IMG/VR virus record: IMGVR_UViG_646206259_000006
Length of the DNA stretch: 17,564 bases
Reading direction: 5' to 3' (one strand)
DNA from: a virus
Lineage: Duplodnaviria; Heunggongvirae; Uroviricota; Caudoviricetes
The notes below the pieces were generated by a model. That model was given only the letters and a program-made list of their open reading frames with translations. It was not told the origin of the DNA and searched no databases. Of the stretch, positions 1 through 17,564 are shown piece after piece. A program made the position numbers and the translations under genes. Numbering within the stretch: the first letter of the stretch is position 1; each line of letters begins with the position of its first letter.

Positions 1-651
1 GTGAACAACATCTTGAGAAAATCGCCAATCGAACGGCTTTGTTCATCTGTATCGATTACCCCTCATGAAATGGCTGTGGCCTTGGCTGGCCTAAACCCAT
101 CTATGCGCATTAGCGATGTGCCTGAGGAAAATTTCGAATATGTCGATTTTGTCAGAACTCATCTTGCCAGAGCTATCAAGGTGTACAGAGGTGAAAAAAC
201 TAGTAAAGACGAGCCTTGCCATGCCCTTGATATTTTCTTAGCTTCTTACCCATTTATTGACACAAATACACCAGAAATAATTGTTCAGAAAATATCAGAA
301 GCGATTGATGATTTGCGTGGCACCAAGGGCTGGGAAGAAAAAGCCCGAAACCTTGGAGGACTCCAGTTAGTAAACTACATCAAAGAAACCAACCGCAGCG
401 GACGTGGGCAGCATAGAAAGCAGGATGAGGAAAACGGGACAATGAAAATGATGGGGTTGATAGTACATCTGCTGATAAAAAAATCAGGCTCATCTTCCTA
501 CATCCAAAATGGGAAACCTAATCGCACAGCTATATACCGTGACATAGAAACCTTAATCAAGGATGAAGGGATATCCCATAAAGGAATAGCAAAAGCCACA
601 TTCCTAGAAAAAATCTCACGGGCTTTATTAGCTGTCCACGATCTCGACTAA
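1..651 (+). CDS. Hypothetical protein (216 aa); GTG start coincides with the window edge, so the 5' end may be incomplete
   Basis: Open frame 1..651 with no competing ORF on either strand. No motif recognised. Start cannot be confirmed because upstream sequence is absent. Confidence 0.4.
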   Translation: MNNILRKSPIERLCSSVSITPHEMAVALAGLNPSMRISDVPEENFEYVDFVRTHLARAIKVYRGEKTSKDEPCHALDIFLASYPFIDTNTPEIIVQKISEAIDDLRGTKGWEEKARNLGGLQLVNYIKETNRSGRGQHRKQDEENGTMKMMGLIVHLLIKKSGSSSYIQNGKPNRTAIYRDIETLIKDEGISHKGIAKATFLEKISRALLAVHDLD

Positions 652-804
652 TCACTTTTCACGCCCCTCCAAAGCAATGGCGGGGCATTACCTGTTTACC
701 CATCTCCACCAGCATAGATAATTCTATGCCTAGCCATTGCTATATCTGTTCGGCTTAGTTCATCTGTAATCACCCCATCTCTAAAAGATACGCCAGCTAT
801 CATT

Positions 805-830
805 AGCCATTTTAAGCCATCATGAGCCAT
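805..830. promoter_or_regulatory. Three AGCCAT hexamers at exact 10-bp phasing (805, 815, 825), with a fourth copy at 732, in the AT-rich region upstream of the alpA operon
   Basis: Direct reading: TTAGCCATTTTAAGCCATCATGAGCCAT. Helical-turn phasing suggests a protein-binding array. The binding partner is unknown. Confidence 0.3.
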
Positions 831-1010
831 TATAAACCGACTCAACCAATTGAATAATAAAAGATAAAAAGAAATGTAAAAACATGATGAATGACGATGA
901 AAGATATAACTCTTTGATAAAACAATGATTTTTTAAACTGGTAACTAATTGAAAATAAAGAAAATAATTATCCCACCTGTATTTGCAATCTTTCAGTGGA
1001 TCGGTATTTT

Positions 1011-1043
1011 TTCAATAGATTTATAATTTCTTTCAATAGATTC
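1011..1043 (+). promoter_or_regulatory. Putative alpA-operon promoter: perfect -10 TATAAT (1022-1027) flanked by direct repeats TTCAATAGATT (1011-1021, 1033-1043)
   Basis: Sequence reading only; no convincing -35 hexamer. A further AATAGA copy lies at 1051-1056. Confidence 0.3.
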
Positions 1044-1122
1044 TAGTCTTAATAGAAATACTGTATGGGCAACCACTAAACTTTAAGTAACTTCATGAGC
1101 TATCAGAGAGGTTACTAGAGAT

Positions 1123-1341
1123 ATGACAGCACACAAGCCAGCATCATCAGCTATCCCAACAACTGGATACATCCGTCGCTTTCGCATGCCGGAATTGCTA
1201 GGTGTTTCACTGCCTACTATTGATAGATGGGTTAAAAATGGCACTCTTCCACGCCCAGTGAAGCTAACAGATAACGTGACTGCGTTTGATGCGGTGGAAA
1301 TTAATAACTGGCTGGCAGAACGCCGCGGGAAGGTGGCCTGA
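1123..1341 (+). CDS. alpA: AlpA-family phage transcriptional regulator / excision-associated DNA-binding protein (72 aa)
   Basis: Small protein with the characteristic AlpA/prophage CP4-57 regulator HTH segment (RMPELLGVSLPTIDRWVKNGTLPRPVKL...NVTAFDAVEINNWL). GAGAGG RBS about 10 nt upstream. Stop overlaps the next start. Confidence 0.8.
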   Translation: MTAHKPASSAIPTTGYIRRFRMPELLGVSLPTIDRWVKNGTLPRPVKLTDNVTAFDAVEINNWLAERRGKVA

Positions 1342-1772
1342 TGGAAAAGAAAAACCGCCCATTACAGGCGGCTAATTCAGATATTCGCGTATCTGATATT
1401 ACGCCCCTTACAAAATCCCTTCAAGCACCAAAGCGCACACCGAAAAAGCATCGTGCCCGAGTCTATATGCTGCGTACTGGTATAGAGGGATGGACAGAAA
1501 ATGACATTCTTCGCTACTGCCGTCTGTCTTCTGGTCGTAACTATGCAACAGAGTTAGAACGCCAGCTTGGAATCACTCTGGAGCGTATCGACGAAAAGAA
1601 TCCTGATGGTATCGGAACACACCTTCGCTACCGTTTCTCCTGCCGTGGTGATGTTCTGAAAGTGATCACTCATGTTAACCATCTTGCGAACATAAATGAT
1701 CACAACGGACTTTCTCAGCAGGAAATTGCCGACATTCTGAAACTCTACCCGGACGCGTTTAACGCCGCCTAA
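1341..1772 (+). CDS. Hypothetical protein (143 aa), translationally coupled to alpA
   Basis: ATG overlaps the alpA TGA stop (TGATG). Basic N-terminus (PKRTPKKHRAR). No recognisable domain. Confidence 0.55.
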   Translation: MEKKNRPLQAANSDIRVSDITPLTKSLQAPKRTPKKHRARVYMLRTGIEGWTENDILRYCRLSSGRNYATELERQLGITLERIDEKNPDGIGTHLRYRFSCRGDVLKVITHVNHLANINDHNGLSQQEIADILKLYPDAFNAA

Positions 1773-1784
1773 CGGAGACTAAAA

Positions 1785-2618
1785 ATGAACATCGAAAAAA
1801 GCAGATTAATTTCTGAGGCCGCCCCTCATCTGAACGCCTCTCTGGGCACAATTAACGGTAATGAATTTGCCGCAATTGTCCCGGTTATTTCTGGTCATAT
1901 AGGTGGGCGTGAAACCAATATTGTTAGCGCAAAAGCGTTACACAAAGCGTTGGGCGTGGGAAAAGACTTCTCTACATGGATCACTGATCGCATCTCTGAA
2001 TATGACTTCACCATTGGGCACGATTACTCAGTCCATAAAACAATTTCCCCAAATTTGGGGAAAAGCCCGAATGGCGCGGCTTACAGCAAGATTAAGCACT
2101 CTGGCAGACCCGGCAAAGACTATCTGTTAAGTGTCGGAATGGCGAAAGAACTGGCAATGATCGAACGCAATGATCAGGGTCGCGCTATCCGTCGTTATTT
2201 CATCCAGTGCGAGGAAGAATTACAGCGTACCGTGCCTGAAATCGCCGCCCGCTATCGTCGCCAGCTAAAAGCCCGTATCAGTGCCGCAAACAACTTTAAG
2301 CCAATGTGCGATGCGCTGAACATGGCCCGTGCCGAGCAGGGGAAAACGACGCAGCAACACCACTACACAAACGAGAGCAATATGATTTCTCGTATCGTTC
2401 TTGGTGGGCTAACTGCTAAGCAGTGGGCGCGGATAAATGGCTATTCTGGCGAACCTCGCGACCATATGAACGCAGAACAGCTTGAGCACCTCTCATATCT
2501 CGAAAGCACCAATATCACGTTAATTGATATGGGCATGGAATATGAGCAGCGCAAAGGAGAACTCACCCACCTGTCGCAACGCTGGCTCGCCAAGCGTCTG
2601 GAGGCGCTCAATGTCTAA
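1785..2618 (+). CDS. Phage antirepressor-like protein (AntA/KilA-C-type), 277 aa
   Basis: GGAG RBS upstream. Sequence flavour of AntA-type antirepressor N-domain (…MIERNDQGRAIRRYFIQCEEEL…). Assignment is from memory of the family, not a search. Confidence 0.6.
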   Translation: MNIEKSRLISEAAPHLNASLGTINGNEFAAIVPVISGHIGGRETNIVSAKALHKALGVGKDFSTWITDRISEYDFTIGHDYSVHKTISPNLGKSPNGAAYSKIKHSGRPGKDYLLSVGMAKELAMIERNDQGRAIRRYFIQCEEELQRTVPEIAARYRRQLKARISAANNFKPMCDALNMARAEQGKTTQQHHYTNESNMISRIVLGGLTAKQWARINGYSGEPRDHMNAEQLEHLSYLESTNITLIDMGMEYEQRKGELTHLSQRWLAKRLEALNV

Positions 2619-2790
2619 GCCAACAGGAATACCACAACCACAAAAACGCTACAAAGATGCCCACGGAGCACTCGTTACTGTCGAAAGCGTGTCTCACAAC
2701 CGAGTGACGTTTTATCGCGACGGGTATCAATCGCCATGCGTACAACCGCTGGCGCGTTTCATGAAGGAGTTCGCGGAGGTTAACCAATGA
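2611..2790 (+). CDS. Small hypothetical protein (59 aa), possibly DUF4222-like
   Basis: ATG at 2611 preceded by GGAGG (2600-2604) and overlapping the upstream stop. The ORF-track call from 2524 is probably an over-extension. Confidence 0.5.
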   Translation: MSKPTGIPQPQKRYKDAHGALVTVESVSHNRVTFYRDGYQSPCVQPLARFMKEFAEVNQ

Positions 2791-3854
2791 TACCCGTCCA
2801 GAAGAAGACATTTTCACTGGCTGGTATGTCGCCAAAATCCAGCAATATGACAGCAAAGTCAGACATTAATACAGCAGATACAAGCAAAGTTTATCATTTG
2901 CTGGTGGTAGGAGCGGATGCCTTAACTATGTCAGAAATTACGGTCGATGGTGTTAGCGTTGAGAAGGTCAGCGGCTATGCCAGAGAATTTCTGGTCGTAG
3001 ATGGCTTTCTCTGCTCGTGTAGTGACTCCACAAAAACCTTCGTCCACGCGCGTGACGTTAACGAAATGAGCGCGATGTACTGTGCTTCTGGTTCTTCCAA
3101 TAGTGAGTTTTCGGAGTCCATAAAAAAGAGCTTGCCGTTATGCGGCAACACGGTTTATGGTTATAAGGCACCTCATAAAACGGGTGCCGGGATTGGCGTC
3201 CTGAAAATTCTGAAGGCGACATATGACGCGCCGAGCGTCTTTTTTTATGTCGTAGGTCTGACTCACCCATTTTTTGGGCGTTGGTGTATAATCCAGCGCC
3301 TTTGTCAATCAATGGTGGCTCAGGCGGGGGCTTCTTCGGAAGCGCCGGTATCCTTCAGAGCCGGTTACGCCAACCCTGTCTGGGCTACCACCAGCGAAAT
3401 TGGCGTTTCCGGTGGTAGCGTAACCTGCTATCTGAAGGAGGCTGCCACATGCTGGCTACTACCCCTACCCAAAAAACGCAATTTATCTGGATTATCGCCG
3501 CAGTTCGCCGCGATTGCCCGACAATTACCGCCAAAATTCATCATATTGCTGCCGAGTCTGAACGCGATGCTCGCCGTTCTCTGGTGCGCGATCACATCTG
3601 CTTTTTTGCTGGTCGTATCCGCATGGAGGTGGCACATGATTAAAAACTACGATGTGCATATGGATCCCCTCGAACGCACAAGCCAGATCATCACACTGAC
3701 AGAAGTGATTAACGACATTCTGGTGAGCAACTCTCCCTCACGAGACGAAAGACTGAAGGCGTTACTCGCGATATTGGATCTCGCCGTTCGTGACGTTCAT
3801 TTCCTGCTGGAAGGTGGCGAAATGCCAGTAAAAACGGGGGCAACCAATGAATAA
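2787..3854 (+). CDS. Hypothetical protein (355 aa as an uninterrupted ORF); 3' third may be a separate small gene starting at ATG 3636
   Basis: ATGA start/stop overlap with the upstream gene and GGAGG RBS at 2775-2779. No in-frame stop until 3854. The stretch about 3240-3636 is W/C/L-rich like a non-coding frame. ATG 3636 has its own GGAGG RBS. Confidence 0.45.
3449..3643 (+). CDS. Alternative small ORF (64 aa) nested out of frame inside the 2787..3854 ORF
   Basis: Strong RBS GAAGGAGG (3434-3441) 7 nt before the ATG. Protein-like composition. Frame opens after a TAG at 3416-3418. Cannot be real together with an intact long ORF unless genes overlap extensively. Confidence 0.3.
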   Translation: MLATTPTQKTQFIWIIAAVRRDCPTITAKIHHIAAESERDARRSLVRDHICFFAGRIRMEVAHD

Positions 3855-4041
3855 CTCAATTAATACCCCTCGCCTTACGTCCGCACTTCAATTAATCGAG
3901 CAAGCAGCGGCTGTCCTGGTTGCTGTCAGTCTTTCGGCTGAAGAAATGGACGCTACTGATGTCGTGGATGCGATTAAAGCGTGCTCATCTTTGGTTAACG
4001 ATGCCCGTGCAGAGCTGGTAATTCTTGGGGGTGAAAAATGA
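3847..4041 (+). CDS. Small hypothetical protein (64 aa)
   Basis: ATG overlaps the upstream stop (ATGAATAA). Part of a coupled chain of small ORFs. Confidence 0.5.
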   Translation: MNNSINTPRLTSALQLIEQAAAVLVAVSLSAEEMDATDVVDAIKACSSLVNDARAELVILGGEK

Positions 4042-4301
4042 ATATCAACTTAATTTATCGTCATCCGTGTGAGCTGGAAATTGAATCATTGCTGAGCCGT
4101 GAAGAGCCATATCCAGACACATTCACTCTTGCAGATCGCACGACTGAACGGCTTACCAGAGCGCGCACAGGTCTGGTTCATGTGATGAATGAGATTCTTC
4201 CATCGGTGGGAGGGGAACAGGCGACAGTAATCAATAGCTGGCTACAAAAAGTTACCTCCCTGATAGATATCAGTTTAATCGATGTGGAGAGTGCGAAATG
4301 A
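4038..4301 (+). CDS. Small hypothetical protein (87 aa)
   Basis: ATGA start/stop overlap with the upstream ORF. Confidence 0.5.
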   Translation: MNINLIYRHPCELEIESLLSREEPYPDTFTLADRTTERLTRARTGLVHVMNEILPSVGGEQATVINSWLQKVTSLIDISLIDVESAK

Positions 4302-4519
4302 CCAACATCCAGCTCATTGAAGCGCAATGTCGCATCGAACAGGTTCAGACTGTTTTAGGGTTCTGGCTTGAAGGGGCCAGCCCAAGCAACAGAGACAAGT
4401 TAATGATTGGCGCGGTTATGTCACTGCTCAATGGCGTACCAGAAGCTATTCAGGAAGCGGACGAATTGTTGGGCAAATATGAGTTACAGAATCATTCAGG
4501 CGAGGCGAAACATGAATAA
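4298..4519 (+). CDS. Small hypothetical protein (73 aa)
   Basis: ATGA start/stop overlap with the upstream ORF. GGAGAG upstream. Confidence 0.5.
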   Translation: MTNIQLIEAQCRIEQVQTVLGFWLEGASPSNRDKLMIGAVMSLLNGVPEAIQEADELLGKYELQNHSGEAKHE

Positions 4520-5114
4520 TTTCTTAACCTTCCATGCAGAAGCAACGCCTGACGGCGTAAACATCATGCACCGCAGCAACAATGGCATGACAGAACGCGT
4601 TGAGACCGTCTCATATATTGATGCCGTAAATCGTCTGGATGCCGGGGATTATGACGATAAACCAGATGAAGGCATGTTTATACATCTCGCTATTGCCAGT
4701 GGCGGCAACCAGGGATATTTCGATTACACATCACAGCATCACGTGATTATGTGGCGCTGGCTGATAGCAACAGCATTAATCAATGAAATGAGAAAGGAAA
4801 ACGGCACCGTCAGCATTATTGATGACAGTGGCAATCATTCCGTGGTTTCTGTTTATTCCAATGGCATCGTCGCCATGCCGCTGTATCCAGTAGCAGAGCG
4901 CCTCGCTATGGCAAACAACATTGAGGGCGCAATGATCGAGAAATATGGTGTTGATGTCGGAACAAAGAATGCCATCATTTTTTACAGCAACATGTTCGAT
5001 GTCGAACAGGGAACACTCACTTCGTTTGGGCGAGAAGTGCTTGCCGATCTTCACAACAGCTTTATTGCCGAACTAAACGAAAACGGCATCCCAGAAGCAC
5101 CAGTGACGCACTAA
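4512..5114 (+). CDS. Hypothetical protein (200 aa); alternative longer start at 4407
   Basis: ATG 4512 overlaps the upstream stop (ATGAATAA), matching the coupling pattern of the operon. The 4407 start would overlap the previous gene by about 110 nt. Confidence 0.55.
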   Translation: MNNFLTFHAEATPDGVNIMHRSNNGMTERVETVSYIDAVNRLDAGDYDDKPDEGMFIHLAIASGGNQGYFDYTSQHHVIMWRWLIATALINEMRKENGTVSIIDDSGNHSVVSVYSNGIVAMPLYPVAERLAMANNIEGAMIEKYGVDVGTKNAIIFYSNMFDVEQGTLTSFGREVLADLHNSFIAELNENGIPEAPVTH

Positions 5115-5126
5115 ACGGGGGCCAGA

Positions 5127-7478
5127 ATGCGAAACATTGATCTTATCCGTCAGGTTATCAGTGCGTCTGAAAACAACTGGCCTCATGTGCTGGGCTGCCT
5201 GAACATAAATGTCCCTGACTCTCCGCGCCGTCATGCTCCCTGCCCTGCATGTGGGGGCAAAGACCGATTCCGGTTCGATGACAACGGGCGCGGTAGCTTC
5301 ATCTGTAATCAGTGCGGCGCTGGTGATGGGCTGGATTTAATTAAACGCGTAAATAACTGCGACACAACAGAGGCGGCGCTGCTTGCCGCTGATGTTCTGG
5401 GTATTGATTACCGGACAACGGAAACACCAGAAGCCACCAGCCAGAAACGGGAACAACTGGAAACCGAGCGCCAGCGACGCGAACAGGAGCGCCTGAAAAG
5501 GGCAGAGAAGGACGAACAACAAAGACGGGATACGTTTTCCCGTCAGTTTGATGACATGCGCAGAAAGGCTGTAAACGGCAAATCTGATTATCTGGTTGCG
5601 AAAGGGGTAGGTGATTTTACATTCCCTGTGTTGCCCGATGGATCTCTGTTGCTGGCGCTGGTGGATAAATCCGGCGCAGTTACAGCAGCACAGACTATTA
5701 CCTCACATGGTGAAAAAAGACTCCTGACAGGTTCAGCAAAGCGAGGGGCATATCACGCCATAAACGCACAGAAACGACCTCACAGCATCATAATTGCTGA
5801 GGGGGTGGCTACCGCCCTGTCGTGCCATTTAATTCGCCCTGACGCAATGACAGTGGCAGCAATCGACGCTGGCAACCTGTTGCCAGTAGCGGAAGTCATG
5901 CGCAGAACATATCCACAGGCACAAATCATCATTGCCGCAGATAACGATCACCAGCAAGGAAACTCCGAAAGTGGAGGGATCAACACGGGGAAAGATGCCG
6001 CAGAGAGGGCCGCTATTTCCGTAGCTGGCTGGGTGTCTCTGCCACCGACTGACTATAAAGCCGACTGGAACGACTATCACCAACAACACGGGCTGGCGGC
6101 AGCCACAGCAGCATTTAAAGATTCGATGTACCAGCCACGGGGGAAAGGGGCGCAGGTGAAAAATCACAAACAGTCAGTCGGGGCGCTGAATGAGATCAGT
6201 TCTGGCGAGGTGTTAAGCGATGATGAAATTGCTGTCCTCGAAGAAATCAACCGGACGTTTACGCATGTCACCATCGGCGGGAAACACAAGGTGGTGTCGC
6301 TAAAGCCTTCTCAAACCGGCGGTGTATCGCACGTTTTCGAGGATTTATCACAATTTCAGCATTATTTTCATCATAAACCGAGAGTCGCCAGAAAGCTGGC
6401 GGGATCGGCGTGGCTGTCATGGAGTGGGAAGAACTACAAGCCAGGAGGCGTAGGATTTTATCCAGTACCAGACAAATGCCCTGACGATGTTTTTAATCTG
6501 TATGAGGGGCTGGCACTGGAACCAATTGAAGGAGATTGCACGGTATACCTTAATCACCTGTTGCAGGTTGTCTGTGCCGGTAATGAAGAGGCATACCAAT
6601 ATCTTATCCAGTGGATGGCGCACATTATCCAAAAGCCTGATGAAAAACCGTCCGTGGCAATCGTGATGAAATCTGTCCCGGGCACAGGGAAAGGCACAAC
6701 GGTTAAACCGCTGCTGCAAATACTGGGGCAGTACGCCGCCCACATTAACGGGGCGGGACATATTTCAGGGCGCTTCAATTCAATACTTGCTAACAAGCTA
6801 CTGGTATTTGCTGACGAAGTGACGATCCACAAGCCGTCTGAAGCTGACAGACTTAAAGCGATTATTAGCGAACCGACGTTTAACCTTGAGCGCAAGGGAA
6901 TTGATGCTGAACCAATGCCGAATTTTGCCCGGTTGATATTTGCCAGTAACAGCACACAGGTATTACAGGCAGGGATAAGAGAGCGCCGCTATCTCGTGCT
7001 TGAGCCATCTCCTGAAAAAGCACAGAGCCGGGAGTATTTTGATCGGCTGTACAGTTGGCTTAATGATGGCGGTGCCGCAAAGTTGCTTTGGCATCTTAAA
7101 GGGGTGGATCTCTCAGGTTTTGACCCTCAACGAGCGCCACAGACCGATGCCTTACGTGAAGAAATCTTGCTGGGGCTGTCTGGCGTTGAATTGTTTCTTT
7201 ATGGCGAGCTAATCAATGAACCTCCGTTTAATGGCGAAGTCCGTTTGTTTGCAAAGGATATGGTTAGTCGGTTTGTAGCGTGGTCGCTTGAGCGTGGGGA
7301 AAAGCTTAAAGAACCAGCTGCCAGATCACTACTGGGTAAATCACTTGCACAAATGGGGCTGGTGAAGCATGGAAGACCAGACCGAGGGAATGGCGTGTTC
7401 TACGAACTACCAGAGGTCGGAGTTCTACAGGCTGCGTTTGCCCGTCTGATCGGTATGGGGGGTTATGATGTTTTTTAA
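5127..7478 (+). CDS. P4-alpha-like primase-helicase (783 aa)
   Basis: N-terminal CxxC…CxxC zinc-binding motif (CPACGG…CNQCGAG). TOPRIM-like segment (IIIAEGVATALS, IIIAADNDHQ). C-terminal P-loop (VPGTGKGT) and DExx-like box (LLVFADEV). Iteron cluster immediately downstream. Confidence 0.85.
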   Translation: MRNIDLIRQVISASENNWPHVLGCLNINVPDSPRRHAPCPACGGKDRFRFDDNGRGSFICNQCGAGDGLDLIKRVNNCDTTEAALLAADVLGIDYRTTETPEATSQKREQLETERQRREQERLKRAEKDEQQRRDTFSRQFDDMRRKAVNGKSDYLVAKGVGDFTFPVLPDGSLLLALVDKSGAVTAAQTITSHGEKRLLTGSAKRGAYHAINAQKRPHSIIIAEGVATALSCHLIRPDAMTVAAIDAGNLLPVAEVMRRTYPQAQIIIAADNDHQQGNSESGGINTGKDAAERAAISVAGWVSLPPTDYKADWNDYHQQHGLAAATAAFKDSMYQPRGKGAQVKNHKQSVGALNEISSGEVLSDDEIAVLEEINRTFTHVTIGGKHKVVSLKPSQTGGVSHVFEDLSQFQHYFHHKPRVARKLAGSAWLSWSGKNYKPGGVGFYPVPDKCPDDVFNLYEGLALEPIEGDCTVYLNHLLQVVCAGNEEAYQYLIQWMAHIIQKPDEKPSVAIVMKSVPGTGKGTTVKPLLQILGQYAAHINGAGHISGRFNSILANKLLVFADEVTIHKPSEADRLKAIISEPTFNLERKGIDAEPMPNFARLIFASNSTQVLQAGIRERRYLVLEPSPEKAQSREYFDRLYSWLNDGGAAKLLWHLKGVDLSGFDPQRAPQTDALREEILLGLSGVELFLYGELINEPPFNGEVRLFAKDMVSRFVAWSLERGEKLKEPAARSLLGKSLAQMGLVKHGRPDRGNGVFYELPEVGVLQAAFARLIGMGGYDVF

Positions 7479-7507
7479 TATAGTCTTTTTACAAGAAGAT
7501 CGTTTTT

Positions 7508-7611
7508 ACCTGTACCACCTATACCACTTTGCTAATTCAGCATTAAAAACAATGCGTTATAGTGGTACAGGTCAATATCTTACCTATACCAGACCTGTAC
7601 CACCTATACCA
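7508..7611. repeat. Iteron cluster 1 (putative origin): 19-bp direct repeat ACCTGTACCACCTATACCA at 7508-7526 and 7593-7611 with an inverted TGGTACAGGT copy between them
   Basis: Direct reading. Lies immediately 3' of the primase-helicase gene in an AT-rich context, the usual position of the ori in P4/PICI-type elements. Confidence 0.7.
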
Positions 7612-7654
7612 TTAACAAACGCATTTCTTCTGGCTGGCTGAGAGGGAACAACCA

Positions 7655-7885
7655 ATGATGAGCACACCATTTTACAAAGTGCGCCAGTTAGCTTCTTCCT
7701 CTGGCTGGCAGCTACGGTTTGAGGGGCGTTCAGACTGGCTACCCATTGCGGCATGGGCGAATGTTGAAATGTGTATTGACGGCGATACCGTTGAAATCAT
7801 TATTCCCTGCGTGGCAAGTCGGGACGGCTGTATAGAGCCAACAGATATGGCAGCAGAAATCAGAGAGGTAAAACATGAACAATAA
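7655..7885 (+). CDS. Hypothetical protein (76 aa)
   Basis: AGAGGGA RBS upstream of ATG. Stop overlaps the next start. Confidence 0.5.
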   Translation: MMSTPFYKVRQLASSSGWQLRFEGRSDWLPIAAWANVEMCIDGDTVEIIIPCVASRDGCIEPTDMAAEIREVKHEQ

Positions 7886-8612
7886 CTATTGCATACTGCA
7901 GGGAATGACCAGAACGGAGCGCGAAGAATTAAAAAGTTTCGCTACACAGTGCGGGAATGCTGGCGACATCCAAAGTCTGGAACGCACTTTAATTATGATT
8001 GCGCACTGGATGCGCCAGGGGCAAAGAGTTTCATTTACTGAATATGCCAGCCAGTGGACAGAGGCACAGCGCGAACGGAGCGACGGTAATCACTCAACAC
8101 CCGAAATGGCGAAGCAATGGCCTTTCAGTGGTAAACGCTGTATCAGTCCCGGTGGTTCAGATTATTACCCTGCTGGTGTGGGAGATGAGCCATGTTGTGA
8201 CGAGACTGAAATCCGCCACGCAGTGACAGTAATTACCGCTGAATACCCACAATTTAACCTTGACGGACTGGCGCTCCACAACCGGAATGCGGACTGGGAA
8301 AACCCGCTTGATAACCCGTCATTTATCGTATCGGCGAAAAGCTGCCTGAGATGGATCAGAGACAACGGGATGAGTAATGCCCAGATTGAGAGCTTCCCGC
8401 AGGATAACCCCACATCTGACACGTTGAAGCATGAAGTGGAGCGATATAACCAGATAAACCACCAGCACAGTGATCACCCGCACTATATCCCCAACGGAGC
8501 ATTTATTGCGGCGATGGTGGCAAGCGGCTACAAGGTTAAGCCAGCGGGAAGAATGAACGCATTTTTCAATATTTCAAAAAAGGGATTATGTGCTGCTATG
8601 GGTAAAAATTAA
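7875..8612 (+). CDS. Hypothetical protein (245 aa)
   Basis: GAGAGG RBS. ATG overlaps the upstream stop. No recognisable domain. Sits between the two iteron clusters. Confidence 0.55.
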   Translation: MNNNYCILQGMTRTEREELKSFATQCGNAGDIQSLERTLIMIAHWMRQGQRVSFTEYASQWTEAQRERSDGNHSTPEMAKQWPFSGKRCISPGGSDYYPAGVGDEPCCDETEIRHAVTVITAEYPQFNLDGLALHNRNADWENPLDNPSFIVSAKSCLRWIRDNGMSNAQIESFPQDNPTSDTLKHEVERYNQINHQHSDHPHYIPNGAFIAAMVASGYKVKPAGRMNAFFNISKKGLCAAMGKN

Positions 8613-8617
8613 ATAAA

Positions 8618-8721
8618 TGGTACAGGTCTGTACAGGTGGGGAGAGGTCATTTTTACCCACCTGTACCACCTGCAGGCCGCGCCACACAAGGGTTTGTGAC
8701 ATGGTGGTACAGGTGGTACAG
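8618..8721. repeat. Iteron cluster 2 (crr-like): at least four copies of the GGTACAGG/CCTGTACC core in both orientations
   Basis: Direct reading: TGGTACAGGT 8618-8627, CTGTACAGGTGG 8628-8639, CCACCTGTACCACC 8657-8670, GGTGGTACAGGTGGTACAG 8703-8721. Same core as cluster 1. Confidence 0.65.
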
Positions 8722-9085
8722 CAAAAACAGCGATTTTCTTTATAAGGTATGTTTTGCTCATCTGGCAGACGGAGGTATTCGCTGCGGTTTGGCACATAGC
8801 CCAGAACAGCAAAGAGTTTTACGAGACTTTTGTAAAATCCAGTGTACAAGGGCGTGACGTTTTTGAAGGTGAGCACTACGAAATTTTCGTAGTTCAAAAA
8901 ATAGCCTCTGAGATGTTGTTATGCCTGTTCAGCAAACCATCCGCATAGCTGATCGCGAATCAAATTACCAATGGAGCCAGAAGCAAGGGCAGAACTGGAA
9001 AGCGCCTGCCGTGAAGAGTAATGCGACTCCATAAATATAGTTTTTAGAGTCCATAAAAAAACTGTCAAAACCTGACATACAGAAC

Positions 9086-9119
9086 GATGCCACCAGCTAC
9101 TGAACGGTGGCATTTTTTT
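9086..9119 (+). terminator. Rho-independent terminator (8-bp stem, 11-nt loop, T7 run)
   Basis: ATGCCACC (9087-9094) pairs with GGTGGCAT (9106-9113), followed by TTTTTTT. Separates the replication module from the downstream cargo operon. Confidence 0.6.
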
Positions 9120-9216
9120 GTGCTATTTGTTTCATATTTTGCAATCACAATGATGAATGTTGCGTTTTATGAAACTATAATGACTGTTGTTTTATACAGT
9201 TCTAAGGGGGGCGTTA

Positions 9217-9389
9217 TGGCTATTTCAGTAAAGCCAGTATTGATAAGTGAGAAGCAAATGGAAGCGATAAAGAAAATTCAGGAGGAGCAGCGTAAAAAAT
9301 CAGAGGTAGGAGTTGCGCCAACGATCCACGAAATTGCTCGGGGATTAATGGATAAGGCGCTGGCTTACACTTTAACTGGACGTGGGTAA
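9217..9389 (+). CDS. Small hypothetical protein (57 aa), possibly ribbon-helix-helix-like DNA-binding
   Basis: AAGGGGGG RBS 5 nt upstream. Perfect -10 TATAAT at 9176-9181. The ORF-track call from 9087 is likely an over-extension. The RHH guess is from the beta-strand-then-helix pattern only. Confidence 0.45.
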
Positions 9390-9393
9390 ATTT

Positions 9394-10737
9394 ATGGCTA
9401 CGTGGCAACAGGGTATTAATTCTGGTGGTTTTCTGGCTGGCATCGGTGCGCAAAATGAGAATGCGCCAAAGGCAAGCGACATTAACGCAACGCTTGGTCT
9501 GATCCGCGAAAACAATGAACTGGCTCGCTCAGGTGCAAATAACGTTGCTCTGACAGGTCTTCGTGGTCTGGCTGGAGTTGCTGACATTTATAAGCAGCAG
9601 CAACAGCAGGAACGTAAAGCGGCATTCCAGAAAGGTTATGCAGATGCTTATGCGTCCGGTGACAGGGAGCAGATGCGTAATCTTATTACAGCATTCCCAG
9701 AAGAGTTTGAGGAAGTCCGTAAAGGGATGAGTTATGTCGATGATGCTCAAAGGGATGATTATGGCAATCTGGCGCTCAAAGCACAGGTAGCCTCATCGCT
9801 TGGTCAGGGCGCATTTGGCAGGTTCATGATGGATAATGAGCAGGAGATGCGTCGTTTAGGTATCCCTCCAGAAACTATTGCTGAAATGCAGGTTAATGAC
9901 CCGCAGGGCTTCCAGCATTTCGCAGGTAATCTGGCGCTGTTTTCTCTCGGTCATGAGAAGTATTTCGATATCAAAGATCAAATGGAAGGTCGTCGACTTG
10001 AGCAAGGGCGACTGGATGAAAGTATGCGTCAGGCTGACATGGAGAACGCGAGAGGATGGGCAAATATCCAGAACGCTCAACTAGACAGGGCTCAGCGAGC
10101 ACAAATTCACTCAGATGAGATGGGATTGAAGCTAATGGAGCTGGGGCAAAAAGGTAAGCCGTCAGCAGACTTAATTAAGGGATTAAATTCTGACATTACC
10201 AATTTTGGCAAAAATTATAACTCTGTCAGAGCGGCGGCAAACTCTCTGCAAGCCCTTAGCAAGGTAAATACTGGCGCTGCCCAACTTGGGATTATCTTCA
10301 ACTACATGAAATCTCTTGACCCGCAGTCAGTCGTTCGTGAAGGCGAACAGGTTCAGGTAATGCGGTCTGATGGCATATGGGGACAAATCAAAGGATACAT
10401 AGACCAGCTTAATGCTGGAAACGGCCTGTCGCAGGAGGCAAAGGATAACATTGTTAACGCCGCAAAAATCAACGCCAATGCTATGGGGCAGCAGTTTAAC
10501 CAGCAGGTTGACGAGTATCTCGATACATATGGAGAAACTATTCCTCAGGGGCTAAGAAAAAGCCTTGAAAGAAGGAAAGCGAAGCTATTTGACGATGTTT
10601 CCGGGCAGCCTACATCACAGGCTGGCACTGGACAGGCAAAAGCGGCAACCGGAGGAATATCAGAAGGCGCAACGGCAACCAACCCTAAAACTGGTCAGAA
10701 AATCATTTACAGGAACGGAAAATGGCAGCAAATGTAA
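9394..10737 (+). CDS. Hypothetical large protein (447 aa from ATG 9394; alternative GTG start 9382), Q/N/A-rich and predicted largely helical
   Basis: Long ORF with coding-like composition. No catalytic motif seen (no P-loop, HNH or PD-(D/E)xK). Low-complexity poly-Q stretch (QQQQQ). Flavour of phage internal/ejection or scaffold-type proteins; function unknown. Confidence 0.6.
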   Translation: MATWQQGINSGGFLAGIGAQNENAPKASDINATLGLIRENNELARSGANNVALTGLRGLAGVADIYKQQQQQERKAAFQKGYADAYASGDREQMRNLITAFPEEFEEVRKGMSYVDDAQRDDYGNLALKAQVASSLGQGAFGRFMMDNEQEMRRLGIPPETIAEMQVNDPQGFQHFAGNLALFSLGHEKYFDIKDQMEGRRLEQGRLDESMRQADMENARGWANIQNAQLDRAQRAQIHSDEMGLKLMELGQKGKPSADLIKGLNSDITNFGKNYNSVRAAANSLQALSKVNTGAAQLGIIFNYMKSLDPQSVVREGEQVQVMRSDGIWGQIKGYIDQLNAGNGLSQEAKDNIVNAAKINANAMGQQFNQQVDEYLDTYGETIPQGLRKSLERRKAKLFDDVSGQPTSQAGTGQAKAATGGISEGATATNPKTGQKIIYRNGKWQQM

Positions 10738-12839
10738 TCTTACCGGAAGGTTTTGTGCTCGATGAACAACCTGATAACTCACAGTTTCCTGATAGTTCAC
10801 AGCTTCCTGATGGTTTTGTGCTTGATGCCCAACCAGAACAGCAGCAATCACCTTTGGTTTCACCAGAGGAAAATTCCAGACAGGAAAATGTTGTTAATAA
10901 TGCTAACGGTTTCGACCGTTTTATGTATGGCGTTCTCAGTGGATTGATGGATGTTGGTAAAGGTGTTGGCCTGTTTCAGGATATGACACCAGAAGAGCAA
11001 GCCGCAATTCAGTCTCTACAGCAGAAGTTAGCGGCAAAACCATCAACCGCACAAGATGTTGGTGAGTTCGTTGGACAAGCAGCGCCATTTGTTAGTGGTG
11101 GTGGGATTATTTCTCAGGTTCCCAAAGGGGCGGCAAGACTGGCTGCCGCCGTAGGGCTTGGTGCTGGAGAAGGGGCTATTGTAGCCAATGGAACAAATAG
11201 CGATGTTGCTTCCGGCGCTGCTATTGGCGCTGTGGCTGGCCCTGTAGCCGAACTTGCTGGCCCTGCAATTAATAAAATAGCTGGGAAATTAACCAAGAAG
11301 AATGTTTCTTCGATTCCAGATATTGAGGGGATTACTCCTGCCGAAGAGAAAATTCGTAAGTTATCTGCACAAGGCAACCCAAATCTTGCCTCTTCGCTTG
11401 AAGGGCTAGATCTAAAACCTCAGAAAGAAATTGTTGAGGCTGCAAATAGGCTTCATGTTGATTCAGTTCTTCCTTCTCATTTATCAGGAAATGAGCAATA
11501 CCAAGCTGTAGAGCAAGCCCTAAAGTCACGGACAGGATCAGCGTTAAAAGCTCAAGAAGATAAAGCAATAAGCGAATTAGCCTCTAGTGCTGACAAGATA
11601 ATCGATGATGTTGCTGGTGCGCCAGATGCGTTAGCTATGAGCGAAAAATATATTTATCAGATAAATAGTAGAATGGAAGCACTAAAAAACCGTAGTGATC
11701 AGTTATATAAACGTGTTGATTCCGCTCTATCACCAAGAACAAAAGTCGAAGCAAATAACACAAGCACTATGCTGGAAAAAATCGCTGATGATTTAGGAGG
11801 GTGGGATAATCTTGACCCAATAGAAAAGCGAGTTTTTACAGCAATAAACCCCGGCCCAGATAGCATCCTAACGTATGCAAATTTAAACAGGCAAAGGCGT
11901 TTAGTTGGTGATGCCCTAAATAAAAAGCAGGGGCCATACAAAGATGCTGATAAAGAAGCGCTATCAAGACTATATGGAGCTTTAGCTGAAGACCAAAAAT
12001 CTGTCTTATCCAATACTGGATACTTGCGAGATTTCGAAGTCGCACAACGCCTTGTAGCTATGAGAAAAAACTTAGAAAGGCAAATGGTAAATCTTCGCGG
12101 GAAAACACTTAATGGGGATATAGCGTATAAAGTAACGAATTCTCTTCAATCTATGGCAAAAGGTGATGCGAGAGGGTTTCGTGAGATTATGCAAAATACT
12201 CCATCAAGAACATTGCGAAGGGAGCTAGTAGGAACAGCATTAAGAGATATGCTTTCCTCTGGGAAGCGTGGGGCCGACTTTAATCCATCTGGCTTTGCAG
12301 ATTGGTGGCAAAACTTGCAACACAGTGGACAGCTAAAGACTTTGGCTGAACATTTGCCAAAAGAAACAATGAGCGGACTATATGATGTATACAAAGTTGC
12401 CAGAGCAATAAAAAATGCTAAAGCGCATGAAATATCTACTGGTAAGCTGAATGAGTTTGTAAACAGATTTAATCGGGTAACAGCTCCATACGAACTAGCA
12501 GCAAAACACATTCAAAAAATAGGCACGATGGTAGGCGCTCATTTTGGATCGCTTGGAGCCATTGCTGGGGCTGATATTGGAGCAAGATTGGCGAGTAAAG
12601 CTCGATTAGCTGGTGGAGCAGGGGCGGCTGATGCTGCGGATAAATTAATTGCCTCGCCAGCCTTCCAGAGCGCAGTAAAAAATCTACACGGAAAAGCGCC
12701 TGGGCACATTGTTGATTCACGTATCAGGCGCTCCCCTCAATGGAAGAGTTTTTTTAACTCTCTTCCTGAACAGGAAAAACGGACCATCGCCAGACTGGGC
12801 ATCATTACTTGGCTATCTAATGATCCAGATAATGACTAG
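10722..12839 (+). CDS. Hypothetical large protein (705 aa) with N-terminal tandem peptide repeat, Gly/Ala-rich segments and a long helical middle
   Basis: Overlaps the upstream gene by 16 nt, so co-transcribed. N-terminal repeat PEGFVLDEQP / PDGFVLDAQP. GxxxG-rich segment (GLGAGEGAIVANG…AIGAVAGPVAELAGPA) and C-terminal Gly/Ala hydrophobic stretch (GAHFGSLGAIAGADIGARLA). No enzymatic motif recognised. Confidence 0.6.
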   Translation: MAANVILPEGFVLDEQPDNSQFPDSSQLPDGFVLDAQPEQQQSPLVSPEENSRQENVVNNANGFDRFMYGVLSGLMDVGKGVGLFQDMTPEEQAAIQSLQQKLAAKPSTAQDVGEFVGQAAPFVSGGGIISQVPKGAARLAAAVGLGAGEGAIVANGTNSDVASGAAIGAVAGPVAELAGPAINKIAGKLTKKNVSSIPDIEGITPAEEKIRKLSAQGNPNLASSLEGLDLKPQKEIVEAANRLHVDSVLPSHLSGNEQYQAVEQALKSRTGSALKAQEDKAISELASSADKIIDDVAGAPDALAMSEKYIYQINSRMEALKNRSDQLYKRVDSALSPRTKVEANNTSTMLEKIADDLGGWDNLDPIEKRVFTAINPGPDSILTYANLNRQRRLVGDALNKKQGPYKDADKEALSRLYGALAEDQKSVLSNTGYLRDFEVAQRLVAMRKNLERQMVNLRGKTLNGDIAYKVTNSLQSMAKGDARGFREIMQNTPSRTLRRELVGTALRDMLSSGKRGADFNPSGFADWWQNLQHSGQLKTLAEHLPKETMSGLYDVYKVARAIKNAKAHEISTGKLNEFVNRFNRVTAPYELAAKHIQKIGTMVGAHFGSLGAIAGADIGARLASKARLAGGAGAADAADKLIASPAFQSAVKNLHGKAPGHIVDSRIRRSPQWKSFFNSLPEQEKRTIARLGIITWLSNDPDND

Positions 12840-12858
12840 TGAATGGCCACGGATGGCC

Positions 12859-13284
12859 TCAATCTTTATTCTTTGAAATAGAGTCATTGATCTTTTCGAA
12901 ACACCAATGAAATCCACAAAAGAGAGCTACACCAATATAACAATACAAAACTATCAACCACCTTTCAGTGTCCGAAGGGTAAAAAACATCAATTACATAA
13001 GCAACACCAATTGGTATTAATGCTAGTAATAACATCGACACAGGACGTACAAACTTCTGAACTATATCAATTTTATAGAACCACAAGGCGGTATGTTTAA
13101 TGATATAAGTAAAGATGGCTGCGCCAATAATGGCAAAAAACACCATCGATAAAGTCGGGTATAACTTTGCGACAATTAAACCCAACAAAATAATTATAAC
13201 TGCCTGCCCCCTCACACCAACCCTCCCTTTAGCTTTGTTTAGAATGGCAATCATCATATATCCAAGACATGGCATTTGGTACAT
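12859..13284 (-). CDS. Small integral membrane protein (141 aa, about 4 predicted TM helices); function unknown
   Basis: Four hydrophobic stretches of about 18-20 aa (AVIIILLGLIVAKL, MVFFAIIGAAIFTYII, SMLLLALIPIGVAYVI, LIVLYCYIGVALFCGF). Convergent with the 705-aa gene, separated by 19 bp containing a small GGCCA-cgga-TGGCC hairpin. Confidence 0.5.
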   Translation of the reverse strand: MYQMPCLGYMMIAILNKAKGRVGVRGQAVIIILLGLIVAKLYPTLSMVFFAIIGAAIFTYIIKHTALWFYKIDIVQKFVRPVSMLLLALIPIGVAYVIDVFYPSDTERWLIVLYCYIGVALFCGFHWCFEKINDSISKNKD

Positions 13285-13375
13285 AGCTTGGGTCGGGATT
13301 TCAAATCCGCTCCCCGTTGATGGGGCCGTTACAGTACGCGCATATCCGCTTTATGTGAAACAGGAAGATTTTTCT

Positions 13376-13476
13376 GATATCACTGCCACAGCAAAACACC
13401 AATTTCGTGACCAGTACGCGCGCGAGGGGTATCAGTTGCAAAAATTTTGCAACCACGTCCGACCAGTACGCACACG
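13376..13476. repeat. Non-coding repeat block: two copies of an alternating-CG motif (CCAGTACGCGCGCG / CCAGTACGCACACG) flanking the inverted repeat TTGCAAAA-A-TTTTGCAA (13436-13452)
   Basis: Direct reading. A related roughly 55-bp sequence recurs at 16285-16338 and a shorter copy at 13688-13711. Confidence 0.5.
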
Positions 13477-13687
13477 ATGGCGGGGGATACCATGAAACTG
13501 TTCTCTACACGAGACAGAGTGGTGGTGATGTGTTGATTATCGGCGTATATGCGCACAGGACGCGCTATGACGATGTTTTATGCGGGTACACCAATCACAT
13601 GTATCTGGTGTGATAAATCGCGTTACATGACCTCTCATGTTGTGCTGGTGGTTATCACGACTTTCTGAATCTGGCCTTTGCCTGATA

Positions 13688-13711
13688 TTTTGCGACAAGT
13701 ACGCGCGCGTA
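13688..13711. repeat. Third copy of the CG-alternating motif, containing the perfect palindrome TACGCGCGCGTA
   Basis: Direct reading: TTTGCGACAAGTACGCGCGCGTAGC. Confidence 0.45.
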
Positions 13712-14165
13712 GCATCGAAATTATCGGATGGCGTATGCTGCTGGCAATATGAAGACCGATAGTATTAACCGAAAAGCGAAAGAGCTTCTCGATAACGGCA
13801 AGATCGCGGCAAGGGTTGCTGAATTTGAACAGATGTAAGGAATGGAACCAGAGAGGCGCTGGCGGCGAAAAAACGCCACTACCAGCGGATAAATGTGCCA
13901 ATCTTTTAGTTGGAAAAACAGCATAGAAGGCTACCATGATATGTAAAGATTGCTCAAAAAGTTATTATCAACGTCTAATTTCATTAAAAATGCTCCTTAT
14001 TGCTGTTAAAAATCAAAGAAATCATTTAAAAACCGTTCAACACCCCCCATCTGTCTTCAAAAAGATTTGTGTTGGTTAGTGACTAGTTACCTTTTATATG
14101 TAAATATATCCACAAGGGAAGTGGTGAAAATTTCGACTATTTAACCATAATCAAAGGAGGTGAAC

Positions 14166-14648
14166 ATGTCGAATACATCTGCACATGCCCTCTTGAAAGA
14201 TATCTGGGGCGATAGGAAATTCCCGGTTGATCCAGTATGGATTGCCAATGAGTTAGGGTTGGATGTTGTTGAAACCACGCTTGATGATGATGTTTCAGGC
14301 GCATTGCTGAAAGAGCCAGAACAAGATCCAGTAATCATACTCAATCGTAATGATAGTAACGTGCGCAAACGATTTACGTGTGCGCATGAGTTAGGGCATT
14401 ACGTCAAACGAACTGAGAACGGTCAGCCACTTGAATATGAGTTTGTTGATTACCGCGGAAAACTGGCAAGCCAAGGTGTAGACAGCGAAGAAATATTCGC
14501 CAATAACTTTGCAGCATGTCTTCTCATGCCAGAAAAAGAGGTTCGACGCCTCAACAATGCAGGATATGCACCAGTAATGATGGCTTCCTATTTTGGTGTA
14601 TCCGATGATGCTATACGTTATCGCCTAAAGAATTTAGGGCTTCGATGA
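14166..14648 (+). CDS. ImmA/IrrE-family (DUF955-type) zinc metallopeptidase (160 aa)
   Basis: AGGAGG RBS (14155-14160). HEXXH zinc-binding motif (CAHELGHY) in the context typical of ImmA/IrrE peptidases. No HTH domain detected in the protein itself. Confidence 0.7.
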   Translation: MSNTSAHALLKDIWGDRKFPVDPVWIANELGLDVVETTLDDDVSGALLKEPEQDPVIILNRNDSNVRKRFTCAHELGHYVKRTENGQPLEYEFVDYRGKLASQGVDSEEIFANNFAACLLMPEKEVRRLNNAGYAPVMMASYFGVSDDAIRYRLKNLGLR

Positions 14649-14651
14649 GTA

Positions 14652-15029
14652 ATGACGTCTAGATCTTACGCTATATCTGAAAAACTAAAGCAAGCGGCAA
14701 GACAAGCCAGAGGTGAACCAGCCTCTGGCTCATCTCCATCAGCAAAAACCCTCACACATCTAAATGATAAGGATCCAGCCAAAGCCCATCAGCGTGCAAA
14801 AACAAAAGATTTAAAAACAGACACAAAACTGAAAAAAATGTTTGCTCGGTGGTTTATCGGCATTCTGATAGGCCAGCTATTAGTTATGAATGGGATTTTT
14901 GTCCTTATTGGAGCAAAACTGCTCCATTTTAGTGATTTCGTTATAAACCTATTTATGGGGGGAACCCTCGCTGAAGTCTTTGGCATTGTTTTAGTGATGG
15001 CACGCTACCTGTTCTCCAAGCACGTCTAA
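14652..15029 (+). CDS. Small membrane protein (125 aa): basic hydrophilic N-terminus plus two C-terminal TM helices; coupled to the peptidase gene
   Basis: ATG 3 nt after the peptidase stop. Hydrophobic stretches FIGILIGQLLVMNGIFVLIGAKLL and LFMGGTLAEVFGIVLVMARYLF. Confidence 0.5.
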   Translation: MTSRSYAISEKLKQAARQARGEPASGSSPSAKTLTHLNDKDPAKAHQRAKTKDLKTDTKLKKMFARWFIGILIGQLLVMNGIFVLIGAKLLHFSDFVINLFMGGTLAEVFGIVLVMARYLFSKHV

Positions 15030-15045
15030 AAATCAAAATATAGGG

Positions 15046-15489
15046 CTACATTCTTAGAGCCACTGATAACTTTTCAGCATTGCTTCCCTGACGCTTCCAC
15101 GCGCTGTAAATGTCTTTATCCCATGCTTTACCAGCTTTTGTTTGATAGCCTGCTTCATTGAGCCGTTCCGCTATCACACGCCCATTATCAAATCCCTGTT
15201 GGATGGTATCGGCAATGATCTTTATAACTGCCGTTTCGTTATATGGCTTTGGTGGGATGTTCGGCTTTCCGGCAATAAGCGACGCAGCGGCTTTTTCCAT
15301 GCGCTCCACCAGCCCAAGCATTCGTGAATCAATAGACTTTTCCGGCTGTCCCAGCTTCATGCGAATCGCATCAACAAGCCAGGAGGTTTTATCCCCTCCA
15401 GAAGCGAGAACAGACCGATTAAACTCATCCTGCAATTCAGATGGGATGCGGAACGCGATCAGATTAGATTTGCTCATTGCAAAGACCAT
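15046..15489 (-). CDS. Putative DNA-binding regulator (147 aa): ribbon-helix-helix-like N-terminus with a serine-recombinase 'Recombinase'-domain-like C-terminal segment
   Basis: N-terminus NLIAFRIPSELQDEF…SWLVDAIRMKL resembles the RHH fold (Arc/MetJ/CopG). C-terminus IAERLNEAGYQTKAGKAWDKDIYSAWKRQ resembles the LNxxGxxTxxGxxW motif of the recombinase DNA-binding domain. Start could be ATG 15489 or 15477; neither has a clear SD. Confidence 0.5.
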   Translation of the reverse strand: MVFAMSKSNLIAFRIPSELQDEFNRSVLASGGDKTSWLVDAIRMKLGQPEKSIDSRMLGLVERMEKAAASLIAGKPNIPPKPYNETAVIKIIADTIQQGFDNGRVIAERLNEAGYQTKAGKAWDKDIYSAWKRQGSNAEKLSVALRM

Positions 15490-15590
15490 ATCAGTGAGTA
15501 ATATCCATACAGTATACCACTGTATAACACTGTTATACGCTCAAATATCAGCCAGAAAATAACGGACCAATCACAAAGCTATCGCTGTGT

Positions 15591-15735
15591 TGTTGGTTCA
15601 GAGCTGGGCTGTGTTGGTTCAAAATGAGTTGATGTTGGTTCAACATTTCAGAAAAAACACAATAAAAACAACGATCTTTACAAATTAAACCAACTGAACC
15701 AACTGAACCAACACCTTTTTGCTTATCTATATAAT
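15591..15735. promoter_or_regulatory. Divergent promoter/operator region: three direct TGTTGGTTCA repeats at 21-bp phasing (15591, 15612, 15633), two tandem inverted copies TGAACCAAC (15695-15712), and a perfect -10 TATAAT (15730-15735) for the plus-strand gene
   Basis: Direct reading. The inverted copies sit where the -35 of the PerC-like gene promoter would be. A related half-site TGTTGGTTAG occurs near 14071-14080 upstream of the peptidase gene. Confidence 0.55.
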
Positions 15736-15748
15736 CTGAGAGGCAGAA

Positions 15749-16036
15749 ATGATAAGGGACAGGAAAGCTGAAGAGCTGGAGTCAAAAGGGCTATACCGGA
15801 GAGCTGCCGCACGATGGGCAGAAGTCATGATGCTGGCAGATGGCGATAAAGAACGTGAACATGCAGCAAACAGACGCTCTGAATGTATCCGTAAGGCGGC
15901 ACGCCCACCAGCAACTACAGACAGATTCGGAGATTTAAGACAGGCAGTTAAGCGGACTCATTCGGCTCTTGGTATGGATGAGGAAGCGAGAGGGTACTTC
16001 AGGCGTTATCGCGATAAAGATTGCCAGAGACAGTAA
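15749..16036 (+). CDS. PerC-family transcriptional regulator-like protein (95 aa)
   Basis: N-terminal AEELESKGLYRRAAARWAEVM matches the conserved PerC/Pch N-terminus as remembered. GAGAGG RBS. Confidence 0.55.
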   Translation: MIRDRKAEELESKGLYRRAAARWAEVMMLADGDKEREHAANRRSECIRKAARPPATTDRFGDLRQAVKRTHSALGMDEEARGYFRRYRDKDCQRQ

Positions 16037-16284
16037 TGCTCTCTCTCTGTTTTGGCAAATTCCCCCTCACTTTGAAGGGATCGGAGCTATAAAAATGGTG
16101 TTATCCGGCTTCCTGCATTGTAGGTTTTCGAAAAAATCAATGGGTTAGGTCATCGTGCAAATTTGCACTCTGCCAGCCAACGCAATTTCTCGTTGGCGAA
16201 AATATCAGGTATTTACTGAACGAACGGTCTACCAGTCTATTCAGTTACCAGTTGCACATGGCTGTTTCATGTGAGAACGGAGGT

Positions 16285-16338
16285 TTTTTCGGACATCACT
16301 ATTGGTTACAGCAATTTCACGAGCAATACGCGCGCGCA
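16285..16338. repeat. Fourth copy of the CG-alternating motif family (ATCACT…CAATTTCACGAGCAATACGCGCGCGCAGG), related to 13376-13428
   Basis: Alignment by eye: shared blocks ATCACT, ACAGCAA, CAATTTC and TACGCGCGCG in the same order. Confidence 0.45.
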
Positions 16339-16553
16339 GGACAACAAGCCTGAACATAGTTACACACCTCGATCGTGAGGGATGTAGACAATGGCTTCTG
16401 GCCAAAGCACCCGAAAAAAACCGTGTACATAAGGGTGTACATAATCAAAAACCGCATTAGAAATAAACCAGCTTCAATGCGGCATTGAAGCCAATACTCT
16501 ACAAACAGATCCAAATAACTCGTAACGCCAATTCTTCCTTTTCAGCCTTCACA

Positions 16554-16586
16554 AATGCCGCCCACTCAAACAGAGCGGCATTTTTC
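16554..16586 (+). terminator. Rho-independent terminator (8-bp stem AATGCCGC/GCGGCATT, 13-nt loop, T5 run)
   Basis: Direct reading of 16554-16586. Confidence 0.5.
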
Positions 16587-16675
16587 CTCCCCGCAACATT
16601 CAATTCTGTTTTGCGTGCCTGCTCCAGATTTTGCGATGTTTTTTTGCCCAGCGCAGTGAGAACGTGAGATACTCA

Positions 16676-16696
16676 CAACTGTATATAAACACAGTT
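16676..16696. promoter_or_regulatory. LexA (SOS) box-like palindrome AACTG-N11-CAGTT upstream of dinD
   Basis: AACTGGTATATAAACACAGTT read directly. Canonical LexA boxes are CTG-N10-CAG, and this site is one base longer between the CTG and CAG half-sites. Confidence 0.5.
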
Positions 16697-16739
16697 GTAA
16701 ACTTACTTTCCTTGCAATCGATATCATATGGAGTGGGCA

Positions 16740-17564
16740 ATGAACGAACATCATCAACCTTTTGAAGAAATACGGCATTATGGCACTGAAGGGCAAGAAT
16801 TTTGGTCAGCGAGAGAATTGGCACCGTTACTGGATTATCGGGACTGGCGCAATTTTCAAAAGGTACTGGCCCGCGCGACTCAAGCGTGCGAAGCCAGCAA
16901 TCAAGCTGCATCTGACCATTTCGTTGAAACCACCAAAATGGTTGTATTAGGTTCAGGGGCTCAACGAGAACTTGAAGATGTTCATCTCTCCCGCTATGCC
17001 TGTTACCTGGTAGTACAAAACGGCGACCCTGCGAAACCGGTTATTGCGGCAGGGCAAACTTATTTTGCTATCCAGACCCGACGGCAGGAGCTGGCTGACG
17101 ATGAAGCTTTCAGGCAACTTCGTGAAGACGAAAAGCGTCTTTTTCTGAGAAATGAGTTGAAAGAACATAACAAACAATTAGTTGAGGCAGCGCAGCAAGC
17201 TGGGGTAGCGACAGCTATCGATTTCGCCATATTTCAGAATCATGGTTACCGGGGACTGTATGGTGGATTAGATCAGAAAGCCATCCATCAGCGGAAGGGG
17301 CTGAAAAAGAGTCAGAAGATCCTGGATCATATGGGTTCAACAGAACTGGCGGCTAATCTCTTTCGAGCTACCCAAACAGAAGAAAAACTCAAGCGGGATG
17401 GCGTGAATTCAAAACAGCAAGCTAATACCACACACTTTGACGTGGGTCGCAAGGTGAGGCAAACCATTCAGGAACTTGGCGGAACCATGCCTGAGGAGTT
17501 GCCGACCCCGCAGGTCAGCATCAAGCAGTTGGAAAACAGTGTAAAAATTACAGAGAAGAAATAG
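16740..17564 (+). CDS. dinD: DNA-damage-inducible protein D (274 aa); alternative upstream ATG at 16728
   Basis: Protein beginning MNEHHQPFEEIRHYGTEGQEFWSARELAPLLDYRDW matches the E. coli DinD sequence as remembered. SOS-box-like palindrome about 45 bp upstream. Stop codon is the last triplet of the window. Confidence 0.75.
   Translation: MNEHHQPFEEIRHYGTEGQEFWSARELAPLLDYRDWRNFQKVLARATQACEASNQAASDHFVETTKMVVLGSGAQRELEDVHLSRYACYLVVQNGDPAKPVIAAGQTYFAIQTRRQELADDEAFRQLREDEKRLFLRNELKEHNKQLVEAAQQAGVATAIDFAIFQNHGYRGLYGGLDQKAIHQRKGLKKSQKILDHMGSTELAANLFRATQTEEKLKRDGVNSKQQANTTHFDVGRKVRQTIQELGGTMPEELPTPQVSIKQLENSVKITEKK

Follow-up and report, generated by a model that had tools for sequence, protein, structure and literature searches.

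Regulatory genes ahead of the primase

The window is a 17,564-nt stretch of DNA, and its positions 1123-7478 hold a compact series of genes running from an AlpA-family regulator to a primase-helicase. The following features lie between the left end of the window and the primase.

1-651, + strand: 216-aa ORF in an accessory slot between int and alpA (RefSeq, phrog_30524)
652-1122, + strand: AT-rich alpA control region (sequence, TRF repeat, GC 0.37)
1123-1341, + strand: alpA, AlpA-family HTH regulator (Pfam Phage_AlpA, PHROG)
1341-1772, + strand: 143-aa conserved backbone protein, 'PM1773 family' in some RefSeq records
1785-2618, + strand: AntA/AntB-type antirepressor-like protein, Bro-N network zone (Pfam AntA, PHROG)
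2611-2790, + strand: DUF4222 small protein (RefSeq annotation; phrog_285, 2e-11)
2787-3854, + strand: 355-codon 'ash' ORF (Pfam Phage_ASH, aa 124-232), spanning an RNA immunity cassette
3847-5114, + strand: four coupled ORFs (64, 87, 73 and 200 aa) ahead of the primase, with overlaps of 4-8 nt

The original prediction had named an AlpA-family regulator, an antirepressor-like protein and a chain of small coupled ORFs, and all three are borne out. AlpA scores 26.5 bits with Pfam Phage_AlpA (cut-off 21) and matches a PHROG labeled 'excisionase and transcriptional regulator'. The antirepressor-like protein matches Pfam AntA (2e-21) and the PHROG 'anti-repressor Ant' (4e-38). From alpA to the primase, all intergenic gaps lie between -8 and +12 nt. 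The gene for the 143-aa protein (orf143) is translationally coupled to alpA via an ATGA overlap, the DUF4222 gene is coupled to both of its neighbors, and the 200-aa protein matches phrog_1515. The 216-aa ORF matches phrog_30524 (3e-34; PHROG label 'unknown function'), gave no match in Pfam or PADLOC searches, and has a 72% identical homologue at the same position in Klebsiella michiganensis L015.

Most of this chain is nearly identical to EcCIMP1, a Gram-negative PICI that was experimentally mobilized by the P22-like phage Kapi1 (PMC11773190). Nucleotide identity is 94% over 3.8 kb (1331-5112), and the backbone proteins are 84-100% identical (orf143, 99%; AntA, 96%; DUF4222, 95%; the four coupled ORFs, 84-100%) except for Ash, which is 72% identical to a truncated 165-aa PGAP call. 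The backbone ORFs are all intact, and dN/dS stays below 0.35 in the backbone and in the ejection genes described below, with 0.15 for orf143 and 0-0.33 for the four coupled ORFs. Across 14 loci of other genera, orf143 is 64-85% identical. AlpA is a different allele with only 34% amino-acid identity to EcCIMP1 AlpA, and alpA genes beside yicC-type integrases in other genera are 76-93% identical to it.

The alpA control region carries AGCCAT copies at 795-835 (TRF repeat) and a TTTCAATAGATT direct repeat at 1010-1021 and 1031-1042, and it has no nucleotide-level homology to its EcCIMP1 counterpart. Judging from alpA-lux reporter results for EcCIMP1 and EcCICFT073, this region is a candidate helper-responsive, AlpA-autoregulated promoter. 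AlpA is presumed to be the master activator of the island and possibly acts as an excision factor too. Because AlpA and the promoter region are both alleles distinct from those of EcCIMP1, the helper signal may differ as well.

An RNA immunity cassette within the ash ORF

Two Rfam RNA genes, isrK (3168-3245) and C4 (3308-3395), lie where the ORF matches Pfam Ash (nt 3156-3483), and ash as a simple protein gene was therefore rejected. The ORF hides a P4/P1-type immunity cassette, with an isrK/seqA-like leader and terminator, a C4/CI RNA and an icd/kil-like ORF.

3132-3161, + strand: candidate internal constitutive promoter (TTGCCG, 18 nt, TATGGT; read from sequence)
3168-3245, + strand: isrK/seqA-like leader RNA (Rfam RF01394)
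3308-3395, + strand: C4/CI-type antisense immunity RNA (Rfam RF01695)
3400-3441, + strand: downstream C4 targets b2 and a2 (exact complementarity)
3449-3643, + strand: 64-aa Icd/Kil-like ORF (NCBIfam NF033153)

The leader fits the full RF01394 model (1-77) with 67.8 bits against a gathering threshold of 50, and is closed by an intrinsic terminator at 3225-3245, which the terminator scan also reports. It contains the target sites b1 (TTGGCGT, 3193-3199) and a1 (TCTGAAGG, 3209-3216), whose complementarity to C4 was verified by script; a weak c4-a1b1 match covers 3155-3207 (19 bits, E = 0.04). The C4 RNA fits the full RF01695 model (1-87) with 79.9 bits against a gathering threshold of 45 (E = 1e-14), has a consensus fold MFE of -46.4 kcal/mol, and exposes the loops a' (UCCUUCAGA, 3351-3359) and b' (ACGCCAA, 3367-3373). 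A conserved TATAAT (3287-3292) lies ahead of it. Downstream, b2 (TTGGCGT, 3400-3406) and a2 (TCTGAAGGA, 3431-3439) are exactly complementary to C4 over 7 and 9 nt, and a2 extends into the Shine-Dalgarno sequence (AAGGAGG, 3435-3441) that serves the icd-like ORF. P4, used as positive control (seqA region for isrK), and EcCIMP1 gave the same Rfam C4 and isrK matches.

Among the window, EcCIMP1 and P4, all 28 C4 stem pairs are preserved, 7 of them through compensatory changes. Between the window and EcCIMP1 alleles, the C4 loops and both target pairs changed together. The cognate duplex of the a2/b2 region reaches -40.2 kcal/mol, as against -22.5 to -26.5 kcal/mol for non-cognate alleles; across the two alleles, cognate duplexes range from -31 to -43 kcal/mol and non-cognate ones from -20 to -27 kcal/mol. 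The immunity specificity of the window allele differs from that of EcCIMP1.

Both promoters of the RNA cassette were read by eye, and the automatic promoter scan listed neither. The one at 3132-3161 is a candidate equivalent of P4 PLE and would start transcripts at about 3168, where the isrK-like RNA begins; from 3132 to 3191 there are zero variable columns between the two immunity alleles. The Icd-like ORF, the first translated gene past the RNA cassette, matches NF033153 ('host cell division inhibitor Icd-like') with 70.3 bits against a cut-off of 25 (E = 1e-19) and shares 40% identity with the P4 cI/kil ORF in the C-terminal part of the latter. It is annotated at the homologous place in EcCIMP1, but RefSeq omits it from the window allele because ash covers it in a different frame.

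We interpret the ash ORF as a P4 eta-like read-through frame across the whole RNA cassette, after the eta model (PMC10111431). The frame is open in all five loci compared despite a 40%-diverged RNA block, with 0 stops as against 1-7 in the other frames, and the P4 'cI ORF' aligns to 3282-3619. Substitutions in the N-terminal part lack third-position bias (6/6/8), and Ash may be either a functional protein or just a translated spacer.

The primase-helicase and its iterons

5127-7478, + strand: Pri-Rep primase-helicase (Pfam Zn_Ribbon_Prim, Toprim_3 and DUF5906)
7508-7611, no strand: predicted replication origin, 2 + 1 (inverted) + 3 ACCTRTACC around an AT-rich spacer
7655-8612, + strand: two ORFs (76 and 245 aa) between the iteron clusters, post-pri accessory region
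8619-8721, no strand: second iteron cluster, 3 exact and 1 partial ACCTRTACC in mixed orientation
15590-15713, no strand: EcCIMP1-type iteron set directly upstream of perC (sequence)

Pri-Rep fuses a Zn-ribbon and Toprim primase to a DUF5906 (SF3-type) helicase/initiator half and matches the PHROG for DNA primase (1e-92). Its earlier assignment as a P4-alpha-type primase-helicase holds for the N-terminal Zn-ribbon/Toprim half, of which aa 7-337 align with P4 alpha (33% identity, E = 1e-40), but not for the helicase half, which does not align with P4 alpha and scores 20 bits against a cut-off of 108.7 with the NCBIfam 'P4 family primase C-term' model. Residues 1-351 are 85% identical to EcCIMP1, which beyond this point has a dissimilar DUF927 helicase.

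The iterons expected downstream of the primase are present as nine exact copies of ACCTRTACC (0.07 expected; none of 200 shuffles reached nine), all within the two clusters at 7508-7611 and 8619-8721. The first cluster starts 30 nt past the primase stop codon, its layout is conserved in all DUF5906-type relatives (L001, L004, L005 and L008), and the predicted origin fits the published PICI ori plan. The 76- and 245-aa ORFs travel with the DUF5906 replicon. The second cluster, kept in register in L004, L005 and L008, is a possible crr-like cis element; in P4, type-1 repeats likewise occur at both ori and crr. EcCIMP1 lacks the ACCTRTACC layout and has GAACCAAC-type iterons instead, and iteron type co-varies with helicase type. 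The GAACCAAC motif has five matches (0.51 expected), and the set upstream of perC consists of three TGTTGGTTCA (21-nt spacing), an AT-rich spacer and three AACCAACTG. In EcCIMP1, this motif and layout follow the primase (ori), with a second copy before perC, whereas the window island has no cognate DUF927 helicase.

A true P4-family satellite exploiting a P2-like helper would share the AlpA/Vis-like regulator, the P4-type integrase (25% identity), the alpha-like primase half, the CI (C4) RNA and seqA (isrK) immunity with a kil/icd-like ORF, and the two iteron clusters reminiscent of P4 ori and crr. This reading is nevertheless exceedingly improbable: the helicase half is not of P4 type, tblastn with P4 sid, delta, psu, epsilon, gop, beta and cII gave no match, the only nucleotide match to P4 was in the immunity region and the cos ends gave none, and the captured late genes are of P22 rather than P2 type.

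Island borders and kinship with EcCIMP1

About 60 complete E. coli genomes contain the sequence at 100% identity, and in them the integrase, predicted to lie outside the window, is located directly upstream. It is a 422-aa P4-type tyrosine integrase (Arm-DNA-bind_3, Phage_int_M and Phage_integrase) that ends where the window begins; its stop codon overlaps base 1 and, in the RefSeq annotation, the start of the 216-aa ORF by 4 nt. Compared with the empty K-12 site, the island measures about 17.97 kb, from the yicC stop codon to the dinD side.

16423-16518, + strand: right end of the island (comparison with the empty K-12 site)

At this end, the arm-type repeat GTGTACATA occurs twice (16423-16431 and 16435-16443), the attR core ATCCAAATAA lies at about 16509-16518, and host DNA resumes with CTCGTAACGCC (16519). 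Exact GTGTACATA has five copies in 49.5 kb (0.38 expected), none of them farther than about 160 bp from an island end. A 24-nt imperfect repeat (22/24) lies close to both ends, and its score of 38 exceeds the highest shuffle score, 30. The core repeat shared with the yicC end (ATCGAATAA) is perfect over 5 bp only (AATAA), or about 9/10 as an imperfect match.

Apart from two ejection genes, the whole island is free of structural genes, with no capsid, terminase, tail or lysis gene, and is not a complete prophage. Together with the adjoining integrase, the yicC and dinD bounds and the kinship with EcCIMP1, this upholds the proposed satellite backbone and supports 1123-7478 as the control-and-replication core of an E. 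coli phage satellite. We put at roughly 80% the probability that 1123-7478 represents the regulation ('Bro') and replication zones of an EcCIMP1-lineage Gram-negative PICI of 17.97 kb, located at the yicC 3' end and equipped with a P4-type integrase. The island fits the four-zone Gram-negative PICI plan: Integration, a Bro zone with immunity RNAs, Replication and Late. On sequence comparison, this is an element of an already known kind with the published EcCIMP1 as a close relative; the integrase and its att site, the alpA allele, the helicase half and the iterons set the two apart. New here are the P4-type antisense-RNA switch hidden in the island and its own copies of phage DNA-injection proteins.

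Excision, circularization and transduction of EcCIMP1 require Kapi1, alpA and int, and excision and transduction of EcCICFT073 are likewise helper- and alpA/int-dependent. EcCIMP1 transduces poorly, and a P22-like prophage is present in only 2 of 21 carrier strains. The island itself could be an immobile family member, a remnant that is domesticated or in decay and is retained for its cargo (perC, ImmA/IrrE and superinfection immunity), which we regard as unlikely. The short perfect att repeat and the 3 nt by which strains differ at the attR junction would agree with such a remnant, but the integrase is full length and arm-type repeats lie at both ends. Some copies carry IS insertions or a truncated integrase, and the orphan EcCIMP1-type iteron set suggests past module shuffling; against this, the backbone ORFs are intact under purifying selection, the RNA immunity cassette is undamaged and its targets match, and the iterons are perfectly conserved. 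Clonal identity in about 60 human isolates fits vertical inheritance, and terS, capsid-size and pac/cos functions for packaging were not found in the island. However, more than 10 Enterobacterales genera harbor the same backbone, which is paired with the same integrase type in other genera and with a different integrase at a second att site, tRNA-Thr (L005). This distribution implies recent mobility, and the near-identical EcCIMP1 is mobile. The island is probably a PICI that can still move.

Captured ejection genes

9216-9389, + strand: 57-aa ORF heading the late zone, 87% identical to its EcCIMP1 counterpart
9394-12839, + strand: P22 gp20-like (447 aa) and gp16-like (705 aa) ejection genes, intact (Pfam, PHROG)

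The 57-aa ORF (orf57) is preceded by a terminator-like hairpin at 9096-9118. It recurs with 50-92% identity in 12 of 24 other-species loci, most of them of other genera, and where examined always lies just ahead of a virion penetration/ejection gene. The two genes that follow are a captured helper-type late module, matching Pfam Inj_translocase (2.5e-73), phrog_917 (4e-132), phrog_6704 (7e-175) and phrog_770. Amino-acid identity to Kapi1 is 75% for gp20 and 41% for gp16. A comparison with the Kapi1 terS region gave no similarity.

These genes are 85-89% identical in parts, at the nucleotide level, to Kapi1 and P22-like (Lederbergvirus) prophages, and PHASTER-type tools called yicC-dinD insertions 'partial phage', as would be expected if gp20/gp16 were the leftover virion module of a defective P22-like prophage or of a satellite/prophage fusion. 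That origin is very improbable, as the island has no portal, coat, terminase, tailspike, c2 or lysis gene, and tblastn to Kapi1 matches only int (25%), gp20 and gp16. Both genes are undamaged, dN/dS between satellite copies is 0.04 and 0.26, and the position of the pair behind orf57 is constant at two att sites as well as in EcCIMP1. Relatives in other genera carry other penetration proteins in this slot, namely tape-measure or transglycosylase virion proteins, and the int-inward/AlpA arrangement is a satellite rather than a prophage pattern.

Proposed working of the switch

For the PICI reading, a working model can be drawn from P4, in which eta/CI/seqA control was shown by others. In quiescence, the promoter inside the eta-like ash frame would yield a short isrK/seqA-like transcript that stops at the terminator at 3225-3245, and read-through RNA would be processed to the C4/CI antisense RNA (3308-3395). 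Its loops a' and b' may pair with a1 and b1 in the leader and with a2 and b2 over the icd/kil-like ribosome-binding site. Such pairing would enforce termination and block translation, keeping the small ORFs farther downstream, and the primase, switched off.

Induction would begin when a lytic helper, in all likelihood a Lederbergvirus of the P22-like kind, switches on the alpA promoter; AlpA would then raise its own synthesis. Ribosomes would traverse the coupled chain of alpA, orf143, antA, DUF4222 and the eta-like frame; translation across the RNA cassette would prevent antisense pairing and termination, and the transcript would therefore reach the primase. The integrase would excise the island, possibly with AlpA as directionality factor, Pri-Rep would fire the iteron origin at 7508-7611, and the island DNA would then be packaged in helper capsids.

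Accessory cargo

12859-15489, no strand: variable accessory slot, contents differ by strain
within 12859-15489, - strand: membrane protein
14166-14648, + strand: ImmA/IrrE (CapP-like) metallopeptidase (Pfam Peptidase_M78, 1e-19; PADLOC capP, 8e-25)
within 12859-15489, + strand: 125-aa ORF
within 12859-15489, - strand: RHH-like 143-aa ORF
15749-16036, + strand: PerC-family regulator (Pfam PerC, 2.6e-33)

Backbones of this kind had been expected to carry variable cargo, and the slot between the gp16-like gene and perC does so, holding the ImmA/IrrE gene and the 125-aa ORF in the window; in strain AF10 it encodes an Abi family protein, and E1648 has small ORFs there. The PerC-family protein shares 54% identity with EcCIMP1_025, for which repression of LEE1 was seen in C. 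rodentium. PerC is an accessory gene typical of E. coli PICIs.

The yicC–dinD island is a Gram-negative PICI related to EcCIMP1

The island is an EcCIMP1-like Gram-negative PICI, but its integration module, immunity allele and replicon differ from those of EcCIMP1. In ~60 complete E. coli genomes, almost all of human isolates, a stretch of the chromosome matches the window at 100% identity, and 112 genomes carry the island backbone when coverage of at least 80% is required. When the island is aligned with the empty K-12 locus, its left border falls directly after the yicC stop codon and its right border at 16518/16519, 218 bp before dinD, which gives an island of ~17.97 kb. The elements of the original prediction, a P4/PICI-like satellite core at 1123–7478 with an AlpA-family regulator, an antirepressor-like protein, small coupled ORFs, a primase-helicase and iterons, were all recovered in the ORF map and by Pfam and PHROGs. 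Its proposal that the integrase lies outside the window is borne out at locus L001 and in strain SCU-306, where the gene sits directly upstream of window base 1.

L001 14736–16004, + strand: integrase, 422 aa, directly upstream of window base 1; tyrosine integrase (Arm-DNA-bind_3, Phage_int_M, Phage_integrase)

In SCU-306, the integrase ends exactly at window base 1, and its stop codon overlaps the GTG of a 216-aa ORF (1–651). This ORF occupies the int–alpA slot and has no PADLOC or Pfam match. The same slot holds accessory or defence genes in other PICIs and a DUF6387 protein in L005, the tRNA-Thr variant. L005 also carries a match to the Rfam 'int-alpA RNA' (RF02996, 46.7 bits, L005 12653–12720) between int and the next gene; in the int–alpA region of the window, no match to RF02996 reached the gathering score.

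A search for att direct repeats in the flank had been proposed together with that for the integrase. The att core is short (ATCGAATAA at the yicC end, ATCCAAATAA at the right end), with a perfect repeat of only 5 bp. An exact-word search for long att repeats yielded only a 12-mer, which is the arm-type repeat. Arm-type repeats (GTGTACATA) are present at both island ends, with two copies at 16423–16443 and three just upstream of int, and these five are the only exact copies in 49.5 kb (0.38 expected). A 3-nt length polymorphism falls exactly at the attR junction (16509–16518). The window, of the strain N68 type, reads CCAAATAACTCG, while CCAAACTCG is the sequence in SCU-306, which is 3 nt shorter, and in many other strains; depending on the variant, the repeat common to the right end and the yicC end is longer or shorter. 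A tRNA was considered as the insertion target and rejected. ARAGORN found none in the window, and the target is the yicC 3′ end.

An ordinary complete prophage was the outcome named as refuting a satellite. This alternative fails because Pfam and PHROGs searches of the island gave no match to capsid, portal, terminase, tail or lysis (holin, endolysin) genes. The 17.97-kb island encodes two virion-protein homologues, the ejection proteins gp20 and gp16, and late-gene capture is accepted for PICIs (PMC10111431). When a phage collection was searched with the whole window, only the ejection genes and dinD matched. Insertions at yicC–dinD were earlier dismissed as 'partial phage'. The island is instead a satellite, of a lineage that is mobile, affects superinfection immunity and carries a PerC-like virulence regulator (2025; PMC11773190). 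The E. coli yicC–dinD region (window 16514–17564) is matched at 96% identity by two GenBank records of 174 kb, the unannotated 'Campylobacter phage' A18a and A11a; these matches probably reflect E. coli host DNA included in the records, not phage biology.

Regulatory genes and the primase-helicase replicon

The regulatory and replication genes form one chain.

1123–1341, + strand: alpA; Phage_AlpA 26.5 bits, passing the Pfam gathering cut-off of 21
From the alpA stop codon: 143-aa ORF (orf143)
1785–2618: AntA/AntB antirepressor-like protein, Pfam 2e-21
2611–2790: DUF4222 ORF
2787–3854: 'Ash family' ORF, 355 aa
3847–5114: four small ORFs
5127–7478: primase-helicase, 783 aa; Zn_Ribbon_Prim + Toprim_3 + DUF5906

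Both alpA and the AntA antirepressor were found by Pfam where they had been predicted, and 'coupled' describes the ORFs accurately, because all gaps from alpA to the primase lie between −8 and +12 nt. The assignment of the primase-helicase to the P4 alpha type holds for its N-terminal half, of which aa 7–337 align at 33% identity, and fails for its helicase half. A full-length P4 alpha protein was rejected, as only aa 7–337 align and the C-terminal half scores 20.4 bits with the NCBIfam 'P4 family primase C-term' model, far below the cut-off of 108.7. The sole match in a PDB sequence search with the primase was the helicase domain of the NrS-1 primase.

The predicted downstream iterons are present as nine exact copies of ACCTRTACC, compared to 0.07 expected by shuffling. 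Six copies lie at 7508–7611, from 30 nt after the primase stop codon, in two sets (7508–7526 and 7582–7611) that flank an AT-rich spacer, in agreement with the layout described for PICI origins (Fillol-Salom et al. 2018, PMC6092414). A second cluster at 8619–8721 has three exact copies and one partial copy. The motif is kept in register in all DUF5906 relatives and is absent from EcCIMP1. Between the two clusters lies a 245-aa ORF that gave a confident model with only weak winged-helix similarity.

The AT-rich region upstream of alpA contains direct repeats of AGCCAT (795–835) and two copies of TTTCAATAGATT, 21 nt apart (1010–1042). These repeats are candidate binding sites for AlpA or a helper-encoded inducer.

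A predicted antisense RNA immunity cassette lies inside the ash ORF

Both an isrK-like RNA and a C4 antisense RNA are located inside the ash ORF, and the Pfam Ash match (nt 3156–3483) covers exactly these RNAs.

3168–3245, + strand: isrK; Rfam 67.8 bits (gathering 50), full-length
3193–3199: leader target b1, TTGGCGT, complementary to a C4 loop
3209–3216: leader target a1, TCTGAAGG, complementary to a C4 loop
3308–3395, + strand: C4 antisense RNA; Rfam 79.9 bits (gathering 45), E = 1e-14, full-length
3400–3406: downstream target b2, complementary to a C4 loop
3431–3439: downstream target a2, complementary to a C4 loop
3449–3643: Icd-like ORF, 64 aa, NCBIfam 1e-19

Besides isrK and C4, the Rfam family c4-a1b1 was matched, weakly. 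An intrinsic terminator (3225–3245) ends the isrK-like element, and the same site was found independently by a terminator scan. The C4 loops, a′ (UCCUUCAGA) and b′ (ACGCCAA), each have exact complements at two places, and a2 overlaps the AAGGAGG ribosome-binding site of the 64-aa ORF. This ORF is the counterpart of the annotated Icd-like gene of EcCIMP1 and of the Kil part of the P4 cI ORF; in RefSeq it is left unannotated in this allele, since it shares its DNA with the 355-aa ash ORF but is read in a different frame. By sequence, the island would thus hold every part of a P4-type RNA immunity system, namely CI (C4), an isrK-like leader with its terminator, the targets, an icd ORF and a long translatable frame. 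Such a cassette is known in kind, since CI/seqA homologues were noted in 'several' Gram-negative PICIs (PMC10111431), and is new for the EcCIMP1 lineage; neither an antisense RNA nor icd is mentioned in the EcCIMP1 paper (PMC11773190). The EcCIMP1 family is predicted to use P4/P1-style antisense-RNA immunity hidden in an ORF annotated as a protein ('ash family'), and what the Pfam Ash family picks up here is largely RNA genes.

Comparison of five loci revealed two allele groups. The block 3192–3434 is ~40% diverged between them, whereas its flanks differ by 2–6%, and both C4 loops and all four targets have changed together. The EcCIMP1 allele has a′ UCCUUGUAC with target GUACAAGGA, and b′ CUGCGAA with target UUCGCAG. 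Loop–target duplexes range from −31 to −43 kcal/mol for cognate pairs compared to −20 to −27 kcal/mol for non-cognate pairs. Across the window, EcCIMP1 and P4, 28 of 28 pairs of the C4 stem are kept, seven of them with double compensatory changes. At least two immunity specificities exist inside a backbone that is otherwise 95–100% identical, and related satellites are therefore predicted to co-reside or superinfect one another.

The 355-codon ash frame is open through the diverged block in all five loci, with no stops compared to 1–7 in the other frames. It is open in EcCIMP1 as well, where PGAP called ash (L003 25573–26067) a truncated pseudogene. A codon-position test of the N-terminal part of ash had few substitutions to count. 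The openness of the frame matches the pattern described for P4 eta, whose translation from an upstream inducible promoter prevents immunity-specific termination (PMC10111431).

Comparison with P1/P7 immI and P4

The heteroimmunity of P1 and P7 arises from shifts in C4 specificity by loop/target co-variation, and the island alleles change specificity in the same way. The cassette also resembles P1/P7 immI in having a C4-family RNA with loops a′ and b′, targets both upstream (a1, b1) and downstream (a2, b2), and a downstream target pair that covers the icd ribosome-binding site. It differs in the position of the antirepressor gene, which is upstream of the cassette here and downstream of it in P1/P7, and in that the switch would gate a replication module.

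With P4 (NC_001609), the island shares seqA (isrK), CI (C4) and then kil/icd in a long eta-like frame coupled to upstream genes, as well as the Zn-ribbon/Toprim primase half, a P4-type integrase and iterons in two separated clusters. However, the icd-like ORF and the long ORF are read in different frames, while in P4 kil is nested within eta in the same frame; the helicase/origin-binding half bears no relation to that of P4; the Bro-zone genes orf143, antA and DUF4222 are extra; and the presumed helper is P22-like, not P2-like. Membership of the P4 family was rejected. Of the SatelliteFinder set for P4-like satellites (psu, delta, sid, alpA, epsilon, alpha and int), the island has nothing corresponding to sid, psu, delta or epsilon, nor to cos, and alpha aligns only over its N-terminal half. 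A tblastn search of P4 proteins against the whole island gave matches for int, the N-terminal half of alpha and the region of the cI ORF and for nothing else; no similarity to P4 cos ends was found in the island.

Proposed mechanism

In the resting state, a candidate promoter inside ash (TTGCCG, 18 nt, TATGGT; 3132–3161), read by eye only, would feed the isrK-like leader, whose terminator would stop most transcripts. Read-through would give the C4/CI RNA, which would pair with both target sets, blocking icd translation and enforcing termination, so that the small ORFs and the primase would be off. On induction, the helper would activate the alpA promoter and AlpA would amplify its own expression. 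Ribosomes could then pass from the coupled genes into the eta-like frame and translate through the RNA cassette, and their passage would override termination and switch on replication at the iteron origin. The integrase would excise the element and helper capsids would package island DNA. Gene content, RNA features and homologies are observed in the island itself, whereas the order of these events is one that we infer; helper-dependent induction, replication and packaging were shown only for relatives, here EcCIMP1 with Kapi1 (PMC11773190). A blastn search of the window against the whole Kapi1 genome for a pac-site mimic found nothing near terS.

The island and EcCIMP1 differ by modules

EcCIMP1 is a 20-kb PICI of E. 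coli MP1 (GenBank OR778291; Pick, Stadel & Raivio, ISME J 2025; PMC11773190). Its excision, circularisation and transduction occur only with the P22-like phage Kapi1, and its own int and alpA are needed (PMC11773190). The gene order is the same in both elements: int, alpA, orf143, antA, DUF4222, ash (isrK, C4, icd), small ORFs and primase, followed by a 53/57-aa ORF, ejection proteins and perC. Nucleotide identity is 94% over window 1331–5112, 87% over 5127–6148, 93% over 8813–9364, 96% over 13290–13802 and 87% over 15591–15832. The proteins from orf143 to orf73 are 95–100% identical, Ash excepted; the 200-aa ORF is 84% and the 57-aa ORF 87% identical, and the first 240 aa of the primase are nearly identical. 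Both elements have a PerC-family gene with GAACCAAC iterons upstream of it. The marks of the EcCIMP1 lineage found in the island are the Bro-zone/small-ORF identity, orf57 and a late module of ejection proteins.

The two elements differ in several modules. The integrases are 29% identical, and the island lies at the yicC 3′ end whereas EcCIMP1 lies at tRNA-Thr (proA–yagU). The AlpA proteins are 34% identical, with unrelated promoter/upstream regions, and the C4 alleles have neither loop and none of the four targets in common. The island has a DUF5906 helicase half and EcCIMP1 a DUF927 one, and the iterons switch with the helicase, as EcCIMP1 has the GAACCAAC type after its primase. Two extra ORFs lie between the iteron clusters of the island. 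In the late zone, EcCIMP1 has gp14–gp7–gp20–gp16 homologues of different alleles, while the island has no gp14 (DUF2824) or gp7-like gene; gp20 is 25% identical, and gp16 is of another type (705 aa compared to 906 aa), with no SLT domain detected in the island copy. The island also lacks the second alpA_1/xis-like gene, and its cargo differs. Judged by sequence, it is a relative of EcCIMP1 and not the same element, because int (29%) and alpA (34%) are distant and the helicase half and iterons are unrelated. The DUF5906 backbone is also found with an EcCIMP1-type integrase at tRNA-Thr (L005). Module swaps among the relatives are clean, and involve integrase with alpA, helicase with iterons, the immunity allele and the late-zone protein.

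The island fits the four-zone plan of Gram-negative PICIs, with Integration, a Bro zone with immunity RNAs, Replication and Late (Mageeney et al. 2023, PMC10111431). As in the EcCICFT073 type (PMC6092414), an inward-reading int is followed by a co-oriented alpA (both on the + strand), then by pri-rep and an origin of two iteron sets around an AT-rich spacer. The Bro-type zone (AntA) with CI/seqA RNAs inside an eta-like gene (PMC10111431), the captured helper genes in the late zone, the perC cargo and the size (10–20 kb) are shared too. In contrast to these PICIs, the island has no terS, Rpp, Ppi or capsid-morphogenesis gene, and its late zone has ejection proteins instead of capsid/packaging genes. 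The SatelliteFinder PICI model (de Sousa et al. 2023) comprises an integrase, an AlpA/Stl regulator, a primase-replicase, a capsid-morphogenesis gene and a small terminase. Counted from Pfam and PHROG matches, the island has three of the five (int, alpA and pri-rep), with no terS or capsid-morphogenesis match. It would class as 'Type C', like EcCIMP1, a type whose status as PICI de Sousa et al. 2023 do not consider certain.

The late zone carries virion ejection proteins

The late zone opens with a hairpin and a conserved small ORF that precede the two ejection genes.

9096–9118: terminator-like hairpin, preceding the conserved 57-aa ORF
Within 9216–12839, after the 57-aa ORF: gp20 homologue, 447 aa, intact; Inj_translocase 2.5e-73
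Within 9216–12839: gp16 homologue, 705 aa, intact; phrog_6704, phrog_770

The proteins are 75% (gp20) and 41% (gp16) identical to those of Kapi1, and over parts their DNA is 85–89% identical to Kapi1 and a P22-like prophage. The genes were exchanged with helper-type phages in the recent past and are under purifying selection, with dN/dS values between satellite copies of 0.04 for gp20 and 0.26 for gp16.

Relatives were scanned with one genome per species. A relative of the primase N-terminal half is encoded in 24 loci. More than 10 genera of Enterobacterales have the backbone. In 13 of the 24 loci nhmmer detected a C4-like RNA upstream of the primase, and 12 of the 24 keep the 57-aa ORF. Nine loci were inspected, and in each of them the 57-aa ORF is followed by a gene for a virion penetration/ejection protein (loci in other genera: L012, L014–L016, L018, L019, L027 and L029).

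Content of the slot after the 57-aa ORF
P22 gp20/gp16-type: this island, EcCIMP1, Leclercia
Tape-measure proteins: Klebsiella michiganensis, Pluralibacter, Lonsdalea
SLT-domain 'internal virion'/'lytic tail' proteins: Klebsiella sp., Enterobacter, Cedecea
Baseplate-hub-like protein: Pantoea

Because relatives in other genera fill this slot with the other kinds of virion protein listed, it seems reserved for helper-type DNA-delivery proteins. A tentative reading, to which we give rather long odds, is that throughout the lineage this slot always carries one or more helper-type virion proteins that are ejected into the envelope for DNA entry, and that the satellites thus supply their own genome-delivery conduit, matched to the helper morphotype. 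Two uses of such a conduit are conceivable. It could let particles loaded with satellite DNA overcome the superinfection exclusion by which helper lysogens, the recipients that a satellite would most need, block injection. Alternatively, it could block entry of a superinfecting helper, which would explain the superinfection immunity of EcCIMP1. We did not find the theme of satellite-borne DNA delivery stated in the open-access literature; if true, it would be a new class of satellite–helper interaction, directly testable in the EcCIMP1/Kapi1 system.

The accessory slot and the perC region

The expectation that such a backbone carries variable accessory cargo agrees with the slot between gp16 and perC, whose contents differ among relatives: this island has an ImmA/IrrE protein with a 125-aa ORF, strain AF10 an Abi family protein and E1648 small ORFs.

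14166–15029: ImmA/IrrE metallopeptidase, similar to the CBASS regulator protease CapP (PADLOC 8e-25), followed by the 125-aa ORF
L008 15692–16669: Abi family protein of AF10, in the same slot as ImmA/IrrE
15590–15713: complete, ori-like iteron set of the EcCIMP1 type, directly upstream of perC; three copies of TGTTGGTTCA spaced 21 nt apart, followed by an AT-rich spacer and three copies of AACCAACTG

The ImmA/IrrE protein was the only PADLOC match (capP- and RmrA-like), with no complete defence system, and no HTH partner or effector system was recognisable near it.

In motif and layout, the iteron set at 15590–15713 is the same as the origin that follows the DUF927 primase in EcCIMP1 and as the second copy before EcCIMP1 perC. 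It is an orphan here because the island lacks the cognate DUF927 helicase type; it may act as a crr-like element, or it may control perC and move together with that gene. In the perC–dinD spacer, a 60-nt stretch (16090–16149) is 83% identical to part of an anti-repressor gene of Kapi1 (Kapi1 13227–13286).

Follow-up and report, generated by a model that had tools for sequence, protein, structure and literature searches.

The immI operon of phages P1 and P7 comprises the c4 antisense RNA, its a1/b1 and a'/b' target sites, icd and ant1/ant2. The locus that we describe here shares with this operon a C4 RNA (Rfam RF01695) whose two recognition elements pair with an upstream and a downstream site, a downstream site that overlaps the ribosome-binding site of icd, the translational coupling of icd to the next gene, and immunity types that differ by compensating changes in C4 and in its targets. 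It differs from P1 in that the gene coupled to icd is a 72-codon ORF and not an anti-repressor, a gene of the AntA family being located upstream. To our knowledge no read-through ORF has been described in P1; in the P1-like phage D6 we found a translated match of the Ash type.

In P4, seqA, the CI RNA, seqC and the internal promoter PLE belong to the immunity region, together with the nested genes eta and kil. For phage P4, the summary of the work of Forti et al. (1999) given in PMC10111431 describes an internal promoter, the CI/seqA elements, a Kil protein that is a truncated Eta and a coupling to alpA, and it states that translation of Eta prevents termination. The P4 genome has, on the minus strand at 8168-8812, an ORF of 214 codons that covers both IsrK and C4 and whose last part, in frame, is the Icd-like Kil. 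A further relative is the isrK-orf45-anrP-isrJ region of Salmonella Gifsy-1 (Hershko-Shalev et al. 2016, PMC4825925), the IsrK of which is, according to the authors, structurally homologous to seqA of P4. As in our locus, an IsrK RNA (RF01394) with its own promoter (a candidate one in our case) and an intrinsic terminator (leaky in Gifsy-1) is followed by an RNA complementary to it (in Gifsy-1 the stable, CI-like STnc1160), and translational coupling links a small upstream ORF to the gene that follows. In Gifsy-1, unlike here, this small ORF is orf45, which is not described as Icd-like, and no read-through ORF is described. The short IsrK of Gifsy-1 activates the translation of orf45-anrP in trans, and both Hfq binding and trans-activation by IsrK have been described only for Gifsy-1 (PMC4825925).

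The locus occupies positions 2787-3854 of the 17,564-nt stretch of DNA that was analysed (the window), and it sits in the chromosome of E. coli PA45B, in an island with the order integrase, alpA, antA, DUF4222, the 2787-3854 locus, four further short ORFs and primase-helicase. We think it likely that the locus serves a P4-like satellite or PICI as its switch for immunity and derepression, in which a read-through frame of the P4 eta type runs over the IsrK and C4 RNAs and over icd and contains a small gene in the same frame; on this view the long frame is as real as the elements nested in it. This kind of locus is already known from the eta/kil-CI-seqA design of P4, and the arrangement of its frames is a variant. 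The features are collected in Table 1.

Table 1. Features of the 2787-3854 locus, in window coordinates
Feature	Position	Strand	Details
Long 'eta-like' read-through ORF	2787..3854	+	355 codons, ATG start; RefSeq WP_000613400.1 'ash family protein'
N-terminal part of long ORF	2787..3131	+	Upstream of internal promoter; frame stop-free, best codon score
Candidate constitutive internal promoter, P4 PLE-like	3132..3161	+	-35 TTGCCG 3132-3137, 18-nt spacer, -10 TATGGT 3156-3161
IsrK / P4 seqA-like leader RNA	3168..3245	+	Rfam RF01394, 67.8 bits (gathering 50)
C4 target site b1 in IsrK	3193-3199	+	TTGGCGT
C4 target site a1 in IsrK	3209-3216	+	TCTGAAGG
TATAAT between IsrK and C4	3287..3292	+	No -35 match (scan and inspection)
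C4 / P4-CI-type antisense immunity RNA	3308..3395	+	Rfam RF01695, 79.9 bits (gathering 45), full length 1-87
C4 recognition element a2	3352-3359	+	CCTTCAGA, loop of hairpin 2
C4 recognition element b2	3367-3373	+	ACGCCAA, single-stranded
Downstream C4 target b'	3400-3406	+	TTGGCGT
Downstream C4 target a'	3431-3438	+	TCTGAAGG; overlaps icd Shine-Dalgarno GAAGGAGG (3434-3441)
Icd-like gene	3449..3643	+	64 aa, +2 frame relative to long ORF; NCBIfam NF033153 match
Nested in-frame small gene	3636..3854	+	72 aa; own GGAGG at 3625-3629

The resemblance to P4 extends along the whole locus. In both, the long ORF begins upstream of the internal promoter (a candidate one in the window), is coupled to the gene before it, and crosses the IsrK/seqA-like element and the C4/CI RNA with no difference in its phase with respect to C4 (for P4, according to the ORF and Rfam coordinates); the Icd-like gene, which is Kil in P4, comes directly after the downstream target site, with the primase-helicase further downstream, and the part matched by the Pfam model PF10554 is the same in the two ORFs. 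In P4, however, Kil lies within Eta, in the same reading frame and with a common stop, whereas in the window the distance from C4 to icd differs by 1 mod 3, and therefore the long frame overprints icd in the +1 frame; it ends 210 nt later and contains, in frame, an unrelated gene of 72 codons. The two systems also differ in the upstream neighbour, which here is DUF4222 and not alpA (alpA lies 1.4 kb upstream), and in the TATAAT between IsrK and C4, which P4 does not have.

We have compared the locus with its relatives in a set of 78 analysed loci, window included, fetched from viral contigs (80 loci) through Icd alone; since these loci are related to each other, the counts given below are not independent. 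Both RNAs, together with their target sites, had been overlooked in the earlier note on this DNA, which was made from the sequence alone; all 19 representative relatives, like P4, have both IsrK and C4. IsrK scores above the gathering threshold of its covariance model and has at its end an intrinsic terminator, made up of a stem at 3225-3239 and T7, and a further model, RF03163, exceeds its gathering score in some relatives and remains below it in the window. The C4 RNA has the covariance score of its class and its three-helix structure, the 27 pairs of which are 100% paired among 53 distinct sequences, 13 of them with compensatory changes on both sides. It also has the two recognition elements, and these match their targets: pairing is 98.8% for a2:a', where 7 of 8 pairs have changed on both sides, and 100% for b2:b', where 6 of 7 have. 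The a1/b1 sites within IsrK form 15 pairs with C4, 99.5% of the cells being paired and 13 of the 15 pairs changed on both sides, as against 34-47% in slid controls. Besides these 15 pairs, 42 pairs are 99.8% paired, the slid controls over all pairing tests giving 30-48%. Among the 53 distinct relatives there are 16 a-types and 9 b-types in 23 combinations, and the three copies (the C4 elements, the IsrK sites and the downstream sites) co-vary between immunity types. The sequence CCATTCGA is another natural a2/b2 type.

Directly upstream of IsrK there is a candidate constitutive promoter, which was recognized by its conservation. Its predicted start is at about 3168; the TTG of the -35 and TATGGTTATA are conserved in 32 distinct upstream sequences, in which the spacer is variable, and at the equivalent place P4 has TTGCCT, 17 nt and TATAGT. 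In a generic promoter scan this promoter was below threshold (8/12 matches), and no promoter was found at the TATAAT, which has no -35. The perfect TATAAT reported earlier does exist, but it is one base to the left of 3288-3293. It is kept in 32 of the 53 distinct relatives and deleted in 7, and in L008 and L015 an in-frame deletion has removed it (in the former the ORF is 39 nt shorter, in the latter the isrK-to-C4 distance). The candidate promoter of IsrK is better conserved than the TATAAT, which is possibly a second, -35-less promoter for C4 that would be dispensable in some lineages.

As the earlier note had it, the frame that opens with the ATG at 2787 runs through 355 codons with no stop before 3852-3854. 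Both of its ends overlap neighbouring ORFs, in the window as in 64 of 77 loci: the ATG overlaps the TGA of the DUF4222 gene (ATGA) and is preceded by GGAGG at 2775-2779, an arrangement also present in most relatives, and the TAA overlaps the start of the next gene (ATGAATAA; ATG at 3847). With a start coupled in this way ahead of a candidate internal promoter, and with a conserved phase in which it crosses first the seqA-like element, then the CI/C4 RNA and finally the downstream target site, it has the characters of an eta/kil-type frame. All of the 78 loci but one (77) have the long ORF open. Only one frame is open across both RNAs, always in the identical phase relative to C4 (77/77 loci with the open frame); it is open from about -350 to -720 through the RNAs, and the other two frames are closed. 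The distances from IsrK to C4 (140, 101, 125, 128, 131, and 185 in P4) all differ from each other by multiples of 3; the exception is L073, with 139, which is also the sole locus in which the frame is not open.

The earlier note had considered a fusion due to the loss of a stop, or a frameshift, as possible origins of the ORF. Such a recent event, joining an upstream gene with the small downstream gene in this strain, would not be out of keeping with the natural frameshift variants that occur nearby, for example the 10-bp duplication in icd that alters the reading frames in L003 and L082. However, the identical 1068-nt ORF is found, together with a 1029-nt variant with an in-frame deletion, in relatives at 92-98% identity that have different immunity types; no stop interrupts the ORF in E. 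coli relatives that represent four types of immunity; and in Klebsiella, homologues that are 48-66% identical have ORFs of about 330 codons. These homologues refute a fusion or frameshift peculiar to the strain, and we regard this origin as extremely improbable.

How the long frame behaves over icd depends on the configuration of the locus. In the configuration of the window, in which the long frame enters the +1 frame of icd, this frame has no stop in any of the 47 loci. In the other 31 of the 78 loci, which have the P4 arrangement with icd in frame and a stop common to icd and the long ORF, the +1 frame of icd has a stop in 25 and is open in only 6. Fisher's test gives 1e-10 for distinct sequences but only 0.018 for clusters at 90% identity, and under a null of synonymous resampling the probability of an open +1 frame is 0.31 on average and 0.41 for the window. 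Relatives toggle the C-terminal part of the long ORF between the two frames by means of 1-nt indels, and in loci in which the icd stop also terminates the long ORF, that stop is overlapped by the start of a further ORF, 59-105 codons long. The long ORF is not a chance ORF, for it shows more openness than chance gives. A stronger proposal, which we hold with evenly divided confidence, is that freedom from stops and coupled ends are all that selection maintains in it, as a conduit for ribosomes through which expression initiated upstream overrides RNA immunity, and that lineages have switched repeatedly, through 1-nt indels in the spacer between the icd Shine-Dalgarno and ATG, between an Eta-Icd fusion of the P4 type and the +1-frame overprinting of icd seen in the window, which avoids the Icd/Kil moiety.

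These data bear on the possibility that the long ORF is an annotation artefact, that is, a chance open frame over non-coding RNA and out-of-frame coding sequence, the RNAs and the small genes alone being real. Several properties of the locus would fit it: the middle of the ORF has an out-of-frame composition and lacks codon periodicity, the automatic annotation (PGAP) of relatives is inconsistent, giving a complete 'ash family protein' for some and a pseudogene together with an Icd-like gene for others, and G+C-rich structured RNA is poor in stops, C4 having none in any of the three frames. A stop-poor RNA consensus may well account for openness in the core of C4, but it fails for the non-conserved spacers, whose length changes are multiples of 3, for the N-terminal 115-125 codons, which are stop-free in the long frame only, for the ends coupled to the neighbours with a GGAGG Shine-Dalgarno, and for an openness over icd that depends on the configuration. 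We consider the artefact quite unlikely.

Is the long ORF, then, one long protein, as the earlier note had listed among its alternatives? The frame is indeed kept open and overlaps its neighbours at both ends, but the amino-acid sequence over 3156-3635 is, judging from its pattern of substitutions, without protein-level selection. The W/C/L-rich, out-of-frame look that the earlier note had described for 3240-3636 was reproduced: residues 152-283 contain 4.5% W, 3.8% C and 12.1% L, the corresponding values being 1.1%, 0.8% and 8.3% for five long genes of the window that are annotated or have a family match. This odd composition arises because two non-coding RNAs lie in the middle of the ORF. 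In the profiling of codon usage that had been suggested as a check, the icd frame scored best over 3449-3635 (+0.28, the long frame having -0.07), and the long frame scored best over the N-terminal part. In the RNA part of the long frame, variable sites are distributed 18/17/19 by codon position, with no codon periodicity, and over icd the long frame has a pN/pS of 1.78. A 355-aa protein conserved in orthologues across 3240-3636 had been named in advance as the observation that would count against an ambiguous gene structure. The alignment of stops in orthologues did reveal the openness that such a protein would have, over icd as elsewhere, but the apparent conservation of amino acids across 3240-3636 is explained by the constraints on the RNAs and on icd.

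The most specific form of the one-protein reading takes the ORF for a genuine multi-domain 'Ash / Bro-network' protein, for instance a DNA-binding regulator or an anti-repressor, in which the RNAs are merely embedded. PF10554 (Phage_ASH), which is treated in the literature as a Bro-network domain, matches aa 124-232 over the whole model (E 6e-34, 117.2 bits against a gathering score of 26), hundreds of database homologues are labelled ash family proteins, and the N-terminal part has a pN/pS of 0.47. Yet the matched segment (nt 3156-3482) coincides with the promoter -10, IsrK, C4, the target sites and the start of icd, and, although the ORF matches the model and carries the RefSeq label, the substitution pattern of this segment is not of the protein type (pN/pS 0.64, with the variable sites evenly spread as given above), so that conservation by selection on amino acids or fold was not found. 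Also against a genuine protein are the high pN/pS of the long frame over icd and the switching of its C-terminal part between two frames. An AF2 model of the 355 aa shows no confident fold (mean pLDDT 33.8), although the alignment behind it is shallow (14 sequences) and the evidence correspondingly weak; with the same caveat, pLDDT is 21-29 in the N-terminal part, 21-52 in the Ash domain and highest, 53-65, in residues 301-330. We judge the Ash protein to be unlikely, though deserving of some weight.

The N-terminal part is a different case. Over 2787-3155 the variable sites are distributed 20/10/24 by codon position, and there are no stops in the long frame and 7 and 10 in the other two. No match was found for the N-terminal 127 aa in Pfam, NCBIfam or PHROGs, and this part is poorly conserved and rich in indels between E. 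coli and Klebsiella and is not alignable between them. It is probably translated and weakly constrained, and, given the purifying selection suggested by its pN/pS, its 115-125 codons may have some role at the protein level.

The 'overlapping genes' alternative of the earlier note, by contrast with that of one protein, turned out to be right, since icd and the 72-codon gene are protein-coding. The out-of-frame ORF with a strong ribosome-binding site that it had pointed out is the icd-like gene, the Shine-Dalgarno of which lies 7 nt before the ATG. In its own frame, icd has a pN/pS of 0.25, with variable sites distributed 15/12/42 by codon position. The protein matches NF033153 (E 1e-19, 70.3 bits against 25) and is 40% identical to P4 Kil, which matches the same family; with this family match and a protein-type evolution in its own frame it is, on the strength of sequence comparison, a homologue of P4 Kil and P1 Icd and a putative cell-division inhibitor. 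The in-frame ATG with its GGAGG, which the earlier note had also placed correctly, starts the 72-codon gene and overlaps the end of icd (ATGATTAA). This gene has a pN/pS of 0.26 and is conserved in the Klebsiella homologues; searches of Pfam, NCBIfam and PHROGs gave no match for its product.

Returning to the immunity and derepression switch that we favour, the precedents of P4 eta/kil and P1 immI suggest how it could operate. In the quiescent state, transcripts would begin at the internal promoter that directly precedes IsrK, and they would not be translated; they would either stop at the IsrK terminator or give C4, and C4, by pairing with a'/b', would block the translation of icd and thereby cause polarity or termination before the replication genes. 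When the upstream promoter fires, the mRNA would include the start at 2787, and ribosomes coupled from the upstream genes would traverse IsrK, C4, icd (in the +1 frame) and the small gene. In doing so they would keep the RNA structures and the target sites inactive and would be passed on to the coupled genes downstream, the outcome being an expression insensitive to immunity. If the locus operates in this manner, the long ORF would work mainly as a conduit for ribosomes and not as a folded protein. The P4 mechanism may not transfer to the window in every detail, because here, unlike in P4, the read-through frame lacks the Icd C-terminus.

These results have consequences for annotation. RefSeq presents the locus as one 'ash family protein' in some strains and as a pseudogene plus an Icd-like gene in others, and neither form displays the two RNAs. 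PF10554 has served in surveys of satellites as a marker of the P4 anti-repressor epsilon (PMC8628076). In P4, however, PF10554 matches Eta, across CI/seqA, and epsilon belongs to another family (PF25738); such matches therefore report the RNA immunity module and not an anti-repressor. The co-varying a and b sites are, in turn, a readable code of immunity specificity for these satellites, with 16 x 9 types seen. The contrast between the two configurations over icd offers a clean natural example of selection for an open frame in the absence of selection on its product, and it bears on the evolution of overlapping genes and on antitermination coupled to translation. If the long ORF is indeed a ribosome conduit, the widely used 'Ash' family (PF10554) would not be an ordinary protein domain but what a promoter, two RNAs and their targets look like in translation.

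The 355-codon frame at 2787-3854 is open over its full length, as the earlier note had described, and the W/C/L-rich look of its middle part is borne out by the composition of residues 152-283 (W 4.5%, C 3.8%, L 12.1%, against 1.1%, 0.8% and 8.3% in five long genes of the window that are annotated or have a family match). Both internal starts singled out in that note, the one of the out-of-frame ORF and the in-frame ATG at 3636, do carry the ribosome-binding sites ascribed to them, and codon-usage profiling, which had been suggested as a check, favours the frame of the out-of-frame, Icd-like gene (icd) over 3449-3635. Selection on each segment was estimated from pairwise Nei-Gojobori counts on ungapped relatives and from variable sites sorted by codon position, with AntA and DUF4222 as flanking controls (Table). 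These ratios and counts indicate that the nested genes, icd and the 72-codon ORF, are real, so that of the alternatives offered previously it is the overlapping genes that are upheld; the N-terminal part of the long ORF looks weakly coding.

Features of the locus and its surroundings, with selection estimates where calculated
Feature	Position	Sequence or evidence	pN/pS	Variable sites by codon position
Tyrosine integrase		in island
AlpA-family regulator	1123-1341
AntA/AntB protein (AntA control)	1785-2618		0.31	11/11/26
DUF4222 protein (control)	2611-2790		0.23	2/4/5
Long ORF	2787-3854	RefSeq: one whole 'ash family protein', WP_000613400.1
Long ORF, N-terminal part	2787-3155		0.47	20/10/24
Long frame over RNA segment			0.64	18/17/19, no periodicity
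Long frame over icd			1.78	17/47/26
Candidate IsrK promoter, -35	3132-3137	TTGCCG
Candidate IsrK promoter, -10	3156-3161	TATGGT, 18 nt from -35
IsrK (RF01394)	3168-3245	Rfam, 67.8 bits (gathering score 50)
b1, inside IsrK	3193-3199
a1, inside IsrK	3209-3216
TATAAT	3287-3292
C4 antisense RNA (RF01695)	3308-3395	Rfam, 79.9 bits (gathering score 45)
a2, loop of C4 hairpin 2	3352-3359	CCTTCAGA
b2, single-stranded in C4	3367-3373	ACGCCAA
b', downstream of C4	3400-3406
a', downstream of C4	3431-3438	overlaps icd Shine-Dalgarno
icd ribosome-binding site	3434-3441	GAAGGAGG, ahead of ATG at 3449
icd, own frame	3449-3643	Icd-like, NCBIfam, E 1e-19	0.25	15/12/42
Ribosome-binding site of 72-codon ORF	3625-3629	GGAGG
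72-codon ORF	3636-3854		0.26	2/4/8
Four further short ORFs	between long ORF and primase-helicase
Primase-helicase	5127-7478
Stop/start junctions	2611, 2787, 3636, 3847	ATGTCTAA, ATGA, ATGATTAA, ATGAATAA
Stop/start junctions, continued	4038, 4298, 4512	ATGA, ATGA, 8-nt overlap

Between the start of the long ORF and icd lie an IsrK and a C4 antisense RNA. The C4 recognition elements a2 and b2 have two complementary sites each, one in IsrK (a1, b1) and one downstream of C4 (a', b'). Pairing was assessed in 53 distinct sequences, taken from the E. coli relatives and from 80 loci on viral contigs that had been retrieved by Icd similarity only. The C4 helices together with a2:a' and b2:b' were 99.8% paired, with both sides changed in 26 of 42 pairs; a1:a2 and b1:b2 were 99.5% paired, with both sides changed in 13 of 15, and sliding the structures by 1-3 columns left 30-48% paired. 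Sixteen a-types and nine b-types were found in 23 combinations, which are distinct immunity specificities, and within one E. coli island family the switch from TCTGAAGG / CCTTCAGA / TCTGAAGG to TCGAATGG / CCATTCGA / TCGAATGG is directly visible. In the alignment of relatives, a1 has in many immunity types a G where a' has an A, which replaces an A-U pair with C4 by G-U (for example GTACGAGG vs GTACAAGG); given this G-U pair, C4 binding would be weaker at the IsrK site than at the ribosome-binding site. One E. coli strain (FDAARGOS_1077) is a recombinant, identical up to ~3290 and unrelated beyond, in which C4, icd and the 72-codon gene are lost and the long frame stops at ~3306.

The -35/-10 pair upstream of IsrK is conserved across 32 distinct upstream sequences though the spacer between them varies, and the equivalent site of phage P4 reads TTGCCT, 17 nt, TATAGT; the pair is likely the equivalent of PLE, the P4 internal promoter. 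An inverted repeat, TTGCCGTTATGCGGCAA (3132-3148), overlaps the -35 and spacer, and was called in a scan as a terminator-like hairpin of the minus strand with a T run after it. It could serve as an operator, or could terminate antisense transcripts. In some relatives another inverted repeat takes its place, e.g. TGATGTCCCACGTCATC. The perfect TATAAT reported at 3288-3293 is present, one base further left. It is kept in 32 of the 53 distinct relatives and deleted in 7, every time in frame; no -35 was found for it, and it may provide C4 with a second promoter. In two relatives (L008 and L015) a deletion of ~39 nt, equivalent to ~3270-3308, takes out this motif and keeps the reading frame; the L008 ORF has 1029 nt instead of 1068, and the IsrK-to-C4 distance in L015 is 101 instead of 140.

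Judged by sequence comparison, the long frame is not a chance ORF. E. coli relatives with four different immunity types have it open, as do Klebsiella homologues of 48-66% identity. Of the three frames in the Icd-selected loci, just one runs open through IsrK and C4, from 350-720 nt upstream of icd, and the other two close within 100-250 nt; the open frame has one and the same phase relative to C4 in 77/77 loci. The IsrK-to-C4 distances (140, 101, 125, 128, 131, and 185 in P4) differ by multiples of three, the sole exception being the one locus without an open frame (L073, 139). Two configurations exist, fixed by the C4-to-icd distance modulo 3. In the first (31 loci) the open frame is that of icd and terminates at the icd stop; in the second (47 loci, the window among them) it runs into the +1 frame of icd and in most loci stops 170-210 nt after icd. 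A stop in the +1 frame within icd occurs in 0/47 loci of the second configuration vs 25/31 of the first, and the +2 frame is closed everywhere. These loci are phylogenetically related; open and closed +1 frames were counted on distinct sequences (37/0 vs 6/18, Fisher 1e-10) and on 90%-identity clusters (8/0 vs 6/7, p = 0.018); with resampled synonymous Icd codons the probability of an open frame averaged 0.31 (0.41 for the window). The configuration differs between close relatives (L025 vs L026, L071 vs L044) because the distance from the Shine-Dalgarno to the icd ATG varies by 1 nt.

Some E. coli strains (L003, L082) have a 10-bp tandem duplication, TCGCCGCAGT, inside icd at the equivalent of ~3494, which puts Icd out of frame and leads the long ORF on in the icd frame; in these natural variants icd is disrupted, and PGAP annotates a 147-aa 'Icd-like' protein. 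In two distant relatives (L085, L088) the read-through frame reaches ~+1062 past the icd start (ORFs of 484-523 codons) and is thus fused with a larger downstream protein, not with a small gene.

In 64/77 loci both ends of the long ORF overlap a neighbour: its start lies on the stop codon of an upstream ORF, typically as GGAGG, a 7-nt spacer and ATGA, and its stop on the start of the next ORF, as with ATGA and ATGAATAA in the window. Overlapping junctions connect at least 8 consecutive ORFs over 2611-5114, a pattern suggestive of translational coupling throughout the operon, from antA to a point just short of the primase. The window is identical in sequence to the E. coli PA45B chromosome (NZ_CP021288.1), where the island is inserted beside yicC, and the island gene order is that of P4-like satellites and Gram-negative PICIs. 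The int-alpA RNA had no Rfam match within the window; matches were seen in two relatives (L035, 241-308; L088, 306-374). In another (L016, 772-888) Rfam matched the ALIL pseudoknot, an IS3-type frameshift element, pointing to an IS inserted upstream.

In the long ORF, the Pfam family Phage_ASH (PF10554) matches residues 124-232. The corresponding nt 3156-3482 are exactly the stretch that holds the promoter -10, IsrK, C4, the C4 targets and the icd start. The per-segment pN/pS and codon-position counts indicate that 'Ash' amino-acid conservation is a by-product of RNA, promoter and icd constraints. AlphaFold2 with a shallow alignment gave no confident fold for the long ORF (mean pLDDT 33.8; best in the 72-codon part, 53-65), which hints that an Ash fold may be absent. 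In P4, PF10554 matches residues 37-161 of the 214-codon eta ORF, across the CI/seqA RNA locus, and epsilon, the anti-repressor (7888-8175, minus strand), matches PF25738 and not PF10554. A survey of P4-like satellites took PF10554 as the epsilon profile (PMC8628076); what that component detects is probably the RNA immunity module and not epsilon.

The 214-codon ORF of P4 (NC_001609.1, minus strand, 8168-8812) likewise spans matches to IsrK (8615-8692) and C4/CI (8420-8507), and its last 65 residues are Kil, an Icd-like family member (E 1.6e-21) with 40% identity to the window Icd. According to Forti et al. 1999, as summarised in PMC10111431, eta contains a constitutive promoter, and the transcript made from it gives CI and is terminated via CI/seqA interactions. 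Kil is Eta in truncated form, and full-length Eta, coupled to the alpA homologue, is translated only from an upstream promoter; 'Eta translation prevents termination'. C4 and IsrK matches have been noted inside PICI 'Bro-network' genes (PMC10111431), and work on Gifsy-1 described IsrK as a structural homologue of seqA, along with the CI-like STnc1160 RNA and a small ORF that is coupled to the anti-repressor gene (PMC4825925). Unlike in P4, the read-through frame of the window does not end as an Icd/Kil fusion, but overprints icd and joins up with the gene that follows.

The analysis shows the two RNAs and how they pair, which genes code for protein, and that the long frame is both maintained and coupled; a mechanism can be added to this on the model of P4 and P1. 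RNA initiated at the internal promoter would be untranslated, and would either stop at the IsrK terminator or give C4, which would mask the icd ribosome-binding site; we propose that icd, the coupled small genes and the primase are thereby shut off. Transcripts from an upstream promoter would contain the start at 2787, and ribosomes from the coupled upstream genes would translate across the RNA elements, overriding immunity, and would then be handed to the coupled downstream genes. This is a well-defined and largely explained regulatory locus, of a kind already known, in a variant frame arrangement. Its interest lies chiefly in annotation, in what the 'Ash' family means, and in its long frame as an example of selection for openness alone.

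Follow-up and report, generated by a model that had tools for sequence, protein, structure and literature searches.

Viral initiators of the SF3 helicase class, such as SV40 large T antigen and papillomavirus E1, carry a DNA-binding domain of their own, act at arrays of inverted short sites and assemble there as two oppositely oriented hexamers; their origins are compact (< 100 bp), and we know of none that functions when split by kilobases. Phage P4 reportedly needs two cis sites, ori and crr, for which joining by protein-mediated looping has been proposed. One iteron type is common to both of these sites, of which crr, built from a pair of direct 120-bp repeats that each contain five type I iterons, lies directly 3' of the alpha gene, and ori is found on the opposite side at a distance of 4.7 kb (GenBank X51522). 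In PICI and other phage satellites, the origins described so far are compact sites 3' of pri: in the Gram-negative PICI two sets of iterons lie in this position around an AT-rich region, and the pri-ori segment of EcCICFT073 drives plasmid replication (Fillol-Salom et al. 2018, PMC6092414). The PICI of E. coli MP1, EcCIMP1, has been verified experimentally to be mobilised by the P22-like phage Kapi1, and it is from the experiments in EcCIMP1, not from the island described here, that helper-phage-dependent excision, replication and packaging are known (PMC11773190).

The stretch of DNA analysed here (17,564 nucleotides, referred to below as the window) carries an EcCIMP1-like Gram-negative PICI. 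In the stretches compared (1-1400 and 7300-9000), the window is 100% identical to E. coli PA45B, where the annotation places an island of approximately 18 kb between yicC and dinD; the same replication region is present in ETEC H10407, in an island beside the pao genes that is colinear with the window over 1331-13718 and 15067-15829 only. The unidirectional int-alpA-pri order of Gram-negative PICI is present, with all genes on the plus strand: the integrase gene (just left of the window, as seen in PA45B) is followed by AlpA (PF05930; 1123-1341), AntA, DUF4222, Ash, within whose gene lie the Rfam C4 and isrK RNAs, small ORFs, the primase-helicase (5127-7478), a first cluster of repeats, the genes orf76 and orf245, a second cluster, the P22-type ejection proteins and PerC. 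EcCIMP1 has the same backbone (AlpA, AntA, DUF4222, Ash, small ORFs, primase, P22-type ejection proteins and PerC), with 89-96% nucleotide identity over the common parts, but is integrated at tRNA-Thr rather than between yicC and dinD, and carries a DUF927 helicase cassette with GTTGGTTCA iterons. We think it likely that the two clusters are the inverted arms of a single iteron-type origin for the upstream DUF5906 primase-helicase, both the binding of this protein and the origin function being predicted, and that the arms have most likely been pushed 1 kb apart by the two genes inserted between them.

The preliminary description of this DNA had seen in the same clusters an ori and a crr-like region that mirror those of P4, on the grounds of a core shared by both clusters in both orientations, a 19-bp direct repeat at 7508-7526 and 7593-7611, and at least four further copies at 8618-8721. 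The shared core was readily confirmed, since GGTACAGG/CCTGTACC has six exact sites in the 17,564 bp (at 7509, 7564, 7594, 8619, 8660 and 8706), all six within the two clusters and in both orientations, where 0.28 would be expected, and the count of six for GGTACAGG was matched by none of 200 shuffles; likewise, exact copies of the 19-bp direct repeat, ACCTGTACCACCTATACCA, stand at both positions. The repeat unit proper, however, is a 9-bp iteron, GGTAYAGGT, which occurs in both orientations and often as tandem pairs that repeat every 9 bp. When one mismatch is allowed, it matches 12 times in the whole window (3.2 expected), and 10 of the 12 matches lie in the clusters.

Cluster 1, the putative origin half that we call arm 1 (7508-7610, minus strand; nhmmer profile match, E 3e-25), starts 30 nt past the stop codon of the primase-helicase and contains six exact iterons: a tandem pair on the minus strand (7508-7516 and 7517-7525), a 38-bp spacer of 71% A+T (7526-7563), an inverted iteron on the plus strand (7564-7572), an iteron on the minus strand (7582-7590) and a second minus-strand tandem pair (7593-7601 and 7602-7610). 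Cluster 2, the other putative half or arm 2 (8619-8723, plus strand), repeats the unit of arm 1 in inverted form, with six positions, three of them exact. It begins with a pair (8619-8627, exact, and 8629-8637, with 1 mismatch) and a degenerate position in register (GGGAGAGGT, 8639-8647), all on the plus strand, and continues with an exact inverted iteron on the minus strand (8659-8667), a spacer that is again 38 bp long but GC-rich and conserved (8668-8705) and, on the plus strand, a tandem pair made up of an exact iteron (8706-8714) and a degenerate one in register (GGTACAGCA, 8715-8723). The earlier count of at least four copies in this cluster was therefore right, if a little conservative (three exact, one with 1 mismatch and two degenerate).

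For comparison, homologues of the helicase part of the protein were collected, and 80 genomic loci (given L numbers here) and several contigs were read. The clusters have what characterizes an iteron origin, namely many copies of a short motif that is kept across relatives while the spacers vary; this is the case for arm 1 in L004-L007, L012 and L021-L025, and arm 2 is conserved in L004, L006, L007 and L021-L025. At the outer end of either arm, a tandem pair of iterons is accompanied by an A/T tract, and a stability scan placed the AT-rich DNA just outside both arms among the least stable of the region. Outside arm 1, the AT-rich flank (7463-7507) overlaps the stop codon, ends in a T5 tract and is 76% A+T over 7479-7507, and its 30-mer at 7463-7492 has the lowest stability in 7400-8900, within the top 1% of the window. 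Outside arm 2, a conserved tail (8724-8741, plus strand) consists of an A-tract, then GCGATTTT and then DNA of 67% A+T, and GCAAAAAnnGCGATTTT also follows the last iteron in L004, L006, L020, L021 and Xenorhabdus. There are no DnaA boxes near the clusters, their count being at chance level, no Rfam RNAs in 7400-9100, and a scan for promoters and terminators was negative for both clusters, without any enrichment.

When arm 1 is reverse-complemented, arm 2 can be aligned with it over approximately 125 bp, with six of six iteron positions in register, so that the pair reads as one dyad-symmetric origin. The same in-register inverted alignment is seen in L006 (Salmonella) and L023 (Rahnella), and in reciprocal nhmmer searches the profile of each arm finds the other arm on the opposite strand (E 1e-12 and 8e-10, the latter for the arm-1 profile finding arm 2). 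In addition, arms 1 and 2 of the window, when concatenated, are colinear with contiguous origins of approximately 260 bp that lie immediately 3' of the helicase gene in L021-L025; such contiguous origins are found in Buttiauxella, Rahnella, Hafnia and others, with iterons that are conserved and spacers that are divergent with respect to the window. As far as can be judged from sequence, the putative origin is an inverted repeat of a six-iteron unit, with the inserted genes at its dyad centre. The division into an ori and a crr as two kinds of site is not supported, the clusters being inverted copies of one six-iteron unit and, taken together, colinear with the single contiguous origin of approximately 260 bp in many relatives.

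The published layout of PICI origins is found in arm 1, which has iteron pairs on both sides of its 71% A+T spacer and lies directly 3' of pri. EcCICFT073 resembles the window in that iterons of both orientations are grouped in sets around AT-rich DNA, immediately 3' of pri in an int-alpA-pri island, but was published as one compact site, whereas the window has two inverted six-iteron units with two genes between them; we regard this split, dyad-symmetric arrangement of two arms as a putative new architectural variant of the known PICI iteron origin. The iteron GGTAYAGGT does not occur as text in the paper on EcCICFT073 (PMC6092414), the supplements of which hold no iteron sequences, a literature text search for the iteron sequence returned unrelated primers only, and the cf-PICI preprint makes no mention of an origin. 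The arm-2 sequence is absent from complete E. coli genomes except for 130 carriers of the replication cassette (see below), which means that the origin of CFT073 is a different one, provided that the collection includes this strain.

Because arm 1 alone fits the published layout and there is an island without arm 2 (see below), a less symmetrical explanation stays live, in which arm 1 is the complete origin and arm 2 is auxiliary, whether as a crr-like enhancer, as a copy-number or handcuffing site, or as a redundant second origin. The six perfect iterons of arm 1 and its A+T-rich spacer, set against the degenerate positions and GC-rich spacer of arm 2, would agree with such a division of labour, as would the precedent of P4, in which ori and crr have a common iteron type and are reportedly both needed. 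However, the two arms are homologues in inverted orientation that share a geometry of six positions, and the best-conserved stretch of the entire origin in the alignment with relatives, GGTACAGGTGGTACAGCAAAA, sits in arm 2 rather than in arm 1. On the whole we consider an auxiliary arm 2 unlikely, and favour two inverted arms of one origin.

The presumed initiator is a protein of 783 residues in which a primase part with Zn-ribbon and Toprim at the N-terminus is followed by a DUF5906 (NrS-1-like SF3) helicase, to which the closest solved structure is the NrS-1 helicase, and by a predicted winged-helix domain at the C-terminus (approximately residues 700-783). A structural model of residues 630-783 (pLDDT 88) has a helix-helix-strand-strand module at its end, and its best structural neighbours are the winged-helix domains of Cdt1-C, ORC/Cdc6, ROQ and MarR/SarA. 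The modelled fold is compatible with recognition of the origin by the C-terminus, as in P4 alpha, although no direct similarity between the helicase C-terminus and the solved origin-binding domain of P4 alpha (PDB 1KA8) was obtained.

A tblastn comparison with P4 alpha aligned residues 7-337 only, that is, the N-terminal primase, at 33% identity. In both replicons a single multifunctional primase-helicase has a Zn-ribbon/Toprim primase at its N-terminus, and they are further alike in a short iteron common to their two cis sites, where it occurs in both orientations and often as tandem pairs spaced by 9 bp, in the position of one of these sites directly 3' of the gene, and in the C4/isrK immunity RNAs of P4 type that the window island carries. 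In contrast, the helicase and C-terminus of the window protein are of the DUF5906 and not the P4 family (the model TIGR01613, primase_Cterm, gives 20.4 bits, its cut-off being 108.7), and the layout of crr is unlike that of ori, whereas the sites in the window are inverted copies of one unit and are contiguous in relatives. The P4 type I iteron, TGTTCACC, occurs only once in the window, at 14159, outside the clusters and at chance level, in agreement with the earlier observation that the iterons of the two systems differ. What stands of the P4-like arrangement that had been proposed is the presence of two separate cis regions with the same iteron, one adjoining the 3' end of the initiator gene; the positional mirror fails, because it is crr, not ori, that lies directly 3' of alpha, with ori 4.7 kb away on the other side, and the helicase family is a different one. 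The parallel with P4 ori and crr is a functional analogy of layout, not homology or family membership, and the likeness to the SV40 and papillomavirus E1 origins is likewise an analogy only.

Many relatives have one 7-mer repeated 5-11 times within the 450 nt past the helicase stop, against an expectation of approximately 0.05 for any given 7-mer. Most relatives with at least 42% identity, among them Enterobacterales, Xenorhabdus, Methylococcales and Alteromonadales, have GGTAYAG as the core; L028, L029, L033 and L042, which exceed 42% identity and have few GGTAYAG cores, are exceptions. At 38% identity or less, other cores are used (TGGAACA, GGGGACA, GGTCATA, CGGAACA, TGGACCG, GTCTAGG and GTCCTAG), and these distant origins are likewise dyad-symmetric, with triplets at 9-bp spacing and approximately 10-12 sites. 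A comparison of iteron cores across related satellites had been suggested as a check on the preliminary description, and over the 80 loci it shows the motif changing with the helicase lineage. Of the distinct replicon specificity claimed there, the difference between the core and that of P4 stands, but the core is not private to this island, being common to most DUF5906 helicases down to approximately 42% identity. The GGTAYAGGT arms may therefore be of use as a signature for annotating the origins of DUF5906 replicons across Gammaproteobacteria.

The two genes bracketed by the clusters had been called unknown, and both orf76 (7655-7885, plus strand; 76 residues) and orf245 (7875-8612, plus strand; 245 residues), which shares 11 nt with the end of orf76, are indeed orphans, without a match in Pfam, PHROGs, NCBIfam or PADLOC. 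The first has only 12 relatives in the database, all unnamed, follows the helicase in L004-L013 and L017, and is the sole gene between the arms in Xenorhabdus; its constant position at the dyad centre in one clade makes it a candidate replication accessory gene. The second has 29 relatives, likewise unnamed, and a confident structural model (pLDDT 88), for which no match with E < 1 was obtained among PDB folds. The position of both genes exactly between the arms, their co-inheritance with the arms in enteric islands and the weak winged-helix-like Foldseek matches of the C-terminal part of orf245 could be taken to mean that orf76 or orf245, rather than the primase-helicase, binds the repeats. 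We find this scarcely credible: the fold matches of orf245 are not significant (E > 1, probability ≤ 0.25), this gene, located between the arms in enteric islands, lies outside them in Xenorhabdus when present, and the same iterons occur without either gene in L014, L015, L019-L027, L087 and L088. That helicase-only relatives, lacking both orf76 and orf245, keep the same iterons argues that the helicase, and not the products of the bracketed genes, is the binder.

The arms are 9-31 bp apart in L014 and L015, and are contiguous, adjacent or within tens of base pairs of each other in L019-L027, L031, L032, L035, L038, L040 and L087. They lie approximately 290 bp (0.3 kb) apart in Xenorhabdus, around orf76 alone, and approximately 1.0 kb apart in the window, L004, L006, L007 and L090 (Raoultella, Salmonella and Buttiauxella). 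In a capsid-forming PICI of Erwinia (L088), the arms are separated by 8.6 kb containing capsid, protease, portal, HNH, TerS and TerL genes, with arm 2 at the end of the island, and the idea of a two-part system is upheld to the extent that its parts can lie kilobases apart in relatives. For the Erwinia locus L041, an absence of arm 2 was ruled out by the longer viral contig L088, where arm 2 is 8.6 kb away. In L008 (X. ehlersii), the primase gene lies between the arms, arm 1 being the one that has moved.

These loci also bear on whether arm 1 suffices as an origin. It lies beside the helicase stop in almost all relatives, and arm 2 is the one that moves or goes missing (L088, L092 and L012): in the Enterobacter locus L092, arm 1 is present together with orf76 and orf245, but the 10 kb searched on either side contain no arm 2, and L012 has none within the 4 kb covered. 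Either arm 2 is dispensable or these islands are defective. On the other hand, a unit resembling arm 2 stands alone beside the helicase in L018, L034, L039 and L042, and the relocation of arm 1 in L008 is equally at odds with arm 2 being a mere accessory.

Returning to a single origin with two inverted arms, we envisage each arm as a unit of approximately 105-125 bp with six 9-bp iteron positions and, on its outer side, an A/T tract and DNA that melts easily. The iterons would be bound by the winged-helix domains at the C-termini of the helicase subunits, one SF3 helicase ring would be loaded per arm, in opposite orientations, the nearby or flanking AT-rich DNA would probably be the site of melting, and the fused Zn-ribbon/Toprim domain would prime synthesis. 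The arms might act independently or might be joined through protein-mediated looping, as proposed for ori and crr of P4, and any requirement for both of them is presumed. That six iterons per arm match the subunits of a hexamer is at present numerology. The dyad centre would tolerate insertions, each arm being on this view a loading site complete in itself; an insertion there leaves the arms intact, which would explain repeated gene capture at this point.

A broader generalization, which we put forward tentatively, is that PICI possess a split origin of two inverted six-iteron units, each of which loads one ring of the SF3-type primase-helicase that the island itself encodes, in which a permissive centre has captured cargo repeatedly and the arms cooperate, or act alone, over 0.3-8.6 kb. 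It is possible, though we would not call it probable, that the cargo captured at the dyad centre in this manner ranges from the gene for a 76-residue protein up to a whole capsid-and-terminase module. If two separable inverted arms do work in this way, they would provide a simple bacterial system for the loading of SF3 helicase-primases, which could address whether one ring is loaded per arm and over what distance half-origins cooperate, a question left by ori and crr of P4.

Both the sister island L003 (Ec-050) and EcCIMP1 have a primase identical to that of the window over residues 1-214 and approximately 70% identical over residues 215-340, and the rest of the protein is unrelated, being DUF5906 past residue 340 in the window and DUF927 in L003. 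Comparison with L003 places the left recombination zone of the replication cassette inside the primase-helicase gene (5769-6161, plus strand; approximately codons 215-345), and the right breakpoint at 8806-8813, where homology with islands carrying other replicases resumes. In both L003 and EcCIMP1, which have the same backbone, a DUF927 helicase with GTTGGTTCA iterons of its own takes the place of the helicase, both arms and both ORFs, up to window position ~8812. The compact iteron origin of the DUF927 type has three forward copies of this iteron, an AT-rich stretch and three inverted copies, and the DUF927 replicon follows the same plan as that of the window, with two inverted six-iteron units that lie 6.1 kb apart in L003 and 8.4 kb apart in EcCIMP1. 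Approximately 350 E. coli genomes match the window only from 8813 onward, and the window-type cassette is present in 130 of 5,426 complete E. coli genomes.

Since the swap replaces the C-terminal, helicase part of the protein, both clusters and both small genes together, these travel as one unit, and the identity of the iterons follows the C-terminal two-thirds of this protein and not its primase domain. The original assignment of the clusters as iterons of the adjacent primase-helicase replicon gains from this, in that they are inherited and swapped with the helicase and C-terminal part while the motifs are kept and the spacers drift. The swap bears equally on the proposal that the repeats are transcriptional operators for orf76-orf245 and the downstream ejection-protein operon, without a role in replication, to which the helicase itself, AlpA or another island protein would bind. 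Such a function would suit the location of both clusters in intergenic gaps upstream of co-oriented genes, and iteron-binding initiators often autoregulate. However, the swap takes both clusters with the helicase and leaves the downstream operon in place, the motif tracks the helicase and not its neighbours, and the same arms are contiguous after helicase genes in unrelated contexts without orf76 and orf245; moreover, no sigma-70-like promoter is predicted in the clusters, promoter-like sites numbering one against 2.8 expected. A purely regulatory function is, in our view, highly improbable.

With the clusters as the arms of a replication origin, the C-terminal part of the replicase and the origin would form one cassette that is exchangeable between islands at different integration sites. 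As a separate observation, the window has kept, within 15575-15728, an orphan iteron unit of the DUF927 type, at which the replicase of a co-resident sister island could act on the window island.

Comparison of the window with the ETEC H10407 locus showed that the replication cassette (the helicase part, both iteron arms and orf76/orf245) is common to the two islands, and that window positions 1-1330 and 13719-15066 differ. The islands carrying this cassette differ in their AlpA/left-end and accessory modules, and the chromosomal site of the cassette is also not constant; it lies between yicC and dinD in PA45B, the E. coli strain identical to the window over 1-1400 and 7300-9000, but adjoins the pao genes in H10407. 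These comparisons show a modular mosaicism, in which one cassette is found with other left-end and accessory modules and at other chromosomal sites. Codons 1-214 of the primase-helicase gene (window 5127-5769) are identical to positions 6062-6704 of the sister island Ec-050 (L003), which encode part of an otherwise unrelated DUF927 protein. A single primase domain has thus been fused, by recombination within the gene, to two different helicase families.

In two relatives the origin arms are placed differently. The IMG/VR viral contig L088, which represents the same element as that of Erwinia typographi (L041), is a capsid-forming PICI with arms at 733-863 and 9440-9569; its entire head and packaging module, namely capsid, prohead protease, portal, HNH, TerS and TerL, lies between them, and arm 2 lies at the extreme end of the island, adjoining a host phosphoribosyltransferase gene. 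In the Xenorhabdus ehlersii locus, the origin sites are at 1686-1787 and 6290-6340. Arm 1 is incomplete where it follows the helicase stop codon; an intact copy of it is found 2.2 kb before the start codon of the primase, so that in this locus the primase gene itself stands between the arms.

The window has, at 15575-15728 and just upstream of perC, a further origin-like unit that is complete and is built from another iteron. It contains three copies of GTTGGTTCA (at 15592, 15613 and 15634) and three inverted copies (at 15686, 15695 and 15704), with an AT-rich stretch of approximately 43 bp between the two sets. The origin found 3' of the DUF927 helicase in sister islands is its paralogue, in inverted orientation. 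Both L003 and EcCIMP1 (the experimentally verified PICI of E. coli MP1) possess the proximal unit together with a distal unit of this type, 6.1-8.4 kb apart. Because the window has no cognate DUF927 helicase, we regard the unit as an orphan origin arm.

The window also encodes homologues of P22 injectosome/ejection proteins (9382-12839; PF16928, followed by a 705-aa DNA-transfer-like protein) and the island has no capsid genes, in agreement with EcCIMP1, the helper of which is a P22-like phage. The Ash-family gene (2787-3854) contains, on the plus strand, Rfam matches to isrK RNA (3168-3245; 67.8 bits) and C4 antisense RNA (3308-3395; 79.9 bits), which is the P4-type CI/seqA immunity RNA arrangement previously described in some Gram-negative PICIs (PMC10111431).

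Finally, window 8813-9113 is a conserved backbone segment, common to approximately 490 E. coli genomes irrespective of replicase type. It carries no annotated gene in several genomes, contains short stretches similar to Klebsiella and Shewanella phage DNA, and is closed by a terminator-like hairpin (9096-9111). The segment may correspond either to an RNA or to a small gene.

Follow-up and report, generated by a model that had tools for sequence, protein, structure and literature searches.

We found that the operon at 9150-12839 of the DNA analyzed here (a stretch of 17,564 nucleotides, hereafter the window) encodes two proteins of the P22 ejection-protein families, and we propose, with a probability of about 0.6, that it is the helper-exploitation (morphogenetic) operon of a P4/PICI-like satellite that supplies its own ejection proteins. 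The island that carries it belongs, by gene order and sequence, to the same family as the phage-inducible chromosomal island EcCIMP1 of E. coli MP1, whose helper is vB_EcoP_Kapi1 (Pick, Stadel & Raivio, ISME J 2025; PMC11773190). This suggests that a parasite may equip the virus particles that it hijacks with DNA-injection parts of its own.

The original prediction described an insulated operon with a separate promoter, and every sequence feature it listed (the terminator hairpin, the TATAAT, the 57-, 447- and 705-aa ORFs and the 16-nt overlap) was found. An intrinsic-terminator-like hairpin with a U-run on the plus strand (9078-9121; AUGCCACC-N11-GGUGGCAU plus U7) ends the upstream replication/245-aa gene block; it has a folding energy of -19.9 kcal/mol (z = -4.9 relative to shuffles), is also flagged by a consensus terminator scan (9096-9111), and has a counterpart at the same position in relatives, namely a different GC hairpin followed by a T-run. 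The -10 hexamer TATAAT (9176-9181, plus strand), read directly, is kept at the same position in 21 of the 23 related elements compared, which represent many genera, while no -35 was recognisable and a simple promoter scan missed the promoter. A 16-bp pseudo-palindrome occurs twice in the -35 region (9131-9175, plus strand), as TTTCATATTTTGCAAT at 9131-9146 and as ATTGCGTTTTATGAAAC at 9159-9175. Its columns TTTCAT..TGCAAT / ATTkCA..TGaAA are conserved among 23 satellites of many Enterobacterales genera; the region was listed as repeat I6 in an inverted-repeat search, and the pair forms a putative operator or activator site. Immediately 3' of the hexamer lies a LexA-box-like palindrome (GACTGTTGTTTTATACAGTT, 9182-9201, plus strand). 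CTGT-N8-ACAG occurs only twice in the window (chance expectation 0.18), the second copy being the SOS box of dinD at 16679-16694. The box has a PWM score of 17.4, compared with 12.7-24.7 for the SOS boxes used as training sites and with a 95th percentile of 15.0 for shuffle maxima.

Three genes follow on the plus strand: a 57-aa leader gene (9216-9389), preceded by AAGGGGGG; a 447-aa gene (9394-10737), counted from its ATG rather than from the GTG at 9382 where the mechanical ORF call begins; and a 705-aa gene (10722-12839) that overlaps the second by 16 nt. The region had been described as AT-richer than the replication module, and it is (GC 45.1% for 9150-12839 against 51.0% for the primase gene), with only 42.3% in the part encoding the C-terminus of the 705-aa protein. 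Both large proteins lack cysteine and are biased in composition (447-aa protein: A 11.4, G 10.7, Q 9.8, N 7.2%; 705-aa protein: A 12.6, G 8.5, Q 5.4, N 5.7%), but they are otherwise ordinary sequences, so that of the earlier description as low-complexity only the bias holds.

The two proteins had been regarded as unassignable, but Pfam, PHROG and the identity to Kapi1 place both confidently in the gp20 and gp16 families of P22, as their composition, said to recall phage pilot/ejection proteins, had rightly hinted. The 447-aa protein matches Pfam PF16928 (Inj_translocase) at 2.5e-73 and 246.8 bits, where the cut-off is 29.7 bits, and phrog_917 at 4e-132. It aligns without gaps over 447/447 aa to Kapi1_057, the gp20 of Kapi1, with 75% identity, and its residues 1-219 are 53% identical to gp20 of ST104. 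We therefore assign it with confidence, by homology, as an intact, full-length homologue of gp20, the P22 ejection protein that forms the periplasmic conduit. The 705-aa protein matches phrog_6704 (7e-175) and phrog_770, "DNA transfer protein" (9e-51), the family to which P22 gp16 itself belongs (2e-266). It is 41% identical end to end to Kapi1_058 (Kapi1 gp16), with about 95% identity over the N-terminal ~180 aa, whereas residues 204-701 are 62.5% identical to the gp16 of Sf101 and to APC_JM3.2; Kapi1 genes 20 and 16 show the same 16-nt overlap. It can with confidence be called, again by homology, an intact, full-length homologue of P22 gp16, the inner-membrane DNA-transfer protein. The statement that no enzymatic motif is present was correct, because this gp16 allele has no transglycosylase domain. 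Between satellite copies dN/dS is 0.04 for gp20 and 0.11-0.26 for gp16. Some copies are decayed: gp20 of ETEC H10407 has a nonsense codon at position 331, and gp16 carries IS insertions in a few genomes.

The island is 17.8 kb long, lies in E. coli between yicC and dinD, and carries integrase, AlpA, AntA, Ash, C4 RNA and primase; an identical island is annotated by RefSeq in PA45B. It is bounded by a 24-nt imperfect direct repeat, CGTGTACATA[GA/AG]GGTGTACATAAT (L001 9506-9529 and 27273-27296; no such pair is expected by chance), whose attR copy is at 16422-16445 (plus strand) and whose attL copy is 1.3 kb upstream of the window, ahead of the integrase gene. The satellite backbone (1123-7478, plus strand; Pfam, PHROG and Rfam matches) runs from AlpA (1123-1341) and a 143-aa ORF through AntA (1785-2618), DUF4222, an Ash ORF (2787-3854) containing isrK (3168-3245) and the C4 antisense RNA (3308-3395; both Rfam matches), and small ORFs to the P4-type primase (5127-7478), an order repeated in 22 related loci. 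Homology of both proteins to well-characterised structural proteins inside an intact prophage had been named as what would overturn the original prediction. The homology was found but the prophage was not, because Pfam and PHROG searches revealed no capsid, terminase, tail or lysis genes in the element; with integrase, AlpA and primase present, it is a satellite-type island whose sole structural genes are the two ejection-protein genes. The same allele occurs in 87 E. coli genomes, in most of them intact, the gp20/gp16 module is also found in islands with different integrases and att sites, and Serratia has the same architecture with other alleles. Stretches of the gp20/gp16 DNA are 87-92% identical to P22-like phages.

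The leader gene ties this slot to the satellite family. Its 45 homologues come from Escherichia, Serratia, Klebsiella, Raoultella, Erwinia and Salmonella, their alignment has 21 invariant columns, and the protein is 87% identical to a 53-aa ORF in the same position in EcCIMP1. It has no match in Pfam, PHROG, NCBIfam, PADLOC or PDB, and its AF2 model (an extended N-terminus and two helices, pLDDT 73) gave no match in a fold search. One identical leader gene is coupled to at least three different gp20/gp16 allele pairs, the module junction lying directly upstream of the gp20 ATG, with fusion within ~10 nt of the start codon. We surveyed 82 related satellite loci (81 scorable), all obtained from this one search seed; 60 of them are from IMG/VR, putative satellites identified by the leader gene and mostly predicted as proviruses in isolate genomes. 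The leader gene and promoter are conserved across the 82 loci, and helper-type genome-delivery proteins follow in at least 78 of the 81: P22-type ejection proteins in 17, three podovirus internal virion proteins in 15, and tape-measure, Dit or hub proteins in 46. A small-terminase homologue is the last gene in several of the related operons. Judged from this conservation, the leader gene and promoter belong to the backbone throughout the satellite family, and because of this the separately promoted operon, earlier labelled as cargo, fits better as a helper-exploitation module. The family-wide pattern of delivery proteins appears to be undescribed so far.

If this is correct, induction of a P22-like helper would fire the operon promoter, which is probably derepressed by the SOS response via the LexA-like box, although the canonical CTG-N10-CAG spacing is retained in only 9 of 23 relatives, which would count against SOS control. 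Helper-built procapsids would take up satellite gp20 and gp16, either in addition to the helper copies or in their place. Expelled after adsorption, the two proteins would form the conduit across periplasm and inner membrane by which the packaged DNA reaches the next cell. The most speculative steps are that the satellite's own alleles might make its transfer independent of those of the helper and could bring particles into cells closed to P22-type injection. The latter idea comes from the finding that mutations of P22 escaping SieA lie in the C-terminal parts of gp16 and gp20, with no evidence for gp7 (PMC10883804), since the island carries exactly those two genes. Very different gp16/gp20 alleles are, however, still excluded by SieA (PMC10883804), and a divergent allele is therefore no guarantee of escape. 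In the one validated pair, EcCIMP1 and Kapi1, satellite gp20 and gp16 are only 24-26% identical to those of the helper, whereas gp14 reaches 83%, a further reason for considering such escape. Several points would count against our proposal: the helper has to supply gp7, and gp14 too in some relatives, so that compatibility has to be assumed; decayed copies occur; and no small terminase or pac function was recognised in the island.

The same genes could act against phages instead, gp20 and gp16 serving as dominant-negative subunits of the ejection conduit, and spoiled ejection of helper progeny or superinfecting P22-like phages would then protect the host population. The mosaic alleles, with conserved N-termini that could allow co-assembly and divergent remainders, fit such interference, but we regard it as unlikely. 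When Kapi1 is induced, its titres are no lower with EcCIMP1 than without it (PMC11773190), which disfavours a poisoning role; neither protein is truncated, both are collinear with functional phage alleles, and purifying selection acts on them as it would on such alleles; poisoned particles would carry the satellite too; no PADLOC defence model matches either protein; and the adjoining membrane-protein gene is a more natural exclusion candidate. That gene (12859-13284, minus strand; 12859-13254 in RefSeq) encodes a small multi-pass membrane protein 20 nt after gene 16, stands where P22 has sieA, and accompanies the ejection genes in islands at two different att sites. Homologues with 42% identity directly follow gene 16 at two other places, one a genuine P22-like phage contig (L032) and one a further satellite (L033). 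Homology of the protein to SieA was rejected (BLASTP E = 2.1, hhalign probability 0.07%).

It is quite improbable that the genes matter merely as DNA, as stretches of identity through which an island with no terminase or pac site of its own recombines with replicating helper genomes and is packaged by headful as a co-integrate. The missing packaging function, the 87-92% identical stretches and the low frequency at which EcCIMP1 is transduced (PMC11773190) would suit such a role, but the proteins are constrained, because dN/dS is low; moreover, any helper segment would do, yet the slot holds delivery proteins almost throughout the family, including subfamilies that have a small-terminase homologue. 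An inert, decaying fragment of a P22-like prophage recombined into the island could explain the H10407 pseudogene, the IS-disrupted copies and the AT-richness relative to the backbone; we consider it very doubtful in view of the mostly intact copies in the 87 genomes, the same architecture in Serratia with other alleles, the precise fusion to a conserved promoter and leader gene, and the purifying selection. As for the novel toxin, translocation-type effector or anti-phage defence cargo first envisaged, satellites often have defence hotspots and a variable accessory region does lie downstream (ImmA/IrrE here, Abi in a sister island), but this defence-type cargo is located after 13300, outside the operon. 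The idea is contradicted by the membership of both proteins in ejection-protein families, no PADLOC or NCBIfam match was found for the operon proteins, and it now has hardly any probability left.

The helper-exploitation reading can be compared with several known systems. EcCIMP1 is excised only upon induction of Kapi1, a P22-like phage, and transduced by it (PMC11773190). It shares the backbone (AlpA, 143-aa ORF, AntA, DUF4222, Ash, small ORFs, primase with an 85% identical N-terminus, PerC gene) and the succession of leader ORF (87%), P22-type ejection genes and an oppositely oriented envelope-protein gene; a sister island in ETEC H10407 combines the present module with an EcCIMP1-type integrase at the thrW/proA-yagU site of EcCIMP1. 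EcCIMP1 differs in carrying gp14, gp7, gp20 and a gp16 with a lytic transglycosylase domain, whereas our island has only gp20 and a gp16 without that domain; the gp20 alleles are 25% identical, and integrase and att site differ (yicC-dinD here). The authors treated the ejection-type genes merely as DNA-packaging candidates and stated that structural genes were not identified (PMC11773190). Lederbergviruses (P22, Sf6, HK620, CUS-3, Kapi1) have gp7/gp20/gp16 of the same sequence families, gene order and gene overlap, and the same mosaic, in which the gp20 N-terminus is conserved, the rest of gp20 (middle and C-terminal parts) varies and gp16 types diverge strongly, so the alleles here fit the diversity described for E proteins (PMC10883804, PMC8954989). 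Unlike in those phages, the genes are not part of a late operon with coat, portal and tail genes as neighbours; a satellite promoter and leader gene precede them, the element has no other virion genes, and gp7 and gp14 are absent.

Operon I of the staphylococcal pathogenicity islands is reportedly a LexA-repressed packaging and morphogenesis operon. It resembles the present operon in its place downstream of the replication module, its helper-exploitation functions, the LexA-type box in its promoter (here as predicted control only) and, in several relatives of this island, the small-terminase homologue at the end, whereas it has no sequence relationship to it and encodes capsid-size redirection proteins rather than ejection, tape-measure or hub proteins. 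Capsid-forming cf-PICIs have capsid genes of their own and use stolen tails (bioRxiv 10.1101/2022.09.08.507074; PMC10085698), and there too part of the virion is encoded by the satellite itself, beyond redirecting helper parts; compared by their set of parts, not by homology, they provide capsid, portal and connectors, and the present satellite family the complementary internal ejection or tail-tip delivery proteins. P4-like satellites share the P4-type primase, an AlpA/Vis-like regulator, an Ash family ORF and a C4/CI-type antisense RNA, but sid, psu and delta were not recognised in the window by Pfam and PHROG searches, and while P4 depends on P2, the helper of this island would, judging from the module, be a P22-like podovirus.

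Both large proteins of the operon could be assigned, and both fall into ejection-protein families of P22-like phages. The E proteins gp20 and gp16 exit the P22 virion and build a conduit across the periplasm and the inner membrane. Its sequence places the 447-aa protein clearly in the P22 gp20 family: it matched Pfam PF16928 (Inj_translocase), described as the "DNA/protein translocase of phage P22 injectosome", with 246.8 bits against a cut-off of 29.7 (E = 2.5e-73, residues 12-219), and phrog_917, annotated as "released from the phage upon host infection", at 4e-132 over residues 1-357. Kapi1_057, the gp20 of the isolated infectious Lederbergvirus Kapi1, which is the helper phage of the published E. 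coli MP1 satellite EcCIMP1, aligned with it over 447 of 447 residues without a gap at 75% identity, and ST104 gp20 was 53% identical over residues 1-219, the first 60 residues being the same. The 705-aa protein is assignable, from its profile matches, as a gp16-type DNA-transfer protein. Over its full length it matched phrog_6704 (7e-175), and it also matched phrog_770, "DNA transfer protein", at 9e-51 (residues 113-654 on profile positions 134-647 of 668). The gp16 membership (Pfam PF26808) was tested through PHROG 770, in which P22 gp16 itself is found at 2.3e-266, the Pfam set used giving P22 gp16 itself no match. The protein in the gene-16 position of Kapi1 was 41% identical to the 705-aa protein end to end, with about 95% identity in the first ~180 residues, and the counterpart from Shigella phage Sf101 was 62.5% identical over residues 204-701. 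BLASTP against a P22-type gp16 (ST104) was not significant (E = 0.2), as expected because gp16 types are only 22-26% identical to one another (PMC10883804). The transglycosylase domain present in the EcCIMP1 and Serratia alleles is absent from the window's gp16 allele, and sequence searches of the PDB gave no relative of either large protein.

The operon lies on the plus strand and consists of a leader ORF with a strong Shine-Dalgarno sequence (9216-9389, 57 aa), the gp20-homologue ORF (9394-10737) and, directly after it, the gp16-homologue ORF (10722-12839), the last two overlapping by 16 nt exactly as in Kapi1. The gp20 homologue thus stands outside the 7-20-16 late-operon block, with the leader gene in the position of gene 7 and no virion genes around. 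A terminator-like hairpin followed by a U-run (9078-9121, plus strand) folds at -19.9 kcal/mol (z = -4.9), the GC content is 45.1% in the operon and 51.0% in the primase gene, and both large proteins show an Ala/Gly/Gln/Asn bias and contain no cysteine at all. The ORFs, the overlap, the hairpin, the TATAAT element and the lower GC content that the original prediction listed are all present, and its passing remark that the proteins resemble pilot or ejection proteins was borne out for both. Its statement that neither could be assigned was wrong. Its reading of the operon as a toxin or defence cargo found no support: the proteins belong to ejection-protein families, none of the operon proteins (57, 447 and 705 aa) nor the neighbouring 141-aa protein matched any PADLOC defence model, and the operon proteins had no NCBIfam match. 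In practical terms, neither large protein represents a new toxin or defence system.

The operon is carried by a phage satellite rather than a prophage. E. coli PA45B and many other strains have a region 100% identical to the window; in PA45B the order is yicC, integrase, a 216-aa ORF, an AlpA-type HTH gene, a 143-aa ORF, AntA, DUF4222, Ash, four small ORFs, primase, two ORFs, the operon, an opposite-strand membrane-protein gene, ImmA/IrrE, two ORFs, PerC and dinD. A tyrosine integrase lies directly upstream of the window, and 24-nt imperfect direct repeats 17.8 kb apart bound the element, within the size of about 7-20 kb expected of such satellites. AlpA matched PF05930 with 26.5 bits (cut-off 21), and the primase has Zn-ribbon, Toprim and DUF5906 domains (Pfam). 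Coat, portal, scaffold, terminase, tail and lysis genes were not found by Pfam and PHROG scans of the ORFs or in the RefSeq annotation, and the island has no virion genes other than the two for ejection proteins. The satellite-type context proposed earlier holds. The att repeat (window 16422-16445; 9506-9529 in L001, the extracted locus spanning both repeats) has an internal direct repeat, GTGTACATA occurring twice, and integration took place between yicC and dinD, some 230 nt upstream of the dinD SOS box.

Within the "Ash family" ORF, Rfam models detected isrK (3168-3245, 67.8 bits) and a C4 antisense RNA (3308-3395, 79.9 bits), which suggests RNA immunity of the P4/P1 type and implies that part of this 355-aa ORF may be non-coding; the two RNAs and the primase type give the element a P4-like flavour. 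The accessory region between the membrane gene and PerC/attR (13300-16400) contains ImmA/IrrE, which is CapP-like by PADLOC (4.9e-25), and two ORFs. Its contents vary among relatives (L015, 16440-19205; L016, 16054-18780): an Abi-family protein is found in AF10 and other ORFs in ETEC H10407, and the Serratia relatives L006 and L007 carry Abi_2 or RnlA/RnlB in this position. Separately, 12 of the 20 best-matching host genomes, PA45B included, hold a second locus that matches part of 9150-11300 and could be either a P22-like prophage, as a candidate helper, or a second satellite.

The leader gene and its promoter are backbone, and the large genes behind them are a cassette. Relatives of the 57-aa protein number 45, come from Escherichia, Serratia, Klebsiella, Raoultella, Erwinia and Salmonella, and show 21 invariant positions. 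It was considered as a candidate ribbon-helix-helix regulator and left unassigned: an AF2 monomer model shows an extended N-terminus and two helices at moderate confidence (pLDDT 73), and no PDB fold match (Foldseek), Pfam match or PDB profile match was obtained. From assemblies, one genome per species, and IMG/VR, we gathered 82 satellite loci related through this gene. The upstream backbone was the same in all 22 loci checked (integrase, orf143, AntA, Ash, orf200, primase and sometimes PerC), and the architecture of the promoter region (window 9125-9215) is conserved in at least 23 satellites of about 12 genera, with conservation across genera in the 100 nt before the leader. The leader-promoter segment was found in 499 genomes. 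The DNA that matches P22-like phages begins within 10 nt of the gp20 ATG, and in E. coli at least three different gp20/gp16 allele pairs stand behind an identical leader gene. The comparison of gene neighbourhoods across related islands that had been proposed thus showed leader, promoter and backbone to be conserved and the contents of the slot behind them to vary.

The promoter itself has a conserved architecture. Two 16-bp pseudo-palindromes, TTTCAT-N4-TGCAAT, conserved across genera, lie 5' of the TATAAT (9176-9181, plus strand), which is present in 21 of 23 loci and is directly followed by a CTGT...CAG palindrome; there is no recognisable -35 element, and a simple promoter scan made no call. 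In 17.5 kb there are just two copies of CTGT-N8-ACAG, the second being the dinD SOS box at the window end. The LexA-box-like site of the form CTG-N10-CAG (9182-9201) overlaps the operon promoter and scored 17.4 with a PWM built from SOS boxes, whose training sites scored 12.7-24.7; the dinD SOS box (16677-16696), which was outside the training set, scored 22.6. A weak half-box-like site (1059-1078) just upstream of the AlpA gene scored 12.2. The window palindrome looks like a good LexA box, and LexA control is predicted for a subgroup only, since the spacing is canonical in 9 of 23 relatives and non-canonical in 12; LexA control as a family-wide feature was rejected on this ground.

When the loci were classified by BLASTP against PHROG-scanned proteins and by further scans, 81 of the 82 could be scored, one being too short. 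P22-type ejection proteins (gp20 and gp16, or gp14, gp7, gp20 and gp16) occupied the slot in 17 of the 81, a set of three large internal virion proteins of podovirus type, one of them containing a transglycosylase region, in 15, and tape-measure proteins, tape-measure plus Dit plus hub, or hub proteins in 46, leaving three loci without assignment. All recognised contents are virion parts that exit the particle or are located at the tail tip and clear a route for the DNA. A conserved ORF of ~108 aa (phrog_19131) that often precedes the tape-measure gene (at about 10150-10500 in loci L011, L022, L023, L026, L028, L029 and L031) may be a tail-assembly chaperone. Several operons end with small-terminase homologues of phrog_57 or phrog_1482 (L062, 11969-12490; L086, 13416-14159; L008, 12142-12648; L085, 10108-11076), which mark the operon as the satellite's helper-exploitation module; unlike these relatives, the window island has none. 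The satellite family, widespread in Enterobacterales, is carried by about 9% of the complete E. coli genomes.

The ejection genes are under constraint in satellites. Between satellite copies, dN/dS of gp20 was 0.04 both for the window against AF10 and in Serratia, and that of gp16 was 0.26 and 0.11. The C-terminal allele of gp16 was found in 87 of 5,426 complete E. coli genomes, at least 99% identical in all of them, in isolates from humans, pigs, cattle, chickens and bats, and at no fewer than two att sites with different integrases. Decay was also seen: gp20 of ETEC H10407 (L015, 12095-13438) has a nonsense codon at codon 331, and gp16 is interrupted by IS1 or IS3 in a few genomes (hits H65, H66 and H80).

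As the best-supported reading, we infer three steps: the operon would be switched on during helper induction, the satellite gp20 and gp16 would be packed into helper procapsids, and they would form the ejection conduit for whatever DNA the particle carries. A role in poisoning is argued against by the report that Kapi1 titres are not lowered by EcCIMP1 (PMC11773190). What advantage a conduit of its own could bring to the satellite is a question on which our case is weaker than for these three steps. The inner-membrane exclusion protein SieA of P22-like prophages blocks injection and is overcome by changes in the C-terminal parts of both gp16 and gp20, with no evidence for involvement of gp7 (PMC10883804). 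The island carries exactly gp20 and gp16, the pair altered in SieA escape, and satellite-owned conduit alleles could matter because a satellite must often enter cells that hold a helper-type prophage. Against this idea of escape, however, very different gp16/gp20 alleles are still excluded by SieA (PMC10883804).

The neighbouring 141-aa membrane-protein gene (12859-13284, minus strand) begins 20 nt after gene 16, which is where sieA is found in P22, behind gene 16 and on the opposite strand. The likeness is one of position only: as a SieA homologue the 141-aa protein was rejected (BLASTP E = 2.1; hhalign probability 0.07% against the type A SieA profile), it lacks the SieA motif FxRYPxEAxxFNK, and tblastn against 50,697 phage records gave no match. 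Directly behind gene 16, both a genuine P22-like phage contig (L032) and another satellite (L033) carry a 42%-identical homologue, implying that the block of gp20, gp16 and membrane gene was probably acquired together. The 141-aa protein may be an unrelated and possibly new exclusion protein, and conjecturally it might underlie the superinfection immunity that has been reported for EcCIMP1.

Extended to the whole family, these observations lead us to a tentative proposal, to which we give a probability of about 40%: that the satellites keep a swappable, helper-matched delivery cassette behind an SOS-type promoter and leader, customising DNA injection by the particles they hijack. On this proposal, the cassette would hold P22-type ejection proteins, podovirus internal virion proteins or, for siphovirus-type helpers, a tape-measure protein with the putative chaperone or Dit/hub proteins. 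Customised injection could then evade exclusion or defence systems that block injection, or fit the envelope of the recipient. Satellites would also be a reservoir of alleles and an exchange partner, which is a possible reason for the mosaicism of gp20 and gp16, among the most mosaic genes of P22-like phages. SatelliteFinder counts tail genes as forbidden components (PMC10085698), and relatives bearing tape-measure genes may be excluded by so strict a criterion; if the proposal is right, satellite finders that forbid tail-type genes undercount a common family.

Known satellite tactics are the redirection of capsid size, the theft of packaging specificity and the use of own capsids, and to our knowledge entry has been taken to depend on the helper alone. 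Should satellites supply ejection or tape-measure proteins of their own, the injection apparatus would be a further arena of conflict among satellite, helper and host. Our literature search did not find satellite-encoded ejection or tape-measure proteins described as a mechanism or strategy, and the family-wide delivery-protein slot, which appears to be undescribed, is in our view worth following up.

The closest known system is EcCIMP1, which is excised only on induction of Kapi1 and is transduced by it, and in which its authors identified no phage-like structural genes (PMC11773190). EcCIMP1 and the window have one small ORF under a single RefSeq protein accession, the accession numbers of AntA and other backbone proteins are adjacent, and the N-terminus of the primase is 85% identical. 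After the primase, EcCIMP1 has a 53-aa ORF with 87% identity to the 57-aa ORF of the window, followed by a slot holding homologues of gp14 (DUF2824), gp7 and gp20 and a gp16 that carries a lytic transglycosylase domain; a lipoprotein-like gene on the opposite strand comes next. In the MP1 pair, gp20 and gp16 of the satellite are only 24-26% identical to those of the helper, and gp14 is 83% identical. The window is an EcCIMP1-type satellite with P22 ejection genes, a kind of element recently described and barely understood, and the comparison gives the "hypothetical" genes of EcCIMP1 a concrete, testable function.

Follow-up and report, generated by a model that had tools for sequence, protein, structure and literature searches.

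Paired N-terminal LPxGFxLD boxes in a P22 gp16-type ejection protein co-occur with a C-terminal tail of the upstream gp20-like protein

The stretch of DNA analysed here (the window, 17,564 nucleotides) contains, on the plus strand, two consecutive genes that resemble genes 20 and 16 of P22-like phages. The first, at 9394-10737, encodes a gp20-like ejection protein of 447 amino acids when read from the ATG used by PGAP; the mechanical open reading frame begins at a GTG at 9382. The product matches the Inj_translocase family PF16928 at E=2.5e-73; it also matches phrog_917, annotated as 'released from the phage upon host infection', and is labelled 'phage DNA ejection protein' by PGAP. The second gene, at 10722-12839, encodes a gp16-like ejection ('DNA transfer') protein of 705 amino acids. 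As read from the sequence, its start (MAANV) overlaps the stop region of the gp20-like gene (KWQQM*) by 16 nt, at 10722-10737.

The 705-aa product matches phrog_6704 almost from end to end (residues 1-701, E=7e-175) and, across residues 113-654, also phrog_770, 'DNA transfer protein' (E=9e-51); searches of Pfam-A and NCBIfam gave no match. By tblastn it is matched over its full length by the gene that follows gene 20 in Kapi1, E212 and EC.P3, and the gene itself lies directly downstream of the gp20 homologue, in the order found in Kapi1 and P22-like phages. The phrog matches and the gene order identify the product as an ejection protein of the P22 gp16 type. Proteins of this type are carried inside the phage head and, once released into the host envelope, help the DNA across it. 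The AlphaFold2 model has a helical body at residues 230-700 (pLDDT ~88). Sequence searches with gp16, gp20 or the box profile described below found no relative in the PDB, and neither did a fold search with the gp16 model (best E=0.29).

The two genes belong to a satellite-like E. coli island without head or tail genes. The island is present in ~2% of complete E. coli genomes, and these two proteins are its only virion proteins. The full set of E-proteins, with gp7, gp20 and gp16 after the tail needle gene, is not present; the island lacks gp7, and an upstream ORF of 245 aa (7875-8612) was considered as a gp7 homologue and has no similarity to Kapi1 gp7. This difference lies in the element that carries the gene and leaves the homology of the 705-aa protein untouched. 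No prohead protease is encoded in the island, and none is known in P22-like phages.

The N-terminus of the 705-aa ORF reads MAANVILPEGFVLDEQPDNSQFPDSSQLPDGFVLDAQPEQQQ and contains two short motifs, or boxes, at a spacing of 21 residues: LPEGFVLD (box 1; 10740-10763, residues 7-14) and LPDGFVLD (box 2; 10803-10826, residues 28-35). Both were read from the sequence and recovered by a repeat search and in a homologue alignment. The repeat search delimits a 32-nt direct repeat at 10743-10774 and 10806-10837, with copies 81% identical and 63 nt apart from start to start. A first-pass annotation of this DNA had reported a tandem repeat encoding PEGFVLDEQP and PDGFVLDAQP, and the pair holds up: both quoted nucleotide strings were located (10749-10771 and 10812-10834), and the peptide pair is kept in homologues with only 40-60% overall identity. 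The repeat exceeds chance expectation: in 200 codon-shuffled versions of the gene, the best 32-nt self-match within 120 nt averaged 20 and never passed 24 identical positions, whereas the native sequence reaches 26/32. In an alignment of nine homologues, L, P, G, F, L and D of box 1 are invariant. The end coordinate given at the time, 10830, leaves off a few bases of the second copy, and 'tandem' was loose wording, the 32-nt copies not being head-to-tail. A true tandem lies between them, with an 18-nt unit in 2.3 copies (10770-10811, TRF score 63), and the spacer consists of two such units, PDNSQF and PDSSQL (10770-10805, TRF period 18). Both boxes lie in an acidic N-terminal leader, residues 1-50 (10722-10871), which is predicted to be disordered: AlphaFold2 gives it no secondary structure (pLDDT ~33). 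The net charge of the leader up to box 2 is -7.

Among 22 unique double-box DNAs, the identity between box 1 and box 2 is 0.875, 1.0 and 0.347 at the three successive codon positions. The box repeat is maintained as protein, not as DNA, and with third-codon identity of ~35% it is not a slippage-prone DNA repeat. The suggestion that the repeats form a copy-number-variable site is not borne out, since exactly two boxes are found in 41/41 P22-like prophage homologues and in 96/96 E. coli genomes with the island, all of the latter with the two-unit spacer and at ≥98.5% identity. Copy number is constant within lineages and ranges from 2 to 7 across very distant relatives. Nor does the repeat resemble a contingency locus: the copies are 63 nt apart and 81% identical. 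The spacer is a single unit, PDNSQL, in all 41 prophage loci and in Kapi1; the second 18-nt unit, an extra copy specific to and fixed in the island lineage, is the sole length difference.

We ran an N-terminal profile against 1.84 billion representative proteins (≤50% mutual identity) and obtained 252 matches at E≤0.001; a word-indexed protein search with the same profile returned five short fragments only. About 100 of the best 150 of the 252 matches carry MAxxVxLPEGFVLD-x7-9-LPEGFVLD at residue 1. In the same best 150, two boxes are found in 82 proteins and three in 16, with a maximum of seven, and six to seven residues per box are near-invariant over ~100 protein clusters. Box spacing among the listed box proteins ranges from 12 to 23 residues. 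The bodies behind the boxes are mutually unrelated, with a mean column identity of 9%, and belong to DNA transfer or ejection proteins and to internal virion proteins with endolysin, SLT, Hydrolase_2, LPD3/LPD38 polyvalent-protein and ART domains. In some proteins (L120, P0259) the boxes are internal, behind an SLT domain. Giant repeat proteins among the top matches (up to 28 matched stretches; APDGY/PEGYVL) were set aside, by inspection only, as unrelated surface-protein repeats. The box-bearing phages occur in metagenome contigs from marine, soil and gut samples. The only cultured phages with the box cassette in the collection searched are Kapi1, E212, EC.P3, S.Kent 1-2-1 and SEN22. The motif is real, selected at the protein level and widespread in phages. 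In the literature searched, no paper describes 'GFVLD' as a phage motif, and it is absent from the polyvalent-protein paper; an earlier mention may exist in the papers on P22 in situ, the ejection machinery or mosaicism.

The proposed partner of the boxes is the C-terminal tail module of the gp20-like protein, TATNPKTGQKIIYRNGKWQQM (10672-10734), with a net charge of +4. The consensus of this tail in upstream proteins is TATNPxTGxKIxFRGGxW, which is basic and predicted to form a β-hairpin. In the AlphaFold2 model of gp20, which is of low confidence (mean pLDDT 50; tail ~57-62), three short strands (427-429, 436-440 and 443-446) follow a disordered linker (399-423). We define the LPxGFxLD double-box/TATNPxTGxxIxFxxGxW family by at least two boxes in the first ~60 residues, 12-23 residues apart, with the tail module in the upstream product, and the present locus, with its spacing of 21 and its tail, belongs to it.

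In viral loci found through the boxes, the upstream gene ends in the TATNP..GxW tail in 33 of 34 cases, and in the 34th the module is internal. The converse scan, seeded with a DNA pattern for EGQTATNPxTG, gave boxes at the beginning of the next gene in 32/32 evaluable loci with a C-terminal motif, and in 0/21 loci in which the motif lies at the N-terminus, lies within the protein or precedes a Gly-rich C-terminal extension of 13 residues. In 66 unique tail/N-terminus pairs, the upstream protein ends in the conserved motif. Over 52 unique pairs, no tail has a negative and no leader a positive net charge (means +2.4 and -4.9, respectively). Natural gp20-gp16 fusions, looked for as a basis for an intramolecular prediction, were absent from 120 gp20 homologues and from the listed box proteins. 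The overlap of -16 nt is found in most related loci and the geometry elsewhere ranges from -34 to +15 nt, and therefore the tail/box pairing is no artefact of overlapping frames. We also considered the MAxxV start as a by-product of the overlap with WQxM*, which is probably partly true; the boxes lie downstream of the overlap, and its geometry varies. As a separate lead, tails with ITF..WQ* go with GFQLD or GFELD boxes.

In P22-like loci, tail type and gp16 N-terminus covary in 75 of 75 cases. The tail TATNPKTGQKIIYRNGxWQxM* pairs with the box N-terminus, SGIQFTVE* with the gp16 N-terminus MKVTANGKTFTFPDGT and NFSSLWGD* with MAKAWKDVIASPQYQ; there are three more tail/N-terminus cassette types. 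Absence of the repeat from homologues, which the first-pass annotation had named as evidence against a function, is thus real in part: many gp16 homologues have other N-terminal cassettes, but each comes with its own matching gp20 tail. Residues 1-216 of gp20 are ~95% identical between tail types, and gp20 homology up to residue 413 can lead into a different tail. On the other side of the junction, gp16 residues 45-155 are common to proteins with another N-terminal cassette and another tail. The flanks of the cassette recombine freely. The boxes and the gp20 tail co-occur and are exchanged as one cassette of roughly 230 nt.

We hypothesize that the boxes are the sites through which the gp16-like protein docks onto the tail of its gp20-like neighbour, a reading to which we give about an even chance; physical binding, its timing and its stoichiometry are inferred. 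Each LPxGFVLD box would form a β-strand upon docking to the basic C-terminal β-hairpin of gp20, and in this way the periplasmic-tube and inner-membrane proteins would be joined while the ejection channel is built; alternatively, docking may keep gp16 and gp20 linked before ejection. With two boxes, one gp16 could hold two gp20 tails, or two strands could be added to one hairpin. The AlphaFold2 models, with a disordered leader and a tail that forms a small β-meander on a disordered linker, make such docking plausible. There is a precedent in T7, where the periplasmic tunnel forms as the C-terminal part of gp15 is bound and stabilised by a 'molecular tape' at the N-terminus of gp16 (PMC8954989). 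The N-terminal 314 residues of P22 gp20 are enough for its incorporation into particles, and therefore the tail is free for a non-packaging role (PMC8402733).

Several observations count against docking. The P22 E-proteins each assemble into procapsids independently of one another (PMC8402733), so that packaging does not depend on any interaction between gp16 and gp20. The tail lies only ~150 nt from the boxes, and therefore their co-inheritance in the P22-like group could be mere linkage; in distant phages the pairing could go back to a single ancestral gene arrangement. The TATNP..GxW module is also found N-terminally or inside other proteins in box-free loci, and thus does not need the boxes. 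The earlier idea that the repeats are receptor- or partner-binding boxes of a translocated protein survives in its partner half, which the match to ejection proteins, the conserved motifs, the predicted disorder of the leader and the co-occurrence with the tail support indirectly. Its receptor half fares less well: box and tail co-occur almost without exception, which points to a partner that is probably phage-encoded and not a host receptor.

The boxes might instead be a head-packaging signal that binds the scaffolding protein or the procapsid interior, in the style of T4 internal proteins. A generic tag would fit their occurrence right at the start of many different virion-internal or ejected proteins, those with polyvalent-protein and ART domains among them. 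The P22 E-proteins enter procapsids via the scaffolding protein, deletions in the scaffold N-loop result in less gp16, and the ten N-terminal residues of T4 IpIII are enough for packaging (PMC8402733; PMC12005531). We nevertheless consider a packaging signal unlikely, since the cassette covaries with the tail of gp20, a part dispensable for gp20 packaging, the boxes of some proteins are internal, and the scaffold N-loop is described as negatively charged (PMC12005531) while the box leader is strongly acidic too. Binding to a host envelope component after ejection, such as a periplasmic or inner-membrane protein or peptidoglycan, seems to us still harder to sustain. Its model is the colicins, which recruit Tol/Ton proteins by short repeated N-terminal motifs in disordered leaders. 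The 705-aa protein is likewise of a type that is released into the cell envelope, and exclusion by SieA maps to gp16 and gp20, indicating that E-proteins meet membrane proteins (PMC10883804). Yet the phages come from such diverse environments and hosts that the host partner would need to be near-universal, and close P22-like phages of the same hosts have entirely different N-terminal cassettes. By inspection, LPxGFVLD is also unlike the TonB-box or TolB-box consensus, and the near-perfect pairing with a phage-encoded tail would be left unexplained.

That the boxes have no specific partner at all, being a passive spacer, a translation-initiation context or a relic of duplication that is tied to the tail by linkage and descent, is in our judgement very improbable. 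Tail and boxes are indeed adjacent in the DNA, and the overlapping WQxM* codons at the end of gp20 fix part of the MAxxV start of gp16. A passive linker would however not be so conserved: the box residues are near-invariant in ~100 clusters in which the remainder cannot be aligned and synonymous sites are randomised. In addition, P0107, a recombinant with a non-cognate tail, keeps one decayed box only, PPNGFALD.

How the three P22-type ejection proteins are linked into a trans-envelope DNA channel is still poorly understood. A tail/box cassette across the boundary of genes 20 and 16 offers a concrete candidate contact point and a compatibility rule for mosaic variants, and the N-terminal double LPxGFxLD box is a signature by which ejected proteins, large polyvalent ones among them, can be recognised in genomes of uncultured phages. 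Going further than docking as such, we tentatively suggest, as a possibility that we would not bet on, that boxes and hairpin are the two halves of a previously undescribed, widespread 'snap-fastener' that links one ejection protein of a short-tailed phage to the next, and that they belong to a set of six or more interchangeable cassettes of ~230 nt that span a gene boundary. Such a fastener would fix which gp20 works with which gp16, perhaps at a 2:1 stoichiometry. It would also explain the presence of the pair in the island, which could put its own matched ejection proteins into the particles of a helper.

The present pair shares gene order, phrog_770 and PF16928 with gp20 and the P22 gp16/Sf6 gp13-type proteins, and the helical body of the gp16-like protein is common to P22-like prophage proteins at 40-70% identity. 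Genes 16 and 20 of P22-like phages show extreme mosaicism (PMC10883804), which is seen here too. P22 itself has another junction cassette, in which gp20 ends in ...SGIQFTVE* and gp16 begins with MKVTANGKTFTFPDGT; unlike in P22, the present pair is found in a satellite-like island without gp7 or head genes. In T7 gp16 and gp15, the N-terminal region of an inner-membrane protein likewise binds the C-terminal end of a periplasmic-tube protein (PMC8954989), the same logic as proposed here. T7 gp16 has no sequence similarity to the gp16-like protein, its N-terminal region is a folded transglycosylase with an extended segment where the present protein has a pair of 8-residue boxes, and its interaction has been solved, whereas ours is inferred. 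The colicin TolB and TonB boxes are comparable in being short motifs of a disordered N-terminal translocation domain, in proteins that cross the envelope of Gram-negative cells, but the present motif resembles neither consensus and its best candidate partner is phage-encoded. The capsid targeting sequence of T4 likewise consists of a short peptide at the N-terminus of proteins that enter the head and are later injected (PMC8402733). It is, however, a single peptide of roughly 10 residues that is removed by the prohead protease, whereas the present boxes are duplicated and covary with another ejection protein.

The 705-aa open reading frame (10722-12839, + strand) encodes a protein with the N-terminus MAANVILPEGFVLDEQPDNSQFPDSSQLPDGFVLDAQPEQQQ, a leader that contains two copies of the peptide LPxGFVLD, here called boxes (box 1, LPEGFVLD, 10740-10763; box 2, LPDGFVLD, 10803-10826). 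The first-pass annotation placed an N-terminal tandem repeat at 10728-10830. Its two nucleotide strings, located at 10749-10771 and 10812-10834, are part of a longer direct repeat of 32 nt (10743-10774 and 10806-10837, 81% identity), as a repeat search showed. The repeat is genuine: comparing the gene with itself over 32-nt stretches up to 120 nt apart gave at best 26 matches, and shuffling its codons 200 times never gave more than 24. The coordinates were slightly short, and since the copies lie 63 nt apart they are not strictly tandem. A true tandem is found between them, consisting of 2.3 copies of an 18-nt unit (10770-10811) that encodes PDNSQF and PDSSQL. Two further short tandem repeats occur in the window: a 20-nt unit present twice (795-835, AGCCATCATGAGCCATTATA), intergenic and before the HTH gene, and a perfect 9-nt unit present 2.8 times (15688-15712, AACCAACTG), upstream of the PerC-like gene.

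The N-terminus is common to 10 of the 120 best homologues, all ten of which have exactly two boxes, with L, P, G, F, L and D invariant and a spacer of 7-8 residues. In the viral collection, 41/41 P22-like prophage loci likewise have two boxes and only one spacer unit, PDNSQL, whereas two spacer units were found only in the island form (the window, L003 and L004). The island form (≥98.5% identity) occurs in 96 of 5,426 complete E. coli genomes and the one-unit prophage form in ~43. No polymorphism within a lineage was seen in these genomes or in the 41 prophage loci; therefore, the box repeat is not of the contingency type, and the earlier suggestion of a copy-number-variable site is not supported. 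The remaining homologues have the same body with quite different N-terminal modules instead of boxes, for example MKVTANGKTFTFPDGT (as in P22), MAKAWKDVIASPQYQ, MAYDREQLMTALRNADAAGD, MAGPWEKYQ..GPWxKYQ plus SLT, and MDVLLPNGRTIxGVPDGT.

A profile of the first 37 positions gave 252 matches (E≤0.001) among 1.84 billion representative proteins. Some of the top matches, giant repeat proteins with PEGY/PDGY-type motifs, were judged unrelated by inspection and set aside. Among the best 150 of the 252 matches, ~100 start at residue 1 with MAxxVxLPEGFVLD-x(7-9)-LPEGFVLD; these range from 40 to 3,200 residues with mutual identity ≤50%. Among these are 82 proteins with two boxes, 16 with three, one with four and one with seven, and the modal box spacing is 15-16 residues, versus 21 in the window. 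In an alignment of 64 box proteins, mean column identity outside the boxes is 9%. The bodies match DNA transfer/ejection proteins, internal virion proteins with endolysin domains, SLT, Hydrolase_2, LPD3/LPD38 polyvalent-protein domains and an ADP-ribosyltransferase. When the two boxes are compared by codon position over 22 unique double-box DNA segments, their identity is 0.875 at the first position, 1.0 at the second and 0.347 at the third. Judged from this low third-position and high first- and second-position identity, the repeat is maintained by selection on the peptide and not by recent DNA duplication.

By sequence, the 705-aa protein is a mosaic P22 gp16-type ejection protein and an ordinary member of a known family. 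Its matches are phrog_6704, along the entire length (E=7e-175), and phrog_770, ‘DNA transfer protein’ (E=9e-51). Directly upstream (9394-10737, + strand) lies the gene for a P22 gp20 homologue, with matches to PF16928 Inj_translocase (E=2.5e-73) and to phrog_917, annotated ‘released from the phage upon host infection’. The nearest cultured phages are of the Lederbergvirus type. The mosaic character is evident from Kapi1, a cultured phage with the box cassette, in which DNA identity to the window is ~90% across the gp20 gene and the initial ~155 codons of the gene that follows, whereas the remainder of the gp16-like protein is only ~40% identical at the protein level. The two genes overlap by 16 nt (10722-10737). 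The same bases, ATGGCAGCAAATGTAA, encode the gp20 end WQ(P/Q)M and the box-type gp16 start MA(T/A)(N/D)V, so part of the N-terminal conservation is overlapping-frame constraint.

A prophage was rejected as an interpretation of the window, which is a ~17-kb integrative island between yicC and dinD (window 1-17564; 10736-28036 in locus L002); it lacks head, tail, terminase and gp7 genes. The island encodes an integrase (just left of the window), an AlpA-like HTH regulator, AntA, Ash, a P4-type DUF5906 primase, ImmA/IrrE and PerC. It resembles a P4/PICI-type phage satellite with only two P22-type ejection-protein genes; our literature search found no description of satellites carrying such genes. 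Among complete E. coli genomes, 60 contain the window in full, and the gp20/gp16 junction region occurs in 96, including ETEC H10407. Directly 3' of the primase gene, a non-coding stretch contains iteron-like repeats (ACCTGTACCACCTATACCA, ~7508-7527 and 7592-7611) and a partial inverted copy (TGGTACAGGT, ~7563-7572); the repeats at 7508-7611 may be the island replication origin. In two E. coli proteins (P0003, P0004), an integrase Arm DNA-binding domain is fused to the C-terminal 59% of the gp16 homologue at 100% identity, and these are probably island deletion derivatives joining int to the ejection-protein gene.

Across 75 P22-like loci, retrieved via the conserved gp20 N-terminus, the gp20 tail and the gp16 N-terminus covary perfectly. 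The C-terminal tail TA(T/K)NPKTGQK(I/L)IYRNGxWQxM accompanies the box leader in 45 loci, SYTSKSGIQFTVE accompanies MMKVTANGKTFTFPDGT in about 22, and AASSNFSSLWGD accompanies MAKAWKDVIASPQYQ in about 10. Single-homologue look-ups paired LSDDxLVNKYLGG(R/K) with MAYDREQLMTALRNADAAGD, GYTFLGGDPSNKNNWRKD with MSGPWEDYQ..GPW, and GAVSWGSMK with MDVLLPNGRTI. At least six alternative cassettes are thus seen, always swapped jointly (L123-L200, L264-L269). Distant counterparts of the P22-type pair (..SGIQFTVE with MKVTANGKTFTFPDGT) are found in metagenomic phages, ..YNPQTGAFE with MPIEIEGPDGVVYEFPDGT. Proteins with different tails share 91-96% identity in gp20 residues 1-216, some gp20s keep homology to that of the window through residue 413 and then have a different tail, and window gp16 residues 45-155 recur behind the MAYDREQL cassette. 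From these recombining flanks, the exchanged unit comprises approximately the last 38 codons of gene 20 and the first 40 codons of gene 16. A recombinant gp16 homologue (P0107; L265 3001-5229) has a MAYDREQL-type N-terminus, the cognate gp20 tail and one degenerate box, PPNGFALDSQP, at the expected place of box 2, consistent with decay after partner loss.

The pairing extends to divergent phages. In 33 of 34 divergent viral contigs retrieved by boxes alone, the upstream product ends in EGxTATNPxTGxKIIFRGGxWQP(M/I); in the exception, L107, the tail module is internal to the upstream protein. A gp20-type PHROG match was found for half of ten upstream proteins tested. Conversely, a scan for DNA that codes for EGQTATNPxTG, a variant absent from the P22-like prophages, gave 63 loci in the viral collection. 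Where the module is C-terminal, the next gene begins with at least one box in 32/32 evaluable loci; at the 17 loci where it lies at the N-terminus or inside the protein and the 4 where a Gly-rich C-terminal extension of 13 residues follows it, the next gene begins with a box in 0/21. With the module N-terminal or internal, the next protein often has a P22 gp16-like start (e.g. MPIEIEGPDGVVYEFPDGT) and the upstream protein a P22 gp20-like end. Pooled, the loci contain 66 unique pairs, 65 with a box within the first 90 residues and one with boxes after an SLT domain. Gene overlap varies from -34 to +15 nt, and the pairing is therefore no by-product of overlapping codons. The hairpin module TATNPxTGxxIxFxxGxW (L208-L263) also occurs N-terminally or repeated inside other phage proteins with no boxes nearby, including two tandem copies in L231 and two copies flanking an SLT-like region in L241, and is therefore an independent mini-domain.

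We hypothesize, as the best-supported reading of this co-occurrence, that the gp16-type protein docks through the boxes, as short linear motifs, onto the basic hairpin tail of the gp20-type protein, probably by strand addition. AlphaFold2 predicts a confident helical gp16 body (residues 230-700; alignment of 47 homologues) and no secondary structure in residues 1-50 (pLDDT ~33). For gp20 (shallow alignment, mean pLDDT 50), a disordered linker (399-423) is predicted to precede three short strands, 427-429, 436-440 and 443-446 (TAT, KIIYR and KWQQ). Neither protein has PDB relatives by sequence, nor the gp16 model by fold. In 52 unique pairs the net charge is 0 to +4 for tails (mean +2.4) and 0 to -9 for leaders (mean -4.9); the window has +4 and -7. 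The main caveat is the close spacing of tail and boxes, only ~150 nt, which means that part of their co-occurrence comes from linkage and shared ancestry; moreover, the hairpin module can occur without boxes.

Of three alternatives, the most likely is a head-packaging tag like the T4 CTS. Binding of the host envelope, close to the receptor- or partner-binding boxes suggested in the first-pass annotation, ranks below the packaging tag, and boxes without any specific partner are the least likely. We did not find the double box, its broad spread or the strict cross-gene tail pairing in Pfam-A, NCBIfam or the searchable literature, although an earlier description is possible.

The proposed docking on the gp20 tail can be compared with known ejection systems. 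Residues 1-314 of P22 gp20 are enough to bring it into particles, and the P22 E-proteins are packaged independently of one another (PMC8402733), which argues that a tail/box contact would act after packaging. P22 virions are estimated to contain ~30 gp20 and ~12 gp16 molecules (PMC8402733); from these numbers we speculate that the two boxes of a gp16 could correspond to a pair of gp20 tails. In T7, the periplasmic tunnel is completed when gp16 binds, through its N-terminal region, to the C-terminal part of gp15 (PMC8954989), a contact that provides a functional precedent, without homology, for the one proposed here.

Follow-up and report, generated by a model that had tools for sequence, protein, structure and literature searches.

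A small membrane gene carried by a P4-like integrative element of E. coli appears, from its gene order, to take the place of sieA in a P22-type module of ejection proteins. We judge the chances to be even that its product does the work of SieA without being homologous to it, blocking the entry of P22-like DNA at the inner membrane, the basis of this proposal being position only. The presence of an apparently unrelated family at the sieA locus is new to this analysis, and the protein is put forward as a candidate new phage-exclusion protein. The stretch of DNA analysed (17,564 nucleotides, hereafter the window) is identical to an integrative element of ~17 kb between yicC and dinD of E. coli PA45B, and the small gene lies in the following part of it.

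10722..12839, plus strand: 705-aa ejection ('DNA transfer') protein in the gene-16 position, sequence 'type W' (phrog_6704, 7e-175; phrog_770, 9e-51).
12840..12858, no strand: gap of 19 bp between the convergent stops, with the hairpin GGCCA-CGGA-TGGCC at 12845-12858, read from the sequence.
12859..13284, minus strand: ORF of 141 codons with an ATG start, from the ORF call.
12859..13215, minus strand: most likely true CDS, a four-helix membrane protein of 118 aa with a GTG start and 35% GC, occupant of the sieA slot (from the end of inter-locus identity, the Shine-Dalgarno sequence and the homologue starts).
13216..13284, minus strand: in-frame upstream extension of the 141-aa ORF, a 5' leader with the Shine-Dalgarno sequence GGGAGG, identical in loci L005, L006 and L004, whose downstream genes are unrelated.
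13212..13779, minus strand: conserved non-coding leader or regulatory block of ~570 bp upstream of the slot (inter-locus identity 96-98%).

The preliminary description had placed a 141-aa protein convergent to the 705-aa gene and 19 bp beyond it, and the ORF is present as described, the stop-to-stop distance between 12859..13284 (minus strand) and 10722..12839 (plus strand) being 19 bp, with the start now revised to the GTG at 13215 and the product to 118 aa. Its length is weak evidence for a gene, since ~0.09 open stretches of at least 141 codons are expected by chance in the window at its composition; for stretches of at least 118 codons the expectation is ~0.5. This number, and the fact that the family carries no annotation, would fit an ORF that arose by chance or is decaying within AT-rich spacer DNA, but this reading is very improbable given the homologues, which are conserved in length (118, 118 and 147 aa, at 48, 40 and 35% identity, respectively), share the motifs IIIILL..LIV.KLY and P.G..Y.ID...P and differ from one another with a pN of 0.31-0.42, far below a saturated pS of 0.70-0.83. 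A strong Shine-Dalgarno sequence precedes the gene in all four lineages in which it was found, and the window's copy is intact, at ≥99% identity, in 86 genomes. Based on the length-conserved homologues, the low pN relative to pS and the Shine-Dalgarno sequence in each, the small membrane ORF is a real gene. Small palindromes akin to the hairpin in the window's gap are also found in the matching gaps of loci L010 and L016.

The true start is almost certainly the GTG at 13215-13213. It was chosen because the upstream ~570 bp (window 13212-13779), which are 96-98% identical in a DNA alignment of four loci with differing downstream genes, lose their identity precisely at ...AAAGGGAGGGTTGGT-GTG, because GGGAGG (about 13222-13227) is placed 6 nt 5' of this codon, and because the codon aligns with the start of every homologue (ATG in P0008 and P0017, GTG in L016). 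PGAP also placed the start of the L006 gene that occupies this slot at the equivalent GTG. The first 23 codons of the 141-aa ORF, as well as the start of the 131-aa PGAP call, thus appear to be 5' leader in translated form, and the extension at 13216..13284 is probably not translated natively. The leader is open in frame, so that gene callers lengthen unrelated cassette genes upstream through it (window 13216-13284); as a consequence the database proteins P0009, P0015 and P0016 falsely share the N-terminus MMIAILNKAKGRVGV with the window ORF.

Inspection of the leader itself revealed a candidate sigma-70 promoter at 13747-13720, five copies of CAGTACGCGC at 13332, 13412, 13464, 13556 and 13697, a perfect 9-1-9 palindrome, GTTGCAAAAtTTTTGCAAC, at 13435-13453 and a further palindrome, GGATTTgAAATCC, at 13296-13308. 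The block could be a regulatory region or some other cis-acting site. Two other interpretations were considered and rejected, namely a structured RNA (fold z = +0.32) and a phage origin, as no match was found in phage genomes.

The four hydrophobic helices reported earlier for the small protein agree with our data, in that Kyte-Doolittle hydropathy gives four hydrophobic segments and an AF2 model, built from a three-sequence alignment and of low confidence (pLDDT 64, pTM 0.42), shows four helices at residues 2-18, 20-46, 50-78 and 82-115. Positive charge is found in loop 2 (residues 40-57, net +2 to +4) and in the Lys-rich C-terminus, and since the positive-inside rule puts both in the cytoplasm, an N-in/C-in topology is predicted. 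The two periplasmic turns predicted by this topology, KLYP and FYPSDTERW, are very short. Residues invariant among the first three lineages concentrate in TM1 (11 of 15) and from the end of TM3 through loop 3; in the predicted topology the conserved TM3-loop-TM4 region faces the periplasm. The low GC content of the gene (0.35, compared with 0.46 for the window) is a moron signature, and the gene is oriented opposite to the structural genes.

No match above cut-off was obtained for the small protein in PHROGs, PADLOC or NCBIfam, and a tblastn search with the 141-aa protein gave none among 50,697 phage records. Membership of the Bax1-I family (Bax inhibitor-1 / YccA) was rejected, the scores being 23.8 bits with the 141-aa protein and 18.8 bits with the 118-aa version, compared with a Pfam cut-off of 34.1; the match was not reproduced by the homologues P0008 and P0017 and is likely an effect of hydrophobic composition. 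A sub-threshold match to CBO0543 was likewise judged compositional.

The identity of the large neighbour bears on the reading put forward in the preliminary description, in which the 705-aa protein is a pore-forming bacteriocin and the small convergent gene its immunity partner. The protein is Gly/Ala-rich, as had been observed (45-48% G+A in residues 115-185 and 598-645), and this, with a small four-TM gene on the opposite strand behind it, is the arrangement that favours a bacteriocin. However, a Pfam scan gave no Pfam family and no colicin domain, and the gene follows a homologue of gp20 in the order (14)-(7)-20-16 and matches a DNA-transfer family. Its product is 61% identical to the gene-16-position protein of a metagenomic phage (L007), 41-44% identical to those of the P22-like phages Kapi1 and E212 and 58% identical to the C-terminal region of that of Sf101. 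The gp20-gp16 synteny of the 705-aa type recurs in L007, L003, L008 and L009. Direct BLASTP shows no pairwise similarity between the 705-aa protein and P22 gp16, and it is for this reason treated as a different sequence type, for which we use the name type W. No relatives of the gp16-type or gp20 proteins were found in the PDB, and no gp7 remnant was detected 5' of gp20 in the window. By homology and gene order the 705-aa gene encodes a DNA-ejection protein of P22-like phages and not a bacteriocin. The co-occurrence check that had been suggested points the same way: the large type is found in phages without the small protein and the small protein beside an unrelated gp16 type, so that there is no obligate toxin/immunity pair, and a bacteriocin with its immunity gene is hardly credible. 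Within E. coli, 84 intact junctions were counted among 87 cassettes, which is uninformative in this respect because all copies are ≥99% identical and represent a single lineage.

In P22, gene 16 ends at 13313 and is followed after 22 bp by the convergent sieA (13336..13830), and the same layout, with a gap of 21 bp, is found in prophage HS1 of E. coli HS, whose type-B SieA has been shown experimentally to exclude P22-like phages (PMC10883804). The gap after the gene-16-position gene is 19 bp in the window, 21 bp in L007, 17 bp in L010 and 23 bp in L016 and L017. The small gene is convergent with the gene-16-position gene and directly follows it, and by synteny this is the sieA locus of the P22 gene order, which in P22-like modules lies between the homologues of genes 16 and 9. 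The sister elements have backbone and leader in common with the window, with other genes placed after the same GTG. In L006 (strain SLK172), which has the same leader and the same GTG, the slot holds a 204-aa SieA homologue (BLASTP 8e-8 to P22 SieA and 2e-9 to HS1 SieA; phrog_7745 'SieA-like', 4e-4) carrying NRYPGEA, a partial SieA motif. Other occupants are a secreted protein of ~125 aa (phrog_2651) in L005 and a different four-TM protein of 114 aa in E. coli 042, strain 83972 and O111 strain 11128, and in phage Kapi1 two secreted proteins are found at the sieA slot. The 114-aa protein has only TM1 in common with the window protein, through a recombination junction at 13153, and this P0015-type cassette was rejected as a distant homologue beyond the recombinant TM1 (shuffle z = 1.0). 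Of 5426 complete E. coli genomes, 467 (~9%) contain the slot leader; 87 of these carry the window's cassette and ~164 the 042-type, and in ~214 the match breaks at the GTG. The sieA slot is thus a general cassette site, and position alone is no proof of exclusion activity.

Relatives of the small protein are rare. When 1.84 billion cluster representatives were searched exhaustively with HMMER, only three full-length lineages came up; a search of IMG/VR added a fourth, and species-representative genomes gave no further relatives. The four lineages are as follows.

Window: 705-aa type-W gp16, 19-bp gap, 118-aa protein.
L007: gp7, gp20, a 701-aa protein and a 118-aa protein, then Arc/Mnt regulators and an antirepressor.
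L010: integrase, tailspike, a 147-aa protein and a partial gp16.
L015-L017 (IMG/VR, phage-sized contigs): gp10, gp26, gp14, gp7, gp20 and gp16, in this order.

In all four the small gene is convergent with, and 17-23 bp beyond, the gene-16-position gene of a P22-type module, and the same searches found the family nowhere else. Three of the four adjoin type-W gp16, with neighbours at 61% identity and at 25% identity (E = 4e-19), and an exclusive tie to this type, which held for three of three lineages, was overturned by the IMG/VR lineage, where the neighbour is a P22-type gp16, 52% identical to P22 gp16, in two variants. Conversely, tblastn against the 50,697 phage records showed that Kapi1, E212 and Sf101 carry type-W gp16 without the small protein, and three different cassettes are found beside the type-P gp16 proteins of the sister elements, even though these proteins share 94-98% identity. 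The family therefore goes with the slot rather than with any single gp16 type.

The module itself is mosaic, as seen when the window is compared with its sisters by blastn.

9394..10737, plus strand: homologue of gp20, a P22 injectosome protein (Pfam Inj_translocase, 2.5e-73).
9993..13211, no strand: mosaic block of 3.2 kb comprising the gp20 C-terminal part, type-W gp16 and the cassette (blastn, window against L005 and L006).

Both flanks, 8807-9992 and 13212-13779, match L005 and L006 at 97% identity and nothing matches in between, from which the block 9993-13211 appears to have been exchanged as a single unit relative to these two elements. The N-terminal ~212 aa of gp20 are 95% identical between window and L005 and the C-terminal two-thirds differ, the C-terminal part switching together with the gp16 type (window compared with L005, L006 and L011). 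It has been inferred previously that the gp20 C-terminus and gp16 must match in order to work (PMC10883804), and the co-switching seen here fits this. The dN/dS of the ejection genes between sister elements is 0.14-0.27; part of the gp16/gp20 divergence may have accumulated in phages before exchange.

The transfer of the gp20 C-terminal part, gp16 and cassette as one block, the type-W neighbour in three of four lineages and the roughly parallel divergence of the two proteins (48%/35% for the small protein, 61%/25% for gp16) would also be expected of a cognate partner of the type-W ejection proteins, which might shield the producer membrane from gp16, in an 'immunity-like' manner, or aid assembly. 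We consider this improbable, as the two P22-type variants of the fourth lineage do not fit it, Kapi1, E212 and Sf101 have a functioning type-W gp16 but no small protein, the convergent orientation uncouples the small gene from late-operon expression, and adjacency alone suffices to explain the linkage.

The element that carries the module has an unusual composition, and its remaining features are listed here.

1-16700, first part, in order: integrase, small HTH regulator, AntA/AntB antirepressor, 'Ash' ORF, P4-alpha-like primase.
1-16700, second part, in order: gp20 homologue, 705-aa protein, small membrane gene, ImmA/IrrE protease with a 125-aa TM protein, 147-aa protein, PerC.
3168-3245, plus strand: isrK RNA (Rfam, 67.8 bits), inside the 355-aa 'Ash family' ORF 2787-3854.
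3308-3395, plus strand: C4 antisense RNA (Rfam, 79.9 bits), inside the same 355-aa ORF 2787-3854.
13780-15055: second variable slot, with genes at 14160-14648 and 14652-15029.

The isrK and C4 RNAs lie directly beneath the Pfam Phage_ASH match (aa 124-232, about nt 3156-3482), and this protein match may partly reflect the conserved RNA genes. The second slot encodes an ImmA/IrrE metalloprotease (PADLOC capP, 4.9e-25) followed by the 125-aa protein, which has two C-terminal TM helices, and it looks like a defence hotspot because in sister elements (L005, L006) an Abi family protein occupies the equivalent position. Two different kinds of iteron set are present (window 7510-7604, 8661-8721 and 15592-15712), with CTGTACCACC/GGTGGTACAG directly after the primase gene and GTTGGTTCA/TGAACCAAC flanking an AT-rich core near PerC, a pattern that resembles P4 ori plus crr. 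In sisters with a DUF927-type primase the GTTGGTTCA/TGAACCAAC set is found directly after the primase gene, and the comparison suggests that the C-terminal domain of the primase was swapped together with its origin in the window element. A 120-bp inverted repeat flanking the module, considered as a candidate, is absent from the window, the match being to an iteron cluster.

Sister loci of the element are L005, L006, L011 and L012. Like P4-like satellites and PICIs, the window element has an integrase, an HTH regulator, an Ash region with C4/isrK immunity RNAs, an alpha-type primase with iteron clusters and a variable defence slot, and it is devoid of capsid, terminase and tail genes. Unlike them, it carries intact P22-type ejection genes, gp20 and gp16 in the window, to which the sisters in E. 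coli 042 and 83972 add gp14 (DUF2824) and a gp7-sized ORF, and the record has no psu, delta or sid-like annotation. Neither a lambda or P2/P4 cos site nor a P22 pac site was found in the window. The literature searched contains no report of satellites carrying ejection proteins, which does not prove their absence, and the element family may perhaps be the more surprising object than the small gene. If these elements are podovirus satellites, satellite-encoded ejection proteins would be a new strategy of hijacking or interference.

In light of these data, we propose that the small gene would be an accessory gene ('moron') in the sieA locus of the P22-type ejection module on this P4-like element of E. 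coli. Because it runs opposite to the ejection-gene operon, it would probably be active in the resident element rather than while virions are being made. The 118-aa protein would sit in the inner membrane and keep an infecting P22-like phage from finishing or using its gp20/gp16 trans-envelope conduit, so that DNA entry would be blocked as with P22 SieA; its inner-membrane location, the timing of its expression, its exclusion activity and its target are what we infer. The layout of P22 and HS1, the position of all four lineages in the slot, the SieA allele in the sisters, the helices and the moron signature are consistent with exclusion and bring it, in our estimate, to an evenly poised case. 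The preliminary description had named superinfection exclusion as a fallback, and this is supported by position, at the sieA locus and with a SieA allele in the sisters.

A different envelope moron at the same cassette site, for example an abortive-infection or toxic membrane protein, another form of envelope protection or a host-fitness factor, would not act on the ejection conduit at all. That the slot houses unrelated cassettes, secreted proteins among them, that the neighbouring slot contains genes of a defence type (an Abi family protein in L005 and L006; in the window, ImmA/IrrE and a TM protein) and that the small protein has no homology to known exclusion proteins all agree with such a role. 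A generic moron would, however, be expected in other contexts as well, and the family lies directly behind gene 16 of a P22-type module in all four of its lineages and was found nowhere else in the 1.84 billion representatives or the species-representative genomes, so that we regard this alternative as doubtful, though with appreciable weight. Blockage of the conduit, if true, would provide in a second, unrelated protein at the sieA locus an independent probe of gp20/gp16 assembly at the inner membrane, and would show the sieA locus to be a site of swappable exclusion cassettes. A bolder version, which we think unlikely, is that the 118-aa protein represents a structurally unrelated injection-blocking class aimed at the gp20/gp16 conduit, on a portable ejection and exclusion module of undescribed P4-like satellites that parasitise or interfere with P22-like podoviruses. 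Such satellites might either supply ejection proteins of their own to particles built by the helper or use incompatible ones to poison phage progeny, and at the same time keep competing phages out.

Among known systems, the window pair resembles pore-forming colicins and their immunity proteins in that a small multi-TM gene lies on the opposite strand directly after the gene of a large membrane-active protein; it differs from them in that the large protein is, by homology, a virion ejection protein with no colicin domains, and in that the pair is not obligate. T4 Imm and HK97 gp15 are examples of small inner-membrane proteins, encoded by a phage or prophage, that stop the genome entry of related phages. 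Their phage types and genomic contexts differ from those of the window, and they are compared here only through the PHROGs and PADLOC scans, in which the small protein had no match.

The closest parallel is SieA of P22. Leavitt et al. described three mutually homologous SieA types, all in P22-like prophages, and showed that SieA blocks injection, with escape mutations in gp16 and gp20; no other characterised factor is known to act against the P22 ejection-protein conduit (PMC10883804). The intuition of the preliminary description is close to this published case, SieA being a small protein of the inner membrane that acts against a large membrane-active one whose gene lies beside its own (PMC10883804). 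As sieA is present in only 22 of 66 P22-like phages (PMC10883804), there is room for other occupants of its slot. By sequence and profile comparison the small protein is not homologous to SieA: BLASTP gave E = 2.1 with P22 SieA (type A) and E = 64 with the HS1 type B, there was no match to phrog_7745 at E <= 1, and hhalign of the family alignment (A3) with a 13-sequence SieA alignment (A5) gave a probability of 2.3%. Hhalign was used for this comparison as the Pfam set scanned was without PF26849 and P22 SieA itself was unmatched there. A regex search found the conserved C-terminal cytoplasmic motif of SieA, FxRYPxEAxxFNK (PMC10883804), as FGRYPGEANGFNK in P22 SieA, and did not find it in the small protein. 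Unlike SieA (164-212 aa), the window protein is shorter, at 118 aa, is without the 40-50-residue soluble loop and without this C-terminal motif and, unlike the published types in P22-like prophages, resides in a non-phage integrative element. Like P22 SieA (types A, B and C; phrog_7745 / PF26849), it is a small, predicted polytopic membrane protein on a P22-type ejection-protein module, encoded convergently right after gene 16 in the slot that precedes the immI and tailspike region, where it is allelic with the SieA homologue of the sister elements.

Follow-up and report, generated by a model that had tools for sequence, protein, structure and literature searches.

A promising candidate for a new phage-defence or toxin-like module: an M78 metallopeptidase gene and a small two-helix membrane protein gene on an E. 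coli island

The cassette and its two genes

The window, that is, the whole stretch of 17,564 nucleotides that was analysed, carried an E. coli island at yicC-dinD. As shown in Table 1, two genes encoding an ImmA/IrrE-type (M78) zinc metallopeptidase and a small membrane protein were located in a 1.3-kb slot of this island, and comparison of the islands showed that they were the only genes of the cassette. The longest version of the peptidase ORF started from GTG 14160, while the likely start was ATG 14166; the stop codon was at 14646-14648. The preliminary description had placed the start of the module at 14069, which proved to be a non-coding position about 97 nt 5' of the peptidase gene and in a different frame. 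It had also described an AT-rich stretch bounded by related repeats. The stretch was indeed AT-rich, although modestly so (41% GC compared with 44-54% elsewhere in the window). The repeats were also present, as a GC-rich family at 13396-13428, 13461-13480, 13681-13713 and 16308-16340, but comparison with sister islands gave the mobile unit the approximate limits listed in Table 1, and the repeats did not bound it. Two copies lay in the conserved left backbone and none was found near the integrase end of L001, and the repeats were rejected as cassette borders. Scans for promoters and terminators returned sites no commoner than in shuffled sequence, and a promoter was not established. Rfam and tRNA scans gave no match within or close to the cassette.

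Table 1. Features of the cassette and positions in the window
Feature	Position	Strand	Basis
Swappable cargo cassette (5' region and two genes)	13780..15054	+	blastn against sister islands L060 and L061
Cassette-specific non-coding leader, presumed promoter region	13780..14165	+	no credible ORF
Weak sigma-70-like site, GTGAAA-16-CATAAT	14124-14151	+	candidate only; scan at or below shuffled expectation
SD, AAAGGAGGTG	14153-14162	+	precedes ATG 14166
ImmA/IrrE (M78) zinc metallopeptidase, 160 aa, single domain	14166..14648	+	Pfam, PADLOC, AF2, Foldseek
HELGH zinc-binding/catalytic motif, residues 74-78 (H74, E75, H78)	14385..14399	+	sequence, conservation, CapP alignment
125-aa membrane protein	14652..15029	+	ORF, hydropathy, AF2; no Pfam, PADLOC or NCBIfam model
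A7 tract before TM1	14827..14833	+	natural 2-nt deletion frameshifts the TM gene (L066 vs window)
TM helix 1, residues ~67-87	14850..14912	+	hydropathy; AF2 helix 42-87
TM helix 2, residues ~96-116, with E108	14937..14999	+	hydropathy; AF2 helix 95-122; alignment

The peptidase matched Pfam Peptidase_M78 (PF06114) with an E value of 9.2e-20 and 71.1 bits (cut-off 22), the match spanning residues 28-155 of the protein and 2-123 of the 123 profile positions. The Pfam search of this protein found no HTH domain. A HEXXH peptidase of the ImmA/IrrE type lacking an HTH domain, as read earlier from the sequence, was thereby confirmed by the M78 match and by HELGH at residues 74-78. H74, E75, H78 and E109 were invariant or at least 90% conserved among 42 sequences and aligned with H96, E97, H100 and E129 of CapP, and E109 is the likely third zinc ligand. 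C72 was invariant. The AF2 model, for which the alignment was built from database proteins, had a pLDDT of 90.1, and its best Foldseek matches were CapP (7t5t; E 9.6e-7, TMq 0.69), and PprI/IrrE (8sln and 3dti). The architecture was a peptidase domain followed by HTH-like C-terminal helices without an XRE HTH; the protein ended at residue 160, past these helices, and the GAF sensor domain was absent. The protein was acidic, with a charge of -6.

The gap between the two genes (TGA GTA ATG), the hydropathy and the charge all agreed with the earlier reading of a 125-aa protein with a basic N-terminus and two TM helices encoded 3 nt downstream of the peptidase gene. The protein comprised a disordered basic tail (residues 1-52, predicted to be cytoplasmic), a juxtamembrane helix (residues ~53-66) and a two-TM hairpin, with a predicted N-in/C-in topology. 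The N-terminal 63 residues had a net charge of +9, and the C-tail was short and basic. The AlphaFold model showed a helical hairpin with a pLDDT of 80-88. With 60 residues and a pLDDT of 67 for the TM model, fold matches of the hairpin would carry no meaning. In the family alignment, Q75 and E108 of the hairpin were invariant and N80 was nearly so, and the hairpin also contained the polar residue T105 and small-xxx-small motifs. The juxtamembrane helix was conserved and carried the motif DxxTDTxLKK, which was found in part of the family only; beyond it, no conserved cleavage motif was evident in the protein. Mean divergence was 79% for the fast-evolving tail, 44% for the TM core and 49% for the peptidase; the TM core was thus better conserved than the peptidase. 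At 50% identity the family fell into about 1,456 clusters, which ranged from Proteobacteria to Actinobacteria and the phages of both. Searches of the protein against Pfam, NCBIfam and PADLOC gave no match, and no homology to holin or toxin families was found. In PHROGs it matched phrog_5346 (6.7e-23), whose function is not assigned, and none of the matching PHROGs had an assigned function. Long-tailed homologues were searched for domains, HTH included, and none was found.

Pairing of the two genes and mobility of the cassette

Homologues of the TM protein were always found with a peptidase gene directly upstream, in 36/36 genome and metagenome loci, in 13/13 viral contigs and in Gordonia phage Kita. 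The upstream peptidases belonged to one subfamily (phmmer 1e-29 to 1e-80). In the reverse check, all four distant peptidase homologues had a TM-family frame downstream, which in two loci near-identical to each other was interrupted by a stop codon. The intergenic gap ranged from -4 to +15 nt in the 38 loci measured. Taken together, these were about 50 loci, and they came from prophages and from six or more phyla. This pairing is far in excess of chance. Neither a third conserved gene nor a recurring HTH family was found among 121 flanking ORFs. The strict co-occurrence, the tight or overlapping spacing and the lack of an HTH neighbour supported the earlier suggestion that the peptidase is functionally coupled to a two-TM protein, with no HTH repressor as its partner.

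A physical interaction of the two proteins may be proposed from this linkage. A mirror-tree comparison of the peptidase and the TM core gave r = 0.66, a value that speaks for co-inheritance only and is not evidence of interaction. No real fusion of peptidase and TM protein was found in a search for such proteins; P0021 was rejected as a natural fusion, being a deletion artefact with the tail missing. Searches of the phage collection by tblastn with the TM protein and by blastn with the pair returned nothing, perhaps because a low-complexity filter masked the hydrophobic sequence, and the phage copies were recovered by profile and pattern searches. Literature searches, including searches with RefSeq accessions, found no description of the pair and no paper on the TM family.

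The slot that held the cassette was variable. The flanks (12000-13779 and 15055/15067-16416) were 90-99% identical to those of the sister islands L060 and L061 in blastn comparisons, and the interior was unrelated. In L060 the slot carried an Abi_2 gene (Pfam 3.6e-52), as it did in many sister islands, and in L061 it was nearly empty, with one 66-aa ORF. The site alternates between the cassette, a known abortive-infection gene and near nothing. The RHH-like gene (15046-15489, minus strand) and perC were part of the island backbone and were kept in islands with Abi_2 or with an empty slot. A neighbouring slot of the island encoded small membrane proteins, one variant having a SieA-like protein, and the island also encoded homologues of P22-type ejection proteins.

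The cassette was also inserted as a unit at chromosomal sites outside mobile elements. A version of the pair with 43% identity was carried as a moron in counter-orientation by a lambdoid prophage that was present in 449 of 5,426 E. coli genomes. In actinophages the pair lay within the region expressed from the prophage; its neighbour in Che9c was HicAB. Outside Enterobacteria and phages, the pair was mostly located among housekeeping genes and not in recognisable defence islands, and few of its neighbours matched PADLOC models. In Pseudoalteromonas and Methylococcaceae it was syntenic and apparently chromosomal.

Natural copies with one gene disrupted were also found. In 19 contigs, which stemmed from several sequencing runs, a 1-nt deletion within the HELGH codons truncated the peptidase and left the TM gene intact, and P0063 had lost the HExxH segment in frame. 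The TM gene was frameshifted and the peptidase intact in L066 and L067. Disruption of either gene alone argues against a strict addiction system, with the caveat that a frameshift in the peptidase gene may lower expression of the TM protein through lost translational coupling, and the frameshifted TM gene next to an intact peptidase indicates that the free peptidase is not lethal. In locus L031, HExxH had decayed to RELGR and the pair was kept nevertheless, which suggests either that this copy is decaying or that binding may be enough without cleavage.

Comparison with known M78 systems

The preliminary description had called for comparison with catalogued defence families. In PADLOC this succeeded for the peptidase, which matched CapP, RmrA and PD-Lambda-2_B, but not for the TM protein, which had no match. 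CapP was the best match of the peptidase in PADLOC (8.1e-25, profile positions 10-150 of 242), among PDB sequences and by fold. CapH and CapP are a CBASS-associated HTH repressor and M78 metallopeptidase (Lau et al. 2022, bioRxiv 10.1101/2022.04.27.489752; PDB 7t5t). CapP and IrrE are latent proteases switched on by ssDNA or stress. CapP and the peptidase of the window have in common HExxH and the Glu that follows it, an HTH-like helical C-terminal part and a loop at the switch position. The loop is equivalent to the cysteine-switch loop of CapP; unlike CapP, however, the peptidase has a near-invariant Tyr (Y91) in place of Cys (C113) and lacks GAF. Both CapH/CapP and the pair are two-gene modules associated with defence loci, but the partner in the pair is encoded downstream, whereas CapH is encoded upstream, and it is a membrane protein without an HTH. 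In addition, unlike in the CapH/CapP case, no effector operon adjoins the pair for regulation. On a Streptomyces plasmid, a GAF-less peptidase with 41% identity had an upstream HTH and lay beside a CBASS-type CD-NTase.

ImmA/ImmR of ICEBs1 and IrrE(PprI)/DdrO of Deinococcus share the M78/COG2856 family with the peptidase, which is similar in size to ImmA (single domain, ~160-170 aa). In these systems the genes of a dedicated protease and its substrate lie side by side on mobile elements, a logic to which that of the pair may be likened. ImmR and DdrO are XRE-type DNA-binding repressors, whereas the partner in the pair is embedded in the membrane and has no DNA-binding domain. RosmerTA (RmrT/RmrA) and PD-lambda-2 are TA-like defence modules that, like the pair, include an M78 domain, and the M78-containing component of PD-lambda-2 is toxic by itself. 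The peptidase matched PADLOC profiles of RmrA down to 8.8e-14 and PD-Lambda-2_B at 5e-4. However, RmrA and PD-lambda-2B are HTH-peptidase fusions of ~360-400 aa of which only the peptidase part aligned (RmrA positions ~165-292), and RmrT did not match the TM protein. Class II holins have a two-TM N-in/C-in topology like that of the TM protein, without kinship in sequence or fold. The pairs of bacterial gasdermin and protease and the TM effectors of CBASS, Pycsar and retrons are analogous in that a soluble sensor or protease gene lies beside a membrane-disrupting effector; gasdermins are far larger than the TM protein and unrelated to it in sequence and fold, and the likeness is one of analogy only.

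Possible function of the pair

The pair resembles a TA module in that it consists of two small genes, tightly spaced or overlapping, with a patchy distribution that includes prophages and islands. From sequence comparison we infer a toxin-antitoxin or abortive-infection function, as had been proposed earlier. Comparison supported the proposal as far as TA-like or Abi cargo is concerned, the slot being occupied by Abi_2 in sister islands; the single-gene frameshifts argue against a classical addiction TA. The reading that we favour, though at somewhat less than even odds, is that a signal activates the protease, which then acts on the membrane protein and causes membrane damage, the pair being carried as mobile defence cargo. 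The two genes would form one co-translated module, an exchangeable cargo found on prophages and satellite-like islands and in small insertions in chromosomes. As a soluble protein of acidic charge, the peptidase would be a latent site-specific protease triggered by a stress or infection cue, like ImmA, IrrE and CapP, and its dedicated partner would be the cytoplasmic tail or the juxtamembrane helix of the TM protein. Once activated, it would clip or release the TM protein, and the freed hairpin, with Q75, N80, T105, E108 and the small-xxx-small motifs, would oligomerise and permeabilise or depolarise the inner membrane. Infection by a competing phage would thus be aborted, or the cell would be arrested. 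Loss of either gene alone in nature fits such a sensor-plus-effector system, silent until triggered. A more specific version, in which cleavage or release of the tail turns a dormant hairpin into a pore and the pair represents a gasdermin-like new Abi family with a membrane protein as M78 substrate, is possible but on the doubtful side. The poorly conserved tail would be an odd inhibitory domain, and RELGR in L031 and the housekeeping-gene contexts weigh against the protease-triggered defence reading.

It is unlikely that the pair is a classical TA-like system with a constitutively toxic TM protein, neutralised by the peptidase through continuous cleavage or binding, and with killing upon loss or inhibition of the peptidase. 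The neutraliser-first gene order, the tight or overlapping spacing and the scattered housekeeping and prophage sites resemble those of TA systems, the dead HExxH of L031 fits neutralisation by binding, and HicAB adjoins the pair in Che9c; but the contigs with truncated peptidase and intact TM gene and the deletion in P0063 stand against this, even if expression of the TM protein was perhaps lowered there. Reversed roles, with the peptidase as an effector cutting an essential host or phage protein and the TM protein as inhibitor, anchor or sensor, are quite unlikely. Lit, which cleaves EF-Tu, would be the model. The toxicity of the PD-lambda-2 component, a strongly conserved TM core that could sense or dock, and the +9 tail and -6 peptidase, which could bind electrostatically, are consistent with such roles, and phage entry or lysis proteins might perturb the membrane and make the TM protein let the peptidase go, a variant that we consider just as improbable. 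However, the TM gene is frameshifted next to an intact peptidase gene in L066 and L067, and the characterised M78 enzymes, to our knowledge, are all narrow regulators and not general toxins.

There is only a slim chance that the TM protein acts in a non-abortive way, blocking DNA entry or altering the envelope (superinfection exclusion), or that the pair is a housekeeping stress element, the peptidase processing the TM protein or turning it over. The small membrane proteins and SieA-like variant of the neighbouring slot, the ejection-protein homologues and the chromosomal-looking syntenic pairs of Pseudoalteromonas and Methylococcaceae would suit this explanation, but the TM protein is unlike known Sie proteins, and the polar residues that are invariant or nearly so in each of its TM helices point to a pore, a channel or a specific oligomer more than to an inert block. 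Slimmer still is the chance that the peptidase induces the element by cutting an RHH-like, helper-phage or island repressor, with the TM protein as an accessory or unrelated moron. ImmA, IrrE and CapP canonically act in derepression, and the peptidase on the Streptomyces plasmid has its upstream HTH. The preliminary description had offered the adjacent RHH-like protein as a target, but this gene and perC belong to the backbone whatever the slot contains. Moreover, none of the approximately 50 loci had a conserved DNA-binding neighbour while the TM partner was always there, and the cassette moves whole into non-mobile chromosomal sites.

Annotation of the PADLOC type misses the pair because the TM partner has no model. 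The favoured reading would add a compact two-gene module of ~0.9 kb to the catalogue of phage-defence or TA systems. The yicC-dinD island has a hotspot of defence-type cargo in which Abi_2 is the alternative allele, offering a clean natural comparison. All characterised M78 peptidases that we know of (ImmA, IrrE and CapP) control DNA-binding repressors. If the reading is true, a large M78 clade has a membrane protein in place of a repressor, which would widen the known role of this protease family.

The peptidase and its membrane-protein partner

The ORF of the peptidase, a member of the M78 family (ImmA/IrrE/CapP, COG2856), opened with a GTG at 14160 and ended with a TGA at 14646–14648. The start is likely the ATG at 14166, which is preceded by AAAGGAGGTG; the start at 14069 in the preliminary description was out of frame, in non-coding DNA upstream of the ORF. 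The TGA was followed by GTA and then by the ATG of the membrane-protein (TM) gene, so the 3-nt gap was read correctly. Against Pfam Peptidase_M78, the 160-aa peptidase gave an end-to-end match (9.2e-20), and the HELGH at its residues 74–78 confirmed an HEXXH motif in ImmA/IrrE context. The top PADLOC match was CapP (8.1e-25), with coverage limited to the first 150 of the 242 profile positions, and the RmrA and PD-Lambda-2_B profiles aligned solely via their peptidase parts. The AlphaFold model was confident (pLDDT 90.1), and its closest solved structures were CapP (7t5t), PprI/IrrE (8sln and 3dti) and an XRE-peptidase regulator of M. tuberculosis. The peptidase is the same size as ImmA. It shares with IrrE and CapP the peptidase domain and a short HTH-like helical region but lacks the GAF domain and an XRE HTH, consistent with the reported absence of an HTH domain.

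Across homologues, H74, E75, H78 and E109 were kept and C72 was invariant. The 'cysteine-switch loop' of CapP aligned with an insertion between H78 and E109, and the position of CapP C113 was occupied by a near-invariant Tyr (Y91) on a predicted beta-strand. This hints that the enzyme may be auto-inhibited until activated. The peptidase of a Methylococcaceae MAG (L031, 3618–4121) carried RELGR instead of HELGH and several other altered conserved positions with the downstream TM gene kept; either this copy is decaying, or it acts by binding, independently of catalysis.

The 125-aa TM protein had no match in Pfam, NCBIfam or PADLOC, and PADLOC v2 has no model for it. It matched only PHROGs of unknown function (phrog_5346, 6.7e-23). 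As described earlier, it has a basic N-terminus (residues 1–63, net +9, mostly predicted disordered) and two C-terminal TM helices, which form a hairpin (residues ~67–87 and 96–116) followed by a basic tail. The hairpin and basic ends therefore predict an N-in/C-in topology, with the tail in the cytoplasm, the compartment of the soluble acidic (-6) peptidase. In 31 homologues, D57, L60, A65, L72, Q75, L76, F83, G87, G104, T105, E108, F110, G111 and L120 were invariant; the TM hydrophobic core thus contains invariant Q and E, a nearly invariant N and small-residue motifs. The tail varied in length and sequence, its sequences diverging pairwise by 79% on average; the averages for the TM core and the peptidase were 44% and 49%.

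Distribution of the pair among genomes and mobile elements

Homologues of the TM protein were found in Pectobacterium, Serratia, Plesiomonas, Methylococcaceae and many metagenomes. The GTDB scan (one genome per species) yielded 30 loci from Gamma- and Betaproteobacteria, Nitrospirota, Desulfobacterota, Balneola and a Bacillota MAG, the IMG/VR scan yielded 13 true loci, and exact protein look-up added six. A close homologue of the peptidase (phmmer 1e-29 to 1e-80) was located directly 5' of the TM gene on the same strand in all of these loci, and the pairing first noted in the window therefore held in every locus from the scans. The intergenic gap was -4 to +15 nt (38 loci measured). In the reverse direction, a TM-family frame was found downstream in four of the most distant peptidase matches (~50% identity). 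Some distant loci, on high-GC contigs, are taken to be actinobacterial; the TM frame was mis-called by gene finders in one distant locus and stop-interrupted in two near-identical ones. In a metagenomic lineage of 23 contigs (L058/L059, 4506–5000), a stop after TM1 broke the TM-family frame 3' of the peptidase, and neighbours included an HD-domain (dGTPase-like) protein and CsrA.

The TM family numbered 1,456 members when a profile was run against 1.84 billion cluster representatives, and 333 of them reached 1e-10 or better. The 150 top-ranking members ranged from 49 to 236 aa, each with a C-terminal hairpin, and among them there were no peptidase fusions and no Pfam domains in long-tailed homologues. 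All-against-all clustering of flanking ORFs found no third conserved gene. The 121 flanking ORFs searched with Pfam and PADLOC were heterogeneous (ThiC, ThiG, tRNA synthetases, MutL, DnaG/RpoD, Mu portal, P2 GPA, methyltransferases), with no recurring HTH family and little defence enrichment. Because the pairing is constant and no third neighbour is conserved, the unit of selection is, judging from the sequences, exactly the peptidase and TM genes. In Methylobacter/Methylococcaceae (L003, L006 and L013), the pair was located between PAPS_reduct (CysD-like, 302 aa) and EF-Tu-type GTPase (CysN-like, 541 aa) genes on the same strand, followed by two unannotated ~420-aa proteins; the arrangement looks like a sulfate-activation operon into which the pair has moved.

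A second version of the pair (peptidase 55% and TM core 43% identical; TM protein of 201 aa) was found in 449 of 5,426 E. coli genomes as a counter-oriented lambdoid prophage moron in the replication genes/Q interval, adjoining a GIY-YIG nuclease. In Plesiomonas, a similar primase/Ash/Bro island ended with the pair, which adjoined a PIN_8 protein. Gordonia phages such as Kita carried the same pair (gp32/gp33; TM HMM 7e-9, 4-nt overlap) between tail genes and the integrase region. In mycobacteriophage Che9c (L069, 27464–28359), a peptidase of the same subfamily (48% identity) overlapped by 4 nt a different 129-aa protein outside the TM family, acidic and of low complexity in its N-terminal region and with a single TM segment at its C-terminus; a HicA/HicB module lay directly alongside. 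This suggests that the peptidase may pair with different tail-anchored membrane proteins. A Streptomyces plasmid encoded a 41%-identical peptidase with an HTH upstream, as in CapH/CapP, adjoining a CD-NTase and a ThiF protein; this locus marks where the clade meets canonical HTH-coupled enzymes.

The cargo slot and its host island

The window consisted of E. coli DNA and matched strain PA45B, among other human isolates, at 100% identity over the searched region around the pair. It spanned most of an integrative island of ~18 kb between yicC and dinD.

Features of the island (positions in the window)
Feature	Position	Strand
Integrase	just beyond the window	
Small HTH protein		
AntA/AntB antirepressor		
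Ash-family protein (long ORF listed below)		
DUF5906 primase-helicase		
'ash family protein' ORF	2787–3854	
isrK (Rfam, 67.8 bits)	3168–3245	+
C4 antisense RNA (Rfam, 79.9 bits)	3308–3395	+
P22-type ejection protein homologues (two)	9382–10737; 10722–12839	+
Small membrane protein	12859–13284	-
AGTACGCGCGCG-core repeats	13396–13428; 13461–13480; 13681–13713; 16308–16340	
M78 peptidase	14166–14648	+
TM protein, 125 aa	14652–15029	+
RHH-like protein, 147 aa	15046–15489	-
TGTTGGTTCA, three direct copies	15590–15646	
PerC	15749–16036	

Megablast of 12000–16400 found related islands in 655 of 5,426 complete E. coli genomes, and the entire stretch in only 26. Alignment with two sister islands that share this chromosomal site revealed sharp breakpoints, with 13780–15054 replaced and the flanks (12000–13779 and 15055/15067–16416) conserved at 90–99% identity. 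The slot held a single gene of the abortive-infection family Abi_2 (Pfam 3.6e-52) in ACN001 and 330 bp with a 66-aa ORF in ET761. In 25 islands sampled evenly along the match list, it held an 'Abi family protein' in ~10 and the peptidase pair in three. The RHH-like gene and perC were unchanged regardless of slot content and, on this comparison, are island backbone and not peptidase partners. The repeats said to bound the cargo do form a GC-rich direct-repeat family, located in unannotated DNA of the conserved backbone and not at the cassette breakpoints; they may be gene remnants or recombination sites.

A second variable slot lies directly left of the cassette. Its small multi-TM protein had only weak matches (Bax1-I and CBO0543), and sister islands carried there a 204-aa protein with a weak Pfam match to SieA (P22 superinfection exclusion) or a 232-aa protein. 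Ejection-region matches were phrog_917 (4e-132), phrog_6704 and phrog_770 ('DNA transfer protein') and, in sister loci, Pfam Phage_P22_gp16. Capsid, tail and terminase genes were neither seen in the window nor annotated in the PA45B island. Ejection genes in such a setting are unusual for a satellite-like island and may be linked to P22-like helpers, which the island could hijack or interfere with. The isrK and C4 matches, above gathering score, both fell within the long 'ash family protein' ORF, just 3' of the AntA/AntB gene; they suggest a P1/P7-type immI (c4-ant) antisense control circuit, and the ORF is possibly over-called. The TGTTGGTTCA copies, spaced ~21 nt, lie in the intergenic region from which the RHH-like gene and perC diverge, and they look like operators or iterons that a regulator encoded by the island would bind.

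Natural knock-outs and possible mode of action

Near-identical variants of the cassette in the protein database provided natural knock-outs. Peptidase P0128 (19 contigs, several runs) was truncated by loss of 1 nt from the GGG at 14394–14396, within the HELGH codons; in loci of this type the TM gene was intact (L063 and L065) or carried an in-frame 3-nt deletion (L064). In peptidase P0063, TCAHELGHYVKRT was removed by an in-frame deletion. The TM gene was frameshifted before TM1, with an intact peptidase, by a 2-nt deletion in the A7 tract at 14827–14833 (P0016, L066) and by an 8-nt deletion (P0039, L067), and TM protein P0006 lacked 12 residues of TM1. Frameshifts at the A7 and GGG homopolymers, seen in cassettes from other samples, could represent simple decay or a mutational on/off switch. 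Loss of either partner is evidently tolerated by cells, consistent with a system that stays silent in the absence of a trigger.

Our leading, though tentative, reading is a latent protease that acts on its membrane partner to abort infection. As in its relatives, the protease would be switched on by a signal; for CapP this signal is ssDNA, and for IrrE it is zinc released by stress, or a ligand. It would then act on the cytoplasmic tail or juxtamembrane helix of the partner and unleash a membrane-permeabilising hairpin, and infection by competing phages would be aborted to the benefit of the carrier island or prophage.

A TA module in which the peptidase serves as the antitoxin is a weaker, unlikely explanation, because natural peptidase knock-outs exist. 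Single-gene losses weigh against strict addiction in either direction, although a stop 170 nt upstream may lower coupled TM translation. The reverse assignment, with the peptidase as effector and the TM protein as inhibitor or sensor, is likewise weaker and somewhat more doubtful, given the natural TM knock-outs. A non-abortive membrane function, for example superinfection exclusion, is weaker than abortive infection as well and improbable. Weaker again, and the least probable, is island induction via repressor cleavage: the proposal of a derepression protease acting on the RHH-like protein is contradicted by the cassette swap, which leaves the RHH-like gene in place, and by the lack of an HTH neighbour.

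Full-text searches of the literature, run also with the RefSeq accessions of both alleles, yielded no account of the pair. Makarova et al. 2009 discussed COG2856 only alongside Xre partners and PIN/RelE toxins, and Vassallo et al. 2022 and Rousset et al. 2022 described other systems containing M78 or TM components. At the level of sequence, the comparisons establish the pair as a conserved mobile two-gene module of an ImmA/IrrE/CapP-like protease with a constant small membrane-protein partner. What appears to be new is an M78 protease-partner module in which a membrane protein would replace the repressor, a concrete and testable hypothesis.

Follow-up and report, generated by a model that had tools for sequence, protein, structure and literature searches.

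The window, by which we mean the whole 17,564-nucleotide stretch analysed here (IMG/VR record IMGVR_UViG_646206259_000006), carries a minus-strand gene whose product combines a predicted ribbon-helix-helix (RHH) head, a central helix and a C-terminal HTH domain. The gene (called the RHH-HTH gene below), the parts of its product and the elements upstream of it were located as follows.

15046–15477, minus strand: coding sequence of the RHH-HTH protein (143 aa, stop codon included), from the open reading frame, the PGAP coordinates and the conserved MSKS start.
15343–15477, minus strand: putative N-terminal RHH domain, residues 1–45, from RHH-fold Pfam and PDB matches in relatives, AF2 helices and the columns that split the operator classes.
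15271–15333, minus strand: central helix, residues 49–69 (SRMLGLVERMEKAAASLIAG), an AF2 helix with an invariant core.
15049–15252, minus strand: C-terminal HTH domain, residues 76–143, including LNEAGYQTKAGKAW and the invariant helix DKDIYSAWKR.
15511–15519, minus strand: putative extended −10 element, TGgTATACT, read from the sequence and lying directly downstream of the operator.
15522–15538, no strand assigned: putative operator of class A, GTATAAC-N3-GTTATAC, a perfect inverted repeat with a 10-bp period between its two units.

An open reading frame was called on the minus strand at 15046–15489, the extent given to the gene by the original prediction. The frame was right, but the start was not: in an alignment of more than 40 orthologues the conserved start was the second ATG, at 15477 (MSKSNL...). 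Since orthologues from more than 40 species shared an MSKS or MNKS beginning and the upstream ATG (15489) was not conserved in frame among those aligned, the start was set at 15477, giving 143 aa. PGAP annotation of strain SF-166 had the same coordinates (15046–15477). The gene was present in 361 of 5426 complete E. coli genomes (~7%), always annotated as “hypothetical protein”, and was found across the Enterobacterales. Homologous proteins formed 371 clusters at 90% identity, and 65 representatives at 50% identity were obtained among 1.8 billion proteins, nearly all of them from Enterobacterales; the family is narrow but well populated. Full-length distant relatives (P0132, P0158, P0161, P0168 and P0185; 31–46% identity) kept the three-part architecture. 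A tblastn search of deposited phage genomes gave no match.

The 2.1 kb around the gene matched the chromosomes of many E. coli isolates from humans at 100% identity. In SF-166 the window corresponded to a ~17.5-kb island between yicC and dinD, starting with genes for a tyrosine integrase, an AlpA-like regulator, an antirepressor, an Ash-family protein and a primase-helicase, and ending with phage DNA-ejection homologues, ImmA, two hypothetical genes and PerC. EcCIMP1, whose helper is the P22-like phage Kapi1, contains integrase, AlpA, antirepressor, Ash, primase, “DNA transfer” proteins and PerC (PMC11773190). This matching gene content places the island among the EcCIMP1-like phage-inducible chromosomal islands (PICIs). 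A sibling element with the same core genes from int to perC was found in NZ_CP148430.1, a circular sequence of 12,152 bp that had been submitted as a plasmid of E. coli. Its copy of the RHH-HTH gene was 93% identical, and it was without ImmA, the membrane protein and intact ejection genes. Because the RHH-HTH gene was kept in this minimal circular sibling, it is a core gene of the island. The circular record also suggests that such islands can be maintained, or picked up, in episomal form. In E. coli, Salmonella, Klebsiella and Serratia the gene was located at the inward-reading end of the element. In the circular sibling, an 8.7-kb Moellerella plasmid and the distant relatives it was the sole or nearly sole gene on its strand, diverging from the start of a long gene series and converging on its end.

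Several other features of the island were recorded. Two large genes at 9394–12839 resembled phage DNA-ejection/injection proteins; PGAP named one of them “phage DNA ejection protein”, and a Pectobacterium relative matched Phage_P22_gp16. They are unusual cargo for a satellite and fit the “DNA transfer” genes of EcCIMP1. The ~880 bp at 13285–14160 were without a convincing open reading frame and contained five copies of CAGTACGC(G/A)C, with longer repeats of 20–23 nt at 13332–13713; an Rfam scan of 12800–16800 gave nothing credible. Direct repeats of GTGTACATAA were seen at the perC-dinD junction (16423–16444) and, in the circular sibling, at 9270–9290 and 9470–9540, just upstream of int. These repeats probably represent the attachment site's arm-type sites for integrase binding.

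Residues 76–143 were the most conserved part of the protein in the alignment and, when modelled alone, folded into four helices (pLDDT 95.3, pTM 0.83). The best Pfam match was HTH_62 (PF20552; E 0.029; 14.8 bits for the whole protein and 16.8 bits for the domain alone, cut-off 27), a family for which a literature search found no papers. It was followed by Recombinase (PF07508; E 0.065; 13.9 bits, cut-off 21.1), matched over profile positions 3–42 of 102. Both recurred below threshold in the C-terminal domains of relatives, HTH_62 in 17 of 22 (15–17 bits against 27) and Recombinase in 16 of 22 (13.9–16 bits against 21.1). Neither a search of PDB sequences with the C-terminal family profile nor Foldseek with the C-terminal model gave anything significant. 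The best Foldseek TM-score, 0.52 at 21% identity, was to a serine integrase complex, and the structural neighbours of the model are generic HTH domains, not specifically recombinases.

The domain was also compared by hhalign with an alignment of the matching segment of ten phage serine integrases, including that of TP901-1. The match covered 46 columns with a probability of 62–70% (P 4–8e-5). The reversed alignment scored 1.7%, forty column shuffles at most 3.1%, and the RHH part against the integrase alignment 0.4%. With controls this clean, the signature LNEAGYQTKAGKAW (residues 106–119) reflects a real, distant kinship to the first HTH of the recombinase domain. A serine-recombinase-type segment at the C-terminus, as originally predicted, was thus upheld by signature and profile-profile match, though below threshold in Pfam. 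So was the lack of a catalytic domain, as there was no Pfam Resolvase match. A complete Recombinase domain (~100 positions) above the gathering score was also absent, only ~40% being matched, and neither a zinc-ribbon nor a coiled-coil followed the recombinase-like part, the protein ending 25 residues past the HTH.

For the N-terminal half the evidence was of another kind. A β-strand at about residues 5–11 (NLIAFRI), helix A at 13–25, a G27-G28-D29 turn and helix B at 30–42 could be laid out, and this order of elements within ~45 residues fits the RHH superfamily; in distant relatives the turn read G-M-S or G-T-S. The AF2 monomer gave the two helices (13–25 and 30–42) at low confidence, with pLDDT 38–58 over the N-terminus, and no strand; a missing strand is usual in a monomer model of an obligate dimer. 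A fold search with the full-length model returned meaningless matches only, because of this low-confidence N-terminus, and the whole-protein family profile found nothing significant among PDB sequences. The window protein itself had no Pfam RHH match. Among 19 relatives, six matched RHH_1 (best E 1.7e-4), and the Pfam matches of the remaining relatives included NikA-like, RelB, TacA1 and Arc, all RHH folds. The family profile aligned end to end with the CopG-family structure 6xrw (E 0.08), with Mnt (1mnt) over residues 7–46 (E 0.73), and also with VapB26. A stronger-scoring match to L7Ae covered residues 1–26 only and was taken as chance. Between head and HTH domain, the central helix had invariant positions at R52, L56, E58–E61 and A63–A65 in the orthologue alignment. 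By analogy with Mnt, it may be an oligomerisation helix that joins two dimers on two operator units.

Read on the gene strand, the upstream region of the window contained GTATAAC-AGT-GTTATAC (15538–15522) and then TGgTATACT (15519–15511). All intact orthologous loci had a 17-bp element 57–63 nt before the start codon, and in an alignment of 42 loci from different species an extended −10 of the form TGnTAtAAT started 1–2 nt after it. A simple consensus promoter scan did not list the 15511–15519 element, because no −35 is present. The 17-bp element, a putative operator, occurred in two classes with the same 10-bp period: the inverted GTATAAC/GTTATAC (class A, 23 loci) and the direct GTCTTAC-N3-GTCTTAC (class B, 19 loci).

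The operator class varied together with the predicted β-strand. Class A was always accompanied by S(N/T/Y)L(V/I)AF at residues 4–9 and class B by S(L/I)SVTF, without exception in the 23 and 19 loci, respectively; these loci are not all independent, and the co-variation may reflect one or few evolutionary events. When 22 class A and 18 class B proteins were aligned, only columns 5, 6, 8 and 16 of ~143 split the classes, and columns 5, 6 and 8 fall in the predicted strand. Protein identity reached 76% between operator classes and fell to 57% within one class. The concentration of class-splitting residues in the strand is as predicted for direct read-out by a β-ribbon. When the proteins are aligned on FR(V/I)P, residues 6, 8 and 10 presumably correspond to the base-contacting Q9, N11 and R13 of Arc. 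The RHH assignment leans mainly on this operator DNA, profile matches giving it weak support.

The N-terminus had originally been likened to an RHH domain; the matches of relatives and the operator/strand co-variation favoured this, and the window protein itself stayed below any curated RHH threshold. The profile searches and structure prediction proposed as a check likewise gave a confident HTH model and an integrase match by hhalign, with no curated threshold reached and low confidence at the N-terminus. The two-domain architecture as such, a predicted RHH head plus a recombinase-type HTH and no catalytic domain, was confirmed.

Within the window a second copy of the operator was not found, even at three mismatches or as half-sites, and none was seen near alpA, int, the primase operon or the perC-dinD junction. 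A search of viral contigs gave 21 matches, seven of them beside orthologues; by our own estimate the others are about the chance frequency for a 16-base pattern. Separately, the palindrome TGTATAAC-N3-GTTATACA occurred at least six times without mismatch in one 106-kb contig (IMGVR_UViG_3300009788_000091; L085, L088 and L090), which had no orthologue of the RHH-HTH gene; these copies may be an unrelated repeat system. When a DNA motif common to all loci was sought as a candidate target of the C-terminal domain, only the operators and a Chi-like octamer emerged. About half of the orthologues (e.g. L006, L010, L014 and L032–L042) had the Chi octamer (GCTGGTGG or its complement) in the 5′ untranslated region or the sequence upstream; the window copy of the gene did not.

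From the operator/strand co-variation and the hhalign match to the recombinase domain, the protein is very probably a DNA-binding regulator. On balance we favour, as the probable reading, that this core gene of an EcCIMP1-like PICI encodes a DNA-binding regulator under negative autoregulation. The RHH head would dimerise and insert its β-ribbon into the major groove of the bipartite 17-bp operator, whose two 7-bp units lie one helical turn apart. The operator covers the −35 and spacer positions of the extended −10 promoter of the gene. When occupied, probably by two dimers that the central helix joins as in Mnt, it would keep RNA polymerase out. The three- or four-helix HTH at the C-terminus may serve a second conserved DNA target or a protein partner; being the most conserved part, it likely carries the main role of the protein. 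Dimer or tetramer formation, repression and any regulon beyond the gene's own promoter are elements that we infer. The co-variation, together with an operator at the gene's own promoter only, makes negative autoregulation the best-supported activity. A toxin-antitoxin antitoxin was also considered and rejected, the gene being monocistronic and convergent with its neighbours.

A broader role, as master repressor of the island, had been suggested for the protein. Repressor genes of temperate elements usually diverge from long gene series and stand alone on their strand. The RHH-HTH gene, nearly alone on its strand and divergent from the long gene series, occupies this typical position, so a wider silencing role is plausible. 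The recognisable operator, however, occurs only at the gene's own promoter; it lies ~170 bp from the likely perC promoter and nowhere else in the window, and the master-repressor reading is therefore given a low probability.

The region beyond the operator resembled a replication origin. At 15592–15712, three copies of GTTGGTTCA (21-bp spacing), an AT-rich stretch and three inverted copies (9-bp spacing) were found, the last repeat overlapping the likely −35 of perC. In about 20 species a GTTGGTTCA array with an AT-rich core was located 80–350 bp upstream of the gene, and in other elements different iteron-like arrays occupied the same relative position. The conserved feature is thus the position of the gene beside an iteron cluster, whatever its sequence. 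The GTTGGTTCA array was considered as the operator of the RHH-HTH protein and rejected on four grounds. It occurred with both β-strand classes; two proteins with 94% identity (L025 and L026) had different iterons; elsewhere it followed DUF927-type primase genes, even ones without an RHH-HTH gene nearby (L091; Pectobacterium); and the iterons tracked the C-terminal 160 aa of the DUF927-type primase. Over these last 160 residues, GTTGGTTCA-linked primases shared 69–78% identity, against 46–52% for a primase with other iterons. The circular sibling had two GTTGGTTCA-type arrays, one after the primase and one beside the RHH-HTH gene; phage P4 has a comparable pair of ori and crr.

The primase-helicase of the window was of another type, its C-terminal half being DUF5906 and unrelated to the DUF927 type. 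The primase-helicases of the window (5127–7478) and of the circular sibling (L058, 3758–6514) were 85% identical over the first 350 residues (zinc ribbon, TOPRIM) and unrelated past residue 350, where one is DUF5906 and the other DUF927; the difference is a module swap inside one gene. Iterons of the form ACCT(A/G)TACCA, direct and inverted, were found at 7505–7611 and 8618–8721, a short way past the DUF5906 primase-helicase gene and the gene pair that follows it. These clusters probably serve the island as its ori and a crr-like partner. As the resident primase belongs to the DUF5906 type and has arrays of its own, the GTTGGTTCA array of the window is probably an orphaned origin-type cluster.

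Two further readings take this neighbourhood into account, and we regard each as unlikely. We know of no resident repressor for Gram-negative phage-inducible islands. The protein might be this missing repressor or sensor in islands of the EcCIMP1 type, with the RHH head anchored at the operator beside the iteron cluster and the HTH looping or docking. The HTH could engage another site on the DNA, drawing operator and origin into a loop that would couple silencing of the long operon with replication control; alternatively, by analogy with Stl de-repression in staphylococcal islands, it could be a docking surface for an inducer from the helper phage. Gram-negative PICIs have been described as AlpA-activated (PMC11773190).

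The second, equally doubtful, is that the protein is an accessory or copy-control factor of the replication origin, one of its domains binding at or near the origin or to the primase-helicase. RHH proteins such as CopG control plasmid replication, a sibling of the island is known as a 12-kb circular record, and GTTGGTTCA or other iteron-like arrays recur at the same place upstream of the gene. Against it, the iteron sequence follows the C-terminus of the DUF927-type primase and not the RHH-HTH protein, as seen in the pair of 94% identical proteins; the β-strand class is independent of iteron type; and the array next to the gene in the window appears orphaned beside a primase with ACCTRTACCA arrays of its own.

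Proximity to the attachment site would suit an accessory protein of the island-encoded tyrosine integrase that works near att, in a directionality or architectural role. In the circular form perC is the one gene between the RHH-HTH gene and attP/int, the C-terminal domain resembles a DNA-binding module of recombinases, and one source labels a fragment “integrase”. Excision of EcCIMP1, however, has been shown to need AlpA and the integrase (PMC11773190). The operator lies at the gene's own promoter and not at att, and an operator-like site was not found in the perC-dinD junction. We consider this role very unlikely.

The nearby peptidase gene offered another candidate partner. The product of 14166–14648 is a good Peptidase_M78 (ImmA) whose best match in a defence library was CapP. 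The gene lies ~400 bp from the RHH-HTH gene, to which it is convergent, and is followed by a gene for a 125-aa membrane protein (cassette 14166–15029). The convergent stops of the membrane-protein and RHH-HTH genes are 16 bp apart (15029–15046) with no terminator-like hairpin between them, so that read-through antisense transcription is possible. ImmA was absent beside the RHH-HTH gene in 48 of 50 species loci and in the 12-kb sibling. It was adjacent in two of 51 contexts, the window and Pluralibacter (L004), and these had opposite arrangements, as in Pluralibacter ImmA and an unrelated membrane protein were directly upstream, divergent and on the other side of the gene. At most 69 of ~360 gene-bearing E. 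coli genomes also carried the ImmA segment, which was thus missing from at least ~80% of them.

The pair of ImmA and a homologous membrane protein was found elsewhere, in Pectobacterium, Plesiomonas and Pseudoalteromonas (membrane-protein identity 80%, 59% and 47%, respectively), and as a more distant pair (31%) in a fourth genome. The RHH-HTH gene was absent from all four contexts, and there was no HTH partner gene near the cassette. ImmA and the membrane protein thus make a conserved two-gene cargo cassette that may act in defence or abortive infection. The slot that follows the 3′ end of the RHH-HTH gene (~12840–15045; L101–L107) proved to be a variable cargo site, holding this cassette in the window, Abi-family proteins or other genes in other E. 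coli islands, a DprA-like pair in Klebsiella and Abi_2/Abi-family cargo in Serratia. Homology between E. coli islands stopped within the last ~ten codons of the RHH-HTH gene. The separate cassette and the variable slot indicate that ImmA is cargo in a hotspot bounded by the gene and not its dedicated partner.

It had been proposed that the protein is a substrate of this peptidase, and the corresponding reading is of an island master repressor inactivated by cleavage from the adjacent ImmA/IrrE-type peptidase, as in ImmR/ImmA or CapH/CapP. The short distance, the CapP-like match, the divergent pair directly upstream in Pluralibacter and the near-solitary position of the gene on its strand, often seen for repressor genes, all point that way. 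They are outweighed by the rarity of the adjacency among species loci and E. coli genomes and its absence in the sibling, by the homologous membrane-protein gene that always follows ImmA in a pair occurring without the RHH-HTH gene in four genomes, by the convergent genes, which are not co-transcribed, and by the lack of a second operator near alpA, int or the primase operon. To our knowledge, the known substrates of ImmA and CapP are Xre-type HTH proteins. A substrate role thus found no favour, and we hold the whole reading to be highly improbable.

That the gene is a truncated remnant of a large serine recombinase deserves practically no credit. In its favour are only the weak Pfam Recombinase matches, which cover 40 of the 102 positions of the profile. 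Against it, neither the length nor the three-part layout varies among hundreds of clusters and 44 species loci, the gene keeps a conserved promoter and operator of its own, the N-terminal half has no recombinase similarity by hhalign, and flanking recombinase fragments were not found. Conservation of length and architecture in the 371 clusters and the distant relatives therefore contradicts the pseudogene that had been named as the outcome that would overturn the prediction, and by the same conservation the gene is a real one under constraint. The protein, then, is neither a recombinase nor a partner dedicated to the neighbouring ImmA.

The favoured reading, an autoregulated DNA-binding regulator, concerns an uncharacterised core gene of a widespread island type, present in ~7% of complete E. 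coli genomes and in many Enterobacterales. It brings two putative operator classes and, judged from the alignments, a candidate three-residue specificity code in the β-strand. Since the slot directly 3′ of it carries variable cargo (Abi, the ImmA-membrane protein cassette and others), the gene is also a positional marker. If its C-terminal domain senses a helper phage or controls the origin, this would fill a gap in how satellites stay silent.

The protein is probably an RHH regulator carrying a second, recombinase-type HTH, a variation on a known type. Mnt of phage P22, one of its closest parallels, also has an N-terminal RHH head followed by a helix that could join dimers and a short repeated operator overlapping the promoter, with likely autoregulation, and belongs to a mobile element linked to P22-like phages. 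The similarity is marginal, however, the RHH-HTH protein has an extra 65-residue HTH, and the operator sequences are unrelated. The C-terminal domain is best matched in Pfam by HTH_62 (PF20552), a recombinase-like HTH that stands alone, at scores below the 27-bit cut-off. Compared with large serine recombinases (PF07508; TP901-1, Bxb1), it has only the first ~40% of the recombinase domain, and without a resolvase domain, α-E helix, zinc-ribbon and coiled-coil the protein cannot catalyse recombination. Systems pairing a regulator with a metallopeptidase, ImmR/ImmA and CapH/CapP, resemble the locus in having an ImmA/CapP-like enzyme near the gene, but here the two convergent genes do not form a conserved pair, the peptidase has a conserved partner gene of its own, and the head would be RHH instead of Xre-type HTH. 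Stl-type repressors of Gram-positive PICIs (SaPIs) are likewise satellite-encoded and divergent, and they too join a DNA-binding head at the N-terminus to a distinct C-terminal domain; the head of Stl is an HTH and its sites control the excision/replication operon, whereas the recognisable site of the RHH-HTH protein is found only at its own promoter.

Follow-up and report, generated by a model that had tools for sequence, protein, structure and literature searches.

A probable orphaned origin cassette of DUF927 Rep specificity upstream of perC in an EcCIMP1-like phage-inducible chromosomal island

What is the function of an array of short, regularly spaced repeats that lies between two divergently oriented genes of a phage satellite? 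The array in question occupies positions 15591-15713 of the window (the whole stretch of DNA analysed here, 17,564 nucleotides). As the original prediction stated, it is flanked by a minus-strand gene for a protein of 147 residues (15046-15477/89) and by a plus-strand perC gene (15749-16036). Those repeats were first taken for a cooperative operator of the two flanking regulators. Comparison with related elements points in another direction: the array is probably the replication origin cassette of a DUF927 Rep specificity group, orphaned in an element whose own Rep belongs to a different type.

An origin-like array in an EcCIMP1-like island

The window is 100% identical to the yicC-dinD island of Escherichia coli PA45B and of other strains, and is an EcCIMP1-like phage-inducible chromosomal island (PICI) inserted between yicC and dinD. 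The features used to recognise such islands are int, AlpA, antirepressor, Ash, primase, P22-type DNA-transfer and perC-like genes, a single direction of the genes, and a specific att. All of these were found, through RefSeq annotation of the identical locus, Pfam, and comparison with the related element L132 and with the published description (PMC11773190). The gene order begins with an integrase, an AlpA-type HTH protein, an AntA/AntB antirepressor, an Ash-family protein, and a 783-aa primase-helicase. It continues with P22-type injectosome proteins, a variable cargo block (an ImmA/IrrE peptidase, a 125-aa gene, and the 143/147-aa gene), and the PerC-family gene.

EcCIMP1 itself is an E. coli PICI verified by experiment, and its mobilising helper is the P22-like phage Kapi1 (PMC11773190). 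The two islands share the integrase, AlpA, AntA/B antirepressor, Ash, primase, DUF2824/DNA-transfer proteins, and a PerC-like gene, but the window element resides at yicC-dinD and carries another PerC allele and other cargo. Among the relatives, L132 shares the chromosomal context given for EcCIMP1 (yagU, and the adjacent MarR-Vat island), and L006 is a 12-kb circular sibling deposited as a non-mobilisable 'plasmid'. Alignment of the window with L006 places the right att crossover at about 16509-16512, approximately 800 bp from the array. Junctions of the cargo block lie at 13719/13900 and at 15066/15611.

The array, designated cassette B, comprises two arms. In the left arm, sequence inspection and a repeat finder identify three plus-strand copies of the iteron TGTTGGTTCA (15591-15600, 15612-15621, and 15633-15642), whose start-to-start distances of 21 and 21 bp bear out the exact phasing that had been proposed. 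A putative melting region follows: a 43-nt spacer (15643-15685) with 77% A+T, compared with 54% for the whole window. The right arm (15686-15713) contains inverted 9-bp iterons in tandem: a degenerate unit, TAAACCAAC; two copies of TGAACCAAC; and then A. Both exact inverted copies (15695-15703 and 15704-15712(13), the reverse complement of TGTTGGTTCA) had been noticed originally, but the third, degenerate unit (15686-15694) had been missed. Relatives display a perfect TGAACCAAC at this position, and the G->A change in this first inverted unit is confined to the lineage of the window. Alignment reveals between two and four tandem units on the right arm across relatives.

The abundance of these repeats is far above chance. 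With at most one mismatch allowed, the 10-mer has 8 matches in the window, against an expectation of 1.52 +/- 1.19, and 0 of 200 shuffled windows reached 8. A scan of the whole window, which the original prediction had called for, finds exact copies of the 9-mer exclusively inside the array, at 15591-15713. A half-site upstream of the peptidase gene (TGTTGGTTAG, 14070-14079) had been read as the trace of a small regulon, but it is indistinguishable from chance: it lacks the conserved CA, and the GTTGGTT core occurs three times outside the array, where any random 7-mer would be expected about 2.1 times, counting both strands. (Nor is this half-site a recombination scar, a possibility ruled out by the positions of the two cargo junctions.)

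Aligned loci retain invariant iterons, whereas the inter-iteron spacers have diverged (L003/L005). A segment in the middle of the AT-rich spacer, TTTACAAAT/AAAAACAA, is also kept across loci. With 3 + 3 copies of the 9-mer GTTGGTTCA, one of them degenerate in the window, placed in opposite polarity around an AT-rich centre, the array has the arrangement of a PICI/SaPI-type origin, which calls for two or more iterons per side. An Rfam search of the whole window recovered no RNA family at the array, its matches being confined to the C4 antisense RNA and isrK at 3168-3395; a literature search with the motif strings retrieved unrelated primer matches only. The repeats are predicted to be recognised by a protein, and to this extent the original interpretation, which overall is partly supported, agrees with the present one.

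The array in relatives and the exchange of a Rep module

Among 5,426 complete E. coli genomes, a sensitive search detected the array region in 563, at up to six places per genome. In the sibling L006, a TOPRIM-DUF927 gene ends 25 bp before the start of a second cassette, A, which consists of three copies of GTTGGTTCA, a 43-nt spacer with 79% AT, and three copies of TGAACCAAC. Inverted with respect to the window array, cassette A is its paralogue and shares 78.5% identity with it across 121 nt. Cassette B is intact before perC in L006. The same holds for two full-length elements of E. coli, L133 and L134; there a distance of 6-7.4 kb separates A from B, and the pair encloses the cargo block and the injectosome genes. 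Across the DUF927 siblings (L006, L133, L134, and L106) this separation ranges from 1.8 to 8.4 kb; the window has B alone. In the Klebsiella capsid-forming PICI (cfPICI) L007, both cassettes are contiguous, directly after rep, and are followed by an unrelated 111-aa gene. The DUF927 Rep proteins of L007 and L006 are 71% identical over their shared part, and differ in their N-termini and in the genes downstream.

The protein common to the array loci of L006, L007, L133, and L134 consists of a DUF927 domain and a C-terminal region; WP_075362680.1 is one example of a DUF927 Rep. Its DUF927 part matches 8tch, deposited as 'Pathogenicity island protein' (E=7e-12), which we take to be the replication helicase of a staphylococcal island. 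A weaker match (E=0.004) is 5dgk, which was deposited as 'Active helicase' and is presumably the SCCmec helicase Cch.

An unbiased scan of IMG/VR for the 18-mer TGAACCAACTGAACCAAC found 138 clusters on 120 contigs. Sixty-nine of these have the orientation of cassette A and follow a DUF927 stop codon by 25-110 bp; 21 have that of cassette B and follow such a codon by 194-337 bp; and seven lie just upstream of perC. The other 41 comprise 36 unrelated coding repeats and five true arrays, situated at contig ends or in contexts like that of L005. Approximately 90 of the roughly 102 real arrays are thus found within 340 bp downstream of a DUF927 gene. Cassette A occupies the canonical PICI/SaPI origin position, directly 3' of rep, in L006, L133, L134, L007, and the 69 IMG/VR contigs.

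Rep-adjacent iterons were checked for three alleles: CTGTCTACC in EcCICFT073, CCTGTACCAC for DUF5906, and GTTGGTTCA for DUF927. Together, the anatomy of the array and the allele-specific iterons suggest that it is an entire origin cassette with DUF927 specificity. We infer from position, co-segregation, and analogy that GTTGGTTCA belongs to the DUF927 Rep.

The primase-helicase of the window (WP_001332287.1; 5127-7478, plus strand) joins a Zn-ribbon/Toprim N-terminus common to the siblings to a C-terminal half of the DUF5906 type. It is 85% identical to the L006 primase over residues 1-345 and has no similarity beyond, where DUF5906 stands in place of DUF927. Comparison by blastn demonstrates that window positions 6149-8812 replace positions 4765-6696 of L006, which hold the DUF927 half and cassette A; outside this segment the two elements are 94-99.9% identical. 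The swapped replication-specificity module (6149-8812, plus strand) contains the DUF5906 C-terminal half, two small genes, and both clusters of CCTGTACCAC. The first cluster (7505-7611) begins 27 bp after the rep stop codon and is of the origin type, with ACCTGTACCACC and inverted copies around an AT-rich centre; the second (8618-8716), its distal partner, is 1.1 kb away.

The array motif is indeed unlike these primase-adjacent iterons, as had been pointed out. The conclusion drawn from that difference, a second DNA-recognition system within the element, is not supported: a tblastn search for DUF927 in the window found none, and no protein encoded there is expected to be the cognate one. The array lies about 8.1 kb downstream of the primase stop codon (7478) rather than directly 3' of rep, where CCTGTACCAC iterons occupy the canonical site, and the only Rep in the same element is of the DUF5906 type. 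The view that the array is the window element's own origin is rejected on two grounds: other iterons occupy the canonical site beside the primase gene, and the C-terminal halves of the two Rep types are unrelated. With cassette A and the Rep C-terminal half replaced, cassette B is left without its cognate protein here.

The distribution of the two modules fits this history. The source genome, PA45B, has a single array. In a small sample, the single-array genomes (L131 and L132) have DUF5906 and the two-array genomes (L133 and L134) have TOPRIM-DUF927. The DUF5906 module is rare and nearly clonal (about 130 genomes, 123 at >=99% identity), whereas the DUF927 module is diverse and present in 368 genomes; this difference is consistent with a recent swap. 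Moreover, cassette B has no lesion in three of three DUF927 examples and one lesion each in three of three DUF5906 examples: TAAACCAAC in the window; loss of one tandem unit in L131; and TGTTAGTTCA in L132 and L002. With three examples for each Rep type, this pattern hints that constraint on the orphan arrays may be relaxed.

These observations suggest a model in which the DUF927 Rep binds GTTGGTTCA iterons on both arms, probably through its C-terminal part, and would then melt the AT-rich spacer and load itself. In the siblings, cassette A follows the rep stop codon and the inverted paralogue B is either contiguous (Klebsiella cfPICIs) or distant. In the E. coli EcCIMP1-like PICIs, B lies 2-8 kb away, before perC or near the att end. 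For the DUF927 siblings, B may be an additional origin, or it may assist cassette A in the manner of crr in P4. In the window, recombination has exchanged the Rep C-terminal half and cassette A for the DUF5906 module, leaving cassette B behind. In the window, cassette B is predicted to have no binder and most likely is silent as an origin, a recent relic. Rep binding, origin firing, and inactivity in the window element are what we infer from the comparisons above. Persistence of the cassette is most likely due to the recency of the swap, and to the fact that the cassette carries the 5' region of perC.

Flanking genes and competing explanations

The 143/147-aa gene (minus strand) is a cargo neighbour of the array. 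Its product, WP_024186145.1, has an N-terminus that appears RHH-like by eye, and weak matches to recombinase-type HTH domains, under Pfam thresholds, at the C-terminus; PADLOC yielded no match for either the 125-aa or the 147-aa protein. A palindromic box, ATACAGTATACCACTGTATAACACTGTTATAC (15507-15538), lies upstream of this gene and includes a perfect GTATAACA-C-TGTTATAC at 15522-15538. Homologues at 67-75% identity (L016, L039, L053, and L086) keep the box and have no TGTTGGTTCA array upstream, and the box likely is the operator/promoter region of the gene. Arrays occur, in turn, without the 147-aa gene: in E. coli L002-L004 and L132; in L005; in the Klebsiella cfPICI L007 and L007-like contigs of up to 14 kb; and in about 90 IMG/VR contigs. 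Homology to many other elements begins at 15591 or 15612 and extends into perC, with a different gene upstream. This edge assigns the 147-aa gene to the variable-cargo side.

On the other flank, the accessory PerC-family gene (Pfam PF06069, E=2.6e-33) lies 3' of the cassette. The segment upstream of it (15714-15748, plus strand) is T-rich and contains TATAAT (15730-15735) and a Shine-Dalgarno sequence, GAGAGG (15738-15743). The inverted copies were originally said to sit at the -35 position of this TATAAT. They do overlap it: given a 17-bp spacer, the -35 hexamer ACCAAC (15707-15712) falls within the last iteron. However, this hexamer matches the -35 consensus at one of six positions, and a strict consensus promoter/terminator scan of 13900-16800 called nothing in the intergenic region (15478-15748). 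The TATAAT is perfect and is found 16 bp past the last iteron; a transcription start about 7 nt beyond it would lie inside GAGAGG. Judged by these features, the segment is a possible weak or factor-dependent perC promoter that abuts the iterons.

Conservation of this region is pronounced in E. coli. Segment 15714-15748 is invariant in the perC-linked arrays, even where PerC is just 54% identical, and the distance between iterons and TATAAT is fixed. A larger block, from the last iteron through TATAAT to the first 84 nt of perC, is likewise invariant in E. coli, and is 96% conserved where the remaining PerC is only 54% identical. In Klebsiella, too, a TATA-rich segment follows the tandem iterons. 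Neither TATAAT nor perC follows the array in L005 or the distal array of L106. Array and perC also separate: perC homologues occur without the array in EcCICFT073, L106, and L091, and arrays without perC in L005, L007, and the distal locus of L106. (The PerC-like protein of EcCIMP1 represses LEE1; PMC11773190.) A regulatory or promoter role at perC may coexist with an origin role.

Could the array nevertheless serve the 147-aa RHH/recombinase-HTH protein (or PerC) as a cooperative operator that controls the divergent promoters as well as, through the half-site, the peptidase gene? The array does lie between both genes, its last copies overlap the -35 position, the 147-aa gene adjoins it in the window, L006, L131, L133, and L134, and arrays built from short repeats, both direct and inverted, are targets of RHH repressors (omega of pSM19035, for example). 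Yet the array and the 147-aa gene each exist without the other, the homologues of this gene keep a palindromic box of their own, homology breaks at iteron one or two, the half-site is no more than chance would give, and perC and the array likewise dissociate. The operator reading is therefore very unlikely. Regulation of perC could also have become the main present role of the cassette: a factor on the tandem iterons would replace or occlude the -35 element and so couple perC to satellite induction or replication. This factor would be Rep in DUF927 elements, or else a host or helper protein. A perfect TATAAT behind a very poor -35 element, the conservation of the block that reaches into perC, and the TATA-rich segment of Klebsiella all agree with such control, and iteron-type Rep proteins (those of P1, pSC101, and R6K) often repress promoters that overlap their sites. 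The invariance of this block in E. coli makes a promoter or regulatory role conceivable, and counts to that extent against the origin explanation. Arrays with no TATAAT and no perC behind them (L005, and the distal one of L106) speak against perC control, as do the negative promoter scan, a transcript that would miss the Shine-Dalgarno sequence, and the absence of the presumed binder from the window. On balance, perC control as the principal function is unlikely.

The good state of the orphan raises another objection: its iterons are mostly intact, and DUF5906 elements keep cassette B wherever they were seen to integrate, both at yicC-dinD and in the yagU/pao region. Such retention could reflect a function that does not depend on the DUF927 Rep. 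Retention at two sites would also suit a cassette kept for use in trans, either replicated by the Rep of a DUF927 satellite or titrating it; the effect would be hitchhiking of one satellite on another, or incompatibility with a co-resident or incoming DUF927 satellite. Partners would be plentiful, as DUF927 satellites are about three times commoner in E. coli and a genome may have as many as six array places, and extra iteron clusters are copy-control and incompatibility determinants in plasmids. But the source genome has one array and hence no partner, every DUF5906 example bears a lesion, and the module is nearly clonal, such that too little time for decay explains the retention. We consider use in trans quite improbable. 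The same low expectation attaches to an extended proposal, in which the orphan is a maintained trans-acting site (for co-replication by the DUF927 Rep, or for its titration or handcuffing) and the paired inverted cassettes constitute a split origin that amplifies the ejection-protein and cargo block. Finally, the repeats might be a packaging site (pac, bound by TerS) or arm-type sites for integrase or excisionase. Satellites need packaging signals compatible with their helpers, that of EcCIMP1 is described as unknown (PMC11773190), and the L005 array lies 380 bp upstream of an integrase gene. However, the array is present both in cfPICIs with their own terminase and HNH genes and in EcCIMP1-like elements that use a P22-like helper, and most arrays come right after rep; the att crossover is too far away for arm-type sites, which are rejected for that reason. 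Mimicry of a helper packaging site is rejected because no helper-type phage in a collection of 50,697 phage records has the array; the single match there, a record deposited as Klebsiella phage P12620-1, aligns in the matching region like cfPICI L007. A packaging or integration function thus has scarcely any chance of being correct. The orphaned DUF927 origin cassette remains the most probable explanation of 15591-15713.

Known systems

These results provide concrete hypotheses for satellite replication. The iteron GTTGGTTCA, assigned here to the DUF927 Rep, is widespread in PICIs and cfPICIs of E. coli and Klebsiella, and CCTGTACCAC is assigned to DUF5906. The specificity half of Rep and the adjoining origin travel together as a single module. 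EcCIMP1-like islands possess a second, inverted origin-type cassette far from rep, which a swap can orphan. One conditional replicon, which uses the primase and origin of EcCICFT073, has been published (bioRxiv 10.1101/2022.09.30.509847). Assignments such as these could serve the annotation of satellite origins, the design of conditional PICI replicons, and the study of compatibility between co-resident satellites.

Ubeda and colleagues are said to have identified, in 2007, Rep-bound iterons 3' of pri-rep as the origin of PICIs and SaPIs. The SaPI Rep is an MCM-like helicase that loads itself and recognises the iterons through a C-terminal winged helix. SaPI/PICI origins contain 6-12 iterons right downstream of rep; their centre is AT-rich, and each side has two or more iterons, the two sides being opposed in direction (PMC9371898). 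Gram-negative PICIs have two iteron sets 3' of pri-rep, one on either side of an AT-rich region (Fillol-Salom et al. 2018, PMC6092414). [quoted passage not shown] The cassettes described here resemble these origins in their opposed iteron sets around an AT-rich centre, in their allele-specific iterons, and in their start, in the siblings, 25-110 bp past the stop codon of a gene for a self-loading helicase of the MCM type. They differ in that the window cassette is about 8 kb from a rep of other specificity and precedes perC. Moreover, the iterons are 9-10 bp long, rather than 5-6 bp as in SaPIs, and the window cassette is a candidate origin, recognised from sequence.

For the distal cassette, the closest parallel is satellite phage P4. 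Its crr consists of two direct 120-bp repeats, is needed in cis, and contains the same alpha-protein iterons as ori. (P4 ori and crr are mentioned in PMC6092414.) As in P4, the DUF927 siblings have a second iteron cluster of the same specificity several kb from the rep-proximal origin, and the DUF5906 module of the window also has two clusters, 1.1 kb apart. Unlike crr, the distal cluster here is a full, inverted copy of the cassette, and its Rep is missing from the window.

The operators of RHH repressors such as omega of pSM19035 and CopG are also built as repeat arrays. The window array resembles them in having short direct and inverted repeats in a promoter region beside an RHH-like gene, but the comparative data separate the array from this gene, which has its own conserved palindrome.

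The Vibrio PLE satellites display modular swapping of RepA_N and ori (PMC8263062). There, too, a Rep specificity domain and its cognate origin are exchanged as one module, among satellites that are otherwise alike (PMC8263062). No leftover origin with the old specificity is known for the PLEs, whereas in the window a cassette outside the swapped segment survived.

The paper that describes EcCIMP1 contains no mention of origins or iterons (PMC11773190). Three aspects appear to be undescribed, at least in that paper: the assignment of GTTGGTTCA to DUF927; the inverted A/B pair around the cargo; and the orphan left after a swap. The element itself is of a known kind, the origin iterons of PICIs and SaPIs, with a precedent for the distal cluster in P4 crr and a precedent for the swap in the Vibrio PLEs. 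The array is a useful annotation and an evolutionary footprint, rather than a new kind of system.

Cargo hotspot and the box beside the 143/147-aa gene

A variable cargo hotspot (13719-15611) separates the window's injectosome genes from cassette B, the inverted distal iteron array ahead of perC. Its occupants here are an ImmA/IrrE peptidase (best PADLOC match, capP, E=5e-25), a 125-aa gene and a 147-aa gene; in siblings, this position is filled by an Abi-family protein or by other unknown genes. The cargo-side homology breakpoints coincide exactly with iteron 1 or iteron 2 of cassette B (15591-15600 and 15612-15621). A 20-nt G+C-rich repeat, GACCAGTACGCGCGCGAGGG, occurs three times at 13409-13713, between a membrane-protein gene and the cargo block.

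The 143/147-aa gene is closely preceded by a palindromic box, ATACAGTATACCACTGTATAACACTGTTATAC (15507-15538), which includes the perfect palindrome GTATAACA-C-TGTTATAC (15522-15538). The box is also kept on other contigs, upstream of homologues of this gene that are only 67-75% identical. It is likely the gene's autoregulatory operator.

Possible satellite ends, and satellite records

Two loci, L005 (4001-4129) and L106 (12857-12977), contain cassette B with neither perC nor the TATAAT. In both, an 89-aa ORF precedes the cassette; the E. coli elements L002-L004 keep the 3' part of this ORF, but frameshifted. In L005, a 533-aa integrase gene lies 380 bp downstream of the cassette. The perC-less cassette B may mark a satellite end abutting another island.

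Two satellites are on record in circular form, each deposited as a small non-mobilisable "plasmid": L006 (NZ_CP148430.1; 12,152 bp), an EcCIMP1-like PICI, and L007 (NZ_CP069874.1; 15,995 bp), a Klebsiella capsid-forming PICI (cfPICI). At its end, the 106-kb record of "Klebsiella phage P12620-1" carries the array together with a gene of DUF927 size, and the genes there are spaced much as in a cfPICI; this end may be a co-assembled satellite.

Injectosome genes and the helper phage

P22-type injectosome (ejection protein) genes lie in the window (9382-12839) and in the E. coli element L132 (8373-12905). The window's region includes an Inj_translocase match (Pfam, E=2.5e-73) plus a 705-aa partner protein, and the siblings' gene set includes DUF2824. 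Despite these ejection proteins, the satellite encodes no capsid or terminase genes, a combination that agrees with the P22-like phage reported as helper of EcCIMP1 (PMC11773190).

Modules resembling known systems

The window's own iterons (ACCTGTACCACC with inverted copies) form two clusters. The first (7505-7611) starts 27 bp past the DUF5906 primase-helicase stop codon; two small genes (76 aa and 245 aa) separate it from the second (8618-8716), at a distance of 1.1 kb. Both clusters and the DUF5906 half move together as a single swapped module (6149-8812). Their bipartite layout resembles P4 ori/crr.

Rfam matches to isrK (3168-3245; 67.8 bits) and C4 antisense RNA (3308-3395; 79.9 bits) fall 3' of the AntA/AntB antirepressor gene, inside a stretch where the annotation places an "Ash family" ORF. 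Together (3168-3395), they constitute an antisense control module, carried by the PICI, that resembles immI of P1/P7.

Follow-up and report, generated by a model that had tools for sequence, protein, structure and literature searches.

A gene-free stretch between perC and dinD is very probably the right attachment site of a P4-like satellite at the 3' end of yicC in Escherichia coli

The window analysed here, that is, the whole stretch of 17,564 nucleotides, corresponds to positions 3965-21528 of a locus of E. coli N68 (L001; NZ_CM165878.1), and the RefSeq record of this strain differs from it at 1 base in 17,564. The genes of N68 lie in the order rph, yicC, int (frameshifted), an island of ~17 kb, perC, a 0.5-kb gene-free region, dinD and yicG, and in strains without the island the gap between yicC and dinD is 220 bp. 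Genes for an AlpA-type regulator, AntA, Ash, a Toprim/DUF5906 primase, P22-type ejection proteins and ImmA are found in the island (domains: Toprim, Zn-ribbon primase, DUF5906, Phage_ASH and Phage_AlpA), together with a C4 RNA (79.9 bits) and an isrK RNA (67.8 bits) recognized by Rfam.

The 0.5-kb region (16037-16586) had been described from its letters as ORF-free and dense in palindromes, and both descriptions hold. No CDS is annotated by PGAP between perC and dinD in the record that is 1 base off the window, and the only open reading frames in the region are mechanical ones of 52-65 aa, all with TTG starts, for which no match was obtained in Pfam or PHROGs. The five motifs listed in the original prediction were all recovered at their coordinates by direct reading and by script. 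Using a stem of at least 6 and a loop of at most 10 as the criteria, 5 perfect inverted repeats were counted, compared with 1.30 +/- 1.15 in 1000 dinucleotide shuffles (P=0.013), and the summed stem length was 36 versus 8.3 in the shuffles (P=0.004). When 17.5 kb was scanned in 100-nt steps, the densest 524-nt interval started at 16001 and covers the region.

The region is tripartite, with a module linked to perC (16041-16285), the P arm of an attachment site (16286-16518) and native chromosomal DNA from 16519 onward (Table 1). Taken as a whole, the stretch is very probably the attR of a P4-like satellite or genomic island of ~18 kb at the 3' end of yicC.

Table 1. Position, strand and basis of the features in and around the perC-dinD region
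Feature	Position	Strand	Basis
perC-linked non-coding module, separate from the att site	16041-16285		blastn, 7-island alignment
Segment homologous to roi	16090-16149	+	50/60 identical to HK620 roi
First hairpin-spacer-IHF unit: palindrome CCTGCATTGTAGG (16112-16124, one G-T), spacer TTTTCGAAAA (16125-16134), IHF consensus AATCAATGGGTTA (16135-16147)	16112-16147	+	pattern, architecture and covariation
Perfect 14-bp palindrome GTGCAAATTTGCAC	16155-16168		common to module relatives
Second unit: GCCAACG-N8-CGTTGGC (16176-16197) and IHF-like TATCAGGTATTTA (16203-16215)	16176-16215	+	inverted-repeat scan
Outer P-arm spacer	16286-16422		yicC-type islands only, partly also K56
Tandem probable integrase arm-type sites, GTGTACATA x2, 12-bp period	16423-16443	+	repeat distribution
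A-tract and inverted repeats between arm sites and core	16444-16495	-	fold, terminator scan
Decayed att core copy CAGATCCAAATAA, 13 bp	16506-16518	+	comparison with intact core
Native yicC-dinD intergenic DNA	16519-16739	+	match in island-free strains; K-12-type sequence
Native intrinsic terminator of yicC, hairpin and T-run	16553-16585	+	island-free locus
dinD LexA box CTGTATATAAACACAG (CTGT-N8-ACAG)	16679-16694	+	native DNA; also in island-free locus

The island boundary and the attachment site

The boundary was located using a 691-nt query (16037-16727), some part of which was matched by blastn in 4758 of 5426 complete E. coli genomes. Among the listed genomes that lack the island, which are K-12-like and others, the match begins at query position 478-482, equivalent to 16514-16518 of the window, which is under the last codons of yicC, and the right boundary of the island therefore falls within the 16037-16586 region. 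The last island base is 16518, and the first native yicC-dinD base is 16519 (CTCGTAACGCC...); the change from element to native DNA is sharp against the listed island-free genomes, against the K-12-type attB sequence and in the multiple alignment. A right attachment or boundary region was one of the readings offered in the original prediction, and it is the correct one, with the boundary now fixed to the base (16518/16519). The contrary outcome that had been raised, identity of the region with native DNA upstream of dinD, applies from 16519 onward but not to the left of it. The stretch is thus an ordinary mobile-element boundary and not an sRNA gene, because it holds probable integrase-binding repeats, a decayed copy of the target site and the orphaned terminator of yicC.

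The intact core, CAGATTCAGAATATCGAATAA, is 21 bp long and comprises the last 6 codons of yicC and its stop. The left junction, 1.4 kb beyond the window, was taken from the N68 locus, where the yicC stop is followed by GCTATCAG..., a strong terminator AAAGCCCGCGAAATGTCGGGCTTTTTT, GTGTACATAgagGTGTACATAA, ATGTACAT, an inverted GTGTACATA and the start of int. The attL core at this junction is intact, encodes the C-terminus of YicC (...EQIQNIE*) and matches the end of yicC at 21/21 positions. The core is repeated at both ends of the island, but the attR copy is decayed and was shorter than that of attL in every strain examined, with lengths of 13, 12 or 19 bp; its forms are CAGATCCAAATAA in the window, CAGATTCAATAA in O157:H7 and CAGATTCAATAT(T/C)GAGTAA in three others. 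Since the attR cores differ from attL everywhere, the exact crossover point is not readable from the junctions. A crossover at the TAA overlap only, which was considered from the attL/attR differences, was dropped, as a circular form of the element shows the full 21-bp core and the attR copies are mutated.

This circular form, NZ_CP148430.1 from strain Z1323CEC0013, is a circular replicon of 12,152 bp. A 677-bp spacer separates its perC from an intact int, after which comes the gene that opens the window. Positions 1-488 of the perC-int spacer are 98.8% identical to 16030-16517 of the window, positions 476-692 counted from the spacer start are 99.1% identical to the int-proximal junction, and the two arms are contiguous and overlap on CAGATTCAGAATATCGAATAA. 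The core in the circle agrees with the 3' end of yicC at 21/21 positions in N68 and at 20/21 in K-12. NZ_CP148430.1 is the same element in circular form, its perC-int spacer is attP, and 16286-16518 of the window is the P arm. The record was deposited as a complete circular replicon; an assembly product is possible in principle. In the window strain the island is probably locked in place, given that the attR core has lost 8 bp and that the int of a near-identical genome is frameshifted, as annotated for the int next to yicC in N68, just outside the window.

The P arm carries two tandem GTGTACATA(A) repeats (16423-16432 and 16435-16444), and their distribution points to a role at the attachment site. 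The 40.7-kb locus contains the exact 9-mer GTGTACATA 5 times, never farther than ~160 bp from one of the two island junctions, and ~0.3 copies would be expected by chance in that length on both strands. Measured on attP, two copies precede the core, at -83 and -71 relative to its start. The other side, numbered from the end of the core, has copies at +109, +121 and +152 (the last inverted), a degenerate one at +139 and the int ATG at +189; the int-proximal arm has four such GTACA-type sites. The pair is kept in all yicC-type islands and is absent from the perC islands with other integrases (L003, L005, L007 and L009). The diverged yicC island of O157:H7 shows the same layout with drifted motifs: its P side has two copies of GTGTACACA, and its P' side has two of GTGTACCCA together with an inverted one. 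The intact homologue of the integrase has Arm-DNA-bind_3 (E 2.5e-19), Phage_int_M and Phage_integrase domains. We consider GTGTACATA to be probable arm-type sites of this integrase, and the repeats are putatively assigned to Int rather than to an AlpA/Xis-type factor. Of the 5426 E. coli genomes, 273 contain the P arm and 448 the P' arm. The outer P-arm spacer contains a small hairpin, CCTCGATCGTGAGG, at 16367-16380. The IHF consensus WATCAANNNNTTR, strict or relaxed, does not occur from -150 to +210 of the core; A-tracts and inverted repeats occupy the arm-core interval in its place.

Within this interval, the 21-bp palindrome GCTTCAATGC-G-GCATTGAAGC (16471-16491) is located 15-35 bp left of the core, and a longer-range pair is formed by CCGCATT (16449-16455) and AATGCGG (16476-16482). 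The segment gave a terminator-like call on the - strand only, as a hairpin followed by a U-rich tail; in the - strand RNA, CCGCAUU can pair with AAUGCGG, and UUUUUGAUU follows. The - strand fold has a z-score of -1.9 for the window, -1.1 for the circle and 0.0 for O157, and 7 of 200 shuffles fold as well, so that a - strand terminator is a weak reading. Most relatives have the palindrome with one mismatch (GCTACAATGC-G-GCATTGAAGC), and the perfect 21-bp form is therefore particular to the lineage of the window; the O157:H7 lineage has an unrelated inverted repeat and a T5 run at the same position. It is an attractive reading that the palindrome and the terminator beyond the core may act as an inward-facing terminator pair which insulates the island from outside transcription, and it is equally possible that the palindrome is a site for an accessory protein (AlpA/Xis-type).

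The intrinsic terminator beyond the core was correctly recognized in the original prediction, but it is native chromosomal DNA and not part of the island. It folds with -12.4 kcal/mol (z = -5.2), and the same hairpin and T-run stand 38 nt past the yicC stop in the island-free K-12-type locus (L002). It is yicC's own terminator, split from yicC by the island.

The non-coding module next to perC

The left part of the region is independent of the attachment site and portable, and it accompanies perC. The module follows perC in islands at the yicC site, on the paoD side and at other sites, and it was found by blastn in 933 of 5426 E. coli genomes, in 252 of them with at least 80% cover. In the 7-island alignment, similarity to the non-yicC islands (L005 and L009) stops near 16285.

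The module is built of a recurring unit, in which a palindrome with a 5-7-bp stem is followed by a TTYCGRRAA-type spacer of 9-10 nt and by [AT]ATCA[AG]NNNNTTA, the last being the IHF consensus or one mismatch off. The pattern WATCAANNNNTTR occurs only twice in the whole window. The IHF-like 13-mers are all on the same strand in 13 arrays and in the phage gene roi, and the gap between hairpin and 13-mer is 8-10 nt in most units in which a perfect hairpin was detected, the second unit of the window having 5 nt. In PICI-type relatives the hairpin of this second unit is re-registered as AACGCAATTTTGCGTT, with the 13-mer 8-10 nt later. The 14-bp palindrome GTGCAAATTTGCAC is either conserved or altered by a central A>T in perC islands, as it is in PICI-type elements beside a Nu1-like terS, and a paralogue of it, GTTGCAGATCTGCAAC, is present in L011, L015 and L029. 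The number of units ranges from 1 to 4 among otherwise near-identical islands, of which the window is the shortest form.

Pairing in the stems is preserved although their sequences change. Across 18 distinct units, 99.1% of cells are paired and 3 of 6 pairs show compensatory changes, a result reached by 0 of 500 shuffles, and slid registers pair at most 53%. The compensatory changes fall into three stem classes (CCTCAA/TTGAGG, CCCCCA/TGGGGG and CCTGCA/TGCAGG), which implies few independent covariation events. Dyad symmetry in duplex DNA would yield the same counts as a hairpin in RNA or single-stranded DNA. Variant palindromes include CCTCAAATTGAGG, CCCCCAATGGGGG and CCTGCATTGCAGG.

Relatives of the module were found in two other settings. 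First, sub-segments of 16104-16216 are located at the distal ends of PICI-type satellites, directly after a gene of 93-94 aa (phrog_1561) and a Nu1-like small-terminase/Rpp-type gene. In a 15-mer scan, 7 of 120 viral-contig matches were true relatives and the rest were mostly chance, and a perC-based scan of species-representative genomes gave no confirmed relative. With respect to the operon upstream of it (perC here, a terS-like operon in the PICI-type elements), the module is found either way round, which suggests an orientation-independent role, such as 3'-end hairpins or DNA architecture, rather than a strand-specific RNA. Second, 16090-16149 is 83% identical to the interior of roi in 53 phage records (HK620 and 52 others). 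The homology spans codons ~36-56 of HK620 Roi, within its Rha-like DNA-binding domain. HK620 roi has a single IHF consensus, which lies in this homologous part together with the palindrome beside it, CCTCAAATTGAGG; in the island M24FEP, identity with roi is complete over the first 43 nt. A protein-like similarity to Roi is also seen (LPALQVFERINGLG versus LPQIEVSERINNLG). The roi frame is open for ~90-100 codons in some PICI arrays and has stops in the window and most relatives; in the window, a TAG at 16121-16123 breaks it, so that the segment is non-coding. The AntA/AntB protein of the island was considered as a Roi homologue and showed no similarity.

What the module does can be read in several ways. 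It may be a REP/RIB-like 3'-end element, which we regard as possible but tentative. In this case, hairpins at the 3' end of the transcript and DNA bent by bound IHF would close the last transcription unit before the att site. The module itself derives from a site inside the phage gene roi or has it in common.

It may also be inert debris, made of fragments of roi-like genes and gene 3' ends that were left by cassette exchange in a hotspot for accessory genes, and this too we would entertain with caution. The frame-broken roi homology with its stop codon, the varying number of units in near-identical islands and the defence and accessory genes (Abi, Doc toxin) that flank the module in relatives all suit such an origin. 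In addition, the PICI-type arrays contain the repeated 3' end of the neighbouring 93-94-aa gene, the exact unit pattern is absent from all GTDB species representatives, and the protein-like Roi similarity together with a unit period of 54 nt fits decaying gene fragments. However, debris would hardly be expected to keep its palindromes through compensatory changes, nor to hold the IHF-like 13-mer always on one strand and mostly 8-10 nt past the hairpin, and the module is kept in 933 genomes across elements with different integrases.

A further idea, which we judge improbable, is that the hairpin-IHF units are a satellite array copying the internal roi operator (Roi and IHF site) of a helper. 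The satellite could in this way detect Roi/Rha-type proteins of lambdoid or P22-like helpers or titrate them, the palindromes differing according to the helper that they address, and if this were true, infection by a helper would be linked through the array to expression or recombination at the distal end of the satellite. A literature search with the exact motif sequences gave nothing relevant, and a hairpin-IHF module common to PICI ends and phage roi appears to be undescribed.

Operator, RNA and packaging readings

Two functions had been proposed for the region as a whole besides a boundary. One is a multi-operator control region for perC or dinD, in which the palindromes would be repressor or activator sites, and we consider it very unlikely. 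Several perfect dyad symmetries are indeed present, and part of the proposal survives in another form: the GTGTACATA repeats are probable integrase arm sites, and by analogy with P4, those next to int probably autoregulate int too. They are not operators of perC or dinD, however. The region lies downstream of perC, and the LexA box of dinD, a LexA-regulated SOS gene, is in native DNA and has the same context in island-free strains. Furthermore, the unit palindromes vary in sequence yet stay symmetric, which would be unexpected for one sequence-specific regulator.

The other proposal, a small regulatory RNA gene in 16037-16586 that ends at the terminator at 16553-16585, appears highly improbable. 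The region is rich in hairpins, the - strand of 16030-16310 folds better than 200 of 200 shuffles (z = -2.56), and the C4 and isrK RNAs elsewhere in the island show that the element does encode RNAs. Against this, no Rfam family was found at the gathering threshold, and a relaxed cut-off (E<=10) gave only a noise match to mir-932 (E 6.4). The promoter scan returned 0 promoter-like sites where 2.7 were expected, and the + strand fold is unexceptional (z = -1.14). The only + strand terminator is that of yicC, in native DNA past the island junction, and satellites differ in how the left module is oriented with respect to the operon next to it. The known EHEC sRNAs considered, the Pas sRNAs from Stx phages and Esr41 in OI-43, are both unrelated to the region.

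Finally, a packaging site (cos/pac) of the satellite in the left module is scarcely credible: homologous segments do lie 0.3-0.5 kb from Nu1-like small-terminase/Rpp-type genes at PICI-like element ends, but neither a lambda-type cosN (<=2 mismatches) nor a P2/P4-type cos (<=3 mismatches) is present in or near the region, and in L013 an exact cosN stands ~1.3 kb from the common segment, upstream of the Nu1-like gene, where the cos of a PICI is expected (PMC6739421).

Proposed mechanism and relation to known systems

On the attR reading, the satellite would have entered the 3' end of yicC through site-specific recombination. The P arm would present two arm-type sites to the island's tyrosine integrase, followed by the A-tract and inverted repeat, which may be the site of an accessory factor or serve as a - strand terminator that faces inward, and then by the core copy. 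Excision would join the P arm to the int-proximal arm with its four further GTACA-type sites, and Int would bridge arm and core sites to drive recombination, as in lambda and P4. In the lysogen, the terminator in the int-proximal arm would serve yicC.

As an attachment site, the attR is well resolved and of low surprise, and the left module is mildly interesting. What had been a palindrome-dense spacer can now be parsed into an exact island boundary and a 21-bp yicC core, and GTGTACATA is proposed as the arm-site motif of an integrase lineage that ~5-8% of the complete E. coli genomes carry. The truncated attR core and the frameshifted int offer a structural reason for the probable fixation of the window copy. 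With these features, islands that carry perC, among them that of O157:H7 at this site, become easier to annotate, and so does the prediction of which copies are still mobile become easier. The hairpin-IHF module is a modest lead on cross-talk between satellite and helper or on termination of distal transcription units in satellites.

The closest known counterparts of the left module are RIB/RIP elements and the Roi operator. RIB/RIP elements (BIME-1) consist of REP palindromes of ~35 bp that flank an IHF site at the 3' ends of E. coli operons; they were reportedly described by Boccard and Prentki and by Oppenheim, both in 1993. The module is like them in joining an extragenic palindrome to an IHF consensus, in following the last gene of a transcription unit and in its variable copy number. 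It differs from them in sequence, which is unrelated, in palindrome length (13-16 bp against ~35 bp) and in arrangement, since its units are direct tandem repeats instead of inverted pairs and have no Y-L-Z1 order, and it is confined to phage satellites and one phage gene. By eye, the units show no resemblance to the REP consensus. Roi of phage HK022 is said to bind inside its own gene beside an IHF site, in work attributed to Clerget and Boccard from 1996. The part of roi that resembles 16090-16149, with its IHF consensus and CCTCAAATTGAGG, may be this published Roi/IHF site of HK022-type phages. The two differ in that the segment is coding in the phage and non-coding here, with the palindrome changed to CCTGCATTGTAGG and with tandem arrays in relatives.

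The attachment site itself compares well with those of lambda Int and of P4 Int, which acts at the leuX tRNA gene. As in these systems, the core is a copy of the target gene's 3' end, arm-type repeats flank the core (here at a distance of 70-150 bp), and the adjacent int is transcribed away from the site and encodes an N-terminal arm-binding domain. The size is also alike, with ~265 bp here and roughly 240 bp for lambda attP. In contrast to P4, the target is a protein gene, yicC, rather than a tRNA gene; unlike lambda attP, no IHF consensus is found between arm and core; and, unlike both, the attR core copy is decayed in the window strain.

With respect to element type, neither the 19-nt P2/P4 cohesive end (<=3 mismatches) nor, in the PGAP annotation of the near-identical record, the sid, psu or delta genes were found, and the island does carry an immunity RNA, an alpha-type primase, Ash, an AlpA-type regulator and a P4-type integrase. 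The same gene end is used by other elements: the 3' end of yicC is an att site for PICIs, with 'attB drift' among similar integrases (10.1101/2022.07.18.500453), and for MGIs of Vibrio (PMC5704250), and the reported drift fits the variable attR cores seen here. Unlike a classical PICI, the element described here looks P4-like by its gene content, with C4 and isrK RNAs, Ash, a Toprim/DUF5906 primase and P22-type ejection-protein genes.

Satellite cargo and immunity RNAs

The satellite carries genes of a P22-type injectosome (window 9382-12839; locus L135, 4606-9264), namely an Inj_translocase/gp16-like 'DNA ejection protein', an 'injection protein' and DUF2824, and no capsid, tail or terminase genes were found in it. 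Such a cargo is unusual among P4-like elements and may hint at a helper of the P22 kind. The isrK and C4 antisense RNAs (window 3168-3395) are an immunity RNA pair of the P4/P1 type. Because both Rfam matches fall within the ORF annotated as 'ash family protein' (2787-3854), this CDS call, or the 5' part of the CDS, may be wrong.

Coordinates of features in the window and in related loci (L-numbers)
Feature	Location	Strand	Details
isrK	window 3168-3245	+	Rfam match, 67.8 bits
C4 antisense RNA	window 3308-3395	+	Rfam match, 79.9 bits
Iteron-like repeats upstream of perC	window 15592-15642	+	GTTGGTTCA x3, direct, 21-bp period
Iteron-like repeats upstream of perC	window 15686-15712	-	GTTGGTTCA x3, inverted, 9-bp period
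ProQ/FinO-family gene and perC-family genes	L137 28584-30702; L003 1-450
dinD, G749	L004 3516-3778		deleted along with native intergenic region
dinD, 19SZHZ803Rt	L006 2247-2849		cut to 603 nt
dinD, O145:H28 RM12581	L003 3336-4158		frameshifted

Decay of integrated islands and the circular form

In the near-identical E. coli N68 locus, int lies immediately to the left of where the window starts (L001 2710-3968) and is annotated as frameshifted. The attR core at window 16506-16518 is short by 8 bp, and that of the O157:H7 island is likewise short (CAGATTCAATAA), which suggests that fixed islands recurrently lose the attR core. Damage to dinD is frequent where an island adjoins it, as in the three loci listed in the table. 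E. coli Z1323CEC0013 has a 12,152-bp 'plasmid', NZ_CP148430.1 (L136), which in its entirety is an excised or episomal circle of this satellite family; its int and 21-bp attP core are both intact, and the ejection-protein and ImmA genes that the window's island has as cargo are missing from it.

Genes near perC and the roi frame

In yicC-site islands of O157:H7 and O145:H28, a gene for a ProQ/FinO-family protein lies directly upstream of the perC-family genes; no such gene is present in the window's island. Right behind the perC stop codon of the window is a (CT)5 run (16039-16048), longer by one repeat than in all six other aligned perC islands. In some PICI-type arrays (L010 2380-2680, L108 and L015), the roi frame is open for about 90-100 codons and spans 54-nt (18-codon) units, for example ...PPQIEDCGRINGLVLLSRHPPMGVFETINSLGLLPRFPALQVFEIINGLG..., and PGAP annotates no gene at these places. 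This long open frame may be due to chance or may encode an unannotated repeat protein.

Iteron-like repeats

Allowing at most one mismatch, GTTGGTTCA gives 13 matches against 4.2 expected, a number reached by none of 200 shuffles. The circular relative has an inverted copy of this iteron-like region, 87% identical, directly past its primase gene (L136 6533-6619). By analogy with P4, the repeats near perC and the copy by the primase gene suggest an ori/crr-like pair.
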